From an uncultured bacterium (GTDB taxonomy: Bacteria; Acidobacteriota; Thermoanaerobaculia; Multivoradales; J023), in assembly GCA_937948815.1 (NCBI GenBank), contig CALFAM010000052.1, positions 1,061-65,060 of the forward strand: a DNA stretch of 64,000 nt, read 5' to 3'. This document shows, piece by piece, positions 1 to 64,000 of the stretch (position 1 is its first letter; each line of letters begins with the position of its first letter). The notes under the pieces were generated by a model. That model had not been told where the DNA came from. It did not search any database and saw nothing but the letters and a program-made list of their open reading frames with translations. The position numbers and the translations under genes were made by a program.

Positions 1-99
1 CCAATGCCGGCCCGGCGCCAGGACTTCTTGGAGCGCACCATTTCGGAAAACGAGCCCGCGTTCGTGCGCACCGATTCGAGCGGTGAGAATGATCAACAT
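1..99 (-). CDS. SPFH/band-7 (slipin-like) protein, 5' end only; gene continues beyond window start
   Basis: Reverse-strand ATG at 97-99 with GGAG (complement of 107-110) 7 nt upstream. Translation MLIILTARIGAHERGLVFRNGALQEVLAPGRHW resembles the ERG-VF-R/K-xG...L-PG-H opening of SPFH domains. Absent from the ORF track because it runs off the window. Confidence 0.45.
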   Translation of the reverse strand, partial: MLIILTARIGAHERGLVFRNGALQEVLAPGRHW

Positions 100-819
100 G
101 GTCCAACTCCTTTTGAACGGAAGTCGACAGCAATCGCCGCCGTGTACACCACGGCGCGCGCAAACGATCAAACGGACTGGCCAGCACGAGACATCAGGAG
201 GCGGGCGCCGTTGCGCCACGATCTCGGCGCGGAACGTTTCGATTCGGCATTCAGCTAGCACATCGGTCCCGCCAGCCAGCAAACGACCGCTAGCGTTCTA
301 CGGCCGGCGGTTGCCGGAGCACGACGGGCATCATGTTTCGTACCCGCCACCCACCACCCGCGTCCCGCAGGAGCGACGTGCGCGTCATGTCGTGTATTCG
401 AACGTTGCAGAGCACCTTGCGCGTGTGCCACCCGCGACGCATCGCAAGCAGCGTGCGCGGCGGCGTTGTCGGCTGCGCACACAGGCTGCGCATGCAGTGT
501 TCACCGCACATCCGGCGCCCGCCTCCTTCGCTCAGTATCGATTGCAAAACGGTGTTCAATACCGCTGCTCGTCAAGCGAGCATTTTGCAAGTGGGGCACG
601 CCCCACGGTTCGAGGCCTCGAGGGCCTTGGGAAGGCAACGCCTTCCGTGCTGACACACAGGTCACAACCCATGTCCGGAAGACACCCTACCGATCACAAA
701 AGAGGTGGATGCCCCGCTGGTCCGTGTGTATCCTGATTCGACCTGTCGAGATACAACTTCTCCTACGTCGAGCGGCTGCTCGAATTTTTCTCAACGATTC
801 GATGACCCCGAAACAAAAA

Positions 820-850
820 AGAGCCTTCCAGGGACATCCCGGAAGGCTCT
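820..850. terminator. Bidirectional intrinsic terminator hairpin
   Basis: AGAGCCTTCC (820-829) pairs with GGAAGGCTCT (841-850). Inner GGG/CCC pairing leaves an ACAT loop. Flanked by AAACAAAAAA upstream and TTTTG downstream, so a U-run follows the hairpin on either strand (longer on the minus strand). Confidence 0.6.
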
Positions 851-1161
851 TTTGCTCACGCACAATGTAATCGATCTATTGCACGTAAAGATTCCTGGGA
901 CGTCTTGCGTTCCTGACCAGATAACCTCTTTCGTACGCACACACCCAAAGATCGTGTGTCGACGAGCTCATTGGCCCGGGGAACGACTGTTGTTCGATTC
1001 GTGTGCTCATGATGTTTCTCCCAAGCGGGGGAGCGCGGATGGTAAGTGTCACCTTCGAAATTGTCAAGACCCTGAACAAAAACAATCCGAACAAACCGCC
1101 CGAGGCCCTGCAAACATCCGACGATCGCCACGACCACCTCACCAGAGGTGATCCCGACACA

Positions 1162-1887
1162 TCAGCAGCGAATGGTCTTCCGCTTCTTGAAGGCTCGACC
1201 TGCCTTCTCGACTTTTGTGATGTAGGCGGTGGCCAAGGGCACCTTGCACGACGTGTCTCCCATATCGACCTCGACGTGTCCCAGCCTCTTGGCCGTCGCC
1301 TTCGCTTCCCCGTTCAGCGGCTCGACGTACGATCCGACAGCGATCACAAAGCCGTTCATGCAGTACTTCACGCGATTCGGGACAGCACTGATCTCCTCCT
1401 CCACGCGGCTGAGCAGCGATTCGACTTCCGCCAGATCGAGCTCTTCGTCGGGCCGGATCGCGACGAGGCCGGCATAGGTGTTCCAACCCGCACAGGCGAC
1501 GTGTTCCTTCTCCGAGTCCATCCATTTGACGGCGAGCGCGTGCCCGTGCTCACTCTCCGAAGCGACCCAGGGGACGCTGTACTCGGCGTTCCATGCCCAG
1601 ACCGCGCCGCGGGCCCAGGCGTCGAGCTGCCGCTTGGTCATACGCTTGCCACTCGCCACCAGGCCGGCCAGGTACATCGCTTCATAGTGGCCACTGTCGT
1701 AAAGCGCCAACGCGAGGTCCTGCTCACCTTTGATCGACTTGGCAATGACCTTCATGTCCGCGACCTTGACACCGTAGACCTTCGGACCAGTCGCACCGTG
1801 TCGCGCATAGATGTTTCGAGTCTGTTCACTGCCCTTGGACTTGAGGGCTTCCAAGACTTGGTCGACTGTGCTCATAGGCTTCCCCAT
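1162..1887 (-). CDS. DNA alkylation repair (AlkD-like HEAT-repeat) family protein
   Basis: 241-aa ORF with helical-repeat composition and overall resemblance to the DNA alkylation repair enzyme family. Assignment by recollection of family features, not a search. Confidence 0.55.
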   Translation of the reverse strand: MGKPMSTVDQVLEALKSKGSEQTRNIYARHGATGPKVYGVKVADMKVIAKSIKGEQDLALALYDSGHYEAMYLAGLVASGKRMTKRQLDAWARGAVWAWNAEYSVPWVASESEHGHALAVKWMDSEKEHVACAGWNTYAGLVAIRPDEELDLAEVESLLSRVEEEISAVPNRVKYCMNGFVIAVGSYVEPLNGEAKATAKRLGHVEVDMGDTSCKVPLATAYITKVEKAGRAFKKRKTIRC

Positions 1888-1935
1888 CTCCTCGAAGGCA
1901 TGACTGATGGCTGGCGGGCTCGTCGGGAGAGCGCC

Positions 1936-4356
1936 TCAGTCTCGCTCGTCGCGCGTGATGCAGACTACGCACGGGCGCGGCGCCTTGCCAGGCTCGCCAC
2001 TCGGGTAGTTGCTGCCCACGGGAACGGTTCGGGTCTGCGTGAACGATTCACCGTTGCGGCCGACGATGATGTGCTCCTGGGTCTCGGTGGCCTCGGCACT
2101 CGCCCGGGGGCCGTGCTCTTCGCCCGGATGCTGCACCGAGATGATCAAGGTCCGGCCATCCTCCGAGAAGGTCGGACCGGTGAGCTCACATTCCATCGGC
2201 CCCGTCGCGAAGAGATGCGGAACTCCGGCATCCGGCCCCTGGGTCGGTAGCATGAACATGGCGTTATTGCCGAACACACCCGGGAACTGCTTGCCGCCGG
2301 GGTCGGTACCGTCCATGGCGTTGCGGCGGGTCGGAAAGTTCTGACTGGCCGTGGTGATGTCCGTCACCATCCACAGGTTCGCATCGGGATCGAAGAAGAG
2401 GTTGTCCGCGTTGGCAAAACCGCCTCCCCCTTCCGCGACTTCGCCCGCGGTGGCGAACTTGCCCCAGGTGAAGGCCTCGGCAGCCGGATCGTCACCCTCT
2501 TCGACCAGACGATAGACCGCTCCGTACTGACGCGACGTATTGCTGCCCGAGTCCGGGAAGATACGGGTATCCGGGGAACCGTCGCTCGACCAGTCGGCAT
2601 CGGTGAAGGCAACGAAGACACTGCCGTCGATTGGGTGGACTTCGAGATCCTCTGGACGCGCAGACGGTGTGCCGCCCGCCGCGTTGGCCATGGCAAAGGC
2701 ATCCATGCAGATCACGCCCTGGGCGCGCTCCCGTTCCGCGACTTGGTCCTTCGATGCTGGCTTGACGAGATCACCGAGGGTACATTCGCCGAAAGGCTTG
2801 CCGGCGAAGCTCTCGATGATCTCCTGCCAATCCGCGACCTCGATTGCCGCCGCGTCCTGATCCGTGTCGCCAATGCCCACGAAGCCACCTCGGAATCGTG
2901 ACGGCACCCGCACGTGGTGTGTGGCCGTGTGCTCGGGCTCCGGGGCACGCAGGGGTGTCTCTGGCTCGAGCGGCACCCACCGTCCGGTGAAGCCCGGCTC
3001 GAAACGTGCCACGTAGAGGGTGCCGGTCTCGAAGAGCTTGGTGTTGGCCGGATCCGTGGGATCCCGTACCGTGCCCTCACTCACGAACTTCCACACGTGC
3101 CCGCCGCGACGATCGTCGCCCATGTACGCCGCGAGCCGCTTGCCGGCCTCCGCGCGAACCGTGACGTTCTCGTGGCGAAAGCGCCCGAGCGCCGTGTGCT
3201 TGCGCAGCGCCCCGGATGCCGGATCGACCTCGCACACCCATCCGTATTCGCGACCATCGAGCTCCTCGGAGGCCGCGTGCCCGGTGCCGTTGAGGGTCCA
3301 GGGCGCCGGCACACTGTCATCGACCTGGCCGTTGACCCGCAAGGCCTGACCCGCGAAGACCCGGCGTCGGCCGTCGAGCAGCTCGCCGGTAGGGGCGATC
3401 TCCTCGTCGGTCTGGTACTGAATGTTCTCCTCGCAGGTCAGGAACGTTCCCCACGGGGTCGTGCCACCGGAACAGTTGCAGAACGTCCCCTTGGGCGGGC
3501 CGAGGAAGGACGCCGCAGGCCCCGTGAAGGCGAAGGGCAGCTTCCCCTCCGCGTCGCGCGGGATGTTCTGGGTCGTCTGGGTGGCGATGCGCTTGTGATC
3601 CGGCGCGTCTTCGACCACGGTGAACCGGCCATCGGGATGGCGGCGAACGCGCAGGATCGACACACCCTGCAGTGCCAGGCTGCGATCCGAGAGATCGCGC
3701 ACGGTCTCGAAAATCGCCGGCGGGACGCCTTCGGCCAACGGCCCGTCCAGGTGAATCTTGTTGCCCTCGAAGGTCACCCCGTCGAGGGTCAAGATGCCCG
3801 ACTTGTGGATCACCGGCACGCGCCGATCGGCCGCGATACGAATGTCGGGCACCGTGCGGCTATCCTCGACCTCGGAGGCCAACCATGGGCGCAGCGCGAG
3901 GTACTCGTGGTTGACGAACAGCCAGTGTTCGTCATCGCTGCCTTCAATCGGTAGCAGGCCGGTGTAGTCGTTGTTGTAGCCGAAGTCGATCTGCCGATCG
4001 GGATCATCGGCCGGGCCCAACCGCGCGCCCCAGCGCACGATCTCGTGCACCCGCCAACCTTCGGGGACGGTCACGTCATCGAACACCTGGTAGCGCGCGA
4101 ACCGGCTGGCATCCTCCGCTGGATCGTGTGGATCTCCTGGCAGCGGAACGGGATAGGGCGGCGCCTTCCAGCTCGGAACACCCTGGGCGGACACCCAGGC
4201 TTGCCGACCACTTCGAGGCGCCGGGGAAGCACAACCCCAGAGACTCGCCAAGGGACCGCCGGCAACGAGGGCGGACGCCCCGGCTCCTACGTACTTGATG
4301 AAGCTCCGCCGATCGATCGTCGGAGCGCGATTCGTCACGCTTGGTCGATTTTGCAT
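1936..4356 (-). CDS. phoX: PhoX-type (DUF839) secreted alkaline phosphatase with Tat signal
   Basis: N-terminal twin-arginine motif DRRSFIKYVGAGA. Diagnostic PhoX block FCNCSGGTTPWGTFLTCEEN. 806 aa. Confidence 0.8.
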   Translation of the reverse strand: MQNRPSVTNRAPTIDRRSFIKYVGAGASALVAGGPLASLWGCASPAPRSGRQAWVSAQGVPSWKAPPYPVPLPGDPHDPAEDASRFARYQVFDDVTVPEGWRVHEIVRWGARLGPADDPDRQIDFGYNNDYTGLLPIEGSDDEHWLFVNHEYLALRPWLASEVEDSRTVPDIRIAADRRVPVIHKSGILTLDGVTFEGNKIHLDGPLAEGVPPAIFETVRDLSDRSLALQGVSILRVRRHPDGRFTVVEDAPDHKRIATQTTQNIPRDAEGKLPFAFTGPAASFLGPPKGTFCNCSGGTTPWGTFLTCEENIQYQTDEEIAPTGELLDGRRRVFAGQALRVNGQVDDSVPAPWTLNGTGHAASEELDGREYGWVCEVDPASGALRKHTALGRFRHENVTVRAEAGKRLAAYMGDDRRGGHVWKFVSEGTVRDPTDPANTKLFETGTLYVARFEPGFTGRWVPLEPETPLRAPEPEHTATHHVRVPSRFRGGFVGIGDTDQDAAAIEVADWQEIIESFAGKPFGECTLGDLVKPASKDQVAERERAQGVICMDAFAMANAAGGTPSARPEDLEVHPIDGSVFVAFTDADWSSDGSPDTRIFPDSGSNTSRQYGAVYRLVEEGDDPAAEAFTWGKFATAGEVAEGGGGFANADNLFFDPDANLWMVTDITTASQNFPTRRNAMDGTDPGGKQFPGVFGNNAMFMLPTQGPDAGVPHLFATGPMECELTGPTFSEDGRTLIISVQHPGEEHGPRASAEATETQEHIIVGRNGESFTQTRTVPVGSNYPSGEPGKAPRPCVVCITRDERD

Positions 4357-4505
4357 GTCCCTTCAGAATACCGGAATCGCGCAAAACGACGGTAAAGACG
4401 GCTGAGCATCTGGCATATTCTGGCGAGCATGGTCGAGTAGGGTAGGGCCGCCACGAGAGAACCTCAAGAGACACTGCCAAGAGACACCGCCGAGCATGAG
4501 TAGAG

Positions 4506-5408
4506 ATGAGTAGCTTTCCCGCCTACCTCGACACCGTCCGTCCCGAGATCGACCACGCCCTCGATCGCCTATTGCCCGCTGCCACCGACCGGCCGGCGCG
4601 GCTCCACGAGGCTGCTCGCTACAGTATCTTTGCCGGTGGCAAACGGGTCCGACCCGCGTTGGTGCTGCTCACGGGCGAAGCGCTCGGCGCCCCCCGCGAC
4701 GCCCTGCTGATCGGCGGCGCGACGCTCGAGATGATCCACACCTACAGCCTGGTGCACGACGATCTCCCAGCGATGGACGACGACGACCTGCGTCGTGGCC
4801 GGCCGACAGCCCACAAGCGATTCGACGAAGCCACCGCGATCCTGGCCGGCGACGCCCTGCTGACGCTCGGCCTCACCACTCTCGCGGCCGCGCCAGAGAC
4901 CATATCTCCTGGCCGGCGGCAGGAAGCCGTCGCGATGGTCGGAAGGGCGATCGGCTCGGCCGGCATGATCGGCGGGCAGGTCGACGACATGGCTGCCGAG
5001 AACGATTGGCCCGAGGATCCGCGAATCGCGGCCGAGCTCCTGGAGTCGATCCATCGGCGCAAGACCGGCGACTTGCTGACGGCCTGCCTGCGCCTGGCCG
5101 GCATCTACGCCGATGCGGACGAGCGTCTCGATGCCCACCTCACGCGACTCGGTGACGCCATCGGGCTGCTGTTTCAAATCGGTGACGACGTCATCGACGT
5201 CGAAGGGACTGACGAGCAGCTCGGCAAGACCGCCGGCAAGGATGCAGCGGTCAAGAAGCTGACCTACCCCGGCCTCTTCGGCCTCGAAGCCGCCAAGGAG
5301 CGATTGGCCCAGGTACGCGACCGCGCGCACGAGCTTGCCGAGACCCTGCCGGGGGGCAGCGGCGGCTTCCCCGCGCTGATCGACTACCTCGCCACCCGCG
5401 ACCGGTAG
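4506..5408 (+). CDS. ispA: Farnesyl diphosphate synthase (short-chain trans-prenyltransferase)
   Basis: First Asp-rich motif IHTYSLVHDDLPAMDDDDLRRGRPTAHK is nearly identical to E. coli IspA, with an aromatic residue at position -5. Second motif FQIGDDVID. 300 aa. Confidence 0.85.
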   Translation: MSSFPAYLDTVRPEIDHALDRLLPAATDRPARLHEAARYSIFAGGKRVRPALVLLTGEALGAPRDALLIGGATLEMIHTYSLVHDDLPAMDDDDLRRGRPTAHKRFDEATAILAGDALLTLGLTTLAAAPETISPGRRQEAVAMVGRAIGSAGMIGGQVDDMAAENDWPEDPRIAAELLESIHRRKTGDLLTACLRLAGIYADADERLDAHLTRLGDAIGLLFQIGDDVIDVEGTDEQLGKTAGKDAAVKKLTYPGLFGLEAAKERLAQVRDRAHELAETLPGGSGGFPALIDYLATRDR

Positions 5409-5436
5409 CGACCCGGCGACTCGACGGGCTCTTGAC

Positions 5437-6618
5437 TCAGTCGAGCCACCGCCAGGGTGGCTGATCGAGGTCTCGTTGTCCGTGCAGATGGGTTTGCCCC
5501 TGACGCTTCTCGAGCACCATCCTCTGGCAGCCCTTCTGCGCCTGCAGCGTCGCGATCAGCGGCTCGGAATGGGAAACCACCCACACCTGGCAGCGCGCCG
5601 AGGCGCGCGCGATCAGCCGCCCAAGCGCCGGCAAGAGGTCGGGATGCAGGCTGGTCTCCGGCTCGTTGAGAACCATCAGAGACGGCGGGCGCGGTGTCAT
5701 CAGGGCGGCGATCCAGAGCAGGTAGCGCAATGTGCCATCCGACAGCTCGGAAGCGGCCAAGGGACGCAGCAAGCCCTCTTGGTGGAAGGCGATCTCGAAA
5801 CGACCGCCCTCTCGGGAGAGGATCTCGAGCGATGCGCCGGGAAAGGCATCGTCGACCACCGCTTCGAGCGCACCCGCGTCACCGACCTCACGAATGGTCT
5901 GCAATGCGGCCGCGAAATCGCGCCCATCTTGGTGCAGCACCGGCGTGCGCGTGCCGAGCTGGGGCGCCCGGGCAGGGGCCGCCGCATCGGTCCGGAAGTG
6001 ATCGTAAAAGCGCCAGTCACGAATCAAGGCTCGCAGCCGAAATGCTTCCGGCGCGATGGTCGGCACCGCGACCTGGCTCAGCATGCTTTCGAAGGTGCTC
6101 AGATCCTGCCGAATGACATCCCACTCCCGCCCGTGCCGAACCCTGACCAACGGGCCACGCCGCTCGACCAGCAGGCTGGCGGGCCGACAGATTTCGCCCG
6201 ACCAGATCGCCTCGTGCTTGATCTCCGGGTCGAGCCCGAAGAGCGAGGAGGACGGCTTCGGCAGGCCCAGGATGACCATGTAGCCGAACGTCTCGCCGGA
6301 GGCATCTTCCGAGAGGAAGCCGAGGCGCAACCGCACACGCTCTCGGCGCGGGCCGCCTTCCACCGCGACCTCACCCGTCCGCATGCGCCGAGACGGAGCT
6401 TCTGGCCCGGCCCACAGGATCGACGACAAACCGCCATCCGCTGCCAGCGCGCGTATCAGGCCACCCTGGGCGGTTTCGGCAAGCAAGCGCAGGGCGCGAT
6501 AGAGATTCGATTTGCCGCTGCCGTTGGCTCCGCAGATGACATTCAGGCCCGCGAGCGGCGCGATCAGCCGTAGCACCGAGCGGTAGTTGCCGATTGCCAG
6601 CGTTTTCAGCATTGCCAC
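5437..6618 (-). CDS. AAA/ABC-like ATPase (predicted ATP-binding protein)
   Basis: Walker A GANGSGKSNLYRAL near the N-terminus. Walker B-like MVLNEPETSLHP. 393 aa. Confidence 0.7.
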   Translation of the reverse strand: MAMLKTLAIGNYRSVLRLIAPLAGLNVICGANGSGKSNLYRALRLLAETAQGGLIRALAADGGLSSILWAGPEAPSRRMRTGEVAVEGGPRRERVRLRLGFLSEDASGETFGYMVILGLPKPSSSLFGLDPEIKHEAIWSGEICRPASLLVERRGPLVRVRHGREWDVIRQDLSTFESMLSQVAVPTIAPEAFRLRALIRDWRFYDHFRTDAAAPARAPQLGTRTPVLHQDGRDFAAALQTIREVGDAGALEAVVDDAFPGASLEILSREGGRFEIAFHQEGLLRPLAASELSDGTLRYLLWIAALMTPRPPSLMVLNEPETSLHPDLLPALGRLIARASARCQVWVVSHSEPLIATLQAQKGCQRMVLEKRQGQTHLHGQRDLDQPPWRWLD

Positions 6619-6641
6619 GTCAACATCGGACCGTCAGCCGC

Positions 6642-7172
6642 TCACGCGAAGAGATGGACCGGCTCCTCGTCGTCTCCCAGCCGGATCGAGCCATCGAGGC
6701 GCATGCCGATCTTCTCGAGCACCTTCCGCGAGCCGACATTGTCGACCGAGGTGACCGCCACGATGCGCCTCAAGCCGAGATCGCGTCTGCCAAAGGCCAA
6801 CGTGGCCCGAGCCGCTTCAGAACAGTACCCCTGGCGCCAGAAGGCAGGGCGAAAGGCAAATCCGATATCCGGATGATCCAAGGTGTCTCGCTTGAGGATG
6901 CCGCAGATACCGATCGGCTCGTCGTCTTCCCTACGCACCGTCAGGTAGAGGCCAAATCCGTGCGCCGCATAGCTCGCGAGCGGGCCGGTTCGAATGTAGG
7001 TACGGGCGCCATCCAGGTCCCGGACACCCTTGTCCCCGATGAACGCGAGAAAAGAAGGCTCGTTCAACAGCCCCAGGATGAACGGCGCGTCCGTCTCGCG
7101 CAGCTCGCGCAAGATCAATCGGTCGGTTTCGAGTACGAAGCCTTCCATCGTTCGTCGGTCGTCTATCGTCAT
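6642..7172 (-). CDS. GNAT family N-acetyltransferase (RimJ/RimL-like)
   Basis: 176 aa. Pattern LILRELRETD...FAFRPAFWRQGYCSEAARA...AVTSVDNVGSRKVLEKIGM is typical of GNAT acetyl-CoA binding motifs. Confidence 0.75.
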   Translation of the reverse strand: MTIDDRRTMEGFVLETDRLILRELRETDAPFILGLLNEPSFLAFIGDKGVRDLDGARTYIRTGPLASYAAHGFGLYLTVRREDDEPIGICGILKRDTLDHPDIGFAFRPAFWRQGYCSEAARATLAFGRRDLGLRRIVAVTSVDNVGSRKVLEKIGMRLDGSIRLGDDEEPVHLFA

Positions 7173-7316
7173 GATTCCTCCGCCCCTCGACAGGTGCCAC
7201 CCGAATGAAGATGCTAGAAGGAGATAATTGTCCCATGGGTGTCGAGAACCGACTCAATCGTTCGTCTACGAGACGAACCTGCGCGAAAGCGCTCATACCT
7301 CGAGGAGACCTACGAC

Positions 7317-7676
7317 ATGGGACAGTTTCTCTTGCTCCTGCACGAGCTGCCGGATGACTTCGCCGACGCCTCCCCTTCCGAGATGCAGAGCATCGTCCAA
7401 GAATACATGGACTGGCGCGATAGCCTCGACCGCGACGGCAAGCTGGTGTCTAGCAACAAGCTGCAGGAAGACGGCGGCAAGAACCTGACACGGGAAGCTG
7501 GTTCCATTCGGGTCACCGACGGCCCGTACACCGAGGCCAAAGAGGTCGTCGGCGGCTACTTCCTGGTCGAAGCCGCCGACTACGATGAAGCCGTGGCAAT
7601 GGCGCGCACCTGCCCGCACATGACCTACGGCCATCGCATCGAAGTGCTGGCCGTGGACCTCGACTACGAAGCTTGA
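7317..7676 (+). CDS. YCII-related domain protein
   Basis: ATG at 7317 preceded by GAGGAG (7302-7307). Contains the DGPYTEAKE motif of YCII/DGPF proteins. The track ORF starts earlier (7239), but that extension has no RBS. Confidence 0.7.
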   Translation: MGQFLLLLHELPDDFADASPSEMQSIVQEYMDWRDSLDRDGKLVSSNKLQEDGGKNLTREAGSIRVTDGPYTEAKEVVGGYFLVEAADYDEAVAMARTCPHMTYGHRIEVLAVDLDYEA

Positions 7677-7698
7677 GCGGACGAGGACACCCATCGCC

Positions 7699-9054
7699 GT
7701 GAGCACGGTCGCTTCGAACACGGACGCTCCGAATACCGACATCGGCCGAGCGCCTGACGTCCAGGCCATGGTCGACCATCTGTTCCGTACCCGTGCGGGC
7801 CAGATGGTCGCGACCCTGACGCGCATTCTCGGCTTCGAGCACATCGACCTCGCGGAGGATGTCGTGCAGGAAGCCCTGCTCACCGCCCTCCGCCGCTGGC
7901 CCTTTCACGGCGTGCCCGACAATCCTGCTGCCTGGCTGGTTCAGGTCGCGCGCAACCGCGCACTCGACCAGCTGCGCCGCAGGACCACCTGGCGCGGCAA
8001 AGAAGACGATGTCCGCCAGAGCCTCGCTGCCCTGGCCGAGGGCGTCGAGGCAGACGGCCCGGCCCGCGCCGGATTTGAACATGAGCTGCGCGACGACCAG
8101 CTCCGCATGATCTTCGCGTGCTGCCACCCTGCCCTGACGCCCGACAGCCAGGTCGCGCTGACCCTCAAAACAGTCGGCGCGTTCAGCACACGCGAGATCG
8201 CGCGCGCCTTCATCTGCTCACCGACAACCGTCGCCCAGCGGCTGGTACGCGCCAAACGCAAGCTGCGGAAGCTCGGCGTTCGTCTCGAGATTCCGGGCCC
8301 CGACGAGCTTCAGGGCCGTCTCGACACGGCGCTCGAGGTCGCCTACCTGATGTTCAACGAGGGCTATAGCGCGACCGAAGGCGAAGCGTTGGTTCGTCAG
8401 GATCTCTGTGCGGGTGCCATTCGGCTCGTCGAGCTGCTGGCAGACGCGCCAGCAACCGACTTCCCCCGTGTCCATGCCCTCGCCGCCCTGCTGCTGTTTC
8501 AAGGCGCGCGACTGGCCGCCCGAACACGAGGAGACGGCATACCGGCACGGATCCACGAGCAAGACCGCAGCCAGTGGGACCGCACCTTGATCACCCGCGG
8601 CGTGCGGCGGCTACGCGGCGCCGGCCGCGGCACATCCCTGACGCGCTACCATCTCGAGGCCGAGATTGCCGCTGTCCACTGCCTCGCACCGAGTGCCGGC
8701 GAAACCGACTGGGAGCAGATTCTCGACTGCTATGACCGGCTCTATCGCCTCCACCCATCGCCCGTGGTGGCGCTCAACCGCGCCATCGCGATTGCCGAAG
8801 TCCATGGCCCCGGCGAAGCGCTGAGCACGATCGAGACCTTGGTGGCCGAACAAACACTCGTCGACTATCCGCTGCTGTGGTCGACCCGAGCCGAGCTGCT
8901 GGACCGACTCGGGCACGGTGAGCAGGCAGCCCGTGACCTCGCGCGCGCCCAGTCACTGGGCGCCAGCCAACCGGCACAACGCTTCCTCGAAATGCGGGCG
9001 GCAGAAGTCCTGGCGCACCGCACCACACCTCCGGCCGACGAGCCAGACTCCTGA
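7699..9054 (+). CDS. ECF-type sigma-70 family factor with long C-terminal helical extension
   Basis: Region 2 (EDVVQEALLTALRRW...AWLVQVARNRALDQLRR) and region 4 (STREIARAFICSPTTVAQRLVRAKRKL) are recognisable, followed by about 230 extra residues. Pairing with an upstream YCII gene is a commonly seen arrangement. Start GTG 7699 or ATG 7768. Confidence 0.7.
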   Translation: MSTVASNTDAPNTDIGRAPDVQAMVDHLFRTRAGQMVATLTRILGFEHIDLAEDVVQEALLTALRRWPFHGVPDNPAAWLVQVARNRALDQLRRRTTWRGKEDDVRQSLAALAEGVEADGPARAGFEHELRDDQLRMIFACCHPALTPDSQVALTLKTVGAFSTREIARAFICSPTTVAQRLVRAKRKLRKLGVRLEIPGPDELQGRLDTALEVAYLMFNEGYSATEGEALVRQDLCAGAIRLVELLADAPATDFPRVHALAALLLFQGARLAARTRGDGIPARIHEQDRSQWDRTLITRGVRRLRGAGRGTSLTRYHLEAEIAAVHCLAPSAGETDWEQILDCYDRLYRLHPSPVVALNRAIAIAEVHGPGEALSTIETLVAEQTLVDYPLLWSTRAELLDRLGHGEQAARDLARAQSLGASQPAQRFLEMRAAEVLAHRTTPPADEPDS

Positions 9055-9224
9055 GCCGCGCGCCTGCGCGACAGGCACGGGCCAGCAGCACCCGATGCTG
9101 AGTGCGCGAGCGCGCGTGACGAGCGGCGCGCCTCGTCGCCAAGAATGTGCCACCATTCGGGTGGTCGGGGCTCCAGCGCACGGAATCGACCGCACGCCGG
9201 GGCCGATGACCAAGGGTAGAGCCG

Positions 9225-10511
9225 ATGATCGCGTTTGCTTCGTTGTTCCTGGGCCTGGTGCTGGGCATCAAACCGGTCGAGATCGTCGTGGGCGAAGGAG
9301 TCGCGTCGATCGAGCTGCTTCTCGATGGCGAAACTGTCGGCATGCTGCACGAGCCACCCTGGGTGCTCGATGTCGACTTCGGCGACGAGCTGACGCCAGC
9401 ACACCTCGAAGCGGTCGCCCGAGATGGCGCGAAGAAAGAAGTCGCGCGCATCGACCAATGGCTCAACCTGCCGACCTCGCGCGTGGTCATCAACGCCACG
9501 CTCGAGCCGCGCCAACCGGGCAAGCCGCGGGTCGCGCTGCTTTCCTGGGAGAGCACGGTCGGCGCCGAGCCGCAATCCGTCACCGCTTCCGTCGACGGCG
9601 TACCGATCACGGTCACCGATCCACGGCGCATCGAGCTGCCGCCGGTCGACGAGCAACAGCTTCACCTGTTGAATGTGGAGATGCGCTTCGAGAAGCGCGC
9701 GTCTGCACGCCTCGATTTCACCTTTGGCGGCCTCTACGTCGACCAGGTGAGCACCGAGATGACCGCGCTGCCGATCCGCCGCACCCAGGCATCCGCGCAG
9801 CCGCCAACGGTCGAGCAGGCCCAGAGCTGGTTCGCCAAGAATGACGAACCGGTGCGCGTGATTGCGGTGGAGCGCGGCCCGGCTGAGGTCGTGGTGGTCA
9901 TGGGGCGGCCGTTCCCCCACATCCTCGACCCGGGCCGCCGCCAGAAGCTGCCGAAGGATCTCAATCTCCCCAAGGGCTTCGGCGTGCGTTTCGTCTCCCC
10001 GATACCAACCCAGACCGAGGGCGTCGAAACGAGCTTCGAGCTCTTTCCGATCTCCCCCGTCTACCACCGCGATGTCGCCGATCTCTACTCGCTGCTGACC
10101 AACCTCTCACGCTCGAAGGAGCGCCGCGATCCGCTTCCGGGGTCGGCACTCGGCGTCGCGGGCCTGGCGGCGTACGAAAGCCGGCGCCGGCGCGCCATCG
10201 TGCTCATCCCGAGCGCCAGTCCGGCGGGCGAAGAGGACTACCCTCCGGCCCTGAGTCGAGGCTATCTCGAGCGCTTGCGCGTTCCCTTCTACGTATGGGA
10301 TCCAGAGCCCAAGCCGGTGCAACAGGTCATGCAGTGGGGGACCGTGCGCAGCGTTCCATCGCTCAAAAAGCTGGCCGAAGCGTTCGCCGACCTGCGCGCC
10401 GACCTCGACGAGCAGTGGGTCGTCTGGATCGATGGCCAGCATCTGCCCCAGGACATCACGTTGACGCCGGCGGCCAAGGGATTCGTCATCCCCGGGAGCG
10501 GCGACCCATGA
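9225..10511 (+). CDS. Hypothetical membrane-anchored protein
   Basis: 428-aa ORF with N-terminal hydrophobic segment MIAFASLFLGLVLG. Its stop overlaps the next start (ATGA at 10508-10511). No family recognised. Confidence 0.5.
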   Translation: MIAFASLFLGLVLGIKPVEIVVGEGVASIELLLDGETVGMLHEPPWVLDVDFGDELTPAHLEAVARDGAKKEVARIDQWLNLPTSRVVINATLEPRQPGKPRVALLSWESTVGAEPQSVTASVDGVPITVTDPRRIELPPVDEQQLHLLNVEMRFEKRASARLDFTFGGLYVDQVSTEMTALPIRRTQASAQPPTVEQAQSWFAKNDEPVRVIAVERGPAEVVVVMGRPFPHILDPGRRQKLPKDLNLPKGFGVRFVSPIPTQTEGVETSFELFPISPVYHRDVADLYSLLTNLSRSKERRDPLPGSALGVAGLAAYESRRRRAIVLIPSASPAGEEDYPPALSRGYLERLRVPFYVWDPEPKPVQQVMQWGTVRSVPSLKKLAEAFADLRADLDEQWVVWIDGQHLPQDITLTPAAKGFVIPGSGDP

Positions 10512-11617
10512 GCACGGACCGCGCGTCCGGCCGGCCGAAGCCAGGCGCGTGGCGCTTCGACCGCGAGCAGGCATCGGGCGACTGGGTACCGGCGGATTGG
10601 CAGCGGATCGAAACGATCGACGCCCATACCGAGGGCGAGCCGTTGCGGGTGATCCTGAACGGGCTCCCGACGATTCCTGGCAGCACCATGGCCGCGCGAC
10701 GCGCCTGGGCCCAGCAGAACCTCGACAGCCTGCGCCGCTCGCTGATGCTCGAGCCCCGCGGCCACGCCGACATGTACGGCTGCATCGTCACGCCACCCGC
10801 TTCCGCCGACGGTGACTTCGGCGTGCTCTTCTTGCACAACGAGGGCTGGAGCACGATGTGCGGCCACGGCATCATCGCTGTGGTCACGGTCGGCGTCGAA
10901 GCCGGCCTGCTGGCAACCGGGAGCCATCCAGCTCGTTTCGAGATCGACACGCCGGCCGGTCGGGTTTCGGCCCGTGCAGAGCGCGAATCGGCGAGCCTCG
11001 AGCGCGGATCGGGGCGCGTTCGCAGTGTGGCCTTCGACAATGTCCCGTCCTATGCCGCGGCGCTCGACGCCGAGGTCACCGTTCCTGGCTATGGACGCGT
11101 TTCGTACGATCTCGGCTTCGGCGGCGCGTTCTATGCCTATGTCGACGCGCCTTCCCTCGGGCTCGATCTCAACCCCGAGAACGCTGGCGCGCTGATCACT
11201 GCGGGTCGCGCGATCAAACAAGCTGTGATGGCCGCGCACCCCATCACGCATCCCACCGAACCCGAGCTGGCCTTCCTCTACGGCACGATCTTCGTCGGGC
11301 CAGCCGTCGATCCCACGAGCCACAGCCGCAACGTTTGCATCTTCGCCGATGGCGAAGTCGATCGCTCCCCGACCGGAACAGGGGTATCGGGCCGGCTCGC
11401 CATCCACCATGCCCGCGGCGAGATCGACGTCGACCAGGCGATCGAGATCGAGTCGATTCTCGGCACCCGCTTCACCGGTCGGGTGCGGTCGACGACCCGC
11501 TTCGGTCAACACGACGCGATCCTCCCCGAGGTGACTGGGCAGGCATTCGTGACCGGACGCAGCGAGCTACTTCTGGCCCCCGATGACCCGCTGCGCGAGG
11601 GCTTCTTCCTACGCTGA
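10508..11617 (+). CDS. Proline racemase superfamily enzyme, Cys/Thr type (trans-3-hydroxy-L-proline dehydratase-like)
   Basis: Motifs STMCGHG (Cys118) and DRSPTGTG (Thr289, codon 11372-11374). In-frame ATG at 10508 overlaps the upstream stop. The track ORF start at 10295 lies inside the preceding gene. Confidence 0.8.
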   Translation: MSTDRASGRPKPGAWRFDREQASGDWVPADWQRIETIDAHTEGEPLRVILNGLPTIPGSTMAARRAWAQQNLDSLRRSLMLEPRGHADMYGCIVTPPASADGDFGVLFLHNEGWSTMCGHGIIAVVTVGVEAGLLATGSHPARFEIDTPAGRVSARAERESASLERGSGRVRSVAFDNVPSYAAALDAEVTVPGYGRVSYDLGFGGAFYAYVDAPSLGLDLNPENAGALITAGRAIKQAVMAAHPITHPTEPELAFLYGTIFVGPAVDPTSHSRNVCIFADGEVDRSPTGTGVSGRLAIHHARGEIDVDQAIEIESILGTRFTGRVRSTTRFGQHDAILPEVTGQAFVTGRSELLLAPDDPLREGFFLR

Positions 11618-11699
11618 GCCGCTCGCGGGAACCGCACGAGCCCTGGCCTCATGCCGAGGTCATTGCGCCTGAGCTTGGGATAGCATCGGCGCCATCATC

Positions 11700-12569
11700 A
11701 TGACGCCCATTTTGCTGCTCGCCATCAGCTTGATCCAGGTAATCCTCGCGCCCGTGATCGCCGGGCTCGCCCGTCGTTCGGGCGTGCTCTTCGCGGGTAC
11801 CGACAGCTTCGTCGCCACCACCATCGGCGCGCTGACCCTGGTTCACATCCTGCCGCATGCCTACGGCGTGCTCGGCCCCATGGCCTGGGTCGCGGCACTG
11901 GTCGGCGGGCTGGTCCCGATCGGAATGCACATGGCATTCCACCGTCTCGAACATCGCGCCATGCCAACGCTGCTCTGGCTGGTTCTCGGCGCACTGGCCC
12001 TGCACGCCATGCTCGACGGCGCGGCCCTCGCCGCTTCGTCCGATGCGGCCGGCCATGCGGCGACGGAAAGCGCCCACAGCGATGGCCACGAGCACGGAGC
12101 CAACGGTTCGCTCCTGGGGGCCGCCGTCGTACTCCACCGCTTCCCGATGGTGCTCGGCATCTGGTGGTTCGCCCTGCCGCGACTCGGTCGCTGGGCAGCC
12201 AGCAGCCTGCTCGCCGCCATCGGCATTGGCACCGTGGTCGGCTACGGTGCGGTTGGCCTGTCATGGGCGGCGCTCGACTCACGCCCCCTGGCGCTCATCC
12301 AAGCTGTCGTCGGGGGCATGCTGTTTCACGTCTTGATCGGGCACGAAGGTCCCGAACACGACCGCACGGCCATTGGCAAGCGTCGTGGCGCGATCGTCGC
12401 GGGCGCCCTGACGGGCATCGGGCTGATGATCGTGATGGCCAGCCTCGGAACCCTCGAGCTTCCCGCCTCCTCTCCCCTCTCCACCGTTCTCACCATCGGC
12501 GCCTCCCTCGCCGTCGCGGCCTACGTGCTCCAAGCACGCTGGCGGCAACGCCACGAGCACCACCACTGA
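11700..12569 (+). CDS. ZIP-like divalent metal transporter (tentative)
   Basis: Polytopic membrane ORF with a His-rich loop (HSDGHEHG), HAMLDGAAL and HRFPMVLG helices reminiscent of ZIP motifs, and a C-terminal RHEHHH. Confidence 0.45.
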   Translation: MTPILLLAISLIQVILAPVIAGLARRSGVLFAGTDSFVATTIGALTLVHILPHAYGVLGPMAWVAALVGGLVPIGMHMAFHRLEHRAMPTLLWLVLGALALHAMLDGAALAASSDAAGHAATESAHSDGHEHGANGSLLGAAVVLHRFPMVLGIWWFALPRLGRWAASSLLAAIGIGTVVGYGAVGLSWAALDSRPLALIQAVVGGMLFHVLIGHEGPEHDRTAIGKRRGAIVAGALTGIGLMIVMASLGTLELPASSPLSTVLTIGASLAVAAYVLQARWRQRHEHHH

Positions 12570-12756
12570 GTCAGCACACGAACGGCCTGCACCGCGCCAG
12601 GGTCCGGGAACAAGAGAGGCCGTAGACAAGAGGGTGGCACCTGGCCAGCACCGCACCTGGCCAGCACCTGGTCACACCTGCAACTGCGCACACCTGCCCC
12701 TACGTCAGGACTCACGACAGACGTGCGGTAGGATCCGCCCATTCAAGGAGGAAACC

Positions 12757-13314
12757 ATGACGGAGAATGCGTCCCCACCGGCGTCTCGCCCGGCCACCCC
12801 TGCGCCCCGCAGTCGCCTGCCTCTGATGATCGGCCTGATGGCCTTCGTTGGCGGTGTGTGGCTGCTGCTCGATTCCTATGGCATGAACATTCCGCCGTTC
12901 AAGCGGATGTGGCCAATGTTCCTGATTCTCGGCGGGCTGGCGTCAGCGGTCGACTACTTCTTCCTCAGCCGGCGCCCACGCTCCGCAGGTGGCGCCACGA
13001 GCTTTATCGGCTTCGGCGTTCTCGGCTTCGCGATCACCCTCGGCTACACCACCTGGGGCCGTTTCCTCGACTGGCTCCCCAGCTTTCCGACCATTCTCGG
13101 GCTCGGTTTCCTGACCACCTGGGTGGCCGGCGGGCGGCGTGACGGCAGCTTGATGTTCGCCGGCCTGGTGATGGTCGGACTGGGCCTGATGGGCTACGCC
13201 GCGCGCTTCGACGTGCTTCAGCGCATTCTGCCTTCGGCGCAGATCATCTGGGCCTTCATCCTGCTCTTGGGTGGTGGCTTCTTGATCTGGCGAACCTTCG
13301 CACCCAAGAAGTAG
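12757..13314 (+). CDS. Hypothetical integral membrane protein
   Basis: ATG at 12757 preceded by AAGGAGG (12744-12750). 185 aa with about 5 hydrophobic helices. The track ORF begins upstream (12634) with no RBS. Confidence 0.5.
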   Translation: MTENASPPASRPATPAPRSRLPLMIGLMAFVGGVWLLLDSYGMNIPPFKRMWPMFLILGGLASAVDYFFLSRRPRSAGGATSFIGFGVLGFAITLGYTTWGRFLDWLPSFPTILGLGFLTTWVAGGRRDGSLMFAGLVMVGLGLMGYAARFDVLQRILPSAQIIWAFILLLGGGFLIWRTFAPKK

Positions 13315-13411
13315 TACCAGGCGCCGATCGATCGAGAAAGGGTGTGCAGGCGAAGCTCTGGGCACCCTCCGCCAATCATCTCCCCCAAACAATGATCGCG
13401 GTACGAAGCGC

Positions 13412-16237
13412 ATGGCACGTCAGTCAATATGGTTCGGCTCACTCGCATTCCTTCTTGCAGCAACGTTCGCCGCGGCGCAAGACACTGGTTCGATCTCGGG
13501 CCAGGTGACCGATCGCGTCAATGGCGCACCCCTGGCCGGAGTCGACCTTGCACTCCAAGGCGCCCAGCTGTTCCGCAACGTCTACACGGACTCCGATGGC
13601 CGCTTCGAGTTCGAAGGGCTGCCAGCAGACGACAGCTACGTTCTGTTTACCCGCTTTGCCAACGGCCAGGGGTTTCTCGACCAGGGATGACAAGATCGCC
13701 CCTGCAACCACGAGTATGGTTGTGACCCGAGCACCTTCGATTCGATCGCCGTAGGCGCGGGTGAAGCGGTCACCGGGATCGACTTCGCCCTCGACCGGCT
13801 CGGCGCAATCGAAGGCGAGATCCGCCAAGCGGTCAGCGGTGCCATGCTGCATGGGATCGGTGTGGAAGCCCACTTCACCGACGGAGGATTTGGCGGCGGT
13901 ACCCAGACCGACGTGTTCGGCCGCTATCGAATCGAGCGCCTCCACCCCGGTGATGTCGTCGTGTACACCCAGAGCTCGCAGACGGTCGTCGACGAGATCT
14001 ACCATGACCATCCGTGCACGCCCGGTTGCGAGTTGACACGCGGTGACCCCGTCACGGTCGTTGCCAACGAGACGACTCGTGGAATCGACTTCGAGCTCGA
14101 CCCGGGCGCCGTCATCATGGGAACGACCGTCGATGCCACCTCGGGCACGCCTGCTGCGCAGATCGAGGTGCGGGCGTACGACCTGACCGGCAATACGCTC
14201 GTCCGCAGCGCGCTGAGTGACACCAGCGGCCGCTACTCACTGACCGCGCTGCCGGCCGGCAGCTATCTCGTGGTCAGCATGGGCAATGAGCGTTTTGCCC
14301 CCATCCTCTACGAGAACGTGACCTGCCCAGGCGACTCCTACAATCCATTTCAAGTGTGTTCGCCGGACGACGGACGCCCCGTCACGGTCGGTCTCAATCA
14401 AGAGATCGACGGCATCACCCTCCGCATGAAAGAGCTCGGCATGGTGTCCGGCACAGTCACCGCTGCCGACACGGGACTACCCTTGGCCAACCGCAGTGTA
14501 CGTCTCGTCAACGACGACTACTTCTCGCGATCCGGAACGACCGACGATGACGGTCGCTATCAGGTGGGCGGGCTTCCGCCGGGGATCTATGCCGCCTTGG
14601 CTACGACCTTCAGCAACTACTTGCCGGTCGTATGGGAGGACACACTCTGCATCAACTGCGATGCGCGGGCGGAAGGCAACCCGATCGTGATCGAGCTCAA
14701 TCAGATCCGAGCGGGCATTGATTTTTCCTTGCCGCCTTCCGCTCGGCTGTCCGGGCGTGTCATCAACGGCGTCACCTTCGAACCCATTCGGTCGGCACGC
14801 GTCATGCTCTTCGACCAAGATGGCAATCAAGTTGGAACGGATTTCTCCAACTCGGACGGCACGTACCGATTCGAGACCTTGGCGGCCGGTACGTACTTCC
14901 TTCGCGCCGAGGAGTATGGCTTCGGCACCCAGCTCTGGAATGGCATCCCGTGCACGGGCAATTGCAATCCAACGAGCGGCACGCCGATCGTGGTCGACTT
15001 CGGCGACGACGTAACCGATGTCGACTTCCAGCTCGATCTCCCGAGTGGCATCGTCGGTCGCGTGACCCACGCCGAGACGGGCGTTTCCCTTCAATCGGCC
15101 CGGGTCCTGCTCTGGGACGACATGGGCAACTTGATCGGCTCGGACTTCCCCTCGGAGTCGGGCCGCTATCAGTTCCTCCCGGGCCCCGGCACGTATTTCT
15201 TGTCGACAGAGTCCGGTGTTGACCCTCTGTACTCCGGCATTGACGAGGTGTACAGCGGCATCCCATGCCCGCCGGCCGACCAGGGCGGATGCAACCCGCT
15301 GCTCGGCACGCCGGTCACCGTTACCGAGACGACCGTCGTCACGGACATCGACTTCGCCCTGGCCGGCTACGCCTACACGAGCTGCCAGCCGTCCGATGAG
15401 TATCTCTGTCTGGCGAACGGCCGGTTCCTGGCCACGGCGACTTGGCGTACGCCCGACGGCCGGAGCGGCCGTGCCGGTGTCCAGGCGCTCACAGACGAAA
15501 CCGGCTATTTCTGGTTCTTCCGACCCGGGAATGTCGAGGCGATCGTCAAGGTGCTCGACGCCTGTACCGCGTCCGTCCCGCACTTCTGGACGTTCGCCGC
15601 GGGTCTGACCAACCTCGACGTCGAGCTAACCGTGGTCGACACCTTTACCAACGACGTCAACACCTACCGCAGCAACGCCGGTGTCCCCTTCGCGCCGATT
15701 CAAGATACTCGCGCGTTCGAGACCTGCGACCTGTCCTATGACCCGTTCTTCCTGCGACCCAGCAAGGCATCAGCGAGCACGGCATCAGCGAGTACGGTGA
15801 CGCCACGATTGCCGGCACCCACGCCCACGAAAACGCCCGCACCAAAAGGCGCGGCATGCACCCCGAGCGACACGGCCATGTGCCTGGGGCCCGACGGTCG
15901 CTTTCGGGTCGAGGCGACTTGGCGGCGGTTCGACGACGGCACCGGTGACGCCATGGTCGTCCCCCTGGCGCCCGACGGCAGCACCGAAGCGGATACCGGA
16001 ACCATGTGGTTCTTCCGGCCGGACAACGTCGAAGTCGTGGTCAAGGTACTCGACGCGTGTAGCAGCGCCAGCAACCGCTTCTGGGTATTCGCCGGGGGCC
16101 TGACCAATGTGCAGGTCGATTTACGGGTCACCGATACGGCAACGGGCGAAGTCAAGACCTACTTCAACCAGCTCGGCCAGCCCTTCCAGCCGATCGTCGA
16201 CACCCAGGCGTTCGACACCTGCGACGCGATGCCCTGA
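13412..16237 (+). pseudogene. Secreted carboxypeptidase-regulatory-like repeat protein, single reading frame interrupted by in-frame TGA at 13688-13690
   Basis: ORFs 13412-13690 (signal peptide plus first repeat) and 13844-16237 are in the same frame. The 51 codons between them are open and continue the repeat (QDRPCNHEYGCDPSTFDSIAVGAGEAVTGIDFAL). Five further repeats and two C-terminal Cys-containing modules follow. Confidence 0.6.
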
Positions 16238-16327
16238 GCCGCGCCGAAGTCGAGACTCGGGCAACCGGTCGCCAGGAGCGGGAAGCCAGCGGCCCGTGCA
16301 CGCCAACCGGTGACGCGAGGGGTCCGG

Positions 16328-18067
16328 TCAGGGAATCGTGGTCGGCAGGTCCGTGGCGAGCTCGGCTCCCGCGCCTGGCAGGGTCCAGGCGGACAGGTCA
16401 CCTGACTCGAAGCCATCGGCGAAGAGCACGTCCTGTACATCGAGGATCTGATCGGCGGCGACGTCTTCGAGCTCCGTTCGCCGGCCGTTGGGCCACTCGA
16501 TGACGACGCGGTCGACCAAGGTCGCAGTGCCGAGTCCGAAGAAAGCCTCGGCGGGCTCTTGTCCAAAGGCGCTGATGCCGGCGGTGATCAGACGCATGTG
16601 CGATACGCCGCCAACTTCGATGCGGATGATGGCGCCGATCGCGCGGTAGTTGGCGCCGGCCATCCGCGGCCGTACGACCAGGTAGTGATTGCCCGTCGTC
16701 GTCTCGTTCTCGATCAGACGCATCCTGTGCGGCTGAATTCCGCTGCCGTTACAGCTCTGAACGAGATCGAGATCGCCGTCGCGATCATAGTCGAGCGCAT
16801 TGAGTGAGCTTCCCCAGTAGGTATCGTCGAGGCCCGCCGACGCAGAAGCGTCACTGAACGTGACGGGCTCTCCGCCTTCGTTGCGGTAGAAGACTGACGC
16901 ATCATCGTGGGCTAGGCCGCTGAACCACCCGTTGGTCGCCGCCAGGTCGAGATCACCGTCGTTGTCGGCGTCGAAGAACGTGCATCCCCATCCCCAGCCG
17001 CCCTGCGCCACGCCAGCCTCGAAAGACACCCGCGTGAACTGCAAACCTCCAGCCGTCGAATCGTTGCGGAACAGAATGTTGTTGCGGGTCGACGTGGTGA
17101 TGTTCGTCACGTAGATGTCGAGATCACCGTCATTGTCGTAGTCACCGAGAGATTGCCCCATATCGTTCCAGGCGTTGTCGACCCCGGCCGTAGCAGCAAC
17201 GTCGACGAAGGTGTTGTCGCCCTGGTTAATCCACAGGTGGTTGGGGGAAAAGTCGGTGACGTAGTGGATGTCGAGCCAGCCGTCGCCATTCCAATCATGG
17301 AAGGTCGGCTGCCAGTGGTAGCCGAAGCTGGGCATCCCGGCACTGGCACTGATGTCGGTGAACGTACCGTCACCATCGTTGAGCAACAGCGTGATCCCGC
17401 CGCTCCAGAGCCCGAAGATGAGATCCAGATAGCCGTCGTTGTTGATGTCCCCGGCGGCGATGCCACCCCGGTGCGCCATGGTGTCGGTGATCGTGTCGTC
17501 CGGAATGTCCGCTGCCACCGTGACATCGACGAACTGAGCGTCCGAAGCTTGACGGTAGAGCTTGAGGGTCGTGGTGTCCGGGCAGTCGGCGTCCGCTTCC
17601 CAGCAGTCCGAAGCCGTGAAGAGATCGAGGCGGTGATCGCCGTCAAAGTCGAACCAGATCGCGGTCCGGCTGCGGCCGGTCGACGCGAGGCCCGCTGCGA
17701 CACCGATTTCATCGAACGTGCCGTCACCGCGGTTGCGATACAGCTGGTTGGCAACGCCGCCGGAATTGGGCACGAAGAGATCGATGTCGCCGTCGTCGTC
17801 GAAGTCGACCGCGAGCACGCTGCCGCTCTTGCCATGCTCCATCTGAGAGGGCTGGATGCCTGCCAGGTCACTGACTTCGAGGAAATCGATATCGCCCGCC
17901 CAAGCGTTCGTGGCCAGCCCCCAACCCAGGAGCACAGCAGCGAGCTGCACGAGCCGACGCGGGAACGCCCGACACCCCGCGAGATTGCCTGAAGGCAGAG
18001 AGCGTCTGGGTAGGTCGTGTCGAGACCGTTGGAGAGATTCGGGAGTGGCAGGCCGTCCGTGGCGCAT
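16328..18067 (-). CDS. CRTAC1/ASPIC-UnbV family FG-GAP repeat protein (secreted)
   Basis: Repeated DxDxDGDLD FG-GAP calcium-binding loops. C-terminal UnbV/ASPIC-like block IGAIIRIEVGGVSHMRLITAGISAFGQEP...VVIEWPNGRR. Hydrophobic signal-like N-terminus. Confidence 0.75.
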   Translation of the reverse strand: MRHGRPATPESLQRSRHDLPRRSLPSGNLAGCRAFPRRLVQLAAVLLGWGLATNAWAGDIDFLEVSDLAGIQPSQMEHGKSGSVLAVDFDDDGDIDLFVPNSGGVANQLYRNRGDGTFDEIGVAAGLASTGRSRTAIWFDFDGDHRLDLFTASDCWEADADCPDTTTLKLYRQASDAQFVDVTVAADIPDDTITDTMAHRGGIAAGDINNDGYLDLIFGLWSGGITLLLNDGDGTFTDISASAGMPSFGYHWQPTFHDWNGDGWLDIHYVTDFSPNHLWINQGDNTFVDVAATAGVDNAWNDMGQSLGDYDNDGDLDIYVTNITTSTRNNILFRNDSTAGGLQFTRVSFEAGVAQGGWGWGCTFFDADNDGDLDLAATNGWFSGLAHDDASVFYRNEGGEPVTFSDASASAGLDDTYWGSSLNALDYDRDGDLDLVQSCNGSGIQPHRMRLIENETTTGNHYLVVRPRMAGANYRAIGAIIRIEVGGVSHMRLITAGISAFGQEPAEAFFGLGTATLVDRVVIEWPNGRRTELEDVAADQILDVQDVLFADGFESGDLSAWTLPGAGAELATDLPTTIP

Positions 18068-18213
18068 CGCGTCCTCCTGCAGGAATGCCGATCGTGTAGT
18101 TTTCGAGAGGTCGTCCGCCTATTCCCAGTCTAGCAAACGCGCAGCTCGCCCTCACCGAGGACGCCCCCAACCAAGATGCTCACCAGATCTGCCGACGATC
18201 CGAACGGTGCCGA

Positions 18214-20580
18214 CTACAGGATCTCGACGGTCACCGGTCCCTTGATCATCGTCTTGCAGGCGAGGCGGCATTCCCCGGCCTCGAGATCACAGAGGTCTGC
18301 GAGCGTGTCGGTTTCCTCGTCATCGGGGCCTGCCGTCAAATTCTCCAGGCCGGCGAGCACGCGGATCGGATCGCTGCCGCAGATACCCGCGTGGCACTCA
18401 GCATTGACCGCGATGCCATTCGCCTCCGCAACGTCGCAGATGGTCTGCCCAGGGAGCGCCGGGAAGGTCTTGCCCAGGGACGCGAAGGTCACGGATGGGC
18501 CATCTCCGACCGCCGAACTACCTTGAAGCGGCGCAGCACCCACCGGCGCCATGTCTTCCAGGGTACCGGGCTCACCATCGGCCACCACGGGCAGAATGGC
18601 GCTGGTCGAAGCGGGCGACTCGTCGTCGAACACAGCGTCCTCACGCGCACTGTAAACGAAGAGTTGCTGGCCGACCCGGAAGCGATCACCGTGTGCAAGC
18701 TGGACAGCGCCGCGAACCTTCAGGAAGGTACCGTTGACGCTCTTCAGATCCTTGGCCATGGCGATGCCGCCGACGGCCGAGATCGCGAGCTGGCGCCGCG
18801 ACAGCGTACGGTCTCCGGCTTCGAGGGTGACGTCTGGTGACTTGCGTCCCAAGATGATCGAGCGATCCGGCAGCGCGATGCGGCGTACCTCTCTACCTGC
18901 CTGGTCGTAGTGGATCAGGAAGAGACCGTCGTCACCGCTTCCCAGCAGCAGGAACTGTCGCCCCGCACACAGCAGGTCCCCGGGCTCGAGGGCGATCTTG
19001 CGGTGAATCGGCAAGCGCAGGAAGACACCACCCGGCGAGCCATCGTCACGAAGCAGGCAGCCATCGTCCGACAACACCAGCGAGGCATGATGCTCCGCCA
19101 GCAAGGTGTCCTCGGGAAAGGTGATGTCGCAACCACCACGGCCAATGGAGCTCACGGACTGCGCAGCCAGGGGATACTCCTCGCCGACCACGCCACCAGG
19201 GAGCAGCCGCAGCAGGTAGCCAGCCTGCGCCACCGGTTTGCGGCCCGCCGCGAAGCTCTCCTCGGGCAGGCGCTCATCGACCGGCGCTGCCGTGGGTACG
19301 GGGATGAAAGTCGAGTCCGTGGAGGATCCCATCGGCTCGAGATCCTCGGCCTCACCGATCTCGACCGCGATCTCGGTCTTGCCGTCCAACCGCTGCCGAA
19401 TGACTTCCGAGATCAGAACGCCGTCGCGCAGCGCCGCTTTGATATTGCCGCGATGTTTCACTTCGCGGAACGTTGCTGGGTCGGCACCGAAGTCGTCGAC
19501 CTCGAAGTGGCCGGGGCTCAGGAGATCGCCGGCCAGGAAGACATTGGGCTGGCACGTCTCCAGGTAGCGGTTGACCGGAAGACGCTTGCGGCTACGCGCC
19601 CCTCCCGTCACCATCTCGATCCCGACCGAGCTCAGGAGCGTCGTCGGGATGTCCTCGCCAATGCAGGCAATACAGCTCTCTTTCGGGAACTCCAGGTGCG
19701 ACGTCTCCGTGGGCCGACCCGCCATCGTGCGGCGATCGGTGCGGATCGCCAGGTACTCGTTTCGATCTTCCCCGGTGACCACGGCGGCGGGCTCACTGCG
19801 CGGGAAGTAACGAATATTGCCGTTGCCCACGTAGGCTGCGAAGAAGACCTCGGCCAACGCCTTGGAAACCCGCGGCATCTTGTCGCCGCGGTAGCTCCAG
19901 TAGATTGCGGTCGAATCCGACGCGGCAGCCTTGGCGCCCGAAATCGCGATCACCGCCTCGGCGGCGGATGTTCCACCACCGATGACACAGGCAGGGCGGC
20001 CCACATAGTGCTGCGGATCGTCCATGCGAAAGGCGATTCCCTGGGTGTTGCCCGGGACATCGAAACGTCGTGGAACACCACGACCGATCGCGATGACCAC
20101 GTTGCGCGCGAGCAAGGTGACGTCGACGCGCGCCGTGTGATCCCAGCCCCTGACCTCGTAGACGCCGTCGGCTGCGCGCCGTACGAGGCCCGTCAGCTCG
20201 AAGCCGAGGCGGGTCGGCACCGCATGCTGGCGGTAGAGGTCTTTCCAGCTCGCGCACATGTCGTCTTTGTCGATCGGGGCGAAGCGTAGCGACTCGATCA
20301 GCGCGTCGCCTTTCGGGAACTTCATCCGATCCCCGCCGCCGAAGCTGGGCAGGATCAGTTTGTCCTTCGAATAGTCGCGAATTCGCTTCATCAGGTCGTC
20401 GTACTCGACGACCAATACCGACATCCCGAGCTCACGGGCCCGAAACGCAACGGCTGTCCCGGCTGGACCTCCGCCGGCAACCAGGACGTCCAAGACGCCC
20501 GACGCAGGATCGAGACCGCCTCCCGAACCTGCTTCGCTGCCATCACCGTGATTCATAAGACCCTCCGGGCATTGACTCAT
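18214..20580 (-). CDS. Fusion protein: TrxR-like FAD/NAD(P)H oxidoreductase + two FHA domains + ferredoxin-like Cys-rich C-terminal domain
   Basis: GGGPAG and GGGTSAAE dinucleotide folds plus FLAGD. Two FHA signatures (IGRGGCDITF...HASL...GSPGGVFL and LGRKSPDVTL...SRRQ...SVNGTFL). C-terminus CHAGICGS...CDLEAGECRLAC. Start uncertain (ATG 20580 or 20556; track ORF 20667). Confidence 0.7.
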   Translation of the reverse strand: MSQCPEGLMNHGDGSEAGSGGGLDPASGVLDVLVAGGGPAGTAVAFRARELGMSVLVVEYDDLMKRIRDYSKDKLILPSFGGGDRMKFPKGDALIESLRFAPIDKDDMCASWKDLYRQHAVPTRLGFELTGLVRRAADGVYEVRGWDHTARVDVTLLARNVVIAIGRGVPRRFDVPGNTQGIAFRMDDPQHYVGRPACVIGGGTSAAEAVIAISGAKAAASDSTAIYWSYRGDKMPRVSKALAEVFFAAYVGNGNIRYFPRSEPAAVVTGEDRNEYLAIRTDRRTMAGRPTETSHLEFPKESCIACIGEDIPTTLLSSVGIEMVTGGARSRKRLPVNRYLETCQPNVFLAGDLLSPGHFEVDDFGADPATFREVKHRGNIKAALRDGVLISEVIRQRLDGKTEIAVEIGEAEDLEPMGSSTDSTFIPVPTAAPVDERLPEESFAAGRKPVAQAGYLLRLLPGGVVGEEYPLAAQSVSSIGRGGCDITFPEDTLLAEHHASLVLSDDGCLLRDDGSPGGVFLRLPIHRKIALEPGDLLCAGRQFLLLGSGDDGLFLIHYDQAGREVRRIALPDRSIILGRKSPDVTLEAGDRTLSRRQLAISAVGGIAMAKDLKSVNGTFLKVRGAVQLAHGDRFRVGQQLFVYSAREDAVFDDESPASTSAILPVVADGEPGTLEDMAPVGAAPLQGSSAVGDGPSVTFASLGKTFPALPGQTICDVAEANGIAVNAECHAGICGSDPIRVLAGLENLTAGPDDEETDTLADLCDLEAGECRLACKTMIKGPVTVEIL

Positions 20581-21565
20581 TGCCAGCCGAGTCGGCGCGC
20601 AGCACGCGGGCCGCGAGCGGTCCGAAAGACAGCACGTCGCCAGGCTCGATCTCGACCTCACCTGCAATCGGCTTGCCGGCGAGGAATGTGTGGTTGTTGC
20701 TCCCCTGGTCGCGCAGGGTGATCGTCGCTCCGACCTTCATGACCGCATGCCGCCGAGAAATGTGATCACTGGCGAGCCGGATCGCGGCAGTCGCCGTGCG
20801 GCCGATTTGATTGCTGCCGTAGACGAGCGGGAATCGTTCCGGCCCGGTCTCGAAGTCGACCTCCAGAACGAAGACCGTCGGCGAGCCCGGAATGGGCGGC
20901 CTGCGCGCGGCCGGGCCGCGATCGGCCGGGCCGCGATCGGCCGCGCTGAGATCAGCCGAGCTATCCACACCGTGCGCGGCGGCTTCGGGCGCTTCGGGCG
21001 CCAGCGACGCCGCGGGCCGAATGCCGCTGGGCACCGCCAGCGGCAGCTCGTGGAATTGGGTTCGTTCGACCGCTCCAGCCGAGTCGGCTGCCCCGGCTTC
21101 GCCGCCCTCCGGGGTATCCATGCGTTCGATCAGTGCCTGCGGCACGGCGAAAGGCTCGTGCGCCTGCGTCACCGCGATCGGTTCGGTGATCGGCGTGCCA
21201 TCGGCCCCGCCGGGGCGGCTGCTCGTCGGTACCGGCGCTGACCCGTGTCGTTCCCGGGTGCGCAGGAGATCCTGAAAAACGAACTCGTGGCGTCCGGCGA
21301 AGGTAATGACGTGTAGGTGATCGAGACGTTCACGCCCGACGACCGGTACGCCATCGAGCGCGGTGCCATTGGTGCTTCCGAGATCTTCGAGCAGGAATCC
21401 GCCGGTTGCCGAGTCGAAGGCAATTCGCGCGTGATCCTTCGAGATCAGCCCATCGTCGATCACCACGGCGTGGCCACGGTCTCGCCCGACCGTCGCCTCG
21501 TCGTCAACCTCGACCGAGACGCCCGCGAGCGCACCGAGTGGGCTGAACAAGCGTGCGCGCGGCAT
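20543..21565 (-). CDS. Double FHA-domain protein
   Basis: N-terminal FHA (VGRDRGHAVVI...SKDHARI...GSTNGTALDG) and C-terminal FHA (IGRTATAAIRL...SRRHAVM...GSNNHTFL), separated by an Ala/Pro-rich linker. Confidence 0.75.
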   Translation of the reverse strand: MPRARLFSPLGALAGVSVEVDDEATVGRDRGHAVVIDDGLISKDHARIAFDSATGGFLLEDLGSTNGTALDGVPVVGRERLDHLHVITFAGRHEFVFQDLLRTRERHGSAPVPTSSRPGGADGTPITEPIAVTQAHEPFAVPQALIERMDTPEGGEAGAADSAGAVERTQFHELPLAVPSGIRPAASLAPEAPEAAAHGVDSSADLSAADRGPADRGPAARRPPIPGSPTVFVLEVDFETGPERFPLVYGSNQIGRTATAAIRLASDHISRRHAVMKVGATITLRDQGSNNHTFLAGKPIAGEVEIEPGDVLSFGPLAARVLRADSAGNESMPGGSYESR

Positions 21566-21566
21566 C

Positions 21567-23156
21567 TCAGCCCGCTCCCGCGCTGGTGTACAGCAGCATC
21601 TGATTGCTCCGATCCTTGTCCGGGTGGAAGACGTGACAGGTCACACAATCGTTCACGGCCCGTCGGTCGCTGTGACAGTCCTGGCACACTTCGAGCTTCG
21701 GAAGATTCTGGATACTCGCCTGGTCCTCGGCCGGGTCGATCTCGGCCCCTTCCGCGATCGCCTGCTCGATCGGGATCTCGTTGTGGCAGTCGAGGCAGCG
21801 CGCCTGGAGAATGTGTGCGTGGTGATCGAACTCCGCATGGCGAAGGGTTTGTTGGTCGTCCTGCACGCGAACAATGGTCGCATTCTCGACTTCGTGGCAC
21901 TGCTGGCAAGGGCCGGTGAGCGAATCGACCAGAGCGTGAATCGCTTCGGCCTGCTCGCCGGTGACGTGCGCATCCGAGGAGTCGAGGGCGAGTAGGAAGT
22001 CCGTCTCATCGAGGTCGACGAGCGGATCTTCGATCCGGCGGCCCAAGCTTTCGATCATGCTCGTGATGCGCTCCAGCTCCTCCTGAATCGCCGGCTCGGG
22101 GCGACCTCGCAAACCCACGGCCTGCTCCTCGAGGGTGGCCAGGGCCTCGCGATAAAGGTTCTTGACCTCGTGCTCTGGAACGTTGGGAGTAGCTGTCAGC
22201 AAGTCGGCGAGCCCGGCGTCGGGCAGCAGGCGGGTGCGCAGGCGTCGAAGGTTGTGCAACACCCACGGATCGAGGTGATGGAGTGGAGACTTGCGAATCC
22301 GTGAGCCCACGGTTTGCAGCTCGTTGGGGTTGGCGAACCATGACCACCGGGTGCCTACGCCACCCTGCTCGCGAATCGCTTCGAGCGACAGCACCCCGAG
22401 GCTGCCGGAATCGGAGCCTTGTATCGGCAGCCGCGGCGTCGCAGTGCCGATGGTCAGGTGGCAGGCGTCACAGTGGCGATCGAAGCTGATCGGCTCGAAG
22501 TTGCGCCCATCCGGCTGCGCATTGTGGCAGTAGAGACAGGCTTGCTCGACATCATCCAACGCCTCCTGATCCATCAGCTCGGCAATGTGCTCGATGTGCG
22601 CGAAGGTGATGCCCGAACGATCGGGTTCGTCGTTGGCGGCGAATGAAAACTGAGGGTGGTCGTCGTCGAATGAGTCGAAGTGGCATGCCTGACACTGCCC
22701 ATTGCTGACCGTGGTGAGGTCGGCATCGCGCCCGCCATGCTCTCCATGACACGTTGCGCACGGAACCTCGTGGGCGGACGTCTCGACATTCTCGAAATCG
22801 CCCGACCGGTAGAGGTAGTGGGCCGTGAAGGAGTAGGTGCCGATCTCGTCACCCAACTTCTCGTGGCAGGTCTCGCAACGCTCGTTCTGGACGGTGTCGA
22901 AGGCGTCGTGACAGGCCCCGCAGTTGTTCTCGAGCAAGGCATGGCCCGAAGAAAGCTCACCCGTCGAGATCAAGTGCGCGTCGCGATAGAAAAAATCGAC
23001 CAGCAGCCAGCCAGCGGCGAGCATGGCCAAGGCAGCTCCGATCCAGAGAGCACGCCGCCGTCCGGGCGGCAGCACATACGACCGCGCCACGGGCAGACGG
23101 GCCTGCCCGTAGGTCCCTTTCATCTTCGCCTTGGACTTGATTGGCTGTTGCGACAT
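21567..23156 (-). CDS. Membrane-anchored decahaem c-type cytochrome
   Basis: One N-terminal TM helix (LWIGAALAMLAAGWLLVDFF) and ten CxxCH motifs counted in the translation. Confidence 0.8.
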   Translation of the reverse strand: MSQQPIKSKAKMKGTYGQARLPVARSYVLPPGRRRALWIGAALAMLAAGWLLVDFFYRDAHLISTGELSSGHALLENNCGACHDAFDTVQNERCETCHEKLGDEIGTYSFTAHYLYRSGDFENVETSAHEVPCATCHGEHGGRDADLTTVSNGQCQACHFDSFDDDHPQFSFAANDEPDRSGITFAHIEHIAELMDQEALDDVEQACLYCHNAQPDGRNFEPISFDRHCDACHLTIGTATPRLPIQGSDSGSLGVLSLEAIREQGGVGTRWSWFANPNELQTVGSRIRKSPLHHLDPWVLHNLRRLRTRLLPDAGLADLLTATPNVPEHEVKNLYREALATLEEQAVGLRGRPEPAIQEELERITSMIESLGRRIEDPLVDLDETDFLLALDSSDAHVTGEQAEAIHALVDSLTGPCQQCHEVENATIVRVQDDQQTLRHAEFDHHAHILQARCLDCHNEIPIEQAIAEGAEIDPAEDQASIQNLPKLEVCQDCHSDRRAVNDCVTCHVFHPDKDRSNQMLLYTSAGAG

Positions 23157-23226
23157 CAGTTTCTCGGTTCCCTTCTCGTGCGTCGTCTCAAAGCGGTCGG
23201 CAGCTCGTCCTGATCCTTCTGCTCGA

Positions 23227-24081
23227 TCAGTAGTACAGAACCGTGAAGACGTGAACCCCGACCAAGACCAACAGGACCAGGGACAAGGGGATATGGAGCA
23301 TCAACCACCAGCGCAGCGGCCACTGCAAGGTGTGATGGGCATCGAGCTCGAGCTTGGTCCGGTAGAGCGTCTCGAGTTGCTCGAGGCGCCCGCGTTCGTC
23401 TTCGGGCAAGAAACCGCGCAGATAGTCGAACGCCCGCAACCGGGAACGGATTCCGCCGGTGACGTCGACGAAGTAGATCCAGCGTCGGTCCGGACCTCCC
23501 AAGGCCGGCGCCACCTCACGCGCGTAGAGCGCGCGGATGGCATCGCCGCAGCTCGCGCTCAGCGCCTCTGCGCGCTCACGCAGATCATCGATCAGAGATG
23601 GGATCCGCTCGTAGAGCGCCTCGGTCGACAAACCCGAGGCCAAGACCCGCGGAATCCAGCGCTGCAGGAGCAAGCCCAGCGCGCCGCTGATCACCGTCCA
23701 CACGCTCAGACCCCAGAGCCACCAGGTGAGGGCGCCTGACGGCAGGCGAAAGCTGCTGTGCATCACCATCAGCAGCAGGAAGAGTGTGCCGCCATAGAGA
23801 TGCAGGCGCAGCCAGCCACGCGCGCTACCGACCCGCAGGCGCGAGGCCAGAGCCGGAAAGCGCCGGCGCATGCCAAAGAGCGCAACAGCCACCATGACCA
23901 CCGCACAGGCAATGCCGTAGGCAATTCCCCATGCGTTGCCAGAAGACAGCTCGCTGAGCGTGATTTGCACGGCGAGCGCGATGACACATAGCGCGACCAA
24001 CGAAAAGAAGACGATCTGTCCAGCCGGCCAACGCCGGCGTCCGGCCGGCGGGTTGCTGCGTTGACTCGTTGCTTTCGGCAT
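23227..24081 (-). CDS. Five-TM membrane protein with two H-x13-H helices (candidate dihaem b-type subunit)
   Basis: Helix HLYGGTLFLLLMVMH and helix HIPLSLVLLVLVGVH each carry His pairs with identical 13-residue spacing. A soluble insert of about 100 aa lies between TM4 and TM5. Confidence 0.55.
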   Translation of the reverse strand: MPKATSQRSNPPAGRRRWPAGQIVFFSLVALCVIALAVQITLSELSSGNAWGIAYGIACAVVMVAVALFGMRRRFPALASRLRVGSARGWLRLHLYGGTLFLLLMVMHSSFRLPSGALTWWLWGLSVWTVISGALGLLLQRWIPRVLASGLSTEALYERIPSLIDDLRERAEALSASCGDAIRALYAREVAPALGGPDRRWIYFVDVTGGIRSRLRAFDYLRGFLPEDERGRLEQLETLYRTKLELDAHHTLQWPLRWWLMLHIPLSLVLLVLVGVHVFTVLYY

Positions 24082-24085
24082 GGTG

Positions 24086-25768
24086 CTAGCGATCCCGTCG
24101 GCGCAGGGCCTGAATCTCGTCCACCGAACCGACCCGATGTAAGCAGCCCTGTGGGCAATTGCTCACACAAGCCGGCTCGTGGCCAGTGGAATGGCAAAGA
24201 TCACATTTGCTGGCCACGAGGCGATCATCGCCTCGGAGGCCGGCCGGGACCGTGTCGTCCGGCCAGATCTCGCCGGTCTCGTGCATGACGATCGCATCGT
24301 AGGGGCAGTTGCTGGCACAGGTTCCGCAGCCGATACAGATGTCGTCGTCGATGTCGATCAGCTCGGCCAGTCCACCACGATGGATCGCGCCCGTGGGACA
24401 ACCGACGAGGCACACAGGATCCTGGCAGTGGTAGCACGACTTGGCGACCAGCAGGTTGTCCAGCTTGCTGCCCTCACGCACGAAGCGCGGGCGCCCGCCG
24501 TGGGTGGCAGCACAGGCACGCACGCAGTCGTCACAGCGGGTGCAGGCTTCGAGATCGATCACCATCATGCTGTTGCCCTGAACCAAGCCGCGGTCGAGGG
24601 CCACCTGCGTGAACTCCGCGTGATCGATGTCGCGTTTGCCGTGTCCCGCTTCGCGAATCCGCGCCAGGGCGCTCTTCCAGAGCTGTTCCTGTAGCCCGGG
24701 CTCGCTTTGCAGGAGTGACCGCACCAGTGATGCCGGTATCTTGACCAGCTCCGAGTACTCGACCGACGTCGCGGTCACCTCCCAGGAATCGACGCCATCG
24801 ATCAGCAGCTCGACCTCGCCGATGGTCATGCCCTTGGAGAGATACGAAACGGTGACGTCACTCTCGCCGAAGCGCTGGGCCAGCTTGACGAAGCCCGAGC
24901 GCACCAAGAAGATCGCGCCCGCTTCCGTTCCTTCCGCGACCACCAGCTCGTCGGGACCACATGACACGAGCTCGACGGAGCGTTCGAGCTCTTTGATCGA
25001 TGCCGGCGTGAGGCCGGCGAAGAGCGGCGTACGCTTGAGCTGGCCCGCCAGGGCACGCTCGCGGTACCGCTCGTCGAGATGTTTCTTGAGACCCGCCGAG
25101 CGGCGCTTCATCAGGCGCAAGGCCGGCACACGAATCTGAATCAGCTGGCACCGTGTCGCAGTGCGGGCCGTGACCGATTGGGGCCAGCCACTCATCGCAC
25201 CGATCTCCCCGAAGATCTCCCCCGGGCCGAGGCGCGTCGTGCCGCTCGAGGGGAGGTCGGTATCCATGGTGGCCAAGAAGGCGATGGTGTGATCGTCCGA
25301 CGAGCGGTTGAGGCTCTGGATGCGGCTGGGCGAAGGCGAGCCGGCGGCCATCGTCGGCAGAAGCTGGGTGCGCTCGACGCCGTCGGGATTCGAGAGCTCG
25401 ATCATCGAGGTCCGCTCGCGCTCGAAGATCGGGGCGGTATCGTTGCCGCCCTGGAGCGCGCCGAGATCAATCTCGACTTCACCTCGGACGACCACGAAGG
25501 CCACATTCAGATACGAACCCTGCTCGAACAGCGCGGCATTCTCCCGCCAGGCGACCACGGAGACATCCGGGCTGATGCGTTCGAGAAAGGTGTCCGGATA
25601 GTCGCTGAAGATGTCGTACCGGCGCAGCTCGGCCGCGGTCAGCCGGTCGGAGATCGCCTCGATTCCGGTGGTATCGCCGTAGGACGACCAGCGATCCCGG
25701 TACATCTCCATGCGCCGGATCGTCGTCTTACTGACGCTGCCGCCTTGTTCGTTCATCGCATTGCTCAT
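24086..25768 (-). CDS. Two cyclic-nucleotide-binding domains fused to a four-cluster 4Fe-4S (DmsB/NrfC-like) domain; no signal peptide
   Basis: CNB signatures GEIFGEIGAM and GMTIGEVELL. Cys groups CTRCDDCVRAC, CYHCQDPVCLVGCP, CIGCGTCASNCP and CDLCHSTGHEPACVSNCP. Start overlaps the upstream stop (25765-25768). Confidence 0.8.
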   Translation of the reverse strand: MSNAMNEQGGSVSKTTIRRMEMYRDRWSSYGDTTGIEAISDRLTAAELRRYDIFSDYPDTFLERISPDVSVVAWRENAALFEQGSYLNVAFVVVRGEVEIDLGALQGGNDTAPIFERERTSMIELSNPDGVERTQLLPTMAAGSPSPSRIQSLNRSSDDHTIAFLATMDTDLPSSGTTRLGPGEIFGEIGAMSGWPQSVTARTATRCQLIQIRVPALRLMKRRSAGLKKHLDERYRERALAGQLKRTPLFAGLTPASIKELERSVELVSCGPDELVVAEGTEAGAIFLVRSGFVKLAQRFGESDVTVSYLSKGMTIGEVELLIDGVDSWEVTATSVEYSELVKIPASLVRSLLQSEPGLQEQLWKSALARIREAGHGKRDIDHAEFTQVALDRGLVQGNSMMVIDLEACTRCDDCVRACAATHGGRPRFVREGSKLDNLLVAKSCYHCQDPVCLVGCPTGAIHRGGLAELIDIDDDICIGCGTCASNCPYDAIVMHETGEIWPDDTVPAGLRGDDRLVASKCDLCHSTGHEPACVSNCPQGCLHRVGSVDEIQALRRRDR

Positions 25769-28137
25769 CTGTTGCCTCCCGGCGTCTTGGCAGCGTCGTC
25801 TACGGCCTCGTACAGCCGTCTCAGCCGCTCCTCGAGCAGGAGGAGGAGCGACTCGATCGAAGTCTCTTCGTCGACTTCCGGAAAGGGTGGCAAGGCCAGA
25901 TCGTCGACGACAGCACCACCCTGGCCGGCGGCCCCGAACGGTGCTTGCCCCACCTGCGCGCCCGCGCCGCCCGCGTCACTCCCGCGAGAACGCCCACGGG
26001 AGCGCGCATTGGGCCGCGCGCGTGGCGTTTGCGGCCGCGCGATCCGCCCTGTGGCGCTGAGCGGCTCGGTCAGTGGCCCGGTCGACGCCGTGGTCGCTGC
26101 GCCATCGCCGCCGATGACACGCCGGCTGGCGAGACGAGCACGCTGAACCGCCGGAACCGGCCCCCGGCTGCCGAGTGCCGCGCCAAAGGCCGTCGTGATC
26201 TGGCTCGCGGTCGTCGAGTCCTGCTCCCAGTGGTTGATCTCGACCATGCCCTGGGCGTAGTCGAAGTCCTTGCCCGAGGGATGGCCCGCGGAGATCAGGC
26301 GCGTCTCGGTGATGTAGTGGCAGCCGGTACAGACCTCGGCACGGACGCTGAGGTCACGCAGCGCCCGCATGCCCTGCCCGAGGGCTTGCCGGTAGCCGGG
26401 CCGGTCGTCACCGAGATCCGCGTCGCCTTCCTGGTGCGACTCGAGATAGTCGGCCGCGGGTCCATGGCAGCTCTCACAGGCCACGCCGTCGGCGACTTCT
26501 TGGCGCTTCTCGGCGGTCACGGCCGTGCCATGACAGTCCATGCAGATGTGGTCGCCACGGGCCATTTGTGAGCGCTTGAGGCCGTAGAGCGTCGCGATCT
26601 TGACGTTCTCCGGATCCTGCTCGAAGAAGGGATCCGCGGACTGATAGTGCGCGTCATCGAACCACCAGGCGGTCTGGGTCTGGTGACGATGACAGCCCGT
26701 GCAAGTCTCGGGGCCGATGGTGGCGTGAGACGACGGCGGGCGCACGGCGCGCTTGAACGTTCCGGTCGCCGGCACGCCCGGATCCACTTCGACTCGCGGG
26801 CCGGCCGACGTGCTGCTCGCGAGGGCCCCGCCCTCGGCAGTCGTGTCCGCGTCGGCCTCTGCTGCGCCGGGCGGGAGGTTCCCGTCTGCAACACCAGGAG
26901 TTGTAGCGCCTGGCGCGAGGGTGCCATCGGCCAGCTGCTCTTCAGGATCGTCTTCGTCCTCGTCCGCCAACAGCACCTCTTCCGTGCCGAGAATGACGCC
27001 GTCGAGGCTCGCCAACTGCTGTCCGTCATGGCTGTCGAGGAAGGTGCGCGCCGAGACCCCGATCGCTTCCGCGGCCGTCAGCATGGCCTGGCGCTGGTTC
27101 GGCCGCACGTCGAGCGCACGCACGGTCGCCACCATGGACGCCAGCTCGGGAAGATCCAGGCGCTGTCCCAAGGCACGGACATCACGCAGGGTCTTGCGAA
27201 CCCGCCGCGCCGCGGCCTTGGCGAAGACACCCTTCTCTGTGGCCTCGGCCATCGCGCGCAAGCTGTGCTCGAGGGCGAGGGCGCGGCCGAGCACGTAGAC
27301 CACCCGTTTGTGGGTCATCGGTCGCTCGGGGTTCTCGCCCCCACCATCGCCGAGAAACGACTCGAGAAAATTGTGACGAATCTCGCCACTGGTCCAGGCG
27401 ACGAGCTCGAAGTCACCGCTGCCGGTCCCGTGGCCGCCGACATTGACCAGGTCCTCATCGGGCACCATGTGGCACCGGAAGCAGCTCGACATCAGCGCGT
27501 AGAAGTTGTCCGAGGACCGCCGCATCCCCGCCGCGATGCTTTCCTCGATGCGCTGTCGGCGATGCTCGGGCGGCTCGTTGGTGTGATCGAGCCCTTTGCC
27601 ACCGTAGTCGTTGTGCACGTCGATCCAGTCACGGGCGGCACCGTGGCACGACTCGCACGACACGCCAGAGATGGCACGGAGCTCGTCGCGCTGGACTGTC
27701 GCGGTGTAGTGACAACTCAGGCACAGACTGTCCCGCTTGAGCAGCCGGAAGCCCATTCGTTCGGCGATTTCCTCAGCCGCCGCCTTGCGGTGCAGGGTGC
27801 GAAATCCGGTCTGATGGGTCGTCTTTCGCCACACCTCGAAGGCCGACGCATGGCACTCGCCGCACGACTCCGAATTGACGATCTTCTCCGGATCGGGAGC
27901 CCCTTCACGCAGCAGACGAAGCGCCAGATCAGACGATGCCGGATCGTCTTGCGCCAGGGCCATGCTGCTTGCGAGGGCCAACCACAAGAACGGACACAAG
28001 CACAGCCACCAGGACCGCCACGACACCGGCCAGGCCCTACGTGCCCTGCTGATCGGGTACTCACCCACGGTGGTATTCCCACCGTGGGGCTCGTGGCATT
28101 GCGGCATTATTCGCGCCCCAAGATATCGTCTTGGCAA
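25765..28137 (-). CDS. Secreted octahaem c-type cytochrome (two 4-haem halves) with low-complexity C-terminal tail
   Basis: Hydrophobic signal (WWLCLCPFLWLALASSMALA). Eight CxxCH motifs arranged 4 + 4 and separated by an Ala/Gly/Pro-rich linker. Start uncertain (28137, 28107 or GTG 28068). Confidence 0.8.
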   Translation of the reverse strand: MPRRYLGARIMPQCHEPHGGNTTVGEYPISRARRAWPVSWRSWWLCLCPFLWLALASSMALAQDDPASSDLALRLLREGAPDPEKIVNSESCGECHASAFEVWRKTTHQTGFRTLHRKAAAEEIAERMGFRLLKRDSLCLSCHYTATVQRDELRAISGVSCESCHGAARDWIDVHNDYGGKGLDHTNEPPEHRRQRIEESIAAGMRRSSDNFYALMSSCFRCHMVPDEDLVNVGGHGTGSGDFELVAWTSGEIRHNFLESFLGDGGGENPERPMTHKRVVYVLGRALALEHSLRAMAEATEKGVFAKAAARRVRKTLRDVRALGQRLDLPELASMVATVRALDVRPNQRQAMLTAAEAIGVSARTFLDSHDGQQLASLDGVILGTEEVLLADEDEDDPEEQLADGTLAPGATTPGVADGNLPPGAAEADADTTAEGGALASSTSAGPRVEVDPGVPATGTFKRAVRPPSSHATIGPETCTGCHRHQTQTAWWFDDAHYQSADPFFEQDPENVKIATLYGLKRSQMARGDHICMDCHGTAVTAEKRQEVADGVACESCHGPAADYLESHQEGDADLGDDRPGYRQALGQGMRALRDLSVRAEVCTGCHYITETRLISAGHPSGKDFDYAQGMVEINHWEQDSTTASQITTAFGAALGSRGPVPAVQRARLASRRVIGGDGAATTASTGPLTEPLSATGRIARPQTPRARPNARSRGRSRGSDAGGAGAQVGQAPFGAAGQGGAVVDDLALPPFPEVDEETSIESLLLLLEERLRRLYEAVDDAAKTPGGNR

Positions 28138-28181
28138 GAACCAGACGGCACGAGAACGTGGTCAACACTCGAAAATGGTCA

Positions 28182-29786
28182 CTAGAATTTGGTCAGCAAT
28201 TCCAGCCGGCCACCGTAGAGCGTCTCGTCTCCGAGACCGGCCAACCCGCTCAGGTGACCCACGAAGCCATCGACCACCAGGACGAGCCGACGGCCGATGG
28301 CCGTCTGGAATCGGGCGGTGGCCGCAAACGCGTCCGCGACGTCGTTCTCCAGACCAAAGCGCGCACCAAACTCGACGATCACCTGCTTACGGGTGTGATC
28401 GAAGAACATCTGATAGCCGACCGCACCACCGACCACATCACGCGCCGTGCTCGAGAGCGCCGCGCCATAGCTGCCGAGACCGACCGCAGCGAAGTTGATT
28501 CCCGCCCGTCCGAGAGGCCCACCGGTGGCCGGGCCACGCGCGGCCGACGAAAAGGTGTCGACGGCCAAGAAGTTGTTCACGTAGAATAGGTTATGCGTGT
28601 GAACCGGCGTCCAAGAAAGCTCGCTGAAGAGCAGCGCGCCGTCCGTACTGAATGCGGTTTCGTCATCGAGAGCGAAGGATCCGAGCACGCGGAACGAGGC
28701 GTTCATCTTGCCGATCCGCTGCACCGCGCTGACGCCGAAGGCTGCCAGGTCCCCGACCAGCGGATTGTCTGACTGTACGTAGACCAGATCGGCGTCGATG
28801 GTCGAACGCCGAACGTCGGTCGACGTCAGCAGCGCAAAGAGCTGCCCGCTGGTGTCCTCGGGGTTGGTGCCGCGCAGGGAGCCTTCGGCGTCCGACAGAT
28901 CGATGCCACCGCGGTGGACGTTGTCCCACGCCAGGAAAAGCGTGGCCCGAAAGTTGGACGTATTCTTCGGCAGAAGCGTGTTGCGGGTCAGGCCGATGCC
29001 ATCGAGGGTGTCTTGGATCAACAGCCCTTCCTGGAAAAACATCGGCTGCCTGCCGATCGAGAAGCCCACATCCAAGGAACCATGGTCTTCGAGATCGAGA
29101 TTGGGAAAGATCTCCCCGAACTCACCCTCGAAGAACAGCACCTCGACATCGATGTCGAACTCATCCCGAAACTCGCCGTCGAGCGCGGGGTCAGGCGATT
29201 CGAATACGTAGCCGCTGAAGCGTCCGCTGCGATCGAAGTTGCGGAAGCCAACGACCAGGCGTTCGGTGCCACTCAAAAAGAGGTTGAGGAAAAGGTCGAG
29301 CCGGTTCGCCCACTCGGTGGTGCGGTTCTCGCTGCCACCAGGGGTGAAGGTCTGGAGACCCGTGCGCAGGTTGCCGAAGGCGAGCAACGACGGCTGCCAG
29401 ACGGCCCCCGTGGGCAGCTTGTAGCCAGGATGAAGCGTTCCCGTGCCGAGAAACGGCTCGCCAAGCTCGAGAATCGGCTTCGGCCGCTTCGGGAAGCCCT
29501 CGAGTTGAAGGGGCAGGGCGACATCGCTCAGGCGACTACCGTGGCCACCGCCATGACCATCGTGCCCGTCTCCGGCGCCGTGGCCATCTCCGTGCTCGTC
29601 GTGATCTTCCCCGGCGTGGTCGTGGCCGTCGTCCGACTCGTGAACGGCATCTTCAGGGTCGGCCGCTTTCGCGGACGGCGCCGCCTTCGCGCTTGGCGAA
29701 GAAGCGACCGCAGTCACCGGCATGGCAGCCAACAGCAACGCACCCAGGAGGGTGCGGCTCAAGAGCATCGCGCGCTTGCTGTCCAT
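28182..29786 (-). CDS. Putative outer-membrane beta-barrel protein with N-terminal His/Asp-rich tract
   Basis: ATG at 29786 lies 4 nt after the upstream stop. Signal peptide MDSKRAMLLSRTLLGALLLAAMPVTAVA. His/Asp tract at residues 49-82. Gly/aromatic-rich body ending ...GRLELLTKF, with the terminal Phe typical of OMPs. Confidence 0.55.
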   Translation of the reverse strand: MDSKRAMLLSRTLLGALLLAAMPVTAVASSPSAKAAPSAKAADPEDAVHESDDGHDHAGEDHDEHGDGHGAGDGHDGHGGGHGSRLSDVALPLQLEGFPKRPKPILELGEPFLGTGTLHPGYKLPTGAVWQPSLLAFGNLRTGLQTFTPGGSENRTTEWANRLDLFLNLFLSGTERLVVGFRNFDRSGRFSGYVFESPDPALDGEFRDEFDIDVEVLFFEGEFGEIFPNLDLEDHGSLDVGFSIGRQPMFFQEGLLIQDTLDGIGLTRNTLLPKNTSNFRATLFLAWDNVHRGGIDLSDAEGSLRGTNPEDTSGQLFALLTSTDVRRSTIDADLVYVQSDNPLVGDLAAFGVSAVQRIGKMNASFRVLGSFALDDETAFSTDGALLFSELSWTPVHTHNLFYVNNFLAVDTFSSAARGPATGGPLGRAGINFAAVGLGSYGAALSSTARDVVGGAVGYQMFFDHTRKQVIVEFGARFGLENDVADAFAATARFQTAIGRRLVLVVDGFVGHLSGLAGLGDETLYGGRLELLTKF

Positions 29787-29790
29787 GGCG

Positions 29791-31659
29791 CTACTCGGAG
29801 GCGCCGGCAATGGCGGTCGCGGGGTGGGCGGAACCCTCGGCACCACTGTGGAGATCGATCTCGAGATCTCGTTCCCACAGCACCAGATGCCCTGCGACCA
29901 CCCGATCGGCAATCTCGCGGGCGCTCAGGCCATAGTCGAACCCGACCCCGGCGATCTCGTGTACCAGGTTGACCGGCACCATGCCGGCGATCAGCTCGAA
30001 CCGCGCACGGTATGGCCCCGCACCGCTCAGCGCCGATGCCGGAACCCGGTACCGGGCAAGCCGCTTGCCACCGGGTTCGATGTTCTGCTTGTGCTTGCGC
30101 GCGCCTGCCGGTCGCCCGGTCAGAATGGTCGAACGCGTCGAGGGCCGCAGGAAGGGCAGCGGATCTGGTGAGTAGTTCACCGCCAGAACCTGCTCCCGCT
30201 CCCCGCCGCGCACCATGCGCGTGACGAAGCGTGACTGCAAGCTGAAGAGCTGCTTGTCGAGGGGTAGCTCGCCGTTGTGCACATAGAGCGAATGCGTGTC
30301 GCGCAGGTCGCCATTGGGATCGAGATCGCCCGAGACAAAGACGACCTCGTCGTTGCGGTCGGTCACGGTGACCCGTACGAACACCAGGCGTTCCGCGTCG
30401 AAGCCGGTCGGCACGCCGTGTCCGGTGGTGGCATTGCGCACTTCGGCGGCAATCACCATCCCCTTTCGTGCATCGGCCCGAACCACCTCGATCTCGCCGA
30501 ACTGGTAGCCGGCCTGGAGGACCTTCTTGCGCTGGACATCGGCCTTGGCGAGCAGGGCCCGGTTCGCCTCGATGATGTCGCGCGCATCGTAGCGATCATC
30601 GGCCGCGCGCCATTTCTCCGGAAAATCGTACGGCTCGTCGGCCTTGGCCGCCTGATCCTCGAATGTGTCGGTGCCCCATCCCGCTTCCCAATCAAAGGTC
30701 AGCCACTCGCGGATGGTCGCCAGCTCGGATGCCTTGGTGTTGTGCGGGAAGATCCCCGGGTGAATGACCGAGTAGTCGGGGCCGATGAACATGTGGTCCG
30801 TGCGCTTCCGGACTACCGTCGGGCGGCCGCCAACCACTGCGGCGGGGGCTTGGGCGTAGCCGGAGACCACGCCAGGCTCGAGGCCCATGTGGCAGTCCTG
30901 GCACGACGTGCCTTCCTTGGCCGCTGGCGTGTTCTTGAACTCGCTGAAGGCCTCTTCCAGCCGGAAGCCGTTGACCAGGTTGACGTCGTGGCAAGTCGCA
31001 CAGAGACCGGAAGTCGTGATCTGGAAGAACGGTCGCGCTTCCGTGTGGATCGCTCGCCCGGCCTTGCCTCGCTCGGTGTTGACCCGGTACTCGCCGCTTT
31101 CGAGCACGCGCTCGAGCTCTTCGTTGCCCGCTGGGCCGTAGACCGGCTCGAAAAGATCACCCTCGACGATGGCCAGGCGCCCGCTCAGCTTGCCATAGCT
31201 CTTGTTGAGCCGGTGACAAACGATGCAGGTCACGCCTTCGCGCGAGGTCGGATGGCGATCCATGTTGCTCATGAACTCTGGCTCGCCAAGGTTCATGCCG
31301 ACCGGCGTATGGCAACGGATGCAGAAGTCTCCGTTCGTCCCATTGGTCAGCTTGAGCACGGTTCCATGCATGGCATTGAAGACCGGGCTCATCTGCGCGT
31401 AGGCATGCGGCGACACGGACCAGGCTTCGAAGTGGTCCGGATGACACGTCGCGCAGGTATTGGCCGACGGGAACCGATTCTCCAGGAACAGCGCTTCGTG
31501 CTCTTGATCGGCGGACAGAGCCTTTGCCGCGGTCTCCTCGGACGGCGGGTCCTCCGTCGCGAAAACGAGTGCAGCGGTGGCCAGCCATGCACCTGCCACG
31601 GCAAGCGTCCCGAAGATGGCCGGGCGCACCATTTCGGTCGATATCCACAGAAATCTCAT
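29791..31659 (-). CDS. Secreted pentahaem c-type cytochrome with large non-haem C-terminal domain
   Basis: ATG at 31659 preceded by GAGGAGG (complement of 31668-31674). Signal-like AIFGTLAVAGAWLATAALVFA. Five CxxCH motifs in the first 270 aa. Confidence 0.8.
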   Translation of the reverse strand: MRFLWISTEMVRPAIFGTLAVAGAWLATAALVFATEDPPSEETAAKALSADQEHEALFLENRFPSANTCATCHPDHFEAWSVSPHAYAQMSPVFNAMHGTVLKLTNGTNGDFCIRCHTPVGMNLGEPEFMSNMDRHPTSREGVTCIVCHRLNKSYGKLSGRLAIVEGDLFEPVYGPAGNEELERVLESGEYRVNTERGKAGRAIHTEARPFFQITTSGLCATCHDVNLVNGFRLEEAFSEFKNTPAAKEGTSCQDCHMGLEPGVVSGYAQAPAAVVGGRPTVVRKRTDHMFIGPDYSVIHPGIFPHNTKASELATIREWLTFDWEAGWGTDTFEDQAAKADEPYDFPEKWRAADDRYDARDIIEANRALLAKADVQRKKVLQAGYQFGEIEVVRADARKGMVIAAEVRNATTGHGVPTGFDAERLVFVRVTVTDRNDEVVFVSGDLDPNGDLRDTHSLYVHNGELPLDKQLFSLQSRFVTRMVRGGEREQVLAVNYSPDPLPFLRPSTRSTILTGRPAGARKHKQNIEPGGKRLARYRVPASALSGAGPYRARFELIAGMVPVNLVHEIAGVGFDYGLSAREIADRVVAGHLVLWERDLEIDLHSGAEGSAHPATAIAGASE

Positions 31660-31935
31660 TGCAACAAACCTCCTCAAAGGCTACATACGCCTCTCAAGTC
31701 CCCAGTACGCAATGAAACCAAGCGATGATCGACCGAACCGAAATGACAATGAAAGCAGTCCTGCCAGGGAGTTTACTACGACCTATAGCGTTGTGACAAA
31801 AAGTCATCTGCCTTCTGGGCTGGAGGCACGAATGAACGGTACGATGCAGGCCATGAACGACAGGGTCGCGCTCTGACACGTTTCCTCGCCATCATTGGCG
31901 TTCTGACGATCTCGCTCTCCGCGATCTTCGTTCGC

Positions 31936-32787
31936 TTGTCGCAGGCATCGCCGTCCACATCTGCGTTTTTCCGCGCGCTCTATGCGCTTCCGGTTCTCTA
32001 TATCGGCTGGCTCGTCGTACGGCGAAAGGACGGGCGATCTCGACGCCGGCGCGGCGTGGCGGTTGCCGCCGGTGCCATGCTCGGGATTGACCTCGCGGTA
32101 TGGCATCGGGCGATCGACGATATCGGGGCGGGGCCGGCGACCGTTCTGGGGAACACCCAGGTCGCAATGGTCGGGCTGGTGGCCTGGCTCGCGCTCGGCG
32201 AGAAGCCTTCGCGAATCTCCCTTCTGATGCTGCCGGTGGTGCTGACCGGCGTCGCGCTGGTCGGCGGCGTGGGAAGCGCGGATGCCTATGGCGCCAATCC
32301 CGGCCGCGGCGCCCTATGGGGCTTGGCTACCGGCGTGTCCTATGCCGCCTTCCTGCTCGCGATGCGGTTTGCCAACGGCGATCGCGGCTCGCCAGTCGGC
32401 CCCTTGGCTGACGCCACCCTGGGTGCGGCGATCGCGACCTTGCTCCTCGGCCTCCCCGACAGTTCCTTCGACCTGGTGCCATCGTGGCCGATGCACGGAT
32501 GGCTGCTCGCGCTGGCCCTGGGCTCCCAGGTATTCGGCTGGCTTCTCATTACCCACGCCCTGCCCCGACTGCCAGCACTCGAGACCTCGGTGCTGCTGCT
32601 GCTGCAACCCACCGCGACCCTGGTGTGGGGGCGCATGCTGTTCGACGAACGCCTCGCGCCCGGCCAGGTCGCGGGCGCGGCTCTCGTGTTGGGCGGCGTC
32701 ACCGCGCTCTCCTTGGTCGGCGTTGTCAAGCGACGCCGGGCCCCCACTCCGGCATCCGCCGAGAAGCCCTCCGGCCAAGAAGCCTGA
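31936..32787 (+). CDS. EamA/DMT family transporter (true 5' end probably upstream of 31936)
   Basis: Ten-helix-type hydrophobic pattern with duplicated EamA halves. The same frame is open back to 31789 and encodes a first-helix-like segment (see finding). Confidence 0.7.
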   Translation: MSQASPSTSAFFRALYALPVLYIGWLVVRRKDGRSRRRRGVAVAAGAMLGIDLAVWHRAIDDIGAGPATVLGNTQVAMVGLVAWLALGEKPSRISLLMLPVVLTGVALVGGVGSADAYGANPGRGALWGLATGVSYAAFLLAMRFANGDRGSPVGPLADATLGAAIATLLLGLPDSSFDLVPSWPMHGWLLALALGSQVFGWLLITHALPRLPALETSVLLLLQPTATLVWGRMLFDERLAPGQVAGAALVLGGVTALSLVGVVKRRRAPTPASAEKPSGQEA

Positions 32788-32843
32788 TCACCCTCCACGG
32801 GCAGCCCGGCCGCGATGGCTACCCATGCGAATAGAATGGTCCC

Positions 32844-35800
32844 ATGCTCACATGCCATTCCACCGACCTTCGACTGCGAAGCATCCTCCGATTCACGCTG
32901 CCCACGATCACCGCCCTGATGGCGGTACCCACGATCGCGTCGATCGTGCCGTTCGGCAATGCTGTCGCCATCGATGAAACCTTTGCCGACGCGCGCGCCA
33001 TCGCCACGGCAGACTTCGATCGTGACGGCGACCTCGATCTGCTCGCCACCAGCCGAGGGGACAACGAGATCGCCTGGTGGGAGAACACCGCGGGCGATGC
33101 ATCCGCCTGGACCCGCCACACCATCGAGAGCGGCATCACGGTCGCCGAGCTGGCAGGGGCGGCCGTTGGTGACTTCGACGGCGACGCCGCGGTCGATGTC
33201 ATCGCGGCGGTCGATGCTACCGATACGATCATCCTGTGGCAGAACCAGGGAGACGGCAGCACCTGGACGCGGCGTACGGTCGGCGGCGGATTCTCCGGCC
33301 CCTTCGCCGTCGCAGCCACCGACCTCGATCACGACGGCGATCTCGACGTGGTCGGCACCTTCGAGGATGGTAGCCGGATCGCATGGTTCGAGAACGTTCA
33401 GGGCGACGCCACGGCCTGGACACCCTTCCAAGACCTGGGCTTCTCGAGCGCTGGTGCAGTCACCCTGGCCGATCTCGATCACGATGGCGATCTCGATGCC
33501 TTCGCCGAGGGCGACTCCTTCGCCTGGTGGCGCAACAACGGAAGCGGTGACGCGTGGGTCTTCGTGAGTCTCGGCAGCGGTGTCTCCGGCCCGGCCGAGG
33601 CGGTGGGTACGGGTGACCTCGATGGCGACGGCGACCGTGATCTCGTCGGGCTGACGGGCGGCGCTGACGATCAGGTCATCTGGTGGGAGAACACCGATGG
33701 CCAGGGCACCTTCGCGCTGCCGGTCAGCCTGTCGGCGGCACTCGGCGACCCGTCGTCGCTGGCTGTCTTCGATCTCGACGCCGACGGCGACCTGGATATC
33801 GCGTTCACCGCCGAGACCGGCGGCGACGTGAGCTGGCTGGAGAACACGGCCGGGGACGCCACGGCATGGACACTCCGACCGGTCGCCAGCGCGGTGGCGC
33901 AGCCCGACCAGGTTCGGGTGGCAGATCTCGACGGCGACGGTGACGACGATCTGCTGGCGGCCGCCCGCGGCGACGGTGTGCTCTCGTGGTGGCCCAACGA
34001 GACGCTGCACCGGAGCGCTACATTCCCGATCGCGCATCGCGTCCTCGGCACGGGTGGCTTCAACCAGCGCCCCGGGGTCGAGACCGCCGATCTCGATCAG
34101 GATGGCCGCCAGGATCTTCTCGTCACCACGTTCGAAGGCGTGAGGTGGTGGCGAAACGACGGCAGCCCGTGCGCGCCAGACTGCACCTGGCCCGAACACG
34201 TCATCACCACCGACCGTTTTGCGGTGTCGGTCGCGGACATGGATGCCGACGGTGATCTCGATCTGCTCGGCCACTCTGGAATCCTGCCAGGCATCGTGTG
34301 GTGGGAGAACGATGGTCTTCCCTGTGGGATCACGTGTAGCTGGACCCTGCACACGGTGACGAGCGACTACTTGGGTGTCACCGACAGCAGGGCCGTGGAC
34401 CTCGACGGGGACGGCGACATGGACGTCCTGGCCGCTTCCAAAAACGCCGGCACCGACTCGGTGTCGTGGTGGGAAAACGACGGCACGCCTTGCGACCCCG
34501 ACTGCGACTGGCCCGAGCACTCCGTGGTCGACGAATTCAACGACACCAACTCGATCGTCGCTGCGGACATGGACGGAGACGGCGACCTCGACCTGCTGGG
34601 CAATGGTCGGGTGGCAGCGGTTGTTGCTTGGTGGGAGAACGACGGCTCACCGTGCGACCCGGACTGCGACTGGCCACGACACGTGGTCGAAACCTTCTTT
34701 CAGCTGCCGCAGATGCTGCGCGCGGTCGACATGGACGGCGACGGCGACAACGATGTTCTCGGCGCATCATTCGGCACCGACGACGAGGTTACCTGGTGGG
34801 AGAACGACGGCTCTTCGTGCACACCCGATTGCGCGTGGCCACGACGCAGAGTGGACCGTGATTTCTACGGCGCAGCAGCACTCGCAACGGCCGACGTCGA
34901 CCGCGACGGCGACGCTGACATCGTCGGCGTCGCAAACAACGCCGACGCCAGCATCAATGACATCGCCTGGTGGGAGAACGACCGATCCGCATGCGGTTTC
35001 CTCTGTAGCTGGCCCAAACACACCTTCGACGTGACCTATCCTCAGGCGATCGATCTCAGCGTGGCCGATATGGATGGTGACGGTGACGTCGACGTGCTAA
35101 CCAGCGAGCGGGACGGCGATGTCGCCTGGTGGGAGAACCGCGGCGGCCAGTTTGCGCTGCCGACCGCTGACGCGGCCGGCCAGACGACGGTCGCCGCCGC
35201 CAGCCAAGACGTCGTGTTGCTACGAATCGACGGACAGCATCGTGGGCGTGGCGGCGATGGCGACGCCGAGCTCGCCAGCCTCGAGCTGCGCTTCGAGGCA
35301 CCCGGCGGCACTGCGCTCAGCGACGCCGAGATGGCTGCACTGCTCGATGCCTTGCATCTCTATCGCGACGACGGAGACGGTGCGTTCGAACCAGGTCGTG
35401 ACGACGGCAGGCCGTTCATCTCGCTCGTCGCGCCCTTCACCTCGAGCGACGGCGTGCTGACCTGGTCGATGATCGATGGCGACCCGAACGTTCAGCTCAC
35501 CGTCGATGCCAACGTCACCTGGTGGCTGGCTGCAGACGTCGCTCTCGGAGCAGCCGCCGCGCCGGTTCTGGGCCTGCGTGTGATCCATCGCACCTCAGCG
35601 TCATCGACCGGCGAGATGGCTGCGACGGATCTTCCGCTCGTCCTCGAATACGAAGACGACACGACGAGCGCGACGGTCGTGGTCAACACGCCACCGCAGC
35701 TCGTCGCGCCGATCGGCAACCAGACCGTACGTGAAGGAGAACCCTTTGCGCTCGACATCGCTCCGAGCTTCTCAGACCCCAACCCCGGAGCACTGACCTA

Positions 35801-36038
35801 TACCGCGGTCGGGCTGCCGAGCTCGCTCACCATCTCACCCGCCGGCTCCATCCACGGTCAGCTCGCGACCATCGACATCGCCGGCTCGCCGTATGCCGTC
35901 ACGGTCACGGCGACCGATCCGTTCGGCGAAGAAGGCAACGACACCTTCCAACTATCGGTCTTACCCGACAGTCAGGTCATCTTGGCAGACGGATTCGAGT
36001 CGGGCGATGCCACGGGGTGGTCTTCGGCCGTGCCATGA
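32844..36038 (+). CDS. Secreted 14-blade FG-GAP/VCBS repeat protein with C-terminal cadherin-like (putative Ig) domain
   Basis: 14 DxDxDGDxD loops, each followed by a WW-E/R-N motif. C-terminal NTPPQLVAPIGNQTVREGEPFALDI...LTYTAVGLPSSLTISPAGSIHG resembles dystroglycan-type cadherin-like domains. Confidence 0.8.
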   Translation: MLTCHSTDLRLRSILRFTLPTITALMAVPTIASIVPFGNAVAIDETFADARAIATADFDRDGDLDLLATSRGDNEIAWWENTAGDASAWTRHTIESGITVAELAGAAVGDFDGDAAVDVIAAVDATDTIILWQNQGDGSTWTRRTVGGGFSGPFAVAATDLDHDGDLDVVGTFEDGSRIAWFENVQGDATAWTPFQDLGFSSAGAVTLADLDHDGDLDAFAEGDSFAWWRNNGSGDAWVFVSLGSGVSGPAEAVGTGDLDGDGDRDLVGLTGGADDQVIWWENTDGQGTFALPVSLSAALGDPSSLAVFDLDADGDLDIAFTAETGGDVSWLENTAGDATAWTLRPVASAVAQPDQVRVADLDGDGDDDLLAAARGDGVLSWWPNETLHRSATFPIAHRVLGTGGFNQRPGVETADLDQDGRQDLLVTTFEGVRWWRNDGSPCAPDCTWPEHVITTDRFAVSVADMDADGDLDLLGHSGILPGIVWWENDGLPCGITCSWTLHTVTSDYLGVTDSRAVDLDGDGDMDVLAASKNAGTDSVSWWENDGTPCDPDCDWPEHSVVDEFNDTNSIVAADMDGDGDLDLLGNGRVAAVVAWWENDGSPCDPDCDWPRHVVETFFQLPQMLRAVDMDGDGDNDVLGASFGTDDEVTWWENDGSSCTPDCAWPRRRVDRDFYGAAALATADVDRDGDADIVGVANNADASINDIAWWENDRSACGFLCSWPKHTFDVTYPQAIDLSVADMDGDGDVDVLTSERDGDVAWWENRGGQFALPTADAAGQTTVAAASQDVVLLRIDGQHRGRGGDGDAELASLELRFEAPGGTALSDAEMAALLDALHLYRDDGDGAFEPGRDDGRPFISLVAPFTSSDGVLTWSMIDGDPNVQLTVDANVTWWLAADVALGAAAAPVLGLRVIHRTSASSTGEMAATDLPLVLEYEDDTTSATVVVNTPPQLVAPIGNQTVREGEPFALDIAPSFSDPNPGALTYTAVGLPSSLTISPAGSIHGQLATIDIAGSPYAVTVTATDPFGEEGNDTFQLSVLPDSQVILADGFESGDATGWSSAVP

Positions 36039-36104
36039 CCCAAACCTGCCCGTGCCCGAGGGTCAAGGGCACAGGCAGGCAGAGGGTTGGAAGCGATGTC
36101 GACG

Positions 36105-36473
36105 CTAGGAACAGGTACCAGACATGAACGCCACCGGCGGACTGATCACGTTTCGAATACGGATCAGGCAGGTCACATCATAATAGCCGATGAACAGATA
36201 ACCTACCGACAGGGTGACCGTCGCAGTGGCCGTCGGTGCCGCGTAGGTATGGCTGGCGAGAGGACTCTGCCAGATCGACTCGGTCGGCGAGCCGTCACCG
36301 TAGGTCCAGCGAAAGTTGAGCGGCGTGTCGTCACTACAGCTCGCATCAAAGGTGCACTGGCCCGTAGCAGTATTGCAAGTCCAGTCGAAGCAAGCGGCTT
36401 GCGCCTCCGCCGAGCTCGGCGTCATCAATGCAAAGGTGAAGAGGAAGGTCAGGAGTGCGAGGTGCTTCATCAT
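36105..36473 (-). CDS. Small secreted PKD-like protein
   Basis: ATGATG at 36468-36473 preceded by AAGGAG. Signal peptide MMKHLALLTFLFTFALMTPSSAEA. FRWTYGDGSP...SHTY resembles the PKD WxFGDG...H-x-Y core. Lies in a locally lower-GC stretch. Confidence 0.5.
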   Translation of the reverse strand: MMKHLALLTFLFTFALMTPSSAEAQAACFDWTCNTATGQCTFDASCSDDTPLNFRWTYGDGSPTESIWQSPLASHTYAAPTATATVTLSVGYLFIGYYDVTCLIRIRNVISPPVAFMSGTCS

Positions 36474-36725
36474 GAGGAACTCCTTGGAAGAACAGCTTGG
36501 GTGTCGAACGCAGTCGCTGGTCTCCGAGACGTTCCCGCAGCCCCACACGACCACGCGCCCCAATAACGTTACTATGCTATTCCTATCAATGTTTCGCACT
36601 GCCGGATGCGTTCATGATTTGGACACATGGTCCACGCGCGCGATCGCCCCTTGGGGACTGATGCGAAAAGTATACAAATCTGGCAGCCGTCGCGAAGTAA
36701 CCGCCCAGCCACCCCAGCTTGTCGG

Positions 36726-39700
36726 TCAGGCAGCAGGCTCGAACATGGCCGGCGCGGGGCGTGGCGGGCCGTAGAGCCGACAACAGTCGTGCGTGCCAAG
36801 GAGGGCTGCGACTTTCTCGGGAAGCTCTGGCGTGACCTTGACCTGAAAACCGTTCAAGCCGACGGTCACCACCTCATCCTTCTCGAGGATCTCGAGCTTC
36901 ACAGACGCCGGATTGCCCGGACCCGTCGTCGATTCCCAGAGCAGGTCACGTAGGCGCTGCAGCTTCTGGGACAGCTTGGTCGCATCACCATTCGGCTGGA
37001 TCTGGACGCGGACGGAAGACGTCAGGGTCGCGGCGCGCTCGAGCGGAATGACGCGATTGACCATCAGGTTCGGAACACCGTCGCGTTGCTGCACCTTGGC
37101 GATCAAGAACACCACGCGATCTTCCTCGAACAGATCGCCAAAGCGTTCGAAGACTTCGGAGAAGGCCACGGCTTCGACCGGACCCGTACGATCCTCGAAG
37201 GCCAAGATCGCCATAGTCTTACCTTGCGAGCGGCCGCGCTGAATGACCCGCTTCTTGACGCCGGTAATCAATCCACCGACCACGACCTCGGCTTCGGACG
37301 AGATCTCGCCGAGCTCGTTGACCGCGACGTTGGAGAACCGCTTGACCAGATCGATGTGCTCGTCGAGCGGATGACTGGACACATAGAAGCCGAGGACATC
37401 CTTCTCGTGCTTGAGCTTCTCGGCCGCCGGCCAGTCTGCGATACAAGGCAGAGACGGCGCGGCAACGGGCTCGTCCTCGGTTGCCAGCATGCCAAAAAGG
37501 TTGGATTGACCGGACGCGCGATCCTGCTGCGCCCGATGACCTCCGGTAATGGCCGTGTCCAGAGACTCGAGCAAGGCGGCGCGGCTTTCCGTTCCGTGTA
37601 CACGATCGAACGCGCCACACTTGACCAGCGCCTCCATGGTCGCCCGGTTGACCGCCGAAAGCGAAACGCGCTCACAGAAATCCCACACACTCTCGTATGG
37701 ACCGGACTCGATGCGCTCGGCGATGATCGACTCGACGGCCTTCTCCCCGACACCCTTGACTGCCGAGAGTCCGAAACGGATGTGCCCATGGTTGGCATCT
37801 TGCGGCTCGCCGTCCGCGAAGACCGGCGTGAACCCGACCTCCGAGGTATTGATCTCCGGAGCCCGCACCGCAATGCCACGGTTTCCGTTCGGAAACACGA
37901 CACGCTGGCACTCGTCGATGTACTTGACAACCTTCTCGGTCACCACCGATTCATAGGTCAACACCGACGCCATGTACTGCACCGGGAAGTACGTCTTCAA
38001 GTACGCCGTCTGGTACGCAACGATCGCATATCCCGTCGAGTGGCTCTTGTTGAAACCATAGCCCGCGAACTTGAGAATCAGGTCGAAAAGGGCCACCGCG
38101 TCCTTCTTGCTCACGCCCTTGGATTGAGCGCCTTCGAGGAAGGTCTTGCGCTGCTTGTCGATCTCCTTTTCTTTCTTCTTCGAGATCGCCTTGATCAACG
38201 AGTAGGCCGTGCGTAGGGGAATACCGCCCAATTCGTGGACGATCTGCATGACCTGCTCTTGGTAGATCATGATGCCGTAGGTTTCGGCGGTGAACTTGTC
38301 GACGATCGGGTGGGTGGCCGGCACCTCCGCCTTGCCATGCTTGCGATCGTTGTAGTCGTCGATCAGCGCCATCGGCCCCGGCCGGTAAAGCGCGTTGGCC
38401 GCGATCAGATCCTCCAACCGGTCGGGGGACATCGCGCGCAGCATGCGCCGCATACCGTCCGACTCGAACTGAAACACCGATACGGTCTCGCCCCGTCCAA
38501 AGAGTCCGAGCACGTTCGGATCGTCATAGGTCAAGCGTTCGAGATCGAGTGGATCCCACGATGCAGGCCGCTTGTTCTCCGGATCGACGGTGCGACGGAT
38601 CGTCTCCGTGTCGAGGGTCTTGGAAACCAGTGCACGTGCACCTTCGATGATCGAAAGCGTGCGTAGCCCCAAGAAATCCATCTTGAGCAGGCCCGCACGC
38701 TCGCAGGTCGGGCCATCCCATTGCGTGACCACGGTCTCGCGATCGCCCTGCCGGTTGACCGACAACGGCACGACGTCGGACAGCGGCATGTTGGCCATCA
38801 CGACAGCCGCGGCGTGCACGCCGGCGTGACGGGCAAGGCCCTCGAGGTCGCGCGCCGTGTCGAGCCAGCGACGAATCTCGGCGTCCCCCTCGTAGAGCTT
38901 GCGCATCTCTTCGGTCTGCTCGAGCGCCTCGTCGAGGGTGATACCCAGCTGGTCGGGAATCAGCTTGCAAAGCTTGTCGACTTCCGACAGGGGCCGATTC
39001 ATCACCCGGCCGACATCGCGAATCGCCGCCTTCGCCTTGAGCACGTTGAAGGTGATGATCTGTGCGACCTTGCCGAGGGTCTCGGAGTCGTACTTCTCGC
39101 GCACATAGTCGAGAATGATCCCGCGACCGTCCTGGCAAATATCGATATCGATATCGGGATACTCGGAACGATCCGGATCCGTGAAGCGCTCGAAGAGCAA
39201 GCCGTAGTGCACCGGGCACGCGTTCGACAGGCCGAGGCAGAAGCCGACCATGGTGCCAACGCCCGAGCCACGCGCGTTGGCCGGGATGCCGCGTCGCCGG
39301 GCTTCGTAAACGAAATCCCAGCAGATCAAGAAGTAGGAGCTGATGTCCTTGTCGCGCAGAATCCGCAGCTCACGCTCGAGCCGCTCGCGGATCTCTTGGG
39401 TGACGCCGTCTTCGCCGTAGCGCCAGATCAGGCCGGCCTCGGACAGCTCGCGAAGGGCCTGATCGCACTTCGCTTTGAGCTCTTCCGAAGTCTCTTCGTC
39501 ATTCTCGAAGTCGAAGGGCGAGAGCTCGTATTGGGCACAGAAGGCCTGGAACCACGTCGTTGACCCCTTGGTCGGCCCGCTGTCTCCCGCCAGCTCGAGA
39601 GAATCCTGCCGGATCACCTTGACGACGGGCGCGTGATTCTCACTCAGGTCGAGCTCGAACTTGCAGCGATCGGCGATTCGAACCGTATTGGCCAACGCTT

Positions 39701-40547
39701 CGTCGCCTGCACCATCCAGGTAGCCACCGAAAAGGTCGTACATCTCCTCGGGCGACTTGACGTACAGCTCTTTCGGATAGTGCATCCGGGCTTCGTCTTC
39801 CTTGCGCTTGCCCGTCGAAATACACACCAGAGAGTCATGGCTGTCCCAGTCCTGTGCACGCAGGAAGTGGGCGTCGTTGTCGCACACCAACGGCAGGTCG
39901 AGCTCGCGCGCCAGGCGAACCAGGTGCGGATTGATACGCTCCTGTTCCTCCACGTGACGCTGCAGCTCGATGTAGAAGCACGGCTCGCCATCCTCGTCCG
40001 GCCCGAAGGTCTCCGCATGCCACTTGGCCTCGTCGACCGCGCGCTGCCAGTCTTCGTCGCTGCCGCTCTCGACGTAGTTGGTGAGATGGAACGCGATCGA
40101 CGAGCCAAGATGGCCGTTGATCGCAATCAACCCGCCCGACCACTGGCCGAGGGTCGTCTTGTCCATCCGCGGCTTGTAGTAAAACCCTTCGAGGAACGAG
40201 TCGGAGCTGAGCTTGAGCATGTGCCGCCAGCCCGACTCGTTGCGCGCCAGCAGCACGAGGTGGAAGCCGCCGTCCGCGACACCCGTGTGGGTACGGTCCC
40301 GCCGATCCGAGACGCGACCGCCGACATCCGGTGCGACATAGGCTTCGATACCGAGGATCGGCTTGACGCCCGCGCGCTCGGCACGCGAATAGAAGTCCAC
40401 CGCGCCGAAGAGATTGCCATGGTCGGTCATCGCCACGGCATCCATGCCGAGCTCGCGAACCCGCTCGACCAGGCGATCGACGCGGTTGGCGCCATCGAGC
40501 AAGCTGTACTGGGTGTGCAGGTGAAGATGGACGAAAGGCTGGCTCAT
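36726..40547 (-). CDS. dnaE: DNA polymerase III alpha subunit
   Basis: PHP-domain opening FVHLHLHTQYSLLDGA. Conserved polymerase core (GLLKMDFLGLRTL, PDIDIDI) and OB-fold region. GAGGAG RBS before ATG 40547. 1273 aa. Confidence 0.95.
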   Translation of the reverse strand: MSQPFVHLHLHTQYSLLDGANRVDRLVERVRELGMDAVAMTDHGNLFGAVDFYSRAERAGVKPILGIEAYVAPDVGGRVSDRRDRTHTGVADGGFHLVLLARNESGWRHMLKLSSDSFLEGFYYKPRMDKTTLGQWSGGLIAINGHLGSSIAFHLTNYVESGSDEDWQRAVDEAKWHAETFGPDEDGEPCFYIELQRHVEEQERINPHLVRLARELDLPLVCDNDAHFLRAQDWDSHDSLVCISTGKRKEDEARMHYPKELYVKSPEEMYDLFGGYLDGAGDEALANTVRIADRCKFELDLSENHAPVVKVIRQDSLELAGDSGPTKGSTTWFQAFCAQYELSPFDFENDEETSEELKAKCDQALRELSEAGLIWRYGEDGVTQEIRERLERELRILRDKDISSYFLICWDFVYEARRRGIPANARGSGVGTMVGFCLGLSNACPVHYGLLFERFTDPDRSEYPDIDIDICQDGRGIILDYVREKYDSETLGKVAQIITFNVLKAKAAIRDVGRVMNRPLSEVDKLCKLIPDQLGITLDEALEQTEEMRKLYEGDAEIRRWLDTARDLEGLARHAGVHAAAVVMANMPLSDVVPLSVNRQGDRETVVTQWDGPTCERAGLLKMDFLGLRTLSIIEGARALVSKTLDTETIRRTVDPENKRPASWDPLDLERLTYDDPNVLGLFGRGETVSVFQFESDGMRRMLRAMSPDRLEDLIAANALYRPGPMALIDDYNDRKHGKAEVPATHPIVDKFTAETYGIMIYQEQVMQIVHELGGIPLRTAYSLIKAISKKKEKEIDKQRKTFLEGAQSKGVSKKDAVALFDLILKFAGYGFNKSHSTGYAIVAYQTAYLKTYFPVQYMASVLTYESVVTEKVVKYIDECQRVVFPNGNRGIAVRAPEINTSEVGFTPVFADGEPQDANHGHIRFGLSAVKGVGEKAVESIIAERIESGPYESVWDFCERVSLSAVNRATMEALVKCGAFDRVHGTESRAALLESLDTAITGGHRAQQDRASGQSNLFGMLATEDEPVAAPSLPCIADWPAAEKLKHEKDVLGFYVSSHPLDEHIDLVKRFSNVAVNELGEISSEAEVVVGGLITGVKKRVIQRGRSQGKTMAILAFEDRTGPVEAVAFSEVFERFGDLFEEDRVVFLIAKVQQRDGVPNLMVNRVIPLERAATLTSSVRVQIQPNGDATKLSQKLQRLRDLLWESTTGPGNPASVKLEILEKDEVVTVGLNGFQVKVTPELPEKVAALLGTHDCCRLYGPPRPAPAMFEPAA

Positions 40548-41019
40548 CGCGTCTCCTCGGCAGCGGATCGCGGCCCGACATCGGGACTCGGAATCTGGGC
40601 GCGTCTACCCGACTATTGTACCCTCGCGGACAACGCCATCGGGCTCATCTCGAGCAGTTTCACGTCACTTCGCACAGCAACCTCGAACCGGGTGCACAGC
40701 GGGTTGTGCTCCGTGGATGGCACTCCGCAGAAAGATATCGACAGGAGCCGACCACCCGTGCCTGCCGCCCGTAACGTGTTGTAGGAGCCCGGTGCCGATG
40801 CGCAGTGCGAAAGGGCCGCGAGAGCTCCGGCGCGGGAACGCGTTGCTGGAGGTCCCACCGAGGCTCACCGTCACCTGGGGCACGCGGCTTGCAGAACTCC
40901 TGTCGACGCCGGATCCGGCCTCGCCTTACACGACGGTCCGGCAGACGAGGACGCGGCTACCCGGCGGCACATGAGATGCTGCCGCCACGACAGAACGTAA
41001 CGCTCTAAGGAGCTTTCCG

Positions 41020-42684
41020 ATGATCCGAACACACGTTTCCTGGCGATTGCTCGCCACCCTTCTGCTGCTCGCCACCGTCGCCATCGGGCCGCAATTGTCC
41101 TCTGCACAGGACGGAGAAGCGCCTCGCGTCTTCGGAGAGGTCATCGACGTCCGCGTGGTCAACATCGAGGCCGTGGTCACCGACAGCCAAGGCAACCGCG
41201 TCTTTGGCCTCGGCCCGGACGATTTTCGGCTCTACGTCGACGGCCGAGAGAAGTCGATCGAGTTCTTCACCGAGATCCAAGGTGGCCGTGCCGTCCCGGC
41301 CGAGACCGTAGACGGCGCGCCGCGCAGTCCTTCGATCCTGCCCAGTGTGCGCGCAGGTGAGGCGATCGGCCTCTCCTACCTCGTCTTCATCGACGACTAC
41401 TACACGATCAAGACCGAGCGAAACCAGGTTCTGAAGCGCCTCCGCAATCAGATTCCGACCATCCGCCAGGAAGACCGCATGGCGGTCGTCGCCTTCGACG
41501 GCAAGCAGCTCAGCATGTTGACCTCGTGGACGAACAACCACACCGTGCTCGAGCGGGTCTTCGAAGAGGCCATGGACCGCGAGGCCCAGGGACTCCTGCG
41601 ACGGGTCGAGCGCTTCCCGGGCTTCGGCTTCAATGCCAGCGAGACCAGCGGCGGCGGCGTCATCGAGAATCTGGAGCGCCGCGCACAGTTCGAGCGCGTG
41701 ACCACGGCCGCGGTCTCGACGCTGCGCAGCTTCGCCATGCCGGAAGGGCGCAAGGTGATGATGATGATCACCGGTGAGTGGCCGGCCTCATCGTTCTTCG
41801 ATGTCTTTGGCCAAGGTACCCTCGGTGCCAGTGCCACGGAGCTTCAACTGTCGAGCCCGATCGCTGACACTGCCAATCTCCTCGGCTACACCTTGTACCC
41901 GATCGACACCGCGGGTCTGCGTTCGACGAGCGTCAACGTCGATGCGATCGCGCCGAACATCTTCCAGCCGATCGAGGATCCGCAGACGCCCTTCGAGGTC
42001 GTGCTCTCGCCAGGCTCCTTGGGCGGCAACCTGTCGAGTGAGGTCTTCCGCGCGGCGACCCTTCGCCACATTGCCGAGCAGACCGGCGGTCGGGCGCTGC
42101 TCGCGGCCAACCGCTACGACGCCTTGCCGGCCATCGCCGAGGACACGGGTTCCTTCTACTGGCTGGGCTTCTCGGCCGACCGCCAACACGATGACGCGCA
42201 CCACCGCATCCGCATCGAGCTGGTCGATCCGAAGCTCGAGATCCGCAACCGCCGCGGCTTCCGCGATCTGTCCCGCAACACCGAGCTGGCCATGATGACC
42301 CAGAGCGCGCTGCTGTTCGGCAACCCGCTCGAAGCCACCGTGCTCGGTGTCGAGCTCGGTACGCCGCAAAAGGCTCGCCGCGGCAAGATGGAAGTGCCCA
42401 TGCGGGTCGCCATTCCCGCGGACGAGATCACCCTGCTGCCGAGCGGAGAGGGCTACCTGGCCGAGATCGAGCTGCGGGTGGCCGCCAAGAACGGCGACGG
42501 TGAGCTGTCGCGCATGCCGGTCGTGCCACTGAGCCTGAAACGCCCGAGCGTGCCAGAATCAGGCTCGAAGCTCTTCTACAACACCAGCTTGACCCTGCGG
42601 CGCAAGCCGCACGAGCTGGTGATCTCGGTGCACGACAAGACGAGCGGCAATACCCTGACCAGCATCGCGAAGATCGAGCCGTAG
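41020..42684 (+). CDS. VWFA-related domain protein (Acidobacterial-type)
   Basis: AAGGAG RBS and signal peptide. Characteristic opening VIDVRVVNIEAVVTDSQGNRVFGLGPDDFRLYVDGREKSIEFF followed by a VWA-like region. Confidence 0.75.
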   Translation: MIRTHVSWRLLATLLLLATVAIGPQLSSAQDGEAPRVFGEVIDVRVVNIEAVVTDSQGNRVFGLGPDDFRLYVDGREKSIEFFTEIQGGRAVPAETVDGAPRSPSILPSVRAGEAIGLSYLVFIDDYYTIKTERNQVLKRLRNQIPTIRQEDRMAVVAFDGKQLSMLTSWTNNHTVLERVFEEAMDREAQGLLRRVERFPGFGFNASETSGGGVIENLERRAQFERVTTAAVSTLRSFAMPEGRKVMMMITGEWPASSFFDVFGQGTLGASATELQLSSPIADTANLLGYTLYPIDTAGLRSTSVNVDAIAPNIFQPIEDPQTPFEVVLSPGSLGGNLSSEVFRAATLRHIAEQTGGRALLAANRYDALPAIAEDTGSFYWLGFSADRQHDDAHHRIRIELVDPKLEIRNRRGFRDLSRNTELAMMTQSALLFGNPLEATVLGVELGTPQKARRGKMEVPMRVAIPADEITLLPSGEGYLAEIELRVAAKNGDGELSRMPVVPLSLKRPSVPESGSKLFYNTSLTLRRKPHELVISVHDKTSGNTLTSIAKIEP

Positions 42685-42764
42685 TCGCCGCGGCTCGCTT
42701 GGCTGGGCTCAGCCGGCCCGATCGGCAAGCAGCCCACTCGACAAGCGGTCCGCAGACAGCTGGT

Positions 42765-44075
42765 TCAATAGACGACGGCGAGAAGCGCCGCGGCCGCCAC
42801 AGCCGTGGCGCTCGCGATGCCGAGCGAGGCGGCAGGCAGCCAGCGCGCGAGCCGGGGATCGATACGCGGCCAGAGCCATGCCAGCCCCGACGTTGCCAAC
42901 CCCGCCAGCGCGGCACTCGCCGGCAGCAGCAAACGCCCCTGAGGCTGCCAGTCGACCCGCGCCATGAAGAACACCAACATGGCCAGGGCAGCCGTGACGA
43001 CGAGCACCAGAAGCCTGGTGCAACGAGACGTCGACCCAGGCCGACAGGCACCGATCAAGCCAATCAGGACGAGCAACGAGGGCATGATGAAAACCCCGTA
43101 GATCGGCCAAGGGAAGGTGACGTTGAACCACCCGAGCTTGGCCCAGAAGCTGGCCCAGACCGACACCACCCACCAAGGCTCTCCCACGACCAAAAGCCAC
43201 CCGCCCCCGCCCAAGTGAGCGGGCGGCGAGGGCACGATGGTGCCGGTCCGGTTCCACTCCAGCACCAGCCACGCAGCGGCCAGGAGGCTGCCCGGCAGGA
43301 GCAGCAGTGTCGCTGCGCGACCGTGGCGGCCGCGCAAGAGCCAGAGCCCGACGAGCCCGATCGCCGGGGCCACGAGCACGGCTGACGCCTTGGCCCATAG
43401 CGAGAGGCCCGCGAAGACCGAGGCCGCGAAGGCCGCCCGCAAGGAGGCGCTTCTCGCCACTTGGACCAGCATGGCAGTCGTTGCGGCGATCAGGCCGGCA
43501 ACGGCCGCGTCATTGCCAAACGTGGCGCCGGCAAATAGGAGCTGTGGCGCGAGGGCGAACGGCGCACCAGCCGTCACGGCAATGGCAGCCGAATCGCCAA
43601 TCTGCCGGCACGTGAACAGGATTGCCCAAACACCGAGGCCCAGCCAGAGCAGGTTGGTGGCCCGCGCGAGACGGATCGACCGACCACCATCGGGCAGATC
43701 GTTGTTCGTGAGAAGGGCTCGCTGGTTGCGCTCGAAGGCGAAGGACGGATCGAGCCGAAGTCGATGCTCGACCGCTTTCGTGCCGATCAGTGTCAGCGCG
43801 AGTGCCGCCGTGCCATAGGCCAGGGGTGGGTGGTAGGCCTCGTAGGAAGGCTGAAGGCGGGGGTCCTCCGGCTGCGGCACCGCGCGGTGCCGCAGCACGA
43901 AGTCGAGATAGGCGAGATGCGCGGGTTCGTCAGGCGCTTCTCCCGGTGGGATCAGGATGAAGAAACTTGCGGCGACCAGAAAGGCGAAAGCGATGATTCT
44001 CGCGACGGGCATGGTCCGCAACGCGCCCGCGGGCCTGCGCCCGAGCCCATCTGGACTCATCGCCGCATCACACAA
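42765..44075 (-). CDS. Polytopic membrane protein, GT39/DUF2142-like putative glycosyltransferase
   Basis: More than 10 hydrophobic helices. First-loop motif PPGEAPDEPAHLAY resembles the catalytic loop of ArnT/PMT-like enzymes. Start uncertain (44075, 44060 or 44012). Confidence 0.45.
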   Translation of the reverse strand: MCDAAMSPDGLGRRPAGALRTMPVARIIAFAFLVAASFFILIPPGEAPDEPAHLAYLDFVLRHRAVPQPEDPRLQPSYEAYHPPLAYGTAALALTLIGTKAVEHRLRLDPSFAFERNQRALLTNNDLPDGGRSIRLARATNLLWLGLGVWAILFTCRQIGDSAAIAVTAGAPFALAPQLLFAGATFGNDAAVAGLIAATTAMLVQVARSASLRAAFAASVFAGLSLWAKASAVLVAPAIGLVGLWLLRGRHGRAATLLLLPGSLLAAAWLVLEWNRTGTIVPSPPAHLGGGGWLLVVGEPWWVVSVWASFWAKLGWFNVTFPWPIYGVFIMPSLLVLIGLIGACRPGSTSRCTRLLVLVVTAALAMLVFFMARVDWQPQGRLLLPASAALAGLATSGLAWLWPRIDPRLARWLPAASLGIASATAVAAAALLAVVY

Positions 44076-44148
44076 TGCAGTCTGGAGCCATGCTGCTCGC
44101 CGAGGTGTCGTGCACTGTCGTGCCTCGTCACCGGACGACGACGCGTCG

Positions 44149-44643
44149 TCAGCTCAGCTCGATGGCCGCGATCTCACGGGCCTGCTCGTCCCGGAAGTCT
44201 TCCAGGGCCTGTGTCAGCTCAGGATCCGAGATCGAGAAGATCCGGACAGCCAGCAAGGCCGCATTGACCGCACCAGCCTTGCCGATCGCCAACGTTCCGA
44301 CCGGCACCCCACGCGGCATCTGCACCGTCGACAGCAGTGCGTCCATGCCGTCGAGCGCCCATGCGACCAGAGGCACGCCCAGCACCGGCAACGTGGTGTG
44401 GCCAGCGACCACCCCGGCAAGGTGCGCAGCGCCACCGGCCCCGGCAATGATCGCACCGACACCGCGATCCGCCGCCGTGCTGGCGAATTCGATCGCCAGG
44501 GCGGGCGTGCGATGCGCCGAGAGGACCCGGCTTTCGTGACCGACACCGAACCGGTCGAGCGTCTTGCCGACGTGTTGCATGACGTCCCAGTCGGACTTGC
44601 TCCCCATCATGATGGCCACCGTGGGCCGCTTCTCACCAGACAT
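44149..44643 (-). CDS. purE: N5-carboxyaminoimidazole ribonucleotide mutase
   Basis: VAIMMGSKSDWDVM...SAHRTP...AGGAAHLAGV motifs. ATG 44643 preceded by AAGGAG. The track ORF extends 16 codons further without support. Confidence 0.9.
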   Translation of the reverse strand: MSGEKRPTVAIMMGSKSDWDVMQHVGKTLDRFGVGHESRVLSAHRTPALAIEFASTAADRGVGAIIAGAGGAAHLAGVVAGHTTLPVLGVPLVAWALDGMDALLSTVQMPRGVPVGTLAIGKAGAVNAALLAVRIFSISDPELTQALEDFRDEQAREIAAIELS

Positions 44644-44801
44644 ACGAAGCTCCTTGGAGGGATGCCGAGCCGCGTCCGCGCGGACCCGCAAACGGGCGAG
44701 AAGTTACCACGCCTCGGCGAGAAGGCGGGCACAGAAGACGGTTCCTGAAGATCAGCGCCGAGAGAACGGGCACCGAGGGCGGGCACGACGTGCCCGCGCG
44801 A

Positions 44802-45428
44802 TCAGTCTCGGTAGGGTGAGCCGGCCTGGGCTTCGCCAGTCATCCGCCCGAGGCGAACGGGAATCACCTTGCGAGCGGTCCGCCCTTCCGCGGTCTTGAC
44901 GAACACCAGAAGATCCTGGAGCGGGCCACTGCCCACGGCTGCCACCAGCCGGCCACCGACCTTGAGCTGGTCGAACAGGGGCTCGGGGATCTCACCTGGC
45001 GCTGTGGTCAGGAGGATCGAGTCGTACGGGGCAAAGTCGGGCAGCCCGCGGTAGCCGTCACCCACATGCACGCTCACGTTGTTGTAGCCGAGGCTGCGCA
45101 GGTGGCGTTTCGCTTTCCGTCCGAGCTCCGGATCGATCTCGACGGTGTAGACCTCGCGCGCAACGTGGGCGAGCAGCGCCGCATCGTAGCCAGAGCCCGT
45201 GCCGATCTCGAGCACGCGCTCGCTGCCGTCGAGCTCCAGCAGCTCGATCATGCGCGCGGACAAGAAGGCATGGGAGAGCTGCTGGCCCGGTGCAAACGGC
45301 AGCTGCTTGCCGTCGTAGACCCGTGGTCGCATCGACTCGGGCACGAAGAGATGGCGAGGGACCTGGCGCATCGCGTCCAAGACCCGCGGTGACTCCACCC
45401 CGCGCTTGCGGACCTCGCGTTCGACCAT
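44802..45428 (-). CDS. pcm: Protein-L-isoaspartate O-methyltransferase
   Basis: SAM motif VLEIGTGSGYDAALLA and VPRHLFVP, with overall colinearity with E. coli Pcm. First ATG is at 45428, but the frame upstream encodes a signal-like segment (see finding). Confidence 0.8.
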   Translation of the reverse strand: MVEREVRKRGVESPRVLDAMRQVPRHLFVPESMRPRVYDGKQLPFAPGQQLSHAFLSARMIELLELDGSERVLEIGTGSGYDAALLAHVAREVYTVEIDPELGRKAKRHLRSLGYNNVSVHVGDGYRGLPDFAPYDSILLTTAPGEIPEPLFDQLKVGGRLVAAVGSGPLQDLLVFVKTAEGRTARKVIPVRLGRMTGEAQAGSPYRD

Positions 45429-45706
45429 CGAAAGCCGGGAGGCATACAGCGGGTCGTTCTGAGAGTGGACGCCATCCGCTGTCGCCAGGGGGGCGACCAG
45501 CAGCGTCAACAGACAAAGCGCACCACGCCATTTGACCCCAGGAATGTCACCTAAAGTGGGCAGTCTTGTTGTGAATCTGTTGCGTTTCAAGGCTCGGCTT
45601 CGCTTTCTGATCGCGGCTTTCGATTCGCTGGCGAGGGCAAGTACGAACCCATCGGCGATCATTCTCTCAAGGCGAGTTTGCAAAACACAAGCCAGCACGG
45701 TGAACA

Positions 45707-47116
45707 GTGCCTGGTATGCTGCGAAAGACCGCCCAGACGGGGCGACTTTCGAGAATCCTCGTGCAGACTGGTATTCACACCTTCGAAGAGATTCAACCTC
45801 GTCTGGAGCGGGTGCTCGACGCCGCCACGGCAGACGAGACCGAGCTGGTCTGGTTCGAGCGCCAACGCGGCTGCGTACGCACGGACGGGCCTTGTCAGCA
45901 TGATCCGCCGCTGCTGTCGGTGATGGTACGGGTCGTAGAAGGGCGCAGACTCGGCTGGTTTCGCGCCGACACCGCAGAAGTCGGCGAGCTCGAGAATGCC
46001 GTACGCCATGCACTGGCGCTGGCCAAGCTCGAACCCCAACTCGGCCGGCGTTCGCTCTTTCCTCGGCGCACAGACGACAGCTTCGTTCGCGATGCCCAGA
46101 AGCTGCGCGACCCGGCCATCGAGGCACTCGACCCGGCCACCGCACTCGGGCAGCTTCGCGACCGGTGCCAGACCGGCGAACGAGGCGCCCTGCGCTGGGG
46201 CACCAGTCAGCTCACGATCTTCAACAGCCACGGCGTGCGCCGCCACACGACTGTGACCGACATCTCCGCCGATGTCTCGTCCGGTGCGCCAGACGGCGCG
46301 GGCTTTGCCTCAGCCTCCAGTCGTTCGCTGCACGGCCTTGGGCTGCAACAGCTTTTCGACCGTGCGCGCAGCCTGGCGACGAACGGCAACGCCGGTAGCG
46401 CAGCGCCAGACAAGGCATGGCCGCCGCTCCGAGGTGTGACCCCGGCGCTTCTGTCCCCGGAGGCTGCCGCCTGCTTGCTGGATGTGGTCAATGGCTATGC
46501 GTTCTCCGGCCGAGCCTTCCTCGACGGTACGTCCTTCCTGAGCCAACATCGCAACGTCCAGGTTTTCGATCGACGCGTCCACCTTCGGGATGATGGCTCG
46601 AGCGACGCCGGCCTCCCCTTCCCGTTCGATTTCGAAGGCTCACCCAAGCAGCCACTCGAGCTGATCGTCGCCGGTACGCCATCGACCCCGGCCCTCAACC
46701 GTCACCAGGGGCACCTCGCCGGCATGCATTCGACCGGACAGTCGGTCGGCGGCGGCGATTCCATGTTCGGCAACCTCTTTCTGCAATCCGGCGACGCCGC
46801 GGGTGACGATCTGCTCGCGGCCGCAGATGGCGGCATCTTCATCGGCTGGCTCGAGCGCCCGGTCTGTCTCGATCCGGGACACTTGACGGTACGCGTCACG
46901 GCGCGGGGCGTACGGGAGATCGAAAACGGTGCACTCGGCCGCGCCCTGCCCGACCTCGTCTGGGAGGACAGCCTACTCCGCGTCCTGGCTCGCGTCGAGG
47001 CGGTGGGAGGCGAGCCGGTCGTGCGTGCGATGTCGACAACGCCGCTGGGATCGATCTCCACGCCTGCTCTCGCTCTCACCGGCGTCGAAGGCCTTCGCCC
47101 CACAGACGCTTCCTGA
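45707..47116 (+). CDS. TldD/PmbA family protein
   Basis: 469-aa ORF with a C-terminal region (GNLFLQSGD...GGIFIGWLE...RGVREIENGALGRAL) resembling the PmbA/TldD fold. Divergent from pcm across a lower-GC spacer. Confidence 0.55.
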   Translation: MPGMLRKTAQTGRLSRILVQTGIHTFEEIQPRLERVLDAATADETELVWFERQRGCVRTDGPCQHDPPLLSVMVRVVEGRRLGWFRADTAEVGELENAVRHALALAKLEPQLGRRSLFPRRTDDSFVRDAQKLRDPAIEALDPATALGQLRDRCQTGERGALRWGTSQLTIFNSHGVRRHTTVTDISADVSSGAPDGAGFASASSRSLHGLGLQQLFDRARSLATNGNAGSAAPDKAWPPLRGVTPALLSPEAAACLLDVVNGYAFSGRAFLDGTSFLSQHRNVQVFDRRVHLRDDGSSDAGLPFPFDFEGSPKQPLELIVAGTPSTPALNRHQGHLAGMHSTGQSVGGGDSMFGNLFLQSGDAAGDDLLAAADGGIFIGWLERPVCLDPGHLTVRVTARGVREIENGALGRALPDLVWEDSLLRVLARVEAVGGEPVVRAMSTTPLGSISTPALALTGVEGLRPTDAS

Positions 47117-47140
47117 TCGCCGGCTACAGCGGACGCCGAT

Positions 47141-47698
47141 TCAGACGGTACGGCGAAGGCTTTGCTTCGCCGTCCGCCAGGCGCGTTGTACCGAGCTGAT
47201 GGAAAGGCCGAGGGCGTCGGCGGTCTCGGGCTCGGTCATGCCCGCGAAGTAGCGACATTCGACCACCCGCACGAGTCGTGGGTCCTTCTCAGCGAGCCTC
47301 TCGAGCGCACCATGGACGGCGAGGATCTCGTCCAGCTTGCGTCCCTCCGCAACCGTGGCTTCGTCGAGACTGACTTGAACGCGATCACCACCGCGCTTGG
47401 CCCGACGCCGGGCCCGTGCATGATCGACCGCGACTTGGCGCATCGCGGTGGCCGCCACGGCAAGAAAGTGGCCCCGGCTCCGCAAGTTCGCCCCCGCGGC
47501 TCCAATCAGCTTGAGATAGGCCTCATGAACGACCGCGGTGGTGTCGAGGGTTGCGCCCGATGGACTTCCCCGGCGCTGGCCGCGGGCGACGCGCCGTAGC
47601 TCGGGGTAGACCGATGCGACGGCCTGGTCGAAAGCATGGGGGTCGCCATCAGCGTGCGCCGCGAGAAGCGCGGTGATATCTCGATCGTCAGGCATCAT
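47141..47698 (-). CDS. ECF sigma factor (Sigma70_ECF type)
   Basis: DITALLAAHADGD...YPELRRVARGQ opening and C-terminal region 4 HTH (TEPETADALGLSISSVQRAWRTAK). Overlaps the upstream kinase stop by 11 nt. Confidence 0.8.
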   Translation of the reverse strand: MMPDDRDITALLAAHADGDPHAFDQAVASVYPELRRVARGQRRGSPSGATLDTTAVVHEAYLKLIGAAGANLRSRGHFLAVAATAMRQVAVDHARARRRAKRGGDRVQVSLDEATVAEGRKLDEILAVHGALERLAEKDPRLVRVVECRYFAGMTEPETADALGLSISSVQRAWRTAKQSLRRTV

Positions 47699-50531
47699 CG
47701 GCCCCTACAGCTTCAGCCTCCTCGGCATCGGCCGCCTGGCTGGCACCCACGCCATTCGCGGCGGCGTCCAGCCGCGCCTCGAGCGGCAACGCGTCAGCTT
47801 CTCGCCCGAGGGCGCGCAGTACCTCGGCTAGACCGCTGAGTGTCTCGCGTAGGGCCGACGCCCCTGGGTCGAGCACAACCTCGCGAATCTCCAACGCCCT
47901 CCGATACCAGGACTCCGCCTCTTCCCACCGCTCACCGGCCTTGTGAACATCCCCCAGGCCCTGGCAAGCATGGGCGACGTAACCGTGATCTGCGCCAAAC
48001 GTGCTCTCCCACAATGCAAGGTTGTGCTCGTAGGCCGCTTCGGCCTCCGCTAGCTTGCCTTGCTGGAGATAGATCGAGGCGAGATTGTGTAAGGGTACGG
48101 CGGTGGTTGGGTCGTTGGCGCCGAAGAAGCTCGCGAAAATTTCGTGCGCCCGCTTGAAAGACGCTTCCGCGGCATCGATCTCGCCCAGCCCGAGTCGACA
48201 ATTGCCGAGCTCGATCTGGTTCCAGCCCAGGTGGGAATGCTCCGCCTGGACCACCGTTTCGAAGAGGGCACTTGATTCGCGCAGATGGTCGACACACGCG
48301 GCAAAGCGCTCCTGGCGCCTCGCGACGGATCCCAAACCGGTCATCGCCAAGGCGAGCCTGACAGGATTGAGATCGGGTGCGGCCCGTGCGAGCGTGACGG
48401 CACGCTCGTATGCAACGGTCGCCGCATCGAGCCGTCCCATCTCCGCGAAGGCTTGTCCGAGCAGAGTTTGCGGCCGGATGATCGTCGGATGGTCGGCGCC
48501 GAAGACCGCTTCCCGAATCGTGACCGCCCGCTCAAGCTCGGTCACGGCCGCGTGGAACTTCTGCGCCAACCCGAGCATCTGGCCCAGCCGCTCCAGGGAA
48601 TCGGCAATCAGGGCATGATCCTCGCCCACGTTCCTTTCCCGGATTTCGAGCGCCTGGCGGACGATCTTTTCGCCTTCGTCGAAACGGCCCTCCCCCTCCA
48701 GGAAGCGGCCGAGCTCGTTCAGGGTCTCGGCCAGAGCGAGCTCGTCACGCTCGGGGGTAGACTCGTGAATCGCCCGCGCGCGGAGCAGATGGGGTTCGGC
48801 CTCGTCGAGCTTTCCACGGTTGAGCAGGGCGCGCGCAAGCAACGTCAGGGACCGTGGTAGCACCGGGTCGGCAGGCCCATTCGCTTGCTCACGCAACGCG
48901 ACTGCCTCGCCCAGCAGCGACTCCGTCTGCTCGTAGTGGCCCTGCCGCAACTCGGCGGCCGCCAGGGTTTCGAGACTCGTGATCAGATCGGGATGCTCCG
49001 CAGGCAGATGCATACGGCGCAGGGTCAACGCCTCCCGCGCCAGATTGCCCGACTCCTCGTAGAGCCCCAGGTTGCCGTAGACCGTGGCGATCGTGTCTAG
49101 CAGTCTGCCGCGGATCAAGGGTTGATCCGGAAGGTCTCGACGGAGGCGTGCCTCACCGCGCGCGAGAAGCTCGCGCGCGGTGACGTCGACACCCGCCTCC
49201 CGCAGAGGATCCGACACCTGAAACGTATCGACCAAGAACTGCGTCACCTGCCGCGCCGCCTCGGCCTCCCGATTGGCGCGCCGCGCTTCGACGGTACGAA
49301 ACACCAGCCCGGCAACCAACGATAGAAAAAGAATCGAAGCCGCGGCAACGAATCCCCGATTTCGGCGAACCAGTTTGCGCAGGCGGTAGACCCCACCGCG
49401 CGGCCCTGCCTCGACCGGTTCGTCCCGCAGGTGACGGCCGATGTCGGCAGAAAATTCGGCAACCGAGGCATAGCGCTCGCCGCGCTCCTTGGCCACGGCC
49501 TGGGCGATGATCCAGGCGAGATCGCCAGTGAGTCGGCGTCCAGCCGCTGCGGCATCGAGCCGGCGCGCGGCAGCCAGGCGCTGGCGAGTCGCGGCATCGA
49601 GCCTGCCCCAGGCCCGGCTGGGAGGCGGCGCCGGATCCTCGACGATCCGCCTGATCACTTCGAGAAGCGATGCATCGTCCTGGTCGAAGGGGCGGACACC
49701 GACCAGGAGCTCGTAAAGCAAGATGCCCAGCGCGTAGACGTCTGTCCGGGTGTCGACCCCTTCGTCACTCCCAAGCGCCTCCGGACTGAGGTAGCCGAGG
49801 GTGCCGATCAGCGCGCCCCCGGTGGCCAGGGTCTCCGAAACCAGGGGCCGGTCGATGGCTTTGGCGATTCCAAAATCGATGATCTTCGGAATCGCCTGCC
49901 CATCGACCTCCGCGACCATCACATTCGACGGCTTGAGGTCGCGATGCAGAATGCCCTTCTGGTGCGCATGCTGGACGCCGCTGCACACCGCACGAAAAAG
50001 CGCAAGGCGTTCCGGCAGTCCCAAGCGTTCCCGATCGCAATACTCGGTGATCGCGACACCCGGCACCAGCTCCATCGCGAAATAGGGATGGCCATCCGGC
50101 CCTGTACCCGCCTCGAACATCTGCGCGACGTTGGGGTGAGACAGCCGCGCCATCGCCTGGCGCTCGGCTTCGAAACGGGCGACCGCTTGCCGACTGACGA
50201 ATGCCGACTTCAGCACCTTGAGCGCGATCTGGCGCTTGACCGGCGAGACCTGCTCGGCCCGATAGACCGTGCCCATGCCTCCTTCGCCGAGCCGGTCGAT
50301 GATTCGGTAGGTACCGATTCGCTCGGGAGGCGAAGCGTCTGGCGCTGCAGCGACCGGTGTCACCGGCAGCACACCGCCACCTGTAACGAGTGAGAACGTC
50401 TCGCCCGTGAATGAGGCACCCGGACCGAGGGACGGAGCATCTTCCGGCCGATCACGGACGCCAACAGGCTCGCGATGGTTCGTCACGCAGTACTGATCTC
50501 CAAGTTTCCCCTGCCTCAGTCTAGCAACCAT
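47688..50531 (-). CDS. Ser/Thr protein kinase with TM segment and C-terminal TPR array
   Basis: GEGGMGTVYRA, HRDLKPSNV and DFGIAK catalytic motifs. One TM (FVAAASILFLSLVAGLVF). About 12 TPR-like repeats. Start uncertain (ATG 50531 or GTG 50372). Confidence 0.85.
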   Translation of the reverse strand: MVARLRQGKLGDQYCVTNHREPVGVRDRPEDAPSLGPGASFTGETFSLVTGGGVLPVTPVAAAPDASPPERIGTYRIIDRLGEGGMGTVYRAEQVSPVKRQIALKVLKSAFVSRQAVARFEAERQAMARLSHPNVAQMFEAGTGPDGHPYFAMELVPGVAITEYCDRERLGLPERLALFRAVCSGVQHAHQKGILHRDLKPSNVMVAEVDGQAIPKIIDFGIAKAIDRPLVSETLATGGALIGTLGYLSPEALGSDEGVDTRTDVYALGILLYELLVGVRPFDQDDASLLEVIRRIVEDPAPPPSRAWGRLDAATRQRLAAARRLDAAAAGRRLTGDLAWIIAQAVAKERGERYASVAEFSADIGRHLRDEPVEAGPRGGVYRLRKLVRRNRGFVAAASILFLSLVAGLVFRTVEARRANREAEAARQVTQFLVDTFQVSDPLREAGVDVTARELLARGEARLRRDLPDQPLIRGRLLDTIATVYGNLGLYEESGNLAREALTLRRMHLPAEHPDLITSLETLAAAELRQGHYEQTESLLGEAVALREQANGPADPVLPRSLTLLARALLNRGKLDEAEPHLLRARAIHESTPERDELALAETLNELGRFLEGEGRFDEGEKIVRQALEIRERNVGEDHALIADSLERLGQMLGLAQKFHAAVTELERAVTIREAVFGADHPTIIRPQTLLGQAFAEMGRLDAATVAYERAVTLARAAPDLNPVRLALAMTGLGSVARRQERFAACVDHLRESSALFETVVQAEHSHLGWNQIELGNCRLGLGEIDAAEASFKRAHEIFASFFGANDPTTAVPLHNLASIYLQQGKLAEAEAAYEHNLALWESTFGADHGYVAHACQGLGDVHKAGERWEEAESWYRRALEIREVVLDPGASALRETLSGLAEVLRALGREADALPLEARLDAAANGVGASQAADAEEAEAVGADDA

Positions 50532-50616
50532 CGCAGCCGTGAGGTGAATCGCCACCGGGCCTCGTGAGCCGGACAGAGCCAACTATCTGGCGGCACGTTT
50601 CGATTCGGAGAGACCC

Positions 50617-50808
50617 ATGTCACACAGCCACTGTACCGCTCACCGTATCGCTCGCCTCGCCCACCAAAGACTCGTGGCCGTACTCCTGGTGCTTCCCTTC
50701 GCAACTTCAGTCCAAGCCTTCGCCCAAGCCGCCCAGCGGCAGGCACCCACCGCAGCCGCTCCGATGTCCAGCGGGCTTGAATTGCTCCCCACGATTCGGT
50801 CAGCATGA
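50617..50808 (+). CDS. Possible small secreted peptide (63 aa)
   Basis: ATG preceded by GGAGAG. Signal-like LVAVLLVLPFATSVQAFA followed by a 27-aa tail. Directly upstream of the DASS transporter. Weak support only. Confidence 0.25.
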   Translation: MSHSHCTAHRIARLAHQRLVAVLLVLPFATSVQAFAQAAQRQAPTAAAPMSSGLELLPTIRSA

Positions 50809-50820
50809 GCATGAGAGCCC

Positions 50821-52407
50821 GTGCGAATCAAACGATCCATCGAAGGCGGCAGACAGAAGCCCGGCGCACGTCGAGTCGGCTTCTGGCTCGGTCTCGTGGT
50901 GTTCGGACTGGCCTTGTCGGTCGGCCAGGTGGCGCCCGACCTTCCGCTCGCCAGTCGCATGGCGGCCGTCGCCCTGCTCATGGCCATCTGGTGGATCTCC
51001 GACGCCGTGCCCCTGGCCGCGACCTCACTCCTCCCGCTGGTGCTGTACCCAGCGCTCGGCATCATGAGCGGCAAGGAGGTCGCTCCGGTCTACGTCAACT
51101 ACGTGATCTTCCTCTTCCTTGGAGGATTCCTCATTGCGCTCGCCATGGAGCGCTGGGACCTGCACAAGCGCATCGCCCTGACCATCATTCGGATGGTCGG
51201 TGGAAGCCCGGCGCTGTTGGTGCTCGGCTTCATGATCGCCACGGCGTTCCTGTCGATGTGGATCTCCAATACCGCCACCGCCATCATGATGCTCGCGATC
51301 GGCCTGGCGGTGATTCGCGCCGAGGAGGAGACGTTCGGCCCCGAGGCCGTTGCCAACCTCTCGACTGCCCTCCTGCTGGGAATCGCCTACAGCGCAAGTG
51401 CCGGCGGCGTCGCCACCCTGGTGGGGACACCGCCGAATCTGTCGCTCGTGCGCATCTTCGAGCTCACGTTTCCCCGCGCGGCCGATGCCGACGTTGCGTT
51501 CTCTTTTGGCCAGTGGATGCTGCTTGCCCTACCGCTCTCGCTACTCATGCTGACAGCGATCTGGTTGCTGATCACAAAGGTCTTCTTTCGTAGTCCGCCG
51601 GCGCTCCAGCTCACGAGCGAGGCCATCGATGCCGAGCGGCGTAAGCTCGGCCCGGTGACCCGTGAGCAGGCCGTCGTCTTTGCCGTGTTCGCGGCCACTG
51701 CCGTGCTGTGGGTGTTTCGCAACGACCTGACCCTCGGCACGTCCTTTCGGATCCCCGGATGGTCCAATCTCCTCGCCCATGGCGACCTGCTCGACGACGG
51801 CACCATCGCCATCGGCATGGCGCTGCTGCTGTTCCTGATTCCAGCGAAGAACCGTTCCCCGCAGGCATCGGGCGCCGACGATCGCTATGGAACGGTTCTC
51901 GACTTTTCCGTCTTCAGCAAGGTCCCCTGGCACATCATCCTGCTCTTCGGCGGCGGTTTCGCGCTGGCCAAGGGATTCCAGACGTCGGGCCTTTCGGTCT
52001 GGGTCGCCAGCGGTTTCGGCGGGCTCGAAGGAGCCCCGATCCCCATCATGATCGCGGGGATCTGCTTCACCCTGACCTTCCTCACCGAGCTGACGTCCAA
52101 TACCGCCACCACAGAGATGATCCTGCCGCTGCTGGCATCGATCGCCGTTGCCGCCAACATTCATCCCCTCACGCTGATGGTGCCCGCGACGCTATCCGCC
52201 TCCTGCGCGTTCATGATGCCGGTGGCCACGCCGCCGAACGCCATCGTCTTCGGCAGCGGGCGTCTGCGCATCGCCGACATGGTCAAGATTGGCATCGTGA
52301 TCAACCTCATCGGTGTCGTGCTCATCACGGTGCTCTTCGGTCTGCTCGGCCCCGCGGTGCTCGGCATCGAGCTAGACGTGCTTCCAGCTTGGGCGAACCC
52401 GGAGTAG
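50821..52407 (+). CDS. DASS/SLC13 family divalent anion:sodium symporter
   Basis: Duplicated hairpin motifs SNTATAIMM and NTATTEMILP plus PPNAIVFGSG. About 13 helices. 528 aa. Confidence 0.85.
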   Translation: MRIKRSIEGGRQKPGARRVGFWLGLVVFGLALSVGQVAPDLPLASRMAAVALLMAIWWISDAVPLAATSLLPLVLYPALGIMSGKEVAPVYVNYVIFLFLGGFLIALAMERWDLHKRIALTIIRMVGGSPALLVLGFMIATAFLSMWISNTATAIMMLAIGLAVIRAEEETFGPEAVANLSTALLLGIAYSASAGGVATLVGTPPNLSLVRIFELTFPRAADADVAFSFGQWMLLALPLSLLMLTAIWLLITKVFFRSPPALQLTSEAIDAERRKLGPVTREQAVVFAVFAATAVLWVFRNDLTLGTSFRIPGWSNLLAHGDLLDDGTIAIGMALLLFLIPAKNRSPQASGADDRYGTVLDFSVFSKVPWHIILLFGGGFALAKGFQTSGLSVWVASGFGGLEGAPIPIMIAGICFTLTFLTELTSNTATTEMILPLLASIAVAANIHPLTLMVPATLSASCAFMMPVATPPNAIVFGSGRLRIADMVKIGIVINLIGVVLITVLFGLLGPAVLGIELDVLPAWANPE

Positions 52408-52553
52408 GTGAGGGAAGCGCACCTCGCTCCGATGTCTGTCATCGCGCTTCCGCTGGGCGACCCGTTTTTCACCGACAGCGTGGACCCGACCACCTGAGCG
52501 CGTGATCTGCGCCGATCGTTCTGCGTAGGAGGAGTGGTCTGAGCGCAGGCGCG

Positions 52554-54167
52554 TCAGGGTCGTCGCCGCACCAGAACCACGGTCTGGTCATCGCCCTGGG
52601 GCAAGCCGGCACTGAAGGCCGACGTCTCTTCGTCGATCTTCGCGACCAGATCTTGGAGCGGCATGTCCTGATTGGCGAGCAAGAGGTCGGTCAGCCGGTC
52701 GAACCCGAATTCGTCGCCCGCGGCATTCGCGGCCTCGGTGATCCCGTCACTGTAGAGACACACCAGGTCGCCGGGTGCCATGGTAATCACGGCATCCCCA
52801 AACTTGGCGTGGGCCAACAAGCCGAGGGGCATGCCCCCCGAGGGAAGCGTGTCCACCGCACCGTCGGCGCGGGCCACCAAGCCCGGATTGTGCCCAGCAT
52901 TGAGGTAGCGCAATATGCCGGAAGCACTGTCGAGCTCGGCGAGCAGCATCGTGATGAACTTGTTGCTGCTCGACGATTCGAAGATGTGTCGATTGAGGCG
53001 GGCCGCCATGTCTGGGCCGATCTCCATGCGATCACCCAAGAGATTGAGGGCCGTGTGCAGCGTCGATACGAGCAAGGCAGCCGGCATTCCCTTTCCGGTC
53101 ACGTCGCCGACGACCAAGGTCCAACGGGTGTCCGCGAGCTGCCGCAGATCGAAGTAGTCGCCACCAACCTGACGGGCTGGCCGGTTCCAGCCGAGCACTT
53201 CGAAGCCGAGAATCTCTGGCATGGCCTTGGGAAGTAGCTGCTGCTGAATCTCGGCGGCCAGCTCCATCTCGCGCTCCAGGCGCTCCTTCTCGAGCGCGAG
53301 GCGGTGCAGCTTGGCGTTCTCGAGCGCGATCGCCGCTTGGTTGGCGAACAGCGAGAGCGTTCGGCGATCGGAGGTTGGGAAGGGGCCGACACCGCGTCGC
53401 GACTCCTTGTCGGCGACCAGCAGCATGCCACGGGGCGAGCGTTCGATTTCGATCGGCACGGCGAGTACATGACGACTGCCGGCGAGGGGTGAGTGAGCCG
53501 TGTCCGAGTCTTCGGTTTGGAGCGCCTGTACACGCTCGTCATCAATGGCGAACGCTGATTCGACATCGCCACCACCGAACGAGCTCAAGAGGCGGTACTG
53601 CTGATCTTCGATCAGATAGAGCGCGCCGCGCCGTGCGTCGAGCAGAGAGACCGCGCGAAACAGTACTTCTTCACCGAGATTCTCGAGATCGAGCATCGAC
53701 GCGATGGCAAGCCCCACCTCGTAGAGGTTCTCCTGCTCCACGCCTCGGAATCGGGCCTGAAAGTGATGTTCCTCGAGCTCCTTCGCGAGCTGCTGGATGC
53801 GCACACCCGCAGCCAACAAGAGGATCTCGGGATCGTCCACCTCCGGCTCCGAAGCCGCGCGAACCAGAAGACGCGCCGACGGGAGCGCGATCTGCTTCGT
53901 CCCGTCGACGCCGGCGTCTCCTTCCAGGCGCTCGGGAAAGCTCCCGCCAATCTCGGCGACACGATTCGCCACGCCACCACAGACAGCGTAGAGGCCGGCG
54001 GCCGTTACGCCCCGCGAGGCCGCCCAAGCGGTCAATCGTTCGGCAAGGGACTGACTGAGATCTGCAGAACGCCGAGACGGTTCGAGCACACCTCGCCAGG
54101 CCTCGAGGTCTGAGCCTCGAAGGTGGAGGTCACCAGAGGGAGGATCGGAAAGTTGGGCCATAGCCAA
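52554..54167 (-). CDS. GAF-domain PP2C (SpoIIE/RsbU-like) serine phosphatase
   Basis: Central GAF-like region, then the PP2C block VGGDYFD...VVGDVTGKGMPAALL...YLNAGHNP...LYSDGITEA. Confidence 0.8.
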   Translation of the reverse strand: MAMAQLSDPPSGDLHLRGSDLEAWRGVLEPSRRSADLSQSLAERLTAWAASRGVTAAGLYAVCGGVANRVAEIGGSFPERLEGDAGVDGTKQIALPSARLLVRAASEPEVDDPEILLLAAGVRIQQLAKELEEHHFQARFRGVEQENLYEVGLAIASMLDLENLGEEVLFRAVSLLDARRGALYLIEDQQYRLLSSFGGGDVESAFAIDDERVQALQTEDSDTAHSPLAGSRHVLAVPIEIERSPRGMLLVADKESRRGVGPFPTSDRRTLSLFANQAAIALENAKLHRLALEKERLEREMELAAEIQQQLLPKAMPEILGFEVLGWNRPARQVGGDYFDLRQLADTRWTLVVGDVTGKGMPAALLVSTLHTALNLLGDRMEIGPDMAARLNRHIFESSSSNKFITMLLAELDSASGILRYLNAGHNPGLVARADGAVDTLPSGGMPLGLLAHAKFGDAVITMAPGDLVCLYSDGITEAANAAGDEFGFDRLTDLLLANQDMPLQDLVAKIDEETSAFSAGLPQGDDQTVVLVRRRP

Positions 54168-54189
54168 TGCTACTGCATGGCAGGGCCGT

Positions 54190-54546
54190 CTACGCGCTAC
54201 CCGTGAACTCCGAGATTGCCGTCGGCTCGTCCGCGTAGATGCCGGCGTACTGCGCCAGGCCCATGATGTGGAAGGTCTTGTCGATCGTTGGCGTCAGGCA
54301 GCAGAAAGCAAGCGTGCCCTCGATCTCGATCATCTTCTCGATGATCTCGATCAGGATCGAAATGCCAATCGAATTGACGATCTTGGTTCCCTGCAGATTC
54401 AGGAGAAGATTCTTGTGGCCCTCATCGATCAACCCGTAGGCCACCTTGGCGATCTCCTCACCACCCTGATTGTTGATATACCCATCGGTGTACACGATCG
54501 CCAAACCGTCCCGGCGATCGACGTTCAGCTTCAAACTCTCACTCAT
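54190..54546 (-). CDS. STAS-domain anti-sigma-factor antagonist (RsbV/SpoIIAA-like)
   Basis: 118 aa. LLLNLQGTKIVNSIGISILIE contains the phosphorylatable Ser context of the STAS family. Confidence 0.85.
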   Translation of the reverse strand: MSESLKLNVDRRDGLAIVYTDGYINNQGGEEIAKVAYGLIDEGHKNLLLNLQGTKIVNSIGISILIEIIEKMIEIEGTLAFCCLTPTIDKTFHIMGLAQYAGIYADEPTAISEFTGSA

Positions 54547-54558
54547 CGAAGGCTCCTG

Positions 54559-55020
54559 TCACCGCAGCTTGCGCATGACTACGGTGGTCCCCTCGCGACC
54601 AGACTGGATGTCGACCTCGTCCATCAGACCATGGATAATCTTCAAGCCCCATCCACGTTTCGAGATGCCGGGACTCAACTTGGTCTTGAGAACCGGCTCT
54701 TCGACGGTATCCGGTGCGAAACCGATACCACGATCGCGAATGGTGATCTGAAGCCCTTTCGGGTCGTCGTCCTGCCCCATCACCGCAAAGGTGAGCTCGA
54801 CCTTCTGCGCCTGGGCATCCGAATGCTCGAATGCGTTGATGCACGCTTCCACTACGGCCATCCGCATCTCGTCGATCTTGTCGACGCTCATCCGGATGTG
54901 TTCCCCCACTGCGCAAGCTGTCTTGCTGGCGGTGAGCTCCATATCCGGGAGCATGGGGAGGGTCAGCGTGATCTCCTGCATGGCTCGAGTGCCCAAACGT
55001 GCTTGCTCTGTGAGAGCCAT
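54559..55020 (-). CDS. Anti-sigma regulatory factor / Ser kinase (RsbW/SpoIIAB-like, HATPase_c)
   Basis: 153 aa. N-box EACINAFEH and G-boxes DRGIGF and GWGLKIIHGLMDEV. Confidence 0.8.
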   Translation of the reverse strand: MALTEQARLGTRAMQEITLTLPMLPDMELTASKTACAVGEHIRMSVDKIDEMRMAVVEACINAFEHSDAQAQKVELTFAVMGQDDDPKGLQITIRDRGIGFAPDTVEEPVLKTKLSPGISKRGWGLKIIHGLMDEVDIQSGREGTTVVMRKLR

Positions 55021-55029
55021 CCCGTGGGA

Positions 55030-55188
55030 TTAGAACGTAAGGTACACCTGAAGAGCGTAGACAATGATCGGATGAATCAAGTTGTGAGACAGGAGCCACG
55101 CGAAGCTGGCCACTGTTCCGACCGTCAGCACGGCTTGGGTCGGAACCTGGGGCAACGCGACGACGTATTTCCTAATCGAGTCTAGCAT
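55030..55188 (-). CDS. Small hydrophobic protein (52 aa), first gene of the RsbW/V/U-like operon
   Basis: Below the track's apparent reporting threshold (its shortest ORF is 60 aa). ATG (complement of 55186-55188) preceded by GGAGG. Translation MLDSIRKYVVALPQVPTQAVLTVGTVASFAWLLSHNLIHPIIVYALQVYLTF. TAA lies 9 nt before the RsbW-like start. Confidence 0.45.
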   Translation of the reverse strand: MLDSIRKYVVALPQVPTQAVLTVGTVASFAWLLSHNLIHPIIVYALQVYLTF

Positions 55189-55225
55189 GGTGAGCCTCCT
55201 GCGATGCTGTCAGCTCACAGTTATC

Positions 55226-55240
55226 GCAAGGTCAGCGCCA
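55226..55240 (-). promoter_or_regulatory. Sigma-54 (-24/-12) promoter
   Basis: Minus strand reads TGGCGCTGACCTTGC. GG and GC are at the consensus spacing of TGGCAC-N5-TTGC. 38 nt upstream of the small-ORF ATG. Confidence 0.55.
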
Positions 55241-55340
55241 ACTTGGAATCCGGGGCCGAAGAATCAACCCTAAACAACTGAAACGAAAGAAGATAAGATC
55301 TTTTCGACGTTTCCATCCGCAGACCTGAAACCTCTTAGGC

Positions 55341-55359
55341 ATGCGGCAGAATGCCGCAT
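55341..55359. promoter_or_regulatory. Perfect 8-3-8 palindrome, candidate enhancer (UAS) site
   Basis: ATGCGGCA-GAA-TGCCGCAT. A near-copy ATGCGACAGAATGCCGCAA lies at 55442-55460 and a related CGCGGC-N5-GCCGCG at 55424-55440. About 100-200 bp upstream of the sigma-54 promoter. Confidence 0.4.
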
Positions 55360-55473
55360 AGACCTCCACTCGCCTCCCAGGAACTGACCCTAAATCGAAT
55401 ACCGATAACGATTTAGGGAAATACGCGGCATATCGCCGCGCATGCGACAGAATGCCGCAATTCGCGGTTGGCC

Positions 55474-56979
55474 TCAGAATCCCTTGCGCTGGAGTGTTCG
55501 TCGGTCCACGCCGAGAAGCCGCGCGGCAGCGCTCTTGTTGCCGTCCGCCATCCGAAGGACACGCTGAATGTGCCGTTCTTCGACCGTTGCCAGCTCAAGG
55601 ACTCCCGGATCCGTTTCGCCCTCGGCAGGCTCCAGCGAGTCGCCCGCCCGCTCCAGGAGACTCCGGATCAAGACCGCGTCTACCTCGCCGTCCGCCAGCG
55701 ACACGGCGCCCTCGACCAGATTCTGGAGCTCCCGAACATTGCCGGGATAGTCGTAACCGAGCAACAGCGCGAGGGCATCCTGCGTGAACTGAGGCGGTGC
55801 AATCCCTTCCCGGGAGCAGAATCGCTCCGTGAAGTGCCGGAGGAAGAGGGGAACCTCCTGGCGTCGCGAGCGCAGCGGCGGGAGCTCGATCTCGACCCCA
55901 CGAAGCCGGTAGTAGAGGTCACCGCGGAAGGCCCCTTCCTCGACCAGCTCTTCGAGATTGCGATGGGTTGCGGCGACCACCCGGACATCCACGGGCAGGG
56001 TCTGATGGCCACCAACGCGCGTGATCTCGCGCTCCTGCAGCGCCCGCAGCAGCTTGACCTGGAGCGCGGACTGGAGATCACCGATCTCGTCGAGAAAGAG
56101 GGTGCCGCCATCAGCGAGCTCGAGCTTTCCACGACGCGCCGTGACCCCGGTCGCGACACCGCCTTCGATCCCGAAGAGCTCGCTCTCGAGCAGCGCCTCA
56201 GGCAAGGCAGCACAATTGAGCGCGATCAACGGTCCGCTACGGGCCGAGCGGAAGTGCAGTAGCTTGGCCACCAGCTCCTTACCGGTTCCGCTCTCGCCCC
56301 GGATCAACACGCTGATACCGCGCGGTGCCACGCGTTCGACCATGTCGAGCGTCTGCTGCATGGCCGCCGAGCTAGCAATGATGCGATTGCCGGCAAAGTC
56401 AGCGACCAGCTTGCCCTTGAGCGCCCGATTCTCCTCGGCCAACCGCTCGCGCTGGGTCTCGAGTTCATCGAGATGCCTGGCGCTGTCGAGGGCGACACCC
56501 GCGAGCGCGGCGACCGAATCCAGAAACCGCCGATCCTCGTCGCTGAACGAGGAGGCCTCGGTGCCACGCGCTTCTTTGTCGAAGAGCGCCAAGAAGCCGA
56601 GGTAGACGTTGCGGCAGTGGAGGGGGGTGGCGAGTACCTCCTGGTAGCTGAGGCCGGCAAGCTCGCCATCCCGCCAGGTCACCGGCTGCCCTTGGGCCAG
56701 GAGCTCTCGCCAGAGCGCGGTCTGCAGCAGTGCATCGCCGCTGACCGGCCGCCCCTGCCAACCGACGCTCGAGAGTGTCCGGCTCCCGCCCCAATTATCG
56801 CGGGTGACGACGACCGCAGCCGCGGGATCGAGGACCGCACAGACTTTCTGCAGCAACTCTTCGACGAGCTCTTCCTCGGGCCGCTCGGCGTGTAGTGCGA
56901 GCGCGAGATCGTAGAGCGTCTCGAGCTGCAGAATGCGACGCTTCTCGGCGAGGTTCGCGGTTGGTCGGACGATGGTCAC
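55474..56979 (-). CDS. Sigma-54-dependent transcriptional activator (GAF + AAA+ + Fis-type HTH)
   Basis: Walker A GESGTGKE, Walker B [10 protein letters not shown], R-finger region [10 protein letters not shown] and C-terminal HTH [19 protein letters not shown]. The L1 loop reads GVATGV rather than GAFTGA. Confidence 0.85.
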   Translation of the reverse strand: [501 protein letters not shown]

Positions 56980-57059
56980 CGCGTGATCTTATCGGCCGTC
57001 GACGTCCTTCGGTTCCTCACGGGCTCCAGCCGACGGCAGGCGAGGTCCCGGTCGCGGCA

Positions 57060-57716
57060 TCAGGGAGGCGGACGGACCAGCAGCAGCGCGTCGTCGAGCC
57101 GAATCAGCGCTGGCGCATCGAGGTCGACGAGCGCCGCCAGATCGGGATGTTCGTCCAACCAAGCGCGCCCCTCGGGGCTCCCGAGGGCAATCTCCCGGCT
57201 CGCCTCGTCGACCACGCCGCGCTCCCGCCACACCCTGCCGGTCCAGTACAAGGCCCGCGAGGCGATTTCGATCCGGTCGCCGACCACGTGGCCACCTTCC
57301 CCCTCGCTCTCGGCACCCACCATGACCAGCGATGTTTCTCCTTGCTCAGCGCGGGCGAAGAGGACCGAGAGGAAATACACGGCGAGTGACAGCGAAATGA
57401 CCACCGCGAACATCGGCAGGATGGGATTGTGGCGACGCAGCGGCGAAAGGCTTTGCTCCAGTCGGTCCAAGAAGCTGACCCGCTCACGCTCGATCGCGAT
57501 GTGCCGAGCCACGGCATGATGCAAGGTGGGTGGTGGTGGCGGGGGTGGCTCGGCCTGACGCAAGCCATCGACCACCCGGCGCAGCCCTTCGAGTCGCTCG
57601 CGGGTGCGGCGGTCCTGCTCGAGCTCAGCTTCGAGGGCCTGGATCTCAGCAGCCGACAGCTCGCCGTCGAGGTAGGCAGACAGGCGCTCGGTCGGTGTCA
57701 GCTCGTTCTTGCTCAT
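57060..57716 (-). CDS. Anti-sigma factor (single-pass membrane)
   Basis: N-terminal LSAYLDGELSAAEIQALEAEL anti-sigma motif and one TM (ILPMFAVVISLSLAVYFLSVLF). 4-nt overlap with the upstream ECF sigma gene. Confidence 0.65.
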   Translation of the reverse strand: MSKNELTPTERLSAYLDGELSAAEIQALEAELEQDRRTRERLEGLRRVVDGLRQAEPPPPPPPTLHHAVARHIAIERERVSFLDRLEQSLSPLRRHNPILPMFAVVISLSLAVYFLSVLFARAEQGETSLVMVGAESEGEGGHVVGDRIEIASRALYWTGRVWRERGVVDEASREIALGSPEGRAWLDEHPDLAALVDLDAPALIRLDDALLLVRPPP

Positions 57717-58378
57717 TGCGTCTTCTCGCGGGCGGCTCGGGCCGCTTCGCGCTCCAGAACCTTTCGCAAACCATCACGGCCGCGCGCGATCCGCGAGCGT
57801 ACCGTTCCGATGCGTACCCCCAACACCTGCGCGATCTCCTCGTAAGAAAGGCCCTCGAGATCACGTAGCACGACGGCCTCGCGGAACGGAGGCTTGACCT
57901 CGCCCAGGGCTTGGGTGACGGTGCGCCCAGCGTCGCCGGCCAGGGTGCGATCCTCCGGCCCGCGTCGAGGATCAACCAGCTGCACACCGCGTTCGGCATC
58001 GTCCTCGGCCAAGGGCTGGGTTGGCCAGCGACGGCGCCCGAGCTTGCTACGGCAGTGGTTGAGCGTGACCCGATAGATCCAGGTCTTGAGGCTGGAGCGA
58101 CTGTCGAACCTTCCGAGATGTCGGAAGATTCGGATGAACACCTCTTGCGACAGGTCTTCAGCGCGCTCGGGACTGCCACTGAGACGGTAGGCCAAACCGT
58201 GGACCAAGCTGGCAAACCGGCGGTAGACCTCGTCGAAGGCTGCCGGCTCACCCCACCGGTGCCCCTGGGCCAGCTCCCAATCGGCTCGCTCGGACCAATC
58301 CACCGCCTCGGGTCGACTCTCTCCCGATGTCATGGTGGCAGCGAGCGTACCTGATTTGATCAAGCGCCTAGCCTGCAC
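57713..58378 (-). CDS. ECF sigma factor (RpoE-like)
   Basis: Region 2 (AEDLSQEVFIRIFRHL...TWIYRVTLNHCRS) and region 4 (LSYEEIAQVLGVRIGTVRSRIARGR). Confidence 0.85.
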   Translation of the reverse strand: MQARRLIKSGTLAATMTSGESRPEAVDWSERADWELAQGHRWGEPAAFDEVYRRFASLVHGLAYRLSGSPERAEDLSQEVFIRIFRHLGRFDSRSSLKTWIYRVTLNHCRSKLGRRRWPTQPLAEDDAERGVQLVDPRRGPEDRTLAGDAGRTVTQALGEVKPPFREAVVLRDLEGLSYEEIAQVLGVRIGTVRSRIARGRDGLRKVLEREAARAAREKTQ

Positions 58379-58488
58379 GGCTCACCTGGCCTCGACGGAC
58401 GGCCTGAGCGCGGATCGCAGCAGGTCTTCGGTTTCCATGCTTCCTAGACCCGCACACGACGCATTTGGTTCCCGGCTGCTCCCGGGGG

Positions 58489-60285
58489 CTAGGGCGCTGT
58501 CCGACTGGTGGGCGGGTCTGATTCGCCGTAATAGGCCAGGATGCCTTCGACGATCGCCACCGCCATCTTCTGGCGAAAGGCGCGCGTCTGCATCAACCTT
58601 CGATCTTCCGGGTTGGACAGATTACACACTTCGACCAATAGCTTCGCCGGCACCGCATTGTGGCGAACGACCGCCGGTACGAACGGCCGGCTGCGGCGGC
58701 GGCGGATAATGCGGTCACGGATCGGTTTCTCGGGGTGAATCGCCAGACCATTGCGCCGGAAGCTGGCGAGCAACTTGTTGGCCAGCTGCCGCGAAAGCCC
58801 CTCGCTCTTGGTTCGTTGCTTGAAGCTGTAGGACACCTGGGGGCGCTCCCGAACCTCGGCCCGCCGATCGTAGAGGCTTCCCGACTTGCCGAAGGTTCCG
58901 CGACGCAGGCTCGCGGCGGGCACGTAGATCATGGCGCCACGAATCGACGGATGCAGCGCGTCGGCATGGATCGAGAGGAAGACGACCTTCTCGGAGTCGC
59001 CACCATTCTCCCGCAGCGCCTGGCGGTAGAGGCTGTTGGCCAGGTACCAGCGCAGGTGGACACCGGGCGTAGTGTCTTCGATCAGGTAGGGCGGATTCGT
59101 CAGCACTTTGTGCGAGCGGCTGTTGGGCAGTCGGTCTTGATCCCGTACTCCGTAGCCGTCCCCGTCGCGAACACTGAGCTCGACCCGCGCCGCGGTTGTC
59201 TCCCGCAGCAGCTTGCGCACCCGCAGACTGATGTCATGGACGTAGGTCGCCTCCCACACGCCGTCGTAGAGCGTGCCGGGATCGTGACCGCCGTGCCCTG
59301 GATCCAGGATGATCGTGATGCCTTCGAGGCGAGTCGAGCGAACCGTGTTCGAGTACTGCGCACTGTCTACCAGACCGCGCTCGTAGGCCACGCGTCGTGG
59401 ATGGCCGGATGGCAGGAACTCCGGCTGCACGAGATCGAGCGGAATGCGCACGGCCTGGTCGATTGCCATGTCCGTGACGTCCGGAATCTGATTGAGCCGC
59501 GCAATCTCACCCGCGAGCGCATTGACATCCTCGGCGTAGGTACGCCCGGTGAAGCGCACCACGACGCTCGAGTACAGTGCCTCACCGGCCTTGAGCCGAT
59601 AGACCGCATGCTCGTCACCCCCTGATCGCTCGTAGGTCAGGCCGTGTGGCCCGACCTCGTCGAGATCCCAGGGCAGCGCCGCCAGCAGCGCGGGAATGAG
59701 AAGCTCCCGCGGCACGAGAAGACGACTCCCGCGCTCGACGCTGTCGTCGGCCATCTGGTTTCGATCACGCAGCGCGCGAAAGTTCTCGCCTCGGCCCGTA
59801 AGCCAGCGCGCAATATCCCAGAGGTCGAACTGCGGCCCCGATGCGGGAATGACGTGATGCCAACCATCCGCACGCGCCTCGTCGGCAGCGAACAGCGCCT
59901 GAATCACCGCCAACTTCTTGGCATCGTCGAGCAGCCCGTAGGGCACCCGGTAACGGACTCCGGCTAGTAGACGGCGGCGGCCACCGTTGGCCTCGGCAAT
60001 GCGTTCAACGGTGTCGCTCGTGCCGGTCAGGCGCTGCGCGAAGCGAATCAGGCCTTCTCCGGCCTCCGGCACAGCCTCGAGAAAGATCTCAGGCTGCTCG
60101 GTCATGGTCGCCACCATGCCGTTGTCGAGCGCGACGCGCCGGCTTGCGCCGGCAGCCGGCACTGCCGCCACGAGCAGCATCGCCAGCAGCATTGGCGCCA
60201 GCAGGAGCCGCCGTCTGCAGGCGCACCCGCAGCCAACCCTTACGACCACAGCCATGATCGCTGCAGAAGCGTGCCGATTGTTCAA
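58489..60285 (-). CDS. N-acetylmuramoyl-L-alanine amidase (Amidase_3) with N-terminal peptidoglycan-binding-like repeats
   Basis: IILDPGHGGHDPG...FLSIHADA...EVCNLSN catalytic-domain motifs. Signal/TM at the N-terminus. Confidence 0.8.
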   Translation of the reverse strand: MNNRHASAAIMAVVVRVGCGCACRRRLLLAPMLLAMLLVAAVPAAGASRRVALDNGMVATMTEQPEIFLEAVPEAGEGLIRFAQRLTGTSDTVERIAEANGGRRRLLAGVRYRVPYGLLDDAKKLAVIQALFAADEARADGWHHVIPASGPQFDLWDIARWLTGRGENFRALRDRNQMADDSVERGSRLLVPRELLIPALLAALPWDLDEVGPHGLTYERSGGDEHAVYRLKAGEALYSSVVVRFTGRTYAEDVNALAGEIARLNQIPDVTDMAIDQAVRIPLDLVQPEFLPSGHPRRVAYERGLVDSAQYSNTVRSTRLEGITIILDPGHGGHDPGTLYDGVWEATYVHDISLRVRKLLRETTAARVELSVRDGDGYGVRDQDRLPNSRSHKVLTNPPYLIEDTTPGVHLRWYLANSLYRQALRENGGDSEKVVFLSIHADALHPSIRGAMIYVPAASLRRGTFGKSGSLYDRRAEVRERPQVSYSFKQRTKSEGLSRQLANKLLASFRRNGLAIHPEKPIRDRIIRRRRSRPFVPAVVRHNAVPAKLLVEVCNLSNPEDRRLMQTRAFRQKMAVAIVEGILAYYGESDPPTSRTAP

Positions 60286-60306
60286 AGGATCAGTGGATCG
60301 AGAGCG

Positions 60307-61731
60307 CTAGCGGAAGATTCCCTGGCGCTTCTCGGGAGTCTGCGGGGCGTTGCCGCTGAGCTGCGCGTTCAGCTCGCGGATCCTGACCTGTTGCTTCTCG
60401 ATTTTCTGCTGCGCTTCGTCTTTGAGGCGGCCGTACTCGGCACGCATCTTCTCCGCTTCGCGACGCATCGCCTCCATCCGCGAGTCTTGATCACGCACCA
60501 CCTGGTCTCGCTCGCCGAGCGCAGTCGTGAGATCAGCGATCCGCTCGTCCTTCTCGCCGATTTGGAGCTTGACCTTCTCTTCCTGTTCCTCGTAAAGACG
60601 CCGGAATTGCTGAAGCTCTTGAATTTCCGAGAAGTCTGAGGTCGCCATATCGCCTCCTTCGATGTTGGGAAACATGTTGCGGAGCTTGAGCGACAGGTCC
60701 TCCGGATCCGGGGACTGCCGCATCGCCTCTTGATAGGTGATCTCACGATGAACCAACAACGCAATCAGCGACTGGTTCATGGTCTGCATGCGGTAGTAGC
60801 CCACCGAAGACTGGATCTCTTCGAGCATCTCGCCGGTCTCGCCCTTTTCGATCATCTTGGCGATCTTGGGCGACGAGCGCATGATCTCCAGTGCGGCAAC
60901 CCGCTGGCGACCGTCCGCATGCTCGACCAGTTTCATCGAAACGACAGCCTTCAACACCTGCGCGAGCTGAGTCCGGACTTGCCCCTGCTGATCGGCTGGA
61001 AACGAGTCGAGAATGCGGTCGATCGTCTGCGCTGCGCTGTTGGTATGCAGCGTCGAGAAGACAAGATGGCCAGTCTCGGCCGCCGAGATGACCGTGCCGA
61101 TGGTCTCCGGATCGCGCATCTCACCGACCATGATCACGTCCGGATCTTGGCGCATGGCGTTGCGCAGTGCTTCGCGGAAGTGCAGCGTGTCCGTTCCGAG
61201 CTCACGCTGAGAGATCGATGCCATTCCGTCGGCGAAGAGGAATTCCATCGGATCTTCGATCGTGATCACGTGCACGGGCCGGTTGGCCGAGATGTACTTG
61301 ATCAACGCCGCCAGGGTCGTCGATTTACCGCTACCGGTCGCGCCGGTCACCAGCACCAGCCCGGTCGGCATGGCCGTCATCTCGAGCAGGACGTCGGGGA
61401 GGTTGAGCGACTCGACGCTCTTGATCTCGTAGGGAATGCGCCGGAAGACGGCAGCCACGTTGCCGCGCTGCATGTAGACGTTGCCGCGGAAGCGGGCAAC
61501 GCCGGGGACCCCGTACCCGATGTCGACGGAGAGCTTTTCCTCCAACCGCCGCGTCTGCATGGGCGTCAGGATCTTGTAGACCATGTCCTTGACCTGATCG
61601 AGGGTCAAGGCCTCTGCCTTGAGCGGAACCAGGCGTCCGGTCAGTCGAAGCAGCGGCGGGCGCGTCGGCTTCAGATGAAGATCCGAGGCCCCTTGTTTGG
61701 TCATGAACGCAAGTAGCTGATCGAGCTCCAT
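60307..61731 (-). CDS. pilT: Type IV pilus retraction ATPase PilT with about 120-aa C-terminal coiled-coil extension
   Basis: Walker A GATGSGKSTT, Asp box, Walker B DVIMVGEMRD, His box FSTLHTNSA and the AIRNLIRE-equivalent region. Residues from about 355 to 474 are charged heptad-like sequence. Confidence 0.9.
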   Translation of the reverse strand: MELDQLLAFMTKQGASDLHLKPTRPPLLRLTGRLVPLKAEALTLDQVKDMVYKILTPMQTRRLEEKLSVDIGYGVPGVARFRGNVYMQRGNVAAVFRRIPYEIKSVESLNLPDVLLEMTAMPTGLVLVTGATGSGKSTTLAALIKYISANRPVHVITIEDPMEFLFADGMASISQRELGTDTLHFREALRNAMRQDPDVIMVGEMRDPETIGTVISAAETGHLVFSTLHTNSAAQTIDRILDSFPADQQGQVRTQLAQVLKAVVSMKLVEHADGRQRVAALEIMRSSPKIAKMIEKGETGEMLEEIQSSVGYYRMQTMNQSLIALLVHREITYQEAMRQSPDPEDLSLKLRNMFPNIEGGDMATSDFSEIQELQQFRRLYEEQEEKVKLQIGEKDERIADLTTALGERDQVVRDQDSRMEAMRREAEKMRAEYGRLKDEAQQKIEKQQVRIRELNAQLSGNAPQTPEKRQGIFR

Positions 61732-61946
61732 CCCACCGACTCACTGAGATTCTGGTCTATCCACTGGACGGTCCCAGGCCGCCGCGCCGGTGAGCATACA
61801 GCAGTCAGCCGAAGGAAGCGTCACGGTCACCCAAGGGCCCCCAGATGTGGCGCGACTCTCCCAAGGATTCGTCGAACCACGCGTGAGCGTGTTCTGCGGT
61901 GACTTCGCAAGAAATCCACGCGCAGCCTCGACCGCGCCAGCGCTTT

Positions 61947-61990
61947 CGGAAGGCTAGAAATTGGAAGGCTAGAAATCGGAGGCCTGGAAA
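61947..61990. repeat. 15-bp tandem repeat x3 in the lexA-pilT intergenic region
   Basis: GGAAGGCTAGAAAT (61947-61960), GGAAGGCTAGAAAT (61962-61975) and GGAGGCCTGGAAAT (61977-61990), each separated by 1 nt. Confidence 0.7.
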
Positions 61991-62095
61991 TATGAGTACG
62001 GTGGGCCGCGAGAGAGGGACAGGATCAGGAGCTACGGGCTCGAACTGCCATCAGAGGTCCGCTCAGATCCCGGATCCGCTCAGAAGGTACCCGCC

Positions 62096-62746
62096 TCAGA
62101 ACTTGCGCATCAGGCCGACGACCACGCCTTGTACCTGGACGTCCTGCGCAGGCACGAAGATCGGCTTCATGGTCGAGTTGGCAGGCTGCAGCCGAATGCG
62201 GTCTCCCTCCGGGAAGAACCGCTTGAGTGTCGCCTCGATGCCGTCGACTAGCGCGACCACCATTTCCCCTGGGCGCGCGCGCTCGCGTCGAAGCACGACG
62301 ACGAAGTCGCCGTCGTGGATTCCTTCCTGAATCATCGACTCCCCGGCAACGCGCAAGACGTAGTGATCCTCGGTCCGGCCATCGAAGAGGTGGCTCGGAA
62401 CGGCCAGCGTCTCACCGCTCGAGATGGCTTCGATCGGCTGCCCAGCAGCGATCAGACCGAGGAACGGCACCTCCAACTCGATCTCGACGTTGCCTCCCGG
62501 AATCGCCCGCAGCAGCTCGAGCCCGCGCTTCTGATTCCAGTCCCGGTGGAGGTAGCCCTTATCCTGAAGGAGCTTGAGGTGTTTGTAGACGGTTCCGTAC
62601 GACGAGTAGCCGAAGTGATCTCGAATCTCACGGTGGGTCGGCGAGATGCCATGCCCTCGGTGGTAGCCCGTGATGAACTCGAGAATCGCCTTCTGCCGTT
62701 CGGTAAGGTATGCCGCGCGTCGAGTTTCTGCGCTCATGTTGGTCAT
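62096..62746 (-). CDS. lexA: LexA repressor
   Basis: Winged-helix N-domain (LTERQKAILEFI...GISPTHREI), cleavage site region LIAAGQP, and catalytic Ser (GESM) and Lys (TLKRF). ATG at 62746 gives 216 aa. The track ORF extension to 63049 is unsupported. Confidence 0.9.
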   Translation of the reverse strand: MTNMSAETRRAAYLTERQKAILEFITGYHRGHGISPTHREIRDHFGYSSYGTVYKHLKLLQDKGYLHRDWNQKRGLELLRAIPGGNVEIELEVPFLGLIAAGQPIEAISSGETLAVPSHLFDGRTEDHYVLRVAGESMIQEGIHDGDFVVVLRRERARPGEMVVALVDGIEATLKRFFPEGDRIRLQPANSTMKPIFVPAQDVQVQGVVVGLMRKF

Positions 62747-62989
62747 CCTAGGCGGAACTTGAGCGTAAGTCAAGCCTCTCGCCGCTTGACGCCTGGAAAA
62801 TCGCTCTCTATGCTCACCGGCCCTTGTAGGATCTTCGGGGTACGGTCGAGGGTCCATATACCTCACGGCGCGATGTCTCCCGGGACGAAAAGATGCGTCT
62901 CTCGAGGCGAAAGGCTGCTCGTGGCTAGCGGCCGCGAGCCAGAGCGCTGCCACCCCGCCGAGCATGACGACCAAAGGAACTACTATCCC

Positions 62990-64000
62990 GTGCAAGCAAA
63001 TGATCTCGAACGGCATGAGCTTAGCAACGGCCTGAAGGTCGTCTTGCACCGCGACCCGCGCCTACCGCTGGTCTCGATCAACCTTTGGTACCACGTCGGC
63101 TCGAAGAACGAGCAGCTCGGACGCACCGGGCTCGCGCATCTCTTCGAGCACATCCTCTTCGAAGGCAGCGCCAACGTGGGCAAGGGCGAGCACTTCCACT
63201 ACGTCCAACAAGCAGGCGGAGTCGCCAACGGCTCGACCTGGTACGACCGGACGAATTACTACGAGACGCTGCCCAGTCACCAGCTCGACCTCGGCCTGTG
63301 GCTCGAGTCCGATCGCCTGGGATTCCTGCTGCCCGGTCTTGACCAGGACAAGCTCGACAACCAGCGCGACGTGGTGATCAACGAGCGGCGGCAGCGAGTC
63401 GACAACCAACCCTACGGCCGCGCCACCGAACGCCTCTACGAGCTCCTCTTCGAGGAAGGCCATCCATATCGGTGGCCGGTGATCGGATCGGTCGAAGATC
63501 TCGAAGCGACGACCCTCGACGACATTCGAGGCTTCTTCGCCACGTTCTACAGCCCGGGCAACGCGGTGCTGACGCTGGCCGGCAACTTCGACCCCAAGGA
63601 AGCGCTCGACAAGGTCCAGCGATGGTTCGGGGATATTCCCGCAGGGCAGGAAATCCCCCGACCGCAGATGCCAGCTGTCGGCCTGACATCGCCTCAGCGG
63701 GCGGTGCTCCATGACCGCGTGCAGCTTCCGCGGATCTACCTTGGCATGCATACGCCCGCGTACGGCCAAGACGCCTGGTACGCCGCCGACCTGCTCGCGA
63801 CGGCACTCACCGAAGGTAAGGCGAGTGTGTTGTACGAGGACCTCGTGTACCGACGCCGGCTGGCACAAGACGTCGGCGCCTATGTCTACCCGACCGAAGC
63901 GTCCGGCTTGTTCATGCTGGTGGCGACCGCACGACCGGAGGTCGAGCCCGAGCGCCTGGAAGCAGCACTGGCCGAACATCTGGAGCGCGTCAGCCGCGAG
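62990..64000 (+). CDS. M16 (pitrilysin/insulinase) family zinc peptidase, 3' end beyond window
   Basis: Frame-2 translation LSNGLKVVLHRDPRLPLVSINLWYHVGSKNEQLGRTGLAHLFEHILFEGS contains the HxxEH motif. Open to the window end, so absent from the ORF track. Start tentatively GTG 62990 (in-frame ATG at 62873 is also possible). Confidence 0.8.
   Translation, partial: MQANDLERHELSNGLKVVLHRDPRLPLVSINLWYHVGSKNEQLGRTGLAHLFEHILFEGSANVGKGEHFHYVQQAGGVANGSTWYDRTNYYETLPSHQLDLGLWLESDRLGFLLPGLDQDKLDNQRDVVINERRQRVDNQPYGRATERLYELLFEEGHPYRWPVIGSVEDLEATTLDDIRGFFATFYSPGNAVLTLAGNFDPKEALDKVQRWFGDIPAGQEIPRPQMPAVGLTSPQRAVLHDRVQLPRIYLGMHTPAYGQDAWYAADLLATALTEGKASVLYEDLVYRRRLAQDVGAYVYPTEASGLFMLVATARPEVEPERLEAALAEHLERVSRE

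Follow-up and report, generated by a model that had tools for sequence, protein, structure and literature searches.

Eight co-oriented genes (A to H) at positions 18214-31659 of the window (the whole stretch of DNA that was analysed, 64,000 nt) form a real, conserved operon and constitute one unit. Sequence comparison identifies it as the ptd (penta/tetra/deca-haem) operon in the form found in Acidobacteriota, and its kind is not new. Export of electrons from the cytoplasm to the periplasm is well supported by the predicted domains. We consider it somewhat probable that electrons would be passed from cytoplasmic NAD(P)H through the inner membrane to multihaem cytochromes of the envelope, with the quinone pool bypassed and the chain switched by phosphothreonine.

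Operon structure and relation to ptd

All eight minus-strand ORFs are present; their junctions range between an overlap of 38 nt at G/H and a gap of 70 nt at E/F. The genes, domains and sites are as follows (coordinates in the window, strand, description):

31770-31799, minus: promoter-like site upstream of A (consensus scan, 9/12 matches; weak evidence)
29791-31659, minus: A (PtdA), exported pentahaem cytochrome (5 CxxCH)
~30760-31482, minus: haem domain of A (matches T. tepidum cytochrome c552, 5ze8, E 1e-10)
~29860-30759, minus: conserved C-terminal domain of A, ~300 residues
28182-29786, minus: B (PtdB), outer-membrane beta-barrel protein (AlphaFold model)
29538-29642, minus: His/Asp tract of B
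29391-29537, minus: conserved N-terminal segment of B, disordered in the model
28188-29390, minus: barrel of B (residues 133-533, 18-19 strands in the AlphaFold model)
25765-28137, minus: C (PtdD), exported octahaem cytochrome (8 CxxCH)
27433-27876 and 26278-26730, minus: two c554-like tetrahaem modules of C (Cytochrome_C554 matches twice)
24086-25768, minus: D (PtdE), cytoplasmic protein (Pfam and NCBIfam domain calls)
25064-25636 and 24614-25036, minus: two CNB-fold domains of D
24119-24571, minus: ferredoxin domain of D, predicted to hold four [4Fe-4S] clusters
23227-24081, minus: E (PtdF), 5-TM membrane protein
23758-23802, minus: TM3 of E, H-x13-H (H94/H108)
23317-23661, minus: cytoplasmic helical domain of E, 115 residues
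23251-23295, minus: TM5 of E, H-x13-H (H263/H277)
21567-23156, minus: F (PtdG), decahaem cytochrome (10 CxxCH; Cytochrome_C7, E 4.6e-13)
22989-23051, minus: N-terminal membrane anchor of F
20543-21565, minus: G, FHA-linker-FHA protein (FHA matches twice, E 2e-27)
21362-21490 and 20687-20806, minus: FHA domains of G
20846-21268, minus: linker of G with Thr motifs T133 (21155-21172) and T169 (21047-21064)
18214-20580, minus: H (PtdC), cytoplasmic flavoprotein (Pfam domain calls)
19396-20499, minus: Pyr_redox_2 of H with two dinucleotide motifs
18946-19218, minus: FHA1 of H
18646-18903, minus: FHA2 of H
18217-18498, minus: ferredoxin-like Fer2 domain of H

Re-reading of the sequence and Pfam and NCBIfam searches bore out the preliminary description as to the eight ORFs, the range of their junctions, the CxxCH sites (A 5, C 8 and F 10, 23 in all) and every reported domain, including cNMP_binding, Fe-S, FHA, Pyr_redox_2 and Fer2. 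A single further CxxCH, in D, is incidental and lies inside a Fe-S motif. The haem counts are not due to chance, since 5 CxxCH were found in all 22 homologues of A and the ten motifs of F are all conserved (mostly >=90%) across 68 homologues. Start codons are ambiguous by a few codons for C (TTG, 28137), A (31659 or 31677) and H (20580, or 20556 according to the database protein P0241). The flanks (FG-GAP/ASPIC on one side, EamA on the other) are unrelated to the cluster, and the promoter consensus scan returned 5 sites in the region versus 2.0 +/- 1.4 expected.

Gene content and order were compared in 80 loci. The order A-B-C-D-E-F-G-H, whose conservation in relatives had been proposed as a check, recurs in many genomes of Acidobacteriota, Rhodothermales, Gemmatimonadales and other groups; C-D-E-F-G-H is the conserved core, and D-E-F-G-H is retained in nearly all 80 loci, from more than 10 phyla. 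In Bacteroidota and Ignavibacteria, A and B are replaced by an unrelated barrel, larger than B, and a decahaem protein of 1,200 residues with LVIVD repeats, a pair that looks like a surface module. The presence of two unrelated barrel and multihaem modules on one core suggests that whatever the chain serves lies at the outer membrane or outside it.

The putative operon ptdABCDEFG was named by Elbon, Stewart & Glass, who described its function as 'completely unknown' (bioRxiv 10.1101/2023.11.21.568154). All seven named components (pentahaem cytochrome with an extra domain, porin, FAD/NAD(P) oxidoreductase, c554-like cytochrome, cNMP and Fe-S protein, membrane protein and decahaem cytochrome) are found in the cluster, so that the question whether this combination had been described is answered. 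The gene order agrees with the Acidobacteriota entries of Table S7 (bioRxiv 10.1101/2023.11.21.568154). The alignment of H with PtdC of Sulfidibacter corallicola (QTD51419.1) covers 95% of H at 54% identity, and the Sulfidibacter locus (L018) has all eight genes, its cytochromes likewise carrying 5, 8 and 10 haems. The 'tetrahaem' PtdD has 8 haems here and in Sulfidibacter, by tandem duplication, and the 16 Cys of D are enough for four Fe-S clusters, whereas two are stated in the ptd paper. The eighth gene, G, is part of the unit here and is unnamed in that paper; QTD51418, an accession skipped in its Table S7, falls at the G position in Sulfidibacter. FHA domains in PtdC go unmentioned in the paper, as do the linkage to kinase and PP2C genes, the alternative module at the outer membrane and the fusion of D to E. 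To ptd the present analysis thus adds the conserved core, the exchange of A and B, the four invariant His of E, the D-E fusions, the layer of FHA domains and phosphorylation, the missing CNB arginines and the size of the barrel.

Cytoplasmic entry, membrane subunit and switch

H is proposed as the flavoprotein entry point because both of its dinucleotide-binding motifs (GGGPAGTA and GGGTSAAEA) and the Cys residues of its Fer2 domain are conserved. Its FAD, NAD(P)H site and ferredoxin-like [2Fe-2S] domain would hand electrons to the four [4Fe-4S] clusters of D, the Fe-S part of which is DmsB/HybA/DsrO-like with four Cys groups. D carries neither a Sec nor a Tat signal, and all 16 of its Cys are conserved in 64 homologues, for which reasons it is placed in the cytoplasm. 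It would dock on E: P0361, P0398 and P0474 join D and E in a single protein, and these three independent fusion clusters, together with locus L008, argue for contact between the two proteins.

The preliminary description of E as a 5-TM protein with two H-x13-H helices was correct. H94, H108, H263 and H277 do not vary even among homologues with only 21% identity, the same holds for G56, G133, G136 and W259, and in the model (pLDDT 86) the His-bearing helices are parallel and both entered from the cytoplasmic side. Four invariant His on two parallel TM helices beside invariant Gly point to a di-haem site, and the pattern is consistent with two transmembrane b-haems, one on the cytoplasmic side (ligands H94/H263) and one on the periplasmic side (H108/H277). 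The His pattern is the basis of this assignment, since no solved haem protein matches E in sequence or fold; E has no Pfam family, and fold and profile searches of the PDB gave no match. The family comprises 3,084 clusters at 50% identity. E may also contain a quinone site.

Control of electron entry was attributed in the preliminary description to both cyclic nucleotides and Ser/Thr phosphorylation. That binding of cAMP or cGMP to both CNB domains of D acts as the switch is improbable: D matches cNMP_binding twice (E 1.4e-21), the Gly-Glu of the binding cassette is retained in both domains, and every D homologue keeps its CNB domains, as do the D-E fusions, but the Arg that binds the cyclic phosphate is absent from both. 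In domain 1 (25160-25213, minus strand) a Gln stands opposite the Arg of PKA and PKG, and the 'PQS' motif containing it shows >=90% conservation among 64 homologues. In domain 2 (24767-24823, minus strand) an Asp stands where M. tuberculosis Crp has its Arg. Many CNB folds that lack this residue recognise a different ligand or bind no ligand at all. Moreover, no cyclase gene was seen in the flanks of the window or in the loci with annotated flanking genes. The switch appears to be protein phosphorylation rather than cyclic nucleotides.

The tie of the FHA domains to Ser/Thr phosphorylation was strengthened both by the genes beside H and by the Thr motifs of G. FHA domains are found throughout the family and are carried by all 120 of the best H homologues; the pThr-contact residues are largely conserved in FHA2 of H, and FHA1 is without the Ser and Asn contacts. 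A Hanks kinase and/or PP2C phosphatase adjoins H in 22 of 42 related loci, and PP2C and Pkinase-PEGA genes follow H directly, in the same orientation, in 13. In this window no kinase or phosphatase lies beside the cluster, the closest Pkinase being ~27 kb off. Across 54 homologues of G, both FHA domains keep the contact residues S-x-x-H and N-G, and the C-terminal one also keeps G-R. The linker motifs [KR]-T-x-[IFLV]-[DE] (consensus form K-T-x-[IF]-[DE]) are 76-93% conserved in an otherwise unconserved linker; they occur in seven tandem copies in locus L022 and are more degenerate in the G of the window than in the family consensus. From the FHA domains of H, the pThr contacts, the kinase/PP2C neighbours and the Thr motifs we infer a post-translational switch akin to GarA/OdhI, in which the FHA domains of G and H would answer a Hanks-type kinase and a PP2C phosphatase.

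Envelope cytochromes and electron route

From E, electrons would pass to the membrane-anchored F, which has a short, conserved cytoplasmic tail, then to C and finally to A. The two tetrahaem modules of C are tethered by a long low-complexity linker; its halves are 26% identical (E 1e-13) with all four haem motifs in register, and C homologues have 3, 7 or 8 haems. No other protein of the cluster is nearly as well conserved as A, which keeps 63-77% identity across phyla, and both domains of A contain many invariant polar residues. By its haem domain A falls into the c552/ExtKL pentahaem group, a group that has been associated with extracellular electron transfer and with nanowire-like packing.

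B is predicted to partner A. The AlphaFold model (in which most of the barrel has a pLDDT of about 80-90) agrees with a beta-barrel ending in ...LTKF, as had been proposed. The best Foldseek matches are the 18-strand barrels MOMP (5ldv, 7e-13), AlgE and OprD/Occ; Pfam and PDB sequence searches with B gave no match and no family, and none of its at least 989 homologues bears a functional name. The proposed MtrCAB/Pcc-type barrel housing a cytochrome was not upheld: with ~18 strands, B resembles OprD/AlgE/MOMP channels and in the strict sense is not wide enough to hold one. No cytochrome of the cluster is a lipoprotein, and no cluster protein convincingly reached the Mtr and DmsE family thresholds (Pfam, NCBIfam); C just reaches the Pfam MtrC-domain cut-off, without a matched stretch. 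Of the complete path from cytoplasm to outer membrane that had been envisaged, the part from cytoplasm to periplasm therefore stands by domain logic, and passage across the outer membrane is not supported, B being too narrow for an MtrA-like cytochrome. Candidates for the final acceptor are an extracellular metal and a soluble substrate reduced by A.

It is possible, though on balance doubtful, that A is a periplasmic terminal reductase of a soluble compound entering through the B channel (such as chelated Fe(III) or a reactive species of nitrogen, oxygen, sulfur or selenium), with no electron crossing the outer membrane. The best structural matches of B are substrate-specific channels, and a Sec signal but no lipobox is present in A. 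The degree of identity of A across phyla, with its many invariant polar residues, is typical of enzymes and unusual for surface electron-transfer cytochromes. PtdA was predicted to be periplasmic and shares a COG with NrfA, and ptdA/B are highly transcribed in NO-transforming bacteria (bioRxiv 10.1101/2023.11.21.568154). Against this, neither CxxCK nor another recognisable catalytic-haem motif was found in A, its haem domain groups with c552/ExtKL, and the A+B slot is held elsewhere by the surface-like decahaem LVIVD protein and the larger barrel. Outward flow is likely on purely thermodynamic reasoning. Uptake from external or periplasmic donors via A/C/F, E and then D and H to NAD(P)+ or another cytoplasmic acceptor, as in NarI-NarH or the Hmc/Tmc/Dsr complexes of sulfate reducers, is unlikely: it would be opposed by the membrane potential, multihaem cytochrome potentials would typically lie above that of NAD(P)+, and no coupling subunit (proton pump or electron-bifurcating module) was found in the cluster by Pfam/NCBIfam. 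In its favour, a cytoplasmic Fe-S protein with four clusters that sits on a di-haem b subunit recalls the geometry of NarH-NarI, in which electrons flow inward, and D matches the NarH/DmsB/DsrO family; in addition, ptd carriers include the nitrite oxidisers Nitrospina and Nitrospirales, which need reducing power (bioRxiv 10.1101/2023.11.21.568154).

Comparison with known systems

As in MtrCAB (Shewanella) and Pcc/Ext (Geobacter), a barrel gene adjoins multihaem cytochrome genes, and the relatives of A's haem domain lie in the c552/ExtKL pentahaem group. The cluster differs from the Mtr/Pcc conduits in its lack of a lipoprotein cytochrome, in Mtr and DmsE scores below or only at the thresholds, and in its barrel (26 strands in MtrB). 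Known conduits are fed by quinol dehydrogenases such as CymA, ImcH or CbcL, whereas a cytoplasmic flavoprotein/Fe-S module would feed this one.

With NarH-NarI and Hmc/Tmc/DsrMKJOP the cluster shares a cytoplasmic four-cluster DmsB/NarH-type protein, a di-haem b subunit (predicted here) and the linkage to periplasmic multihaem cytochromes. E is nevertheless unrelated in sequence and fold to NarI, HmcE and DsrM, and the two CNB folds in D, the NAD(P)H-type flavoprotein and the likely outward flow set the cluster apart.

The principle proposed here is that of NOX/ferric reductases (FRD) and MsrQ-Fre: electrons are exported from an NAD(P)H flavoprotein in the cytoplasm by way of a stack of two b-haems, which His pairs hold on two parallel TM helices (H-x13-H). 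NOX, too, is controlled by phosphorylation-dependent assembly. E, however, has no Ferric_reduct match in Pfam and no structural match to NOX, STEAP or MsrQ; it differs in its 5 TM helices and additional cytoplasmic helical domain, and an Fe-S protein would stand between flavin and haems.

G resembles GarA/OdhI of Actinobacteria (NCBIfam OdhI, E 2.6e-9), small FHA proteins with Thr motifs in a disordered segment and Hanks kinase/PP2C genes nearby. In GarA/OdhI the motifs are N-terminal and the target is 2-oxoglutarate dehydrogenase, whereas G has two FHA domains with the motifs between them and, by analogy, a redox complex as its putative target.

Gene content and identity of the cluster

The eight minus-strand open reading frames designated A to H in the preliminary description were present at window positions 18214-31659 (A at 29791-31659, H at 18214-20580), with junctions ranging from an overlap of 38 nt between G and H to a gap of 70 nt between E and F. 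The CxxCH counts agreed with those reported earlier (A 5, C 8, F 10); a single incidental CxxCH in D lies within an Fe-S motif. Profile searches with Pfam and NCBIfam, as had been proposed, assigned haem domains of the c554/c7/c3 type to A, C and F, two cNMP_binding stretches and a DmsB/HybA/DsrO-like four-cluster ferredoxin domain to D, two FHA domains to G, and Pyr_redox_2, two FHA domains and Fer2 to H. No curated family from either collection was matched by B or E. The closest relatives of the cluster proteins were found in Thermoanaerobaculia ("Ca. Multivoradales") and other Acidobacteriota, which makes an acidobacterial origin of the window probable. Upstream of A, a promoter scan picked out a single weak promoter-like site; terminator-like sites were not above chance in a terminator scan.

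Full-text searches of the literature yielded a single description of this cluster, the preprint on the ptd operon (bioRxiv 10.1101/2023.11.21.568154), with no follow-up and no experiment; other matches to "ptd" concerned phosphite dehydrogenase genes or patient decision aids and were rejected. The putative operon ptdABCDEFG was described there as encoding a pentahaem protein with a beta-sandwich, a porin, an FAD/NAD(P) oxidoreductase, a tetrahaem protein, a cNMP-domain Fe-S protein, a "ferric reductase-like" membrane protein and a decahaem protein; it was likened by its authors to porin-cytochrome complexes, with a function that "remains completely unknown" (bioRxiv 10.1101/2023.11.21.568154). 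Table S7 of the same preprint gives QTD51412-51419 for Sulfidibacter corallicola (CP071793), in an order equal to that of the window genes and with one accession (51418) skipped. The locus fetched from this genome (L018) contained the same eight genes, with 5, 8 and 10 haems and a 787-residue H, and an FHA-FHA protein in the skipped position. H was 54% identical to QTD51419.1 (PtdC of S. corallicola) over 95% coverage; D, E and F were 56%, 52% and 48% identical to their L018 counterparts, in equal gene order. All ptd features that were tested were found: a pentahaem PtdA related to T. tepidum cytochrome c552 and extended by a C-terminal domain (A), PtdB (B) adjoining PtdA, PtdC (H), a tetrahaem-type PtdD (C) and the order PtdE-PtdF-PtdG (D-E-F). 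As PtdD, C comprises two tetrahaem modules with 8 haems, and its Sulfidibacter orthologue also has 8. On account of this match in gene order, haems and sequence, the window therefore carries a new member of the ptd family, a known kind of cluster. FHA domains are mentioned nowhere in the preprint or its supplements.

The neighbours of the cluster are unrelated to it (FG-GAP/ASPIC and CarboxypepD_reg proteins, EamA, DnaE). The following large genes of the secreted type were located at its flanks:

Large secreted-type genes flanking the cluster
13844-16237, plus strand, large secreted-type gene
16328-18067, minus strand, large secreted-type gene
32844-36038, plus strand, large secreted-type gene

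The secreted-type proteins on both sides carry CarboxypepD_reg repeats, FG-GAP/ASPIC-UnbV domains, and FG-GAP with He_PIG; their genes were not kept beside ptd in other genomes. A gene for a type II/IV secretion ATPase (T2SSE) lies at 60307-61731 on the minus strand, ~29 kb from the cluster.

Conserved core and exchangeable outer-membrane module

A genome scan with an alignment of E, one genome being used per species, returned 155 relatives, and the best 80 of the 155 loci were fetched; no alphaproteobacterial ptd locus was among these 80. On contigs of Mb scale, the neighbours of E homologues followed the same order, A-B-C-D-E-F-(FHA)-(H). When the eight window proteins were compared with the loci by tblastn, D-E-F-G-H was kept wherever the flank sufficed, in Acidobacteriota, KSB1, Bacteroidota (Rhodothermales, Cytophagia, Chitinophagales) and Ignavibacteria/Chlorobi-like genomes, as well as in Gemmatimonadales, Myxococcota, Zixibacteria, Eisenbacteria and one "Chromatiales" MAG. 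Since this order is kept across phyla, the A-H orthologues are not scattered in related genomes; such scatter had been named beforehand as an outcome that would count against the interpretation. The ptd cluster is widespread (Acidobacteriota, Bacteroidota, Ignavibacteria, KSB1, Gemmatimonadota, Myxococcota), and it has also been reported from Proteobacteria, Nitrospinota and Planctomycetota (bioRxiv 10.1101/2023.11.21.568154). Transcription of the ptd A and B genes occurs in oxygen-deficient zones of the ocean. A plasmid collection searched with A contained no ptd, only distant multihaem cytochromes.

A and B are confined to a subset of the loci and, loci on incomplete contigs aside, always co-occur where either one is present. 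In their place, loci of the Bacteroidota, Ignavibacteria and KSB1 type have a different set, accompanied by a 3-haem C. One of its proteins bears three HbpS-like (haem-degrading-like) domains, another is a barrel of ~575 residues ending F-T-Y, and a third is a decahaem protein of ~1,220 residues in which LVIVD repeats occur. The positions of this set in the fetched loci are as follows:

Alternative outer-membrane module
L041, 479-7409, alternative outer-membrane module; also in L030, L043, L047, L050, L053, L068 and L069

Homology of B with the barrel of this module was ruled out by hhalign (probability 0.1%), so the two barrels are unrelated. The same inner-membrane core is thus combined with either of two "barrel + cytochrome" modules.

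Several fetched loci differ in arrangement. The alternative module lies downstream of the core, not upstream, in L009, L013, L025, L029, L031 and L042. In L006 (10834-14759), ~4 kb is inserted between E and F. F is placed between C and D in L019 and L049, giving C-F-D-E-G-H-PP2C-kinase, with A-B in front in L019. L002 (12425-13594; OZ375331.1, a 12.2-Mb genome) and L072 hold A-F and a G-like gene with no H within 10 kb; their flavoprotein may be encoded elsewhere or replaced.

Envelope proteins and inner-membrane core

Of the eight proteins, A shows the highest conservation (63-77% identity across phyla). Its residues 65-185 match cytochrome c552 of T. tepidum (5ze8, E 1e-10), a protein that has been placed in one group with Geobacter ExtKL and an archaeal cytochrome nanowire (PMC11976967). 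Membership of A in the ExtKL/pentahaem cytochrome (PHC) family was rejected (NF040886, 26.6 bits versus a cut-off of 250); the relation to ExtKL is limited to the shared c552-like haem domain only. C is a tandem duplication of a c554-like tetrahaem module (E 1e-13). Sec-type signals without a lipobox Cys were found in A and C and a TM anchor in F, and there is no surface lipoprotein cytochrome among these three.

The MtrB barrel has 26 strands and encloses a periplasmic multihaem cytochrome. In the structure model of B, obtained as had been proposed, the barrel is not of this large type and has 18-19 strands (residues 133-533, pLDDT ~80-90 over most). Its best structural matches were 18-strand channels (MOMP, AlgE, OprD/Occ); the 50 best structural matches listed were of porin type only (MOMP, AlgE, OprD/Occ, chitoporin, OmpM1), MtrB being absent, and sequence searches of the PDB with B returned nothing. 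By the standard radius formula, the modelled barrel would have a Calpha diameter of ~33 Å and a free lumen of at most ~23 Å, from which estimate we infer that it would be too narrow for sheathing an MtrA-like cytochrome. The DmsE family score was 29.8 bits (cut-off 192), and for the MtrC domain A scored 27.3 (cut-off 30) and C 31 but without a matched stretch. The MtrCAB/Pcc-type conduit of the preliminary description was abandoned on these grounds, namely barrel size, lack of a lipoprotein cytochrome and family scores at or below threshold, and none of the cluster proteins qualified as a member of the MtrA/DmsE, MtrC/OmcA or MtrB families.

Residues 84-132 of B (29391-29537; SRLSD..PL..P.RP.P..ELG.PFLGTG..LPTGAVWQP) are among its most conserved parts, yet they are modelled as disordered before the barrel, and could serve as a plug or as a peptide on which a cytochrome docks. 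The His/Asp tract ahead of this segment (29538-29642) is likewise modelled as disordered and is poorly conserved in the family.

The E family comprises 3,084 clusters at 50% identity, and alignments that extend to 21% identity retained no invariant residues other than G56, H94, H108, G133, G136, W259, H263 and H277. The model of E (pLDDT 86) combines five TM helices with a cytoplasmic helical domain of 115 residues, the His pairs lying on two parallel TM helices (H94/H108 on TM3, H263/H277 on TM5). Both helices run from cytoplasm to periplasm according to the positive-inside rule, an orientation in which H94/H263 would be the ligands of an inner haem and H108/H277 those of an outer one. This predicted di-haem geometry is that of cytochrome b and NOX. 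Comparison of E with solved structures by sequence, profile or fold gave no match. Assignment to the ferric reductases (NOX/FRE/MsrQ) was rejected (no Ferric_reduct match; best Foldseek hit in the PDB at E 0.4, TM <0.4; PDB profile search empty); the label "ferric reductase-like" used in the ptd preprint expresses a functional analogy, not membership. E and these enzymes have in common two His pairs on parallel TM helices that could accommodate two stacked b-haems.

All 16 Cys of D are conserved, in the motifs CxxCxxCxxxC, CxxCx4CxxxCP, CxxCxxCxxxCP and CxxCx7CxxxCP, and conform to the four-cluster ferredoxin pattern of DmsB/NarH/HybA. Neither a Sec nor a Tat signal was found in D; lacking the latter, the protein is cytoplasmic. 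At least three separate 50%-identity clusters (represented by the database proteins P0361, P0398 and P0474) and one fetched locus carry D as an N-terminal fusion to E:

D-E fusion
L008, 8300-10786, fusion of cNMP_binding, Fer4 and the E domain; fused proteins of 771-856 residues

These fusions argue for direct contact between D and E at the cytoplasmic face. The CNB fold (PF00027) was recognised in two stretches of D (E 1.4e-21). In domain 1, a Gln ("PQS"; at least 90% conserved, 64 homologues) is aligned to the Arg that contacts the cyclic phosphate in PKA/PKG, and in domain 2 an Asp is aligned to the Arg of Mtb Crp. Because the phosphate-binding Arg is absent from both domains, canonical binding of cAMP/cGMP appears doubtful, and the earlier proposal of cyclic-nucleotide gating was downgraded.

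Proposed phosphothreonine signalling and electron path

FHA domains were present in all of the 120 best H homologues. H-FHA2 mostly keeps the pThr contacts (G-R, S-R-R, N-G), and H-FHA1 is without the contact Ser and Asn. In G, S-x-x-H and N-G are kept in both FHA domains, the C-terminal one also keeping G-R at 90% or more. The linker between them is unconserved save for two or three [KR]-T-x-[IFLV]-[DE] motifs (T133 76%, T169 93%, position 207 87%). Sites of the type pT-x-x-D/E suit FHA recognition, and the layout of G, with FHA domains and linker Thr motifs, recalls GarA/OdhI. In 13 loci the genes directly behind H, in the same orientation, encode a PP2C phosphatase and a Pkinase-PEGA receptor kinase; a kinase and/or PP2C stands beside H in 22 of the 42 loci with enough downstream sequence past H, and a kinase lies just upstream of A in two Rhodothermales loci. 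The link to phospho-signalling proposed from the FHA domains is consistent with these sequence features.

In the G homologue of L022 (Ca. Eiseniibacteriota), the linker contains seven tandem copies of a "...AGDETVIDTGGALPGGL..." unit, each with the conserved motif T-x-[IV]-D. In the flavoprotein domain of H, residues 303-306 (19663-19674) read C-I-A-C and are at least 90% conserved in 51 homologues; as this position is a hydrophobic strand in many Pyr_redox_2 proteins, they may not form a redox disulfide.

In the window itself no kinase or PP2C adjoins the cluster. The following genes, of which the first two lie 27-34 kb away, are candidate regulators for which there is no link to the cluster:

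Candidate regulatory genes in the range of 27-37 kb from the cluster
47688-50582, minus strand, Pkinase-TPR gene
52554-54167, minus strand, GAF-SpoIIE (PP2C-type) phosphatase gene
55474-56979, minus strand, GAF sigma-54 activator gene

The best-supported reading is an outward chain gated by pThr/FHA, in which electrons would pass from NAD(P)H to H (FAD, [2Fe-2S]), D (4 x [4Fe-4S]) and E (two b-haems), and from E through F and C to A with B. The flow is taken to be outward because the membrane potential aids a simple transmembrane haem wire only for outward electrons, because typical multihaem cytochromes are weaker reductants than NAD(P)H, and because the cluster contains no energy-coupling subunit. 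Tight post-translational control would fit a chain that, like NOX, could otherwise deplete the cell of NAD(P)H and depolarise it. From the interpretation offered earlier we retain the conserved operon, an electron path leading from cytoplasm to envelope and the link to phospho-signalling, but not the MtrCAB-type conduit or cyclic-nucleotide gating.

Two end points were considered for this chain. A periplasmic reductase equipped with a substrate channel is favoured by the narrow B barrel and the enzyme-like conservation of A; delivery of electrons at the outer membrane or past it is favoured by the affinities of the A haem domain and by the recurrent association of the core with barrel and cytochrome modules. 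Quinone-free export of NAD(P)H electrons over the inner membrane, if true, would constitute a new route for reducing power to envelope or extracellular acceptors, with a bearing on iron, manganese and nitrogen cycling. A conserved layer of kinase, phosphatase and FHA domains would give an electron-transport chain an on/off switch at the post-translational level, which is unusual.

More tentatively, and in our judgement rather improbably, the core C-D-E-F-G-H might be an unrecognised bacterial counterpart of the NADPH oxidases. As such it would export electrons from NAD(P)H to the envelope without quinones, with E supplying a new di-haem b fold, and would be switched on and off by a dedicated Hanks kinase/PP2C pair via a GarA-like double-FHA adaptor (G) and the flavoprotein-fused FHA domains. 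In that case, gating by phosphothreonine-FHA signalling would be seen in an electron-transport chain for the first time, and the modular core would serve at least two unrelated outer-membrane cytochrome/barrel modules in more than 10 phyla. The four His of E and T133/T169 of G are open to targeting, and cultured ptd hosts include Sulfidibacter corallicola (here) as well as Roseibium aggregatum and Tistlia consotensis (bioRxiv 10.1101/2023.11.21.568154). Four features appear to be undescribed so far: the conserved layer of FHA domains, kinase and PP2C, the modularity at the outer membrane, the fusion of D with E, and the four invariant His of E, a protein whose fold lacks a solved relative.

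Follow-up and report, generated by a model that had tools for sequence, protein, structure and literature searches.

Through analysis of a 64,000-nucleotide stretch of DNA from an uncultured bacterium (hereafter the window), the gene g8 has been identified, the product of which joins a flavoprotein module, two FHA domains and a ferredoxin-like tail in one chain. With a probability of roughly one half, this protein feeds electrons from the cytoplasmic side, as an input subunit, into a conserved transmembrane electron-export complex, with the electron path and the FHA/kinase gating set out below. Because this architecture is found in an operon with an iron-sulfur (FeS) wire, a putative haem membrane protein and multihaem cytochromes, electrons probably enter an export route through g8 in a switchable manner, and we infer a quinone-independent conduit in which g8 is the NAD(P)H input module, regulated by phosphorylation.

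In the proposed path, NAD(P)H would reduce the FAD of the g8 module, which has the TrxR fold and is FNR-like; NADPH is favoured as the donor because of a YRG motif similar to that of Bdr. The FAD would then reduce the flexibly tethered [2Fe-2S] domain of the same protein (putatively a Cys3Asp site), from which electrons may pass to the HycB-like poly-[4Fe-4S] protein g4. This protein is expected to dock on g5, to which it is fused in some species, and two bis-His haems of g5 would carry the electrons across the inner membrane to the anchored 10-haem cytochrome g6. In the window only, the path may continue through g3 (8 haems), the putative porin g2 and g1 (5 haems), and the complex encoded there probably spans the whole cell envelope. 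The tandem FHA pair of g8 and the co-translated protein g7 would form a phosphothreonine-dependent docking or gating device: a Hanks kinase may phosphorylate two Thr motifs of the g7 linker, possibly also the cytoplasmic tails of g6 or g4, and the marks would be read by FHA2 of g8 and the FHA domains of g7, so that phosphorylation would switch or recruit g8 by letting the NAD(P)H module dock onto the membrane wire or come off it. Domains, conserved residues, synteny, g4-g5 fusions, kinase adjacency and Thr motifs are observed in the sequences; the cofactors, the g5 haems, the FHA ligands, the physiological acceptor and the direction of electron flow are inferred.

Location and domain organization of g8

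The g8 reading frame encodes 788 residues if translation starts at the ATG at 20580, and 780 residues if it starts at the ATG at 20556. The latter is probably the true start, since a GGAGG box lies 5 nt upstream of it; the database copy of the protein (P0001) has 780 residues. The residue numbers used here count from the 20580 ATG (Table 1).

Table 1. Coordinates of g8, its domains and the adjoining cluster genes in the window
Feature	Position	Strand	Characteristics
g8	18214..20580	-	Pyr_redox-FHA-FHA-Fer2 protein; stop codon 18214-18216
g8 flavoprotein module (aa 29-400)	19381..20496	-	GGGPAG (FAD Rossmann), GGGTSAAE (NAD(P)H Rossmann), W228-x-Y-R231-G, FLAGD
g8 linker 1 (aa 401-451)	19228..19380	-	mostly disordered, unconserved; pLDDT <50 at aa 417-451
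g8 FHA1 (aa 452-549)	18934..19227	-	degenerate; Gly480-Arg481 and His498 kept, Ala495 for Ser, Gly517 for Asn (window copy)
g8 FHA2 (aa 552-645)	18646..18927	-	canonical; Gln597 in the usual His place
g8 linker 2 (aa 646-692)	18505..18645	-	mostly disordered tether to the ferredoxin domain; pLDDT <50 at aa 654-691
g8 Fer2 domain (aa 693-788)	18217..18504	-	AECHAGICGSDP ... CRLAC; ligand candidates C729, C734, D737, C775
g7	20543..21565	-	stand-alone 2xFHA protein, 340 aa; both FHA canonical; Pfam E 2.1e-27
g6	21567..23156	-	10-haem c-type cytochrome; one N-terminal TM helix, 10 CXXCH, conserved cytoplasmic tail KG[T/S]F..D..L.V...Y..P
g5	23227..24081	-	5-TM membrane protein, no Pfam family; H94 and H108 (TM3), H263 and H277 (TM5) invariant
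g4	24086..25768	-	cytoplasmic; two cNMP-binding-like domains and a HycB/NrfC/FdnH-type multi-[4Fe-4S] domain
g3	25765..28137	-	secreted 8-haem cytochrome; internal duplication of a 4-haem c554-like module
g2	28182..29786	-	secreted haem-free protein, ~530 aa; signal peptide, conserved C-terminal GGRxExxxKF (outer-membrane beta-barrel signal)
g1	29791..31677	-	5-haem cytochrome; c554/NapC-NirT-like N-terminal part, related to PDB 5ze8; C-terminal domain ~350 aa

The four-part architecture described in an earlier note on this DNA is borne out by Pfam, which places Pyr_redox_2 at residues 31-354 (E 2.2e-18), two FHA stretches, with E 1.3e-13, at 458-545 (via Yop-YscD_cpl/FHA) and 576-637, and Fer2 at 703-779 (E 3.9e-5; 23.9 bits against a cut-off of 21). 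The AlphaFold2 model contains confidently predicted domains, with a pLDDT above 90 for the FHA pair, separated by disordered linkers. The same note had named the motifs GGGPAG, GGGTSAAE and FLAGD (residues 36-41, 201-208 and 348-352) and the cysteine pattern C-x4-C ... C-x6-C-x3-C, all of which are present. The architecture is kept in more than 120 full-length homologues of 52-89% identity, which takes these features far beyond chance matches, and it persists at 28-37% identity; g8 represents a conserved family across about 10 phyla and no one-off. Literature searches turned up just two mentions in passing of FHA-cytochrome fusions, and no experimental study of a member of the g8 family.

FHA domains, the partner protein g7 and neighbouring kinases

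The second FHA domain of g8 fits the phosphothreonine-binding type (PF00498) and is a predicted reader: G578, R579, S594, R595 and N616 occur in 83/83 homologues, and the His position is occupied by His in 65/83 and by Gln, as in the window copy, in 18/83. The earlier expectation of two phosphothreonine-reading domains holds for FHA2 and not for FHA1. Of the 83 homologues, 68 have the Arg of FHA1, 59 the Ser and only 20 the Asn, and the window copy lacks the full phosphothreonine-binding residue set of PF00498 while keeping the fold. The test proposed for the reader function, conservation of the phosphopeptide-binding residues, accordingly gives a split outcome, these being kept in FHA2 apart from the Gln and partly missing (Ser and Asn) in FHA1.

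The preceding double-FHA gene had been reported to overlap g8; the overlap of g7 and g8 amounts to 14 nt, or 38 nt with the 20580 start. In its linker g7 carries two Thr residues, T133 (codon 21167-21169) and T169 (codon 21059-21061), within the motif [KR]-T-x-hydrophobic-[DE]. They are near-invariant (60/61 and 57/61, respectively) in linkers that are otherwise unalignable, and the residue at +3 is Asp or Glu in 42/60 (T133) and 32/57 (T169) sequences. Directly downstream of g8, a Hanks kinase is encoded in 28 of 62 loci from several phyla, adjacency being defined as a kinase ORF start within 1.5 kb. In the window no kinase flanks the operon, the nearest lying at 47688-50582. Taken across the family, Ser/Thr phosphorylation is a plausible input to the g8 system. 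Several features of the window itself speak against the gating proposed above: FHA1 without Ser and Asn, Gln for His in FHA2, His at +3 in both g7 motifs and the missing flanking kinase.

The same electron path could operate with FHA domains that are phosphorylation-independent structural adaptors, giving constitutive assembly like the FHA-like domains of YscD in the T3SS, and no kinase switch. Such a role would suit the family-wide degeneracy of FHA1, which also matches the Yop-YscD_cpl model, the deviation of the g7 motifs in the window at +3, and the fact that about half of the loci, the window included, have no adjacent kinase. It is hard to square with the Gly-Arg, Ser-Arg and Asn residues of FHA2 retained throughout the family, with two canonical FHA domains in g7, with Thr residues preserved inside unalignable linkers, and with a kinase adjacency far above that expected for unrelated genes. 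We therefore regard purely structural adaptors as unlikely, while giving them some weight.

At the sequence level, FHA2 of g8 and the FHA domains of g7 match GarA/OdhI, FhaA and FhaB/FipA, but their NCBIfam scores are far below the cut-offs. For the GarA/OdhI equivalog NF041660, g8 reaches 19.7 bits and g7 37 bits against a cut-off of 200, and the architecture differs as well. The hallmark of GarA/OdhI is an N-terminal ETTS phospho-motif. As in GarA, the FHA domains of g7 are accompanied by a disordered segment with conserved Thr motifs, in g7 putative phospho-acceptors. GarA, however, is a single-FHA inhibitor acting in trans on enzymes of the TCA cycle, whereas in the g8/g7 system the FHA domains form part of a redox enzyme and of its dedicated 2xFHA partner.

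Organization and conservation of the cytochrome cluster

Three multihaem cytochrome genes (g1, g3 and g6, with 5, 8 and 10 CXXCH motifs) lie upstream of g8 on the same strand. Homologues of g8 might have been found mainly away from cytochrome genes, but the reverse is the case: g4-g5-g6-g7, that is, the FeS, 5-TM, cytochrome and 2xFHA genes in this order, precede g8 in 43 of the 54 informative loci, defined as those with at least 7 kb of upstream sequence. The cytochrome context claimed for the window is strongly conserved in the family, and the g4-g8 order is conserved in Acidobacteriota, Bacteroidota, Ignavibacteriota, Zixibacteria, KSB1, Nitrospirota, Eisenbacteria and others. At loci L028, L035 and L067, g8 is present without a cytochrome within 10 kb, an observation that speaks against the export reading.

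In g5, two His pairs, each 14 residues apart on two like-oriented TM helices, are invariant in 38 homologues. This is the pattern of dihaem cytochromes b (two His pairs on two TM helices with a spacing of about 13-14 residues), and because of the four invariant His on TM3 and TM5 the protein is a putative dihaem b subunit, haem binding being suggested by the His pattern alone. Comparisons of g5 with known cytochrome b families gave 16.4 bits for Ni_hydr_CYTB (cut-off 30.1) and E 0.88 for DUF4405; the cyt-b561 and DUF4405 matches in Pfam are far below threshold, and the confidently predicted g5 model has no Foldseek match in the PDB at E 0.001 or better. The FeS domain of g4 is homologous to the electron wires HycB3, HycB4, HycB, NrfC and FdnH, and its cNMP-binding domains lack the phosphate-binding Arg. 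Fusions of g4 and g5 occur in loci L006, L027 and L053. The g2 product is a putative porin partner of the cytochromes; no homology to MtrB or OmbB was obtained for it.

The density of regulatory domains (four FHA, two cNMP-like and frequently an adjacent kinase) is unusual, and the position of the FHA pair between two redox domains makes conformational coupling plausible. The main role of g8 might thus be that of a redox sensor or signalling scaffold, in which the state of FAD and [2Fe-2S] reports on the NAD(P)H pool or the wire, alters the FHA contacts with g7 and the kinase, and tunes the cytochrome complex. Yet the components from flavoprotein to multihaem cytochromes make up a complete chain in conserved order, the HycB-type wire of g4 suits throughput, and the catalytic motifs show no variation for either dinucleotide. 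A predominantly sensory role is on this evidence improbable.

As to the direction of flow, our own reasoning is that electrons leaving NAD(P)H (about -320 mV) for c-type haems would move downhill and along the membrane potential, whereas inward electrons would oppose this potential and reduction of NAD(P)+ from c-type haems would be strongly uphill. With flow reversed, donors in the periplasm or outside the cell, such as Fe(II) or a cathode, would charge the cytochromes; the electrons would move on via g5 and g4 to the ferredoxin domain and the FAD of g8, which would reduce NAD(P)+ or some other acceptor in the cytoplasm. TrxR-type FNRs can in principle run either way. FHA-bearing decahaem proteins are listed in Gallionellaceae, and the Fe(II) oxidiser Ferrigenium straubiae expresses a similar cytochrome/5-TM/[4Fe-4S] trio, which is considered there in connection with Fe(II) oxidation (bioRxiv 10.64898/2026.01.22.701106). 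Against this stand the absence of any coupling-ion or bifurcation module from the cluster, host lineages that are mostly heterotrophs and not known Fe(II) oxidisers, and the fact that no g8-like flavoprotein has been reported in the Ferrigenium cluster. Inward flow is therefore judged distinctly improbable, and export is the direction adopted here.

Ferredoxin-like tail

The cysteines of the g8 tail are arranged as C729-x4-C734 ... C764-x6-C771-x3-C775. The description of a Cys-rich tail stands for C729, C734 and C775, which together with D737 are conserved in 81-82 of 83 homologues (D737 in 82/83); it does not extend to C764 (70/83) and C771 (51/83), which vary. Asp737 occupies the canonical third-ligand position of plant-type [2Fe-2S] ferredoxins, and the four-Cys pattern C-x4-C-x2-C-x(about 29)-C is consequently not present in g8. 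The candidate ligand set is Cys729, Cys734, Asp737 and Cys775 (Cys3Asp). The domain passes the gathering threshold of PF00111 and shows the beta-grasp Fer2 fold, and the family profile matches the PDB ferredoxin 9i2a with E 1.4e-10. Points against a cluster are the borderline Pfam score of the window copy, the lack of the third canonical Cys and the poor model quality of the cluster loop (aa 727-732).

The CxxGxCGSD motif of g8, with Asp for the third Cys, is also that of E. coli SdhB (CREGVCGSD, within residues 54-77), in which Asp63 is a cluster ligand (structure 1NEK). The domain context differs, the last Cys follows after 37 residues in g8 and after 11 in SdhB, and ligation in g8 is a prediction. 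In NqrF of Na+-NQR and in fusions of the phthalate-dioxygenase-reductase type, electrons pass from NAD(P)H to a flavin, to a fused plant-type [2Fe-2S] domain and on to a membrane or partner redox chain. The logic proposed for g8 is the same, but those enzymes have the plant-type FNR fold instead of the TrxR fold, four Cys ligands and no FHA domain.

Flavoprotein module

The FAD and NADPH motifs GGGPAG and GGGTSAAE, in which GxGxxG and GxGxxA are intact, are invariant in the family, like W228-x-Y-R231-G. Foldseek aligns the module with TrxR-fold proteins at E 1e-16 to 1e-21, and the nearest structures, by PDB profile and fold matches, are Bdr (7a76) and TrxR-type FNRs. From these matches the module is assigned to the low-Mr TrxR fold, resembling TrxR-type ferredoxin-NADP reductases and Bdr and not thioredoxin reductase. 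The designation TrxR-like, given in the earlier note, is correct for the fold only: there is no CxxC before the second Rossmann motif, where the region reads GIAFRMDDPQHYVGRPACVIGGG. Outside the g8 family the next relatives of the flavin module are fusions of Fer4 with Pyr_redox, and the flavin clade therefore habitually pairs with FeS carriers.

TrxR-type FNRs are homodimers with Fd:NADP+ activity and a C-terminal extension that stacks a His or an aromatic side chain against the flavin. Those of B. subtilis (YumC, 3lzw), B. cereus (FNR1/2, 6gar/6gas) and Chlorobaculum tepidum (3ab1) are among the top fold and sequence matches to g8, with which they share the low-Mr TrxR fold, two Rossmann domains and the absence of CxxC. 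They reduce a small Fe-S protein, whereas g8 carries its own ferredoxin domain in cis, beyond two FHA domains and two disordered tethers. Identity is only 16-18%, and a conserved insert specific to the g8 family (DDLMKRIRDY...FGGGD) is absent from these FNRs. Bdr/YpdA (7a76, 7apr) is the best structural and profile match, and its YRG after the NADPH Rossmann strand is shared with the W-x-Y-R-G of g8; the context of Bdr, however, is thiol metabolism, and that of g8 electron transfer.

Two enzyme identities were rejected for g8, namely low-Mr thioredoxin reductase (TIGR01292, 15.7 bits against 343) and Bdr/YpdA (TIGR04018, 48.4 bits against 339.9). A thiol/disulfide reductase of the thioredoxin or bacillithiol type, or an unrelated oxidoreductase adjoining the cytochromes by chance, is very improbable: although the best NCBIfam and PDB matches bear the names YpdA/Bdr and thioredoxin reductase, the scores are far below the cut-offs, the redox-active CxxC of TrxR is missing, the Bdr Cys (GGGPCG) is replaced (GGGP(G/A)G in the family), and the cytochrome synteny is conserved.

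Comparison with other electron-transfer systems

An architecturally matching arrangement is the 'NHC' cluster of Ferrigenium straubiae, in which a 1-TM nonahaem cytochrome with a cytosolic FHA domain is encoded with a 5-TM protein and a [4Fe-4S] protein (bioRxiv 10.64898/2026.01.22.701106). This trio has an FHA domain at the membrane face where those of the g8 system would act. Its likeness to g4, g5 and g6 is one of architecture, as described; in Ferrigenium the cytochrome itself carries the FHA domain, and the description includes no g8-like flavoprotein.

The Hmc, Tmc, DsrMKJOP and CbcL/ImcH systems of sulfate reducers and Geobacter contain the same parts, namely a periplasmic multihaem cytochrome, a haem-b-type membrane subunit (putative in g5) and a cytoplasmic FeS protein, although neither homology nor a fold match was detected between g5 and the NarI, HdrE or NrfD types. 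Their input is quinol or HdrD-like chemistry, whereas a dedicated NAD(P)H flavoprotein is proposed for the g8 cluster. With the Mtr and Pcc porin-cytochrome conduits the window would share a porin, putatively g2, next to cytochromes. FHA/kinase regulation is not known for any of these systems (Hmc, Tmc, DsrMKJOP, CbcL/ImcH, Mtr, Pcc).

In the eukaryotic and bacterial NADPH oxidase and ferric reductase (NOX/FRE) enzymes, electrons of NADPH pass through FAD and two bis-His haems (His about 14 residues apart, on TM3 and TM5) to an outside acceptor, and the transfer is gated by phosphorylation. The resemblance of the g8 cluster is a functional analogy only: no Ferric_reduct, FAD_binding_8 or NAD_binding_6 match and no NOX/FRE homology was detected, and the cluster, unlike NOX/FRE, is multi-subunit with FeS clusters and c-type cytochromes interposed. 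By analogy it is possible, and suggested here tentatively, that the cluster is a bacterial multi-subunit counterpart of NADPH oxidase or ferric reductase, quinone-independent and kinase-gated, made up of an FHA-docked flavoprotein-ferredoxin drawing directly on cytoplasmic NADPH, a 4Fe-4S wire, an unrecognised dihaem membrane fold for the passage across the inner membrane, and multihaem cytochromes and a porin for the exit from the cell. Since export would dissipate the membrane potential and anabolic reductant, such a system would be on only at a Ser/Thr-kinase signal. It could serve to reduce or acquire metals, to dump redox equivalents, or to produce a reductive or oxidative burst outside the cell.

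Significance

The known respiratory electron exit routes in bacteria start at the quinone pool, as with CymA, ImcH/CbcL and the Ndh2-DMK chain of Gram-positives, and none is known to be under Ser/Thr phosphorylation control. The conserved operon described here seems to provide a direct link from NAD(P)H to periplasmic and outer cytochromes, in about 10 phyla that dominate sediments, soils and animal-associated communities. On the narrowest view, g8 is a natural flavoprotein-ferredoxin fusion with a conserved putative Cys3Asp [2Fe-2S] site and phospho-reader domains within its tether. The full cluster is carried by a cultured host, Sulfidibacter corallicola M133, and the idea is therefore directly testable. 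If true, it would mean a new inner-membrane electron gate, by way of a new membrane subunit, and the first electron transport controlled by FHA domains and a kinase, and the cluster would be a marker of overlooked electron export in uncultured Acidobacteriota, Bacteroidota, Ignavibacteriota and others.

Gene and domain organization of g8

The target gene, g8, closes a run of eight co-directional genes (g1 to g8) that overlap or are separated by small gaps. Its open reading frame translates into 788 residues, numbered here from the ATG at 20580. The true start is probably the second ATG, at 20556, since a GGAGG box lies 5 nt ahead of it and the database copy of the protein has 780 residues. Pfam analysis of the product revealed (i) a Pyr_redox_2 domain (residues 31-354, E 2.2e-18); (ii) two FHA stretches (458-545 and 576-637, E 1.3e-13); (iii) a Fer2 domain (703-779, E 3.9e-5) barely over the gathering score. 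The family profile matches the solved ferredoxin 9i2a (E 1.4e-10) as well as GarA/OdhI-type FHA domains. The AlphaFold2 model, built with a 34-sequence alignment, contains four confident bodies: flavoprotein (29-400), FHA1 (452-549), FHA2 (552-645) and ferredoxin domain (693-788), joined by disordered tethers (417-451 and 654-691), with a pLDDT above 90 for the FHA pair. These domains and bodies bear out the earlier note, which had described a flavoprotein with two FHA domains and a ferredoxin-like tail; every motif that it quoted is present in the translation, and the double-FHA gene that it placed upstream (g7) does overlap the start of g8.

The flavin module

The fold of the flavin module is that of the low-Mr thioredoxin reductases (TrxR), and the closest structures identified with Foldseek are the bacillithiol disulfide reductase Bdr and the TrxR-type ferredoxin-NADP+ reductases (FNRs) of Bacillus and Chlorobaculum (E 1e-17 to 1e-21, 15-20% identity), matched by a sequence profile as well. 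The module possesses neither the TrxR CxxC nor the Bdr cysteine, with GGGPAG found instead, and every NCBIfam score is far under the curated cut-off; the proposal that g8 acts as a thiol reductase, of the thioredoxin or the bacillithiol type, is rejected on these grounds. The TrxR-like module described earlier thus stands as a fold but not as an identity. Residue conservation in g8 was counted in 83 homologues from species-representative genomes. Both dinucleotide motifs are invariant in this set, as is W228-x-Y-R231-G, which aligns with the YRG of NADPH-dependent Bdr. Because of the fold, the absent cysteines, the invariant motifs and the YRG alignment, we infer that the module is FNR-like and oxidises NAD(P)H, with a probable dependence on NADPH.

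A conserved CxxC, C303-I-A-C306 (window 19663-19674, minus strand), is located within a predicted beta-strand that corresponds to the TrxR 'VAIGH' strand; its role is probably structural and not that of a redox disulfide.

FHA domains and the ferredoxin-like tail of g8

In FHA2, residues G578, R579, S594, R595 and N616 are present in 83/83 homologues; the structural His is replaced by Gln in 18/83, the window copy among them. FHA1 retains the fold, with the Arg kept in 68/83, the Ser in 59/83 and the Asn in just 20/83, and the window copy carries Ala and Gly at the Ser and Asn positions. The expectation of the earlier note that the FHA domains read phosphothreonine is therefore matched by the binding residues of FHA2, bar the His/Gln exchange, but not by those of FHA1. 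Judged by these residues, g8 pairs one canonical phosphothreonine reader with one degenerate FHA domain. A rival explanation regards the FHA domains as phospho-independent adaptors.

Within the tail, C729 (82/83), C734 (82/83) and C775 (81/83) are near-invariant, as is Asp737 (82/83) at the canonical third-ligand position. The motif AEChxGxCGSD is the same as in E. coli SdhB residues 54-77, where the Asp of CGSD ligates the [2Fe-2S] cluster. Since C764 (70/83) and C771 (51/83) vary, and given the SdhB precedent, the most parsimonious ligand set is Cys3Asp, predicted to consist of C729, C734, Asp737 and C775. This revises the five-Cys pattern first noticed, which included all of the last three Cys.

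Organization of the cytochrome operon

Features of the operon, its flanks and the local kinase in the window
Feature	Description	Coordinates	Strand
g1	5-haem cytochrome	29791-31677	-
g2	secreted haem-free protein	28182-29786	-
g3	8-haem cytochrome	25765-28137	-
g4	two cNMP-like domains and FeS domain	24086-25768	-
g5	5-TM protein without Pfam family	23227-24081	-
g6	10-haem cytochrome, one N-terminal TM helix	21567-23156	-
g7	2xFHA protein, 340 aa	20543-21565	-
g8	target	18214-20580	-
g9	FG-GAP/ASPIC-UnbV repeat gene, next downstream of g8	16328-18067	-
Other flank	FG-GAP/ASPIC-UnbV repeat gene	32844-36038	+
Kinase	Hanks-type, 964 aa, long TPR array	47688-50582	-

The C-terminal domain of g4 is homologous to the electron wires HycB3, HycB4, HycB, NrfC and FdnH (E down to 2e-17). 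In three other loci (L006, L027 and L053) g4 and g5 form one polypeptide, a physical link between the FeS wire and the membrane subunit g5 at its cytoplasmic face. In both cNMP-binding-like domains of g4 (residues ~180-200, FGEIGAMSGWPQSVTA, and ~315-335, GEVELL...W..TATS) the phosphate-binding Arg known from CAP/PKA cassettes is missing, as it is across 52 homologues, so that binding of a cyclic nucleotide is doubtful; another ligand is possible.

The g5 family, annotated as hypothetical everywhere, is represented in the window by a protein of 284 residues with a long cytoplasmic helical insert (145-255). H94, H108, H263 and H277 are invariant in 38 homologues and form pairs spaced by 14 residues on two helices of the same direction (positive-inside rule), an arrangement classically associated with two stacked bis-His haems, making g5 a putative haem-binding protein. 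No known fold was assigned: a Foldseek search with the pLDDT-90 AlphaFold model returned no PDB match, and a permissive Pfam search gave just sub-threshold hints of cyt-b561 and DUF4405.

The C-terminal GGRxExxxKF of g2, found in 23 homologues, is an outer-membrane beta-barrel signal and suggests that g2 is a putative beta-barrel that may be a porin partner of g1 and g3. Residues 84-125 of g2, following the signal peptide, are rich in His, Asp and Gly (9 His in 40 aa) and may bind metal; comparable stretches are present in L008, L016 and L039, not in every homologue. The g3 cytochrome contains two copies of a 4-haem c554-like module, related by internal duplication (81-259 versus 468-638, 25% identity, E 4.6e-14), with a long Ala/Asp/Glu-rich linker between them.

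FG-GAP/ASPIC-UnbV repeat genes are located on both operon flanks. There is no terminator-like site between g8 and g9, and g9 was ruled out as a conserved cluster member, with just one weak match in other loci. Scans for promoters and terminators gave nothing informative except for a single promoter-like site ahead of g1.

Family, hosts and synteny

An exhaustive HMMER search of 1.84 billion representative proteins with the flavin module as query found only 78 at E <= 1e-30, the full-length ones nearly all of 700-830 aa. The flavoprotein-FHA-Fer2 order is still present in relatives at 28-37% identity, and just outside the family lie Fer4 and Pyr_redox fusions. By sequence comparison, this is a small, distinct family with an old architecture. 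Among 185,579 species-representative genomes scanned, 201 relatives of g8 were found, with hosts that include Acidobacteriota (Thermoanaerobaculia, Holophagae, Acanthopleuribacteraceae), Bacteroidota/Rhodothermales, Ignavibacteriota/Chlorobi, Zixibacteria, KSB1, Calditrichaceae, Nitrospirota and Eisenbacteria; Sulfidibacter corallicola M133 is the sole isolate.

Among the 54 loci whose upstream sequence extends for 7 kb or more, 43 have same-strand g4, g5, g6 and g7 ahead of g8, which excludes chance adjacency to cytochromes and upholds the cytochrome context pointed out before. The remaining 11/54 carry mostly a partial set or a rearranged copy, and in three loci no cytochrome is encoded within 10 kb of g8.

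In a KSB1 genome (L004/L019, 7928-9823) the 2xFHA gene is separated from g8 by an inserted gene for a 631-aa Tricorn/PD40-like beta-propeller. Outside the cluster, the window (10295-11617 and 13844-16237, both plus strand) and the S. corallicola locus L001 (12408-14501 and 16869-17939) have in common a CarboxypepD_reg-repeat protein and a proline racemase, suggesting that the window stems from a related lineage of Acidobacteriota.

Kinases and candidate FHA ligands

In 28/62 loci, from several phyla, a Hanks-type Ser/Thr kinase open reading frame starts at most 1.5 kb downstream of g8. The sole kinase detected in the window is 27 kb from g8 and is, locally, the single candidate for writing the marks that the FHA domains of the operon would read. 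In L003, a 'Deltaproteobacteria' MAG, the cluster-adjacent kinase is followed by a gene for an FHA-GGDEF protein (14511-15488), a hint of a possible connection with c-di-GMP signalling.

The linker of g7 is unalignable save for two short motifs, [KR]-T-x-hydrophobic-[DE]...P, whose Thr is near-invariant (T133 in 60/61, T169 in 57/61). Many FHA domains prefer motifs of the pT-x-x-D type. Asp or Glu is found at +3 of T133 in 42/60 and of T169 in 32/57; the window copy has His at +3 in both. The cytoplasmic tail of g6 (KG-[T/S]-F-x-D, moderately conserved, Thr or Ser in 39/57) and the conserved K-T-M-L-R-R at the g4 N-terminus are weaker ligand candidates than the g7 motifs. No conserved Thr was found in the linkers of g8 itself.

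Proposed mechanism and comparison with known systems

In the proposed mechanism, NAD(P)H would reduce the FAD of g8, and the tethered Cys3Asp [2Fe-2S] domain would ferry electrons to the g4 wire, from which they would cross the membrane via the two g5 haems to g6 and, in the organism of the window, continue to g3, g2 and g1. Depending on phosphothreonine marks written by a kinase, the g8 FHA pair together with g7 would attach or detach the input module. Since export wastes proton-motive force and reductant, tight gating would be explained. A sensor role for g8 is a rival explanation. Another rival has electrons flow inward, to NAD(P)+, a path that would be uphill in potential and against the membrane potential; outward flow, downhill in potential and along the membrane potential, is the thermodynamically sensible direction. 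We give the composite of this electron path, outward direction and phospho-gating about even odds: its architecture, conservation, synteny, fusions, kinase adjacency and Thr motifs are observed, and we infer cofactors, direction, ligands and physiology.

By homology, the flavin module is nearest to the TrxR-type FNRs and Bdr; the other nearest relatives are GarA-type FHA domains and plant-type ferredoxins with an SdhB-like Asp. By logic, g8 resembles the flavin-[2Fe-2S] input modules of the NqrF and PDR type, and the whole system resembles the Hmc, Tmc and Dsr transmembrane complexes and the Mtr and Pcc conduits; NADPH oxidase is an analogy only. To our knowledge, none of these systems combines the parts of the g8 cluster or is regulated by FHA domains or kinases.

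In Ferrigenium straubiae, a nonahaem cytochrome that has a single TM helix and a cytosolic FHA domain has been described beside a 5-TM and a [4Fe-4S] protein; its authors regarded FHA domains with multihaem cytochromes as previously unreported and left the function open (2026 preprint, bioRxiv 10.64898/2026.01.22.701106). A Gallionellaceae pangenome table (2023) contains an entry for a 10-haem 'forkhead-associated protein'. Likened by description, both cases lend support to a link between FHA domains and membrane complexes.

Full-text searches of the literature returned no account of the g8 protein family; the feature is genuine and conserved, and it is uncharacterised. It is assembled from known parts and located in what may be a new kind of electron-export system, and the cultured host, Sulfidibacter corallicola M133, makes this system experimentally tractable.
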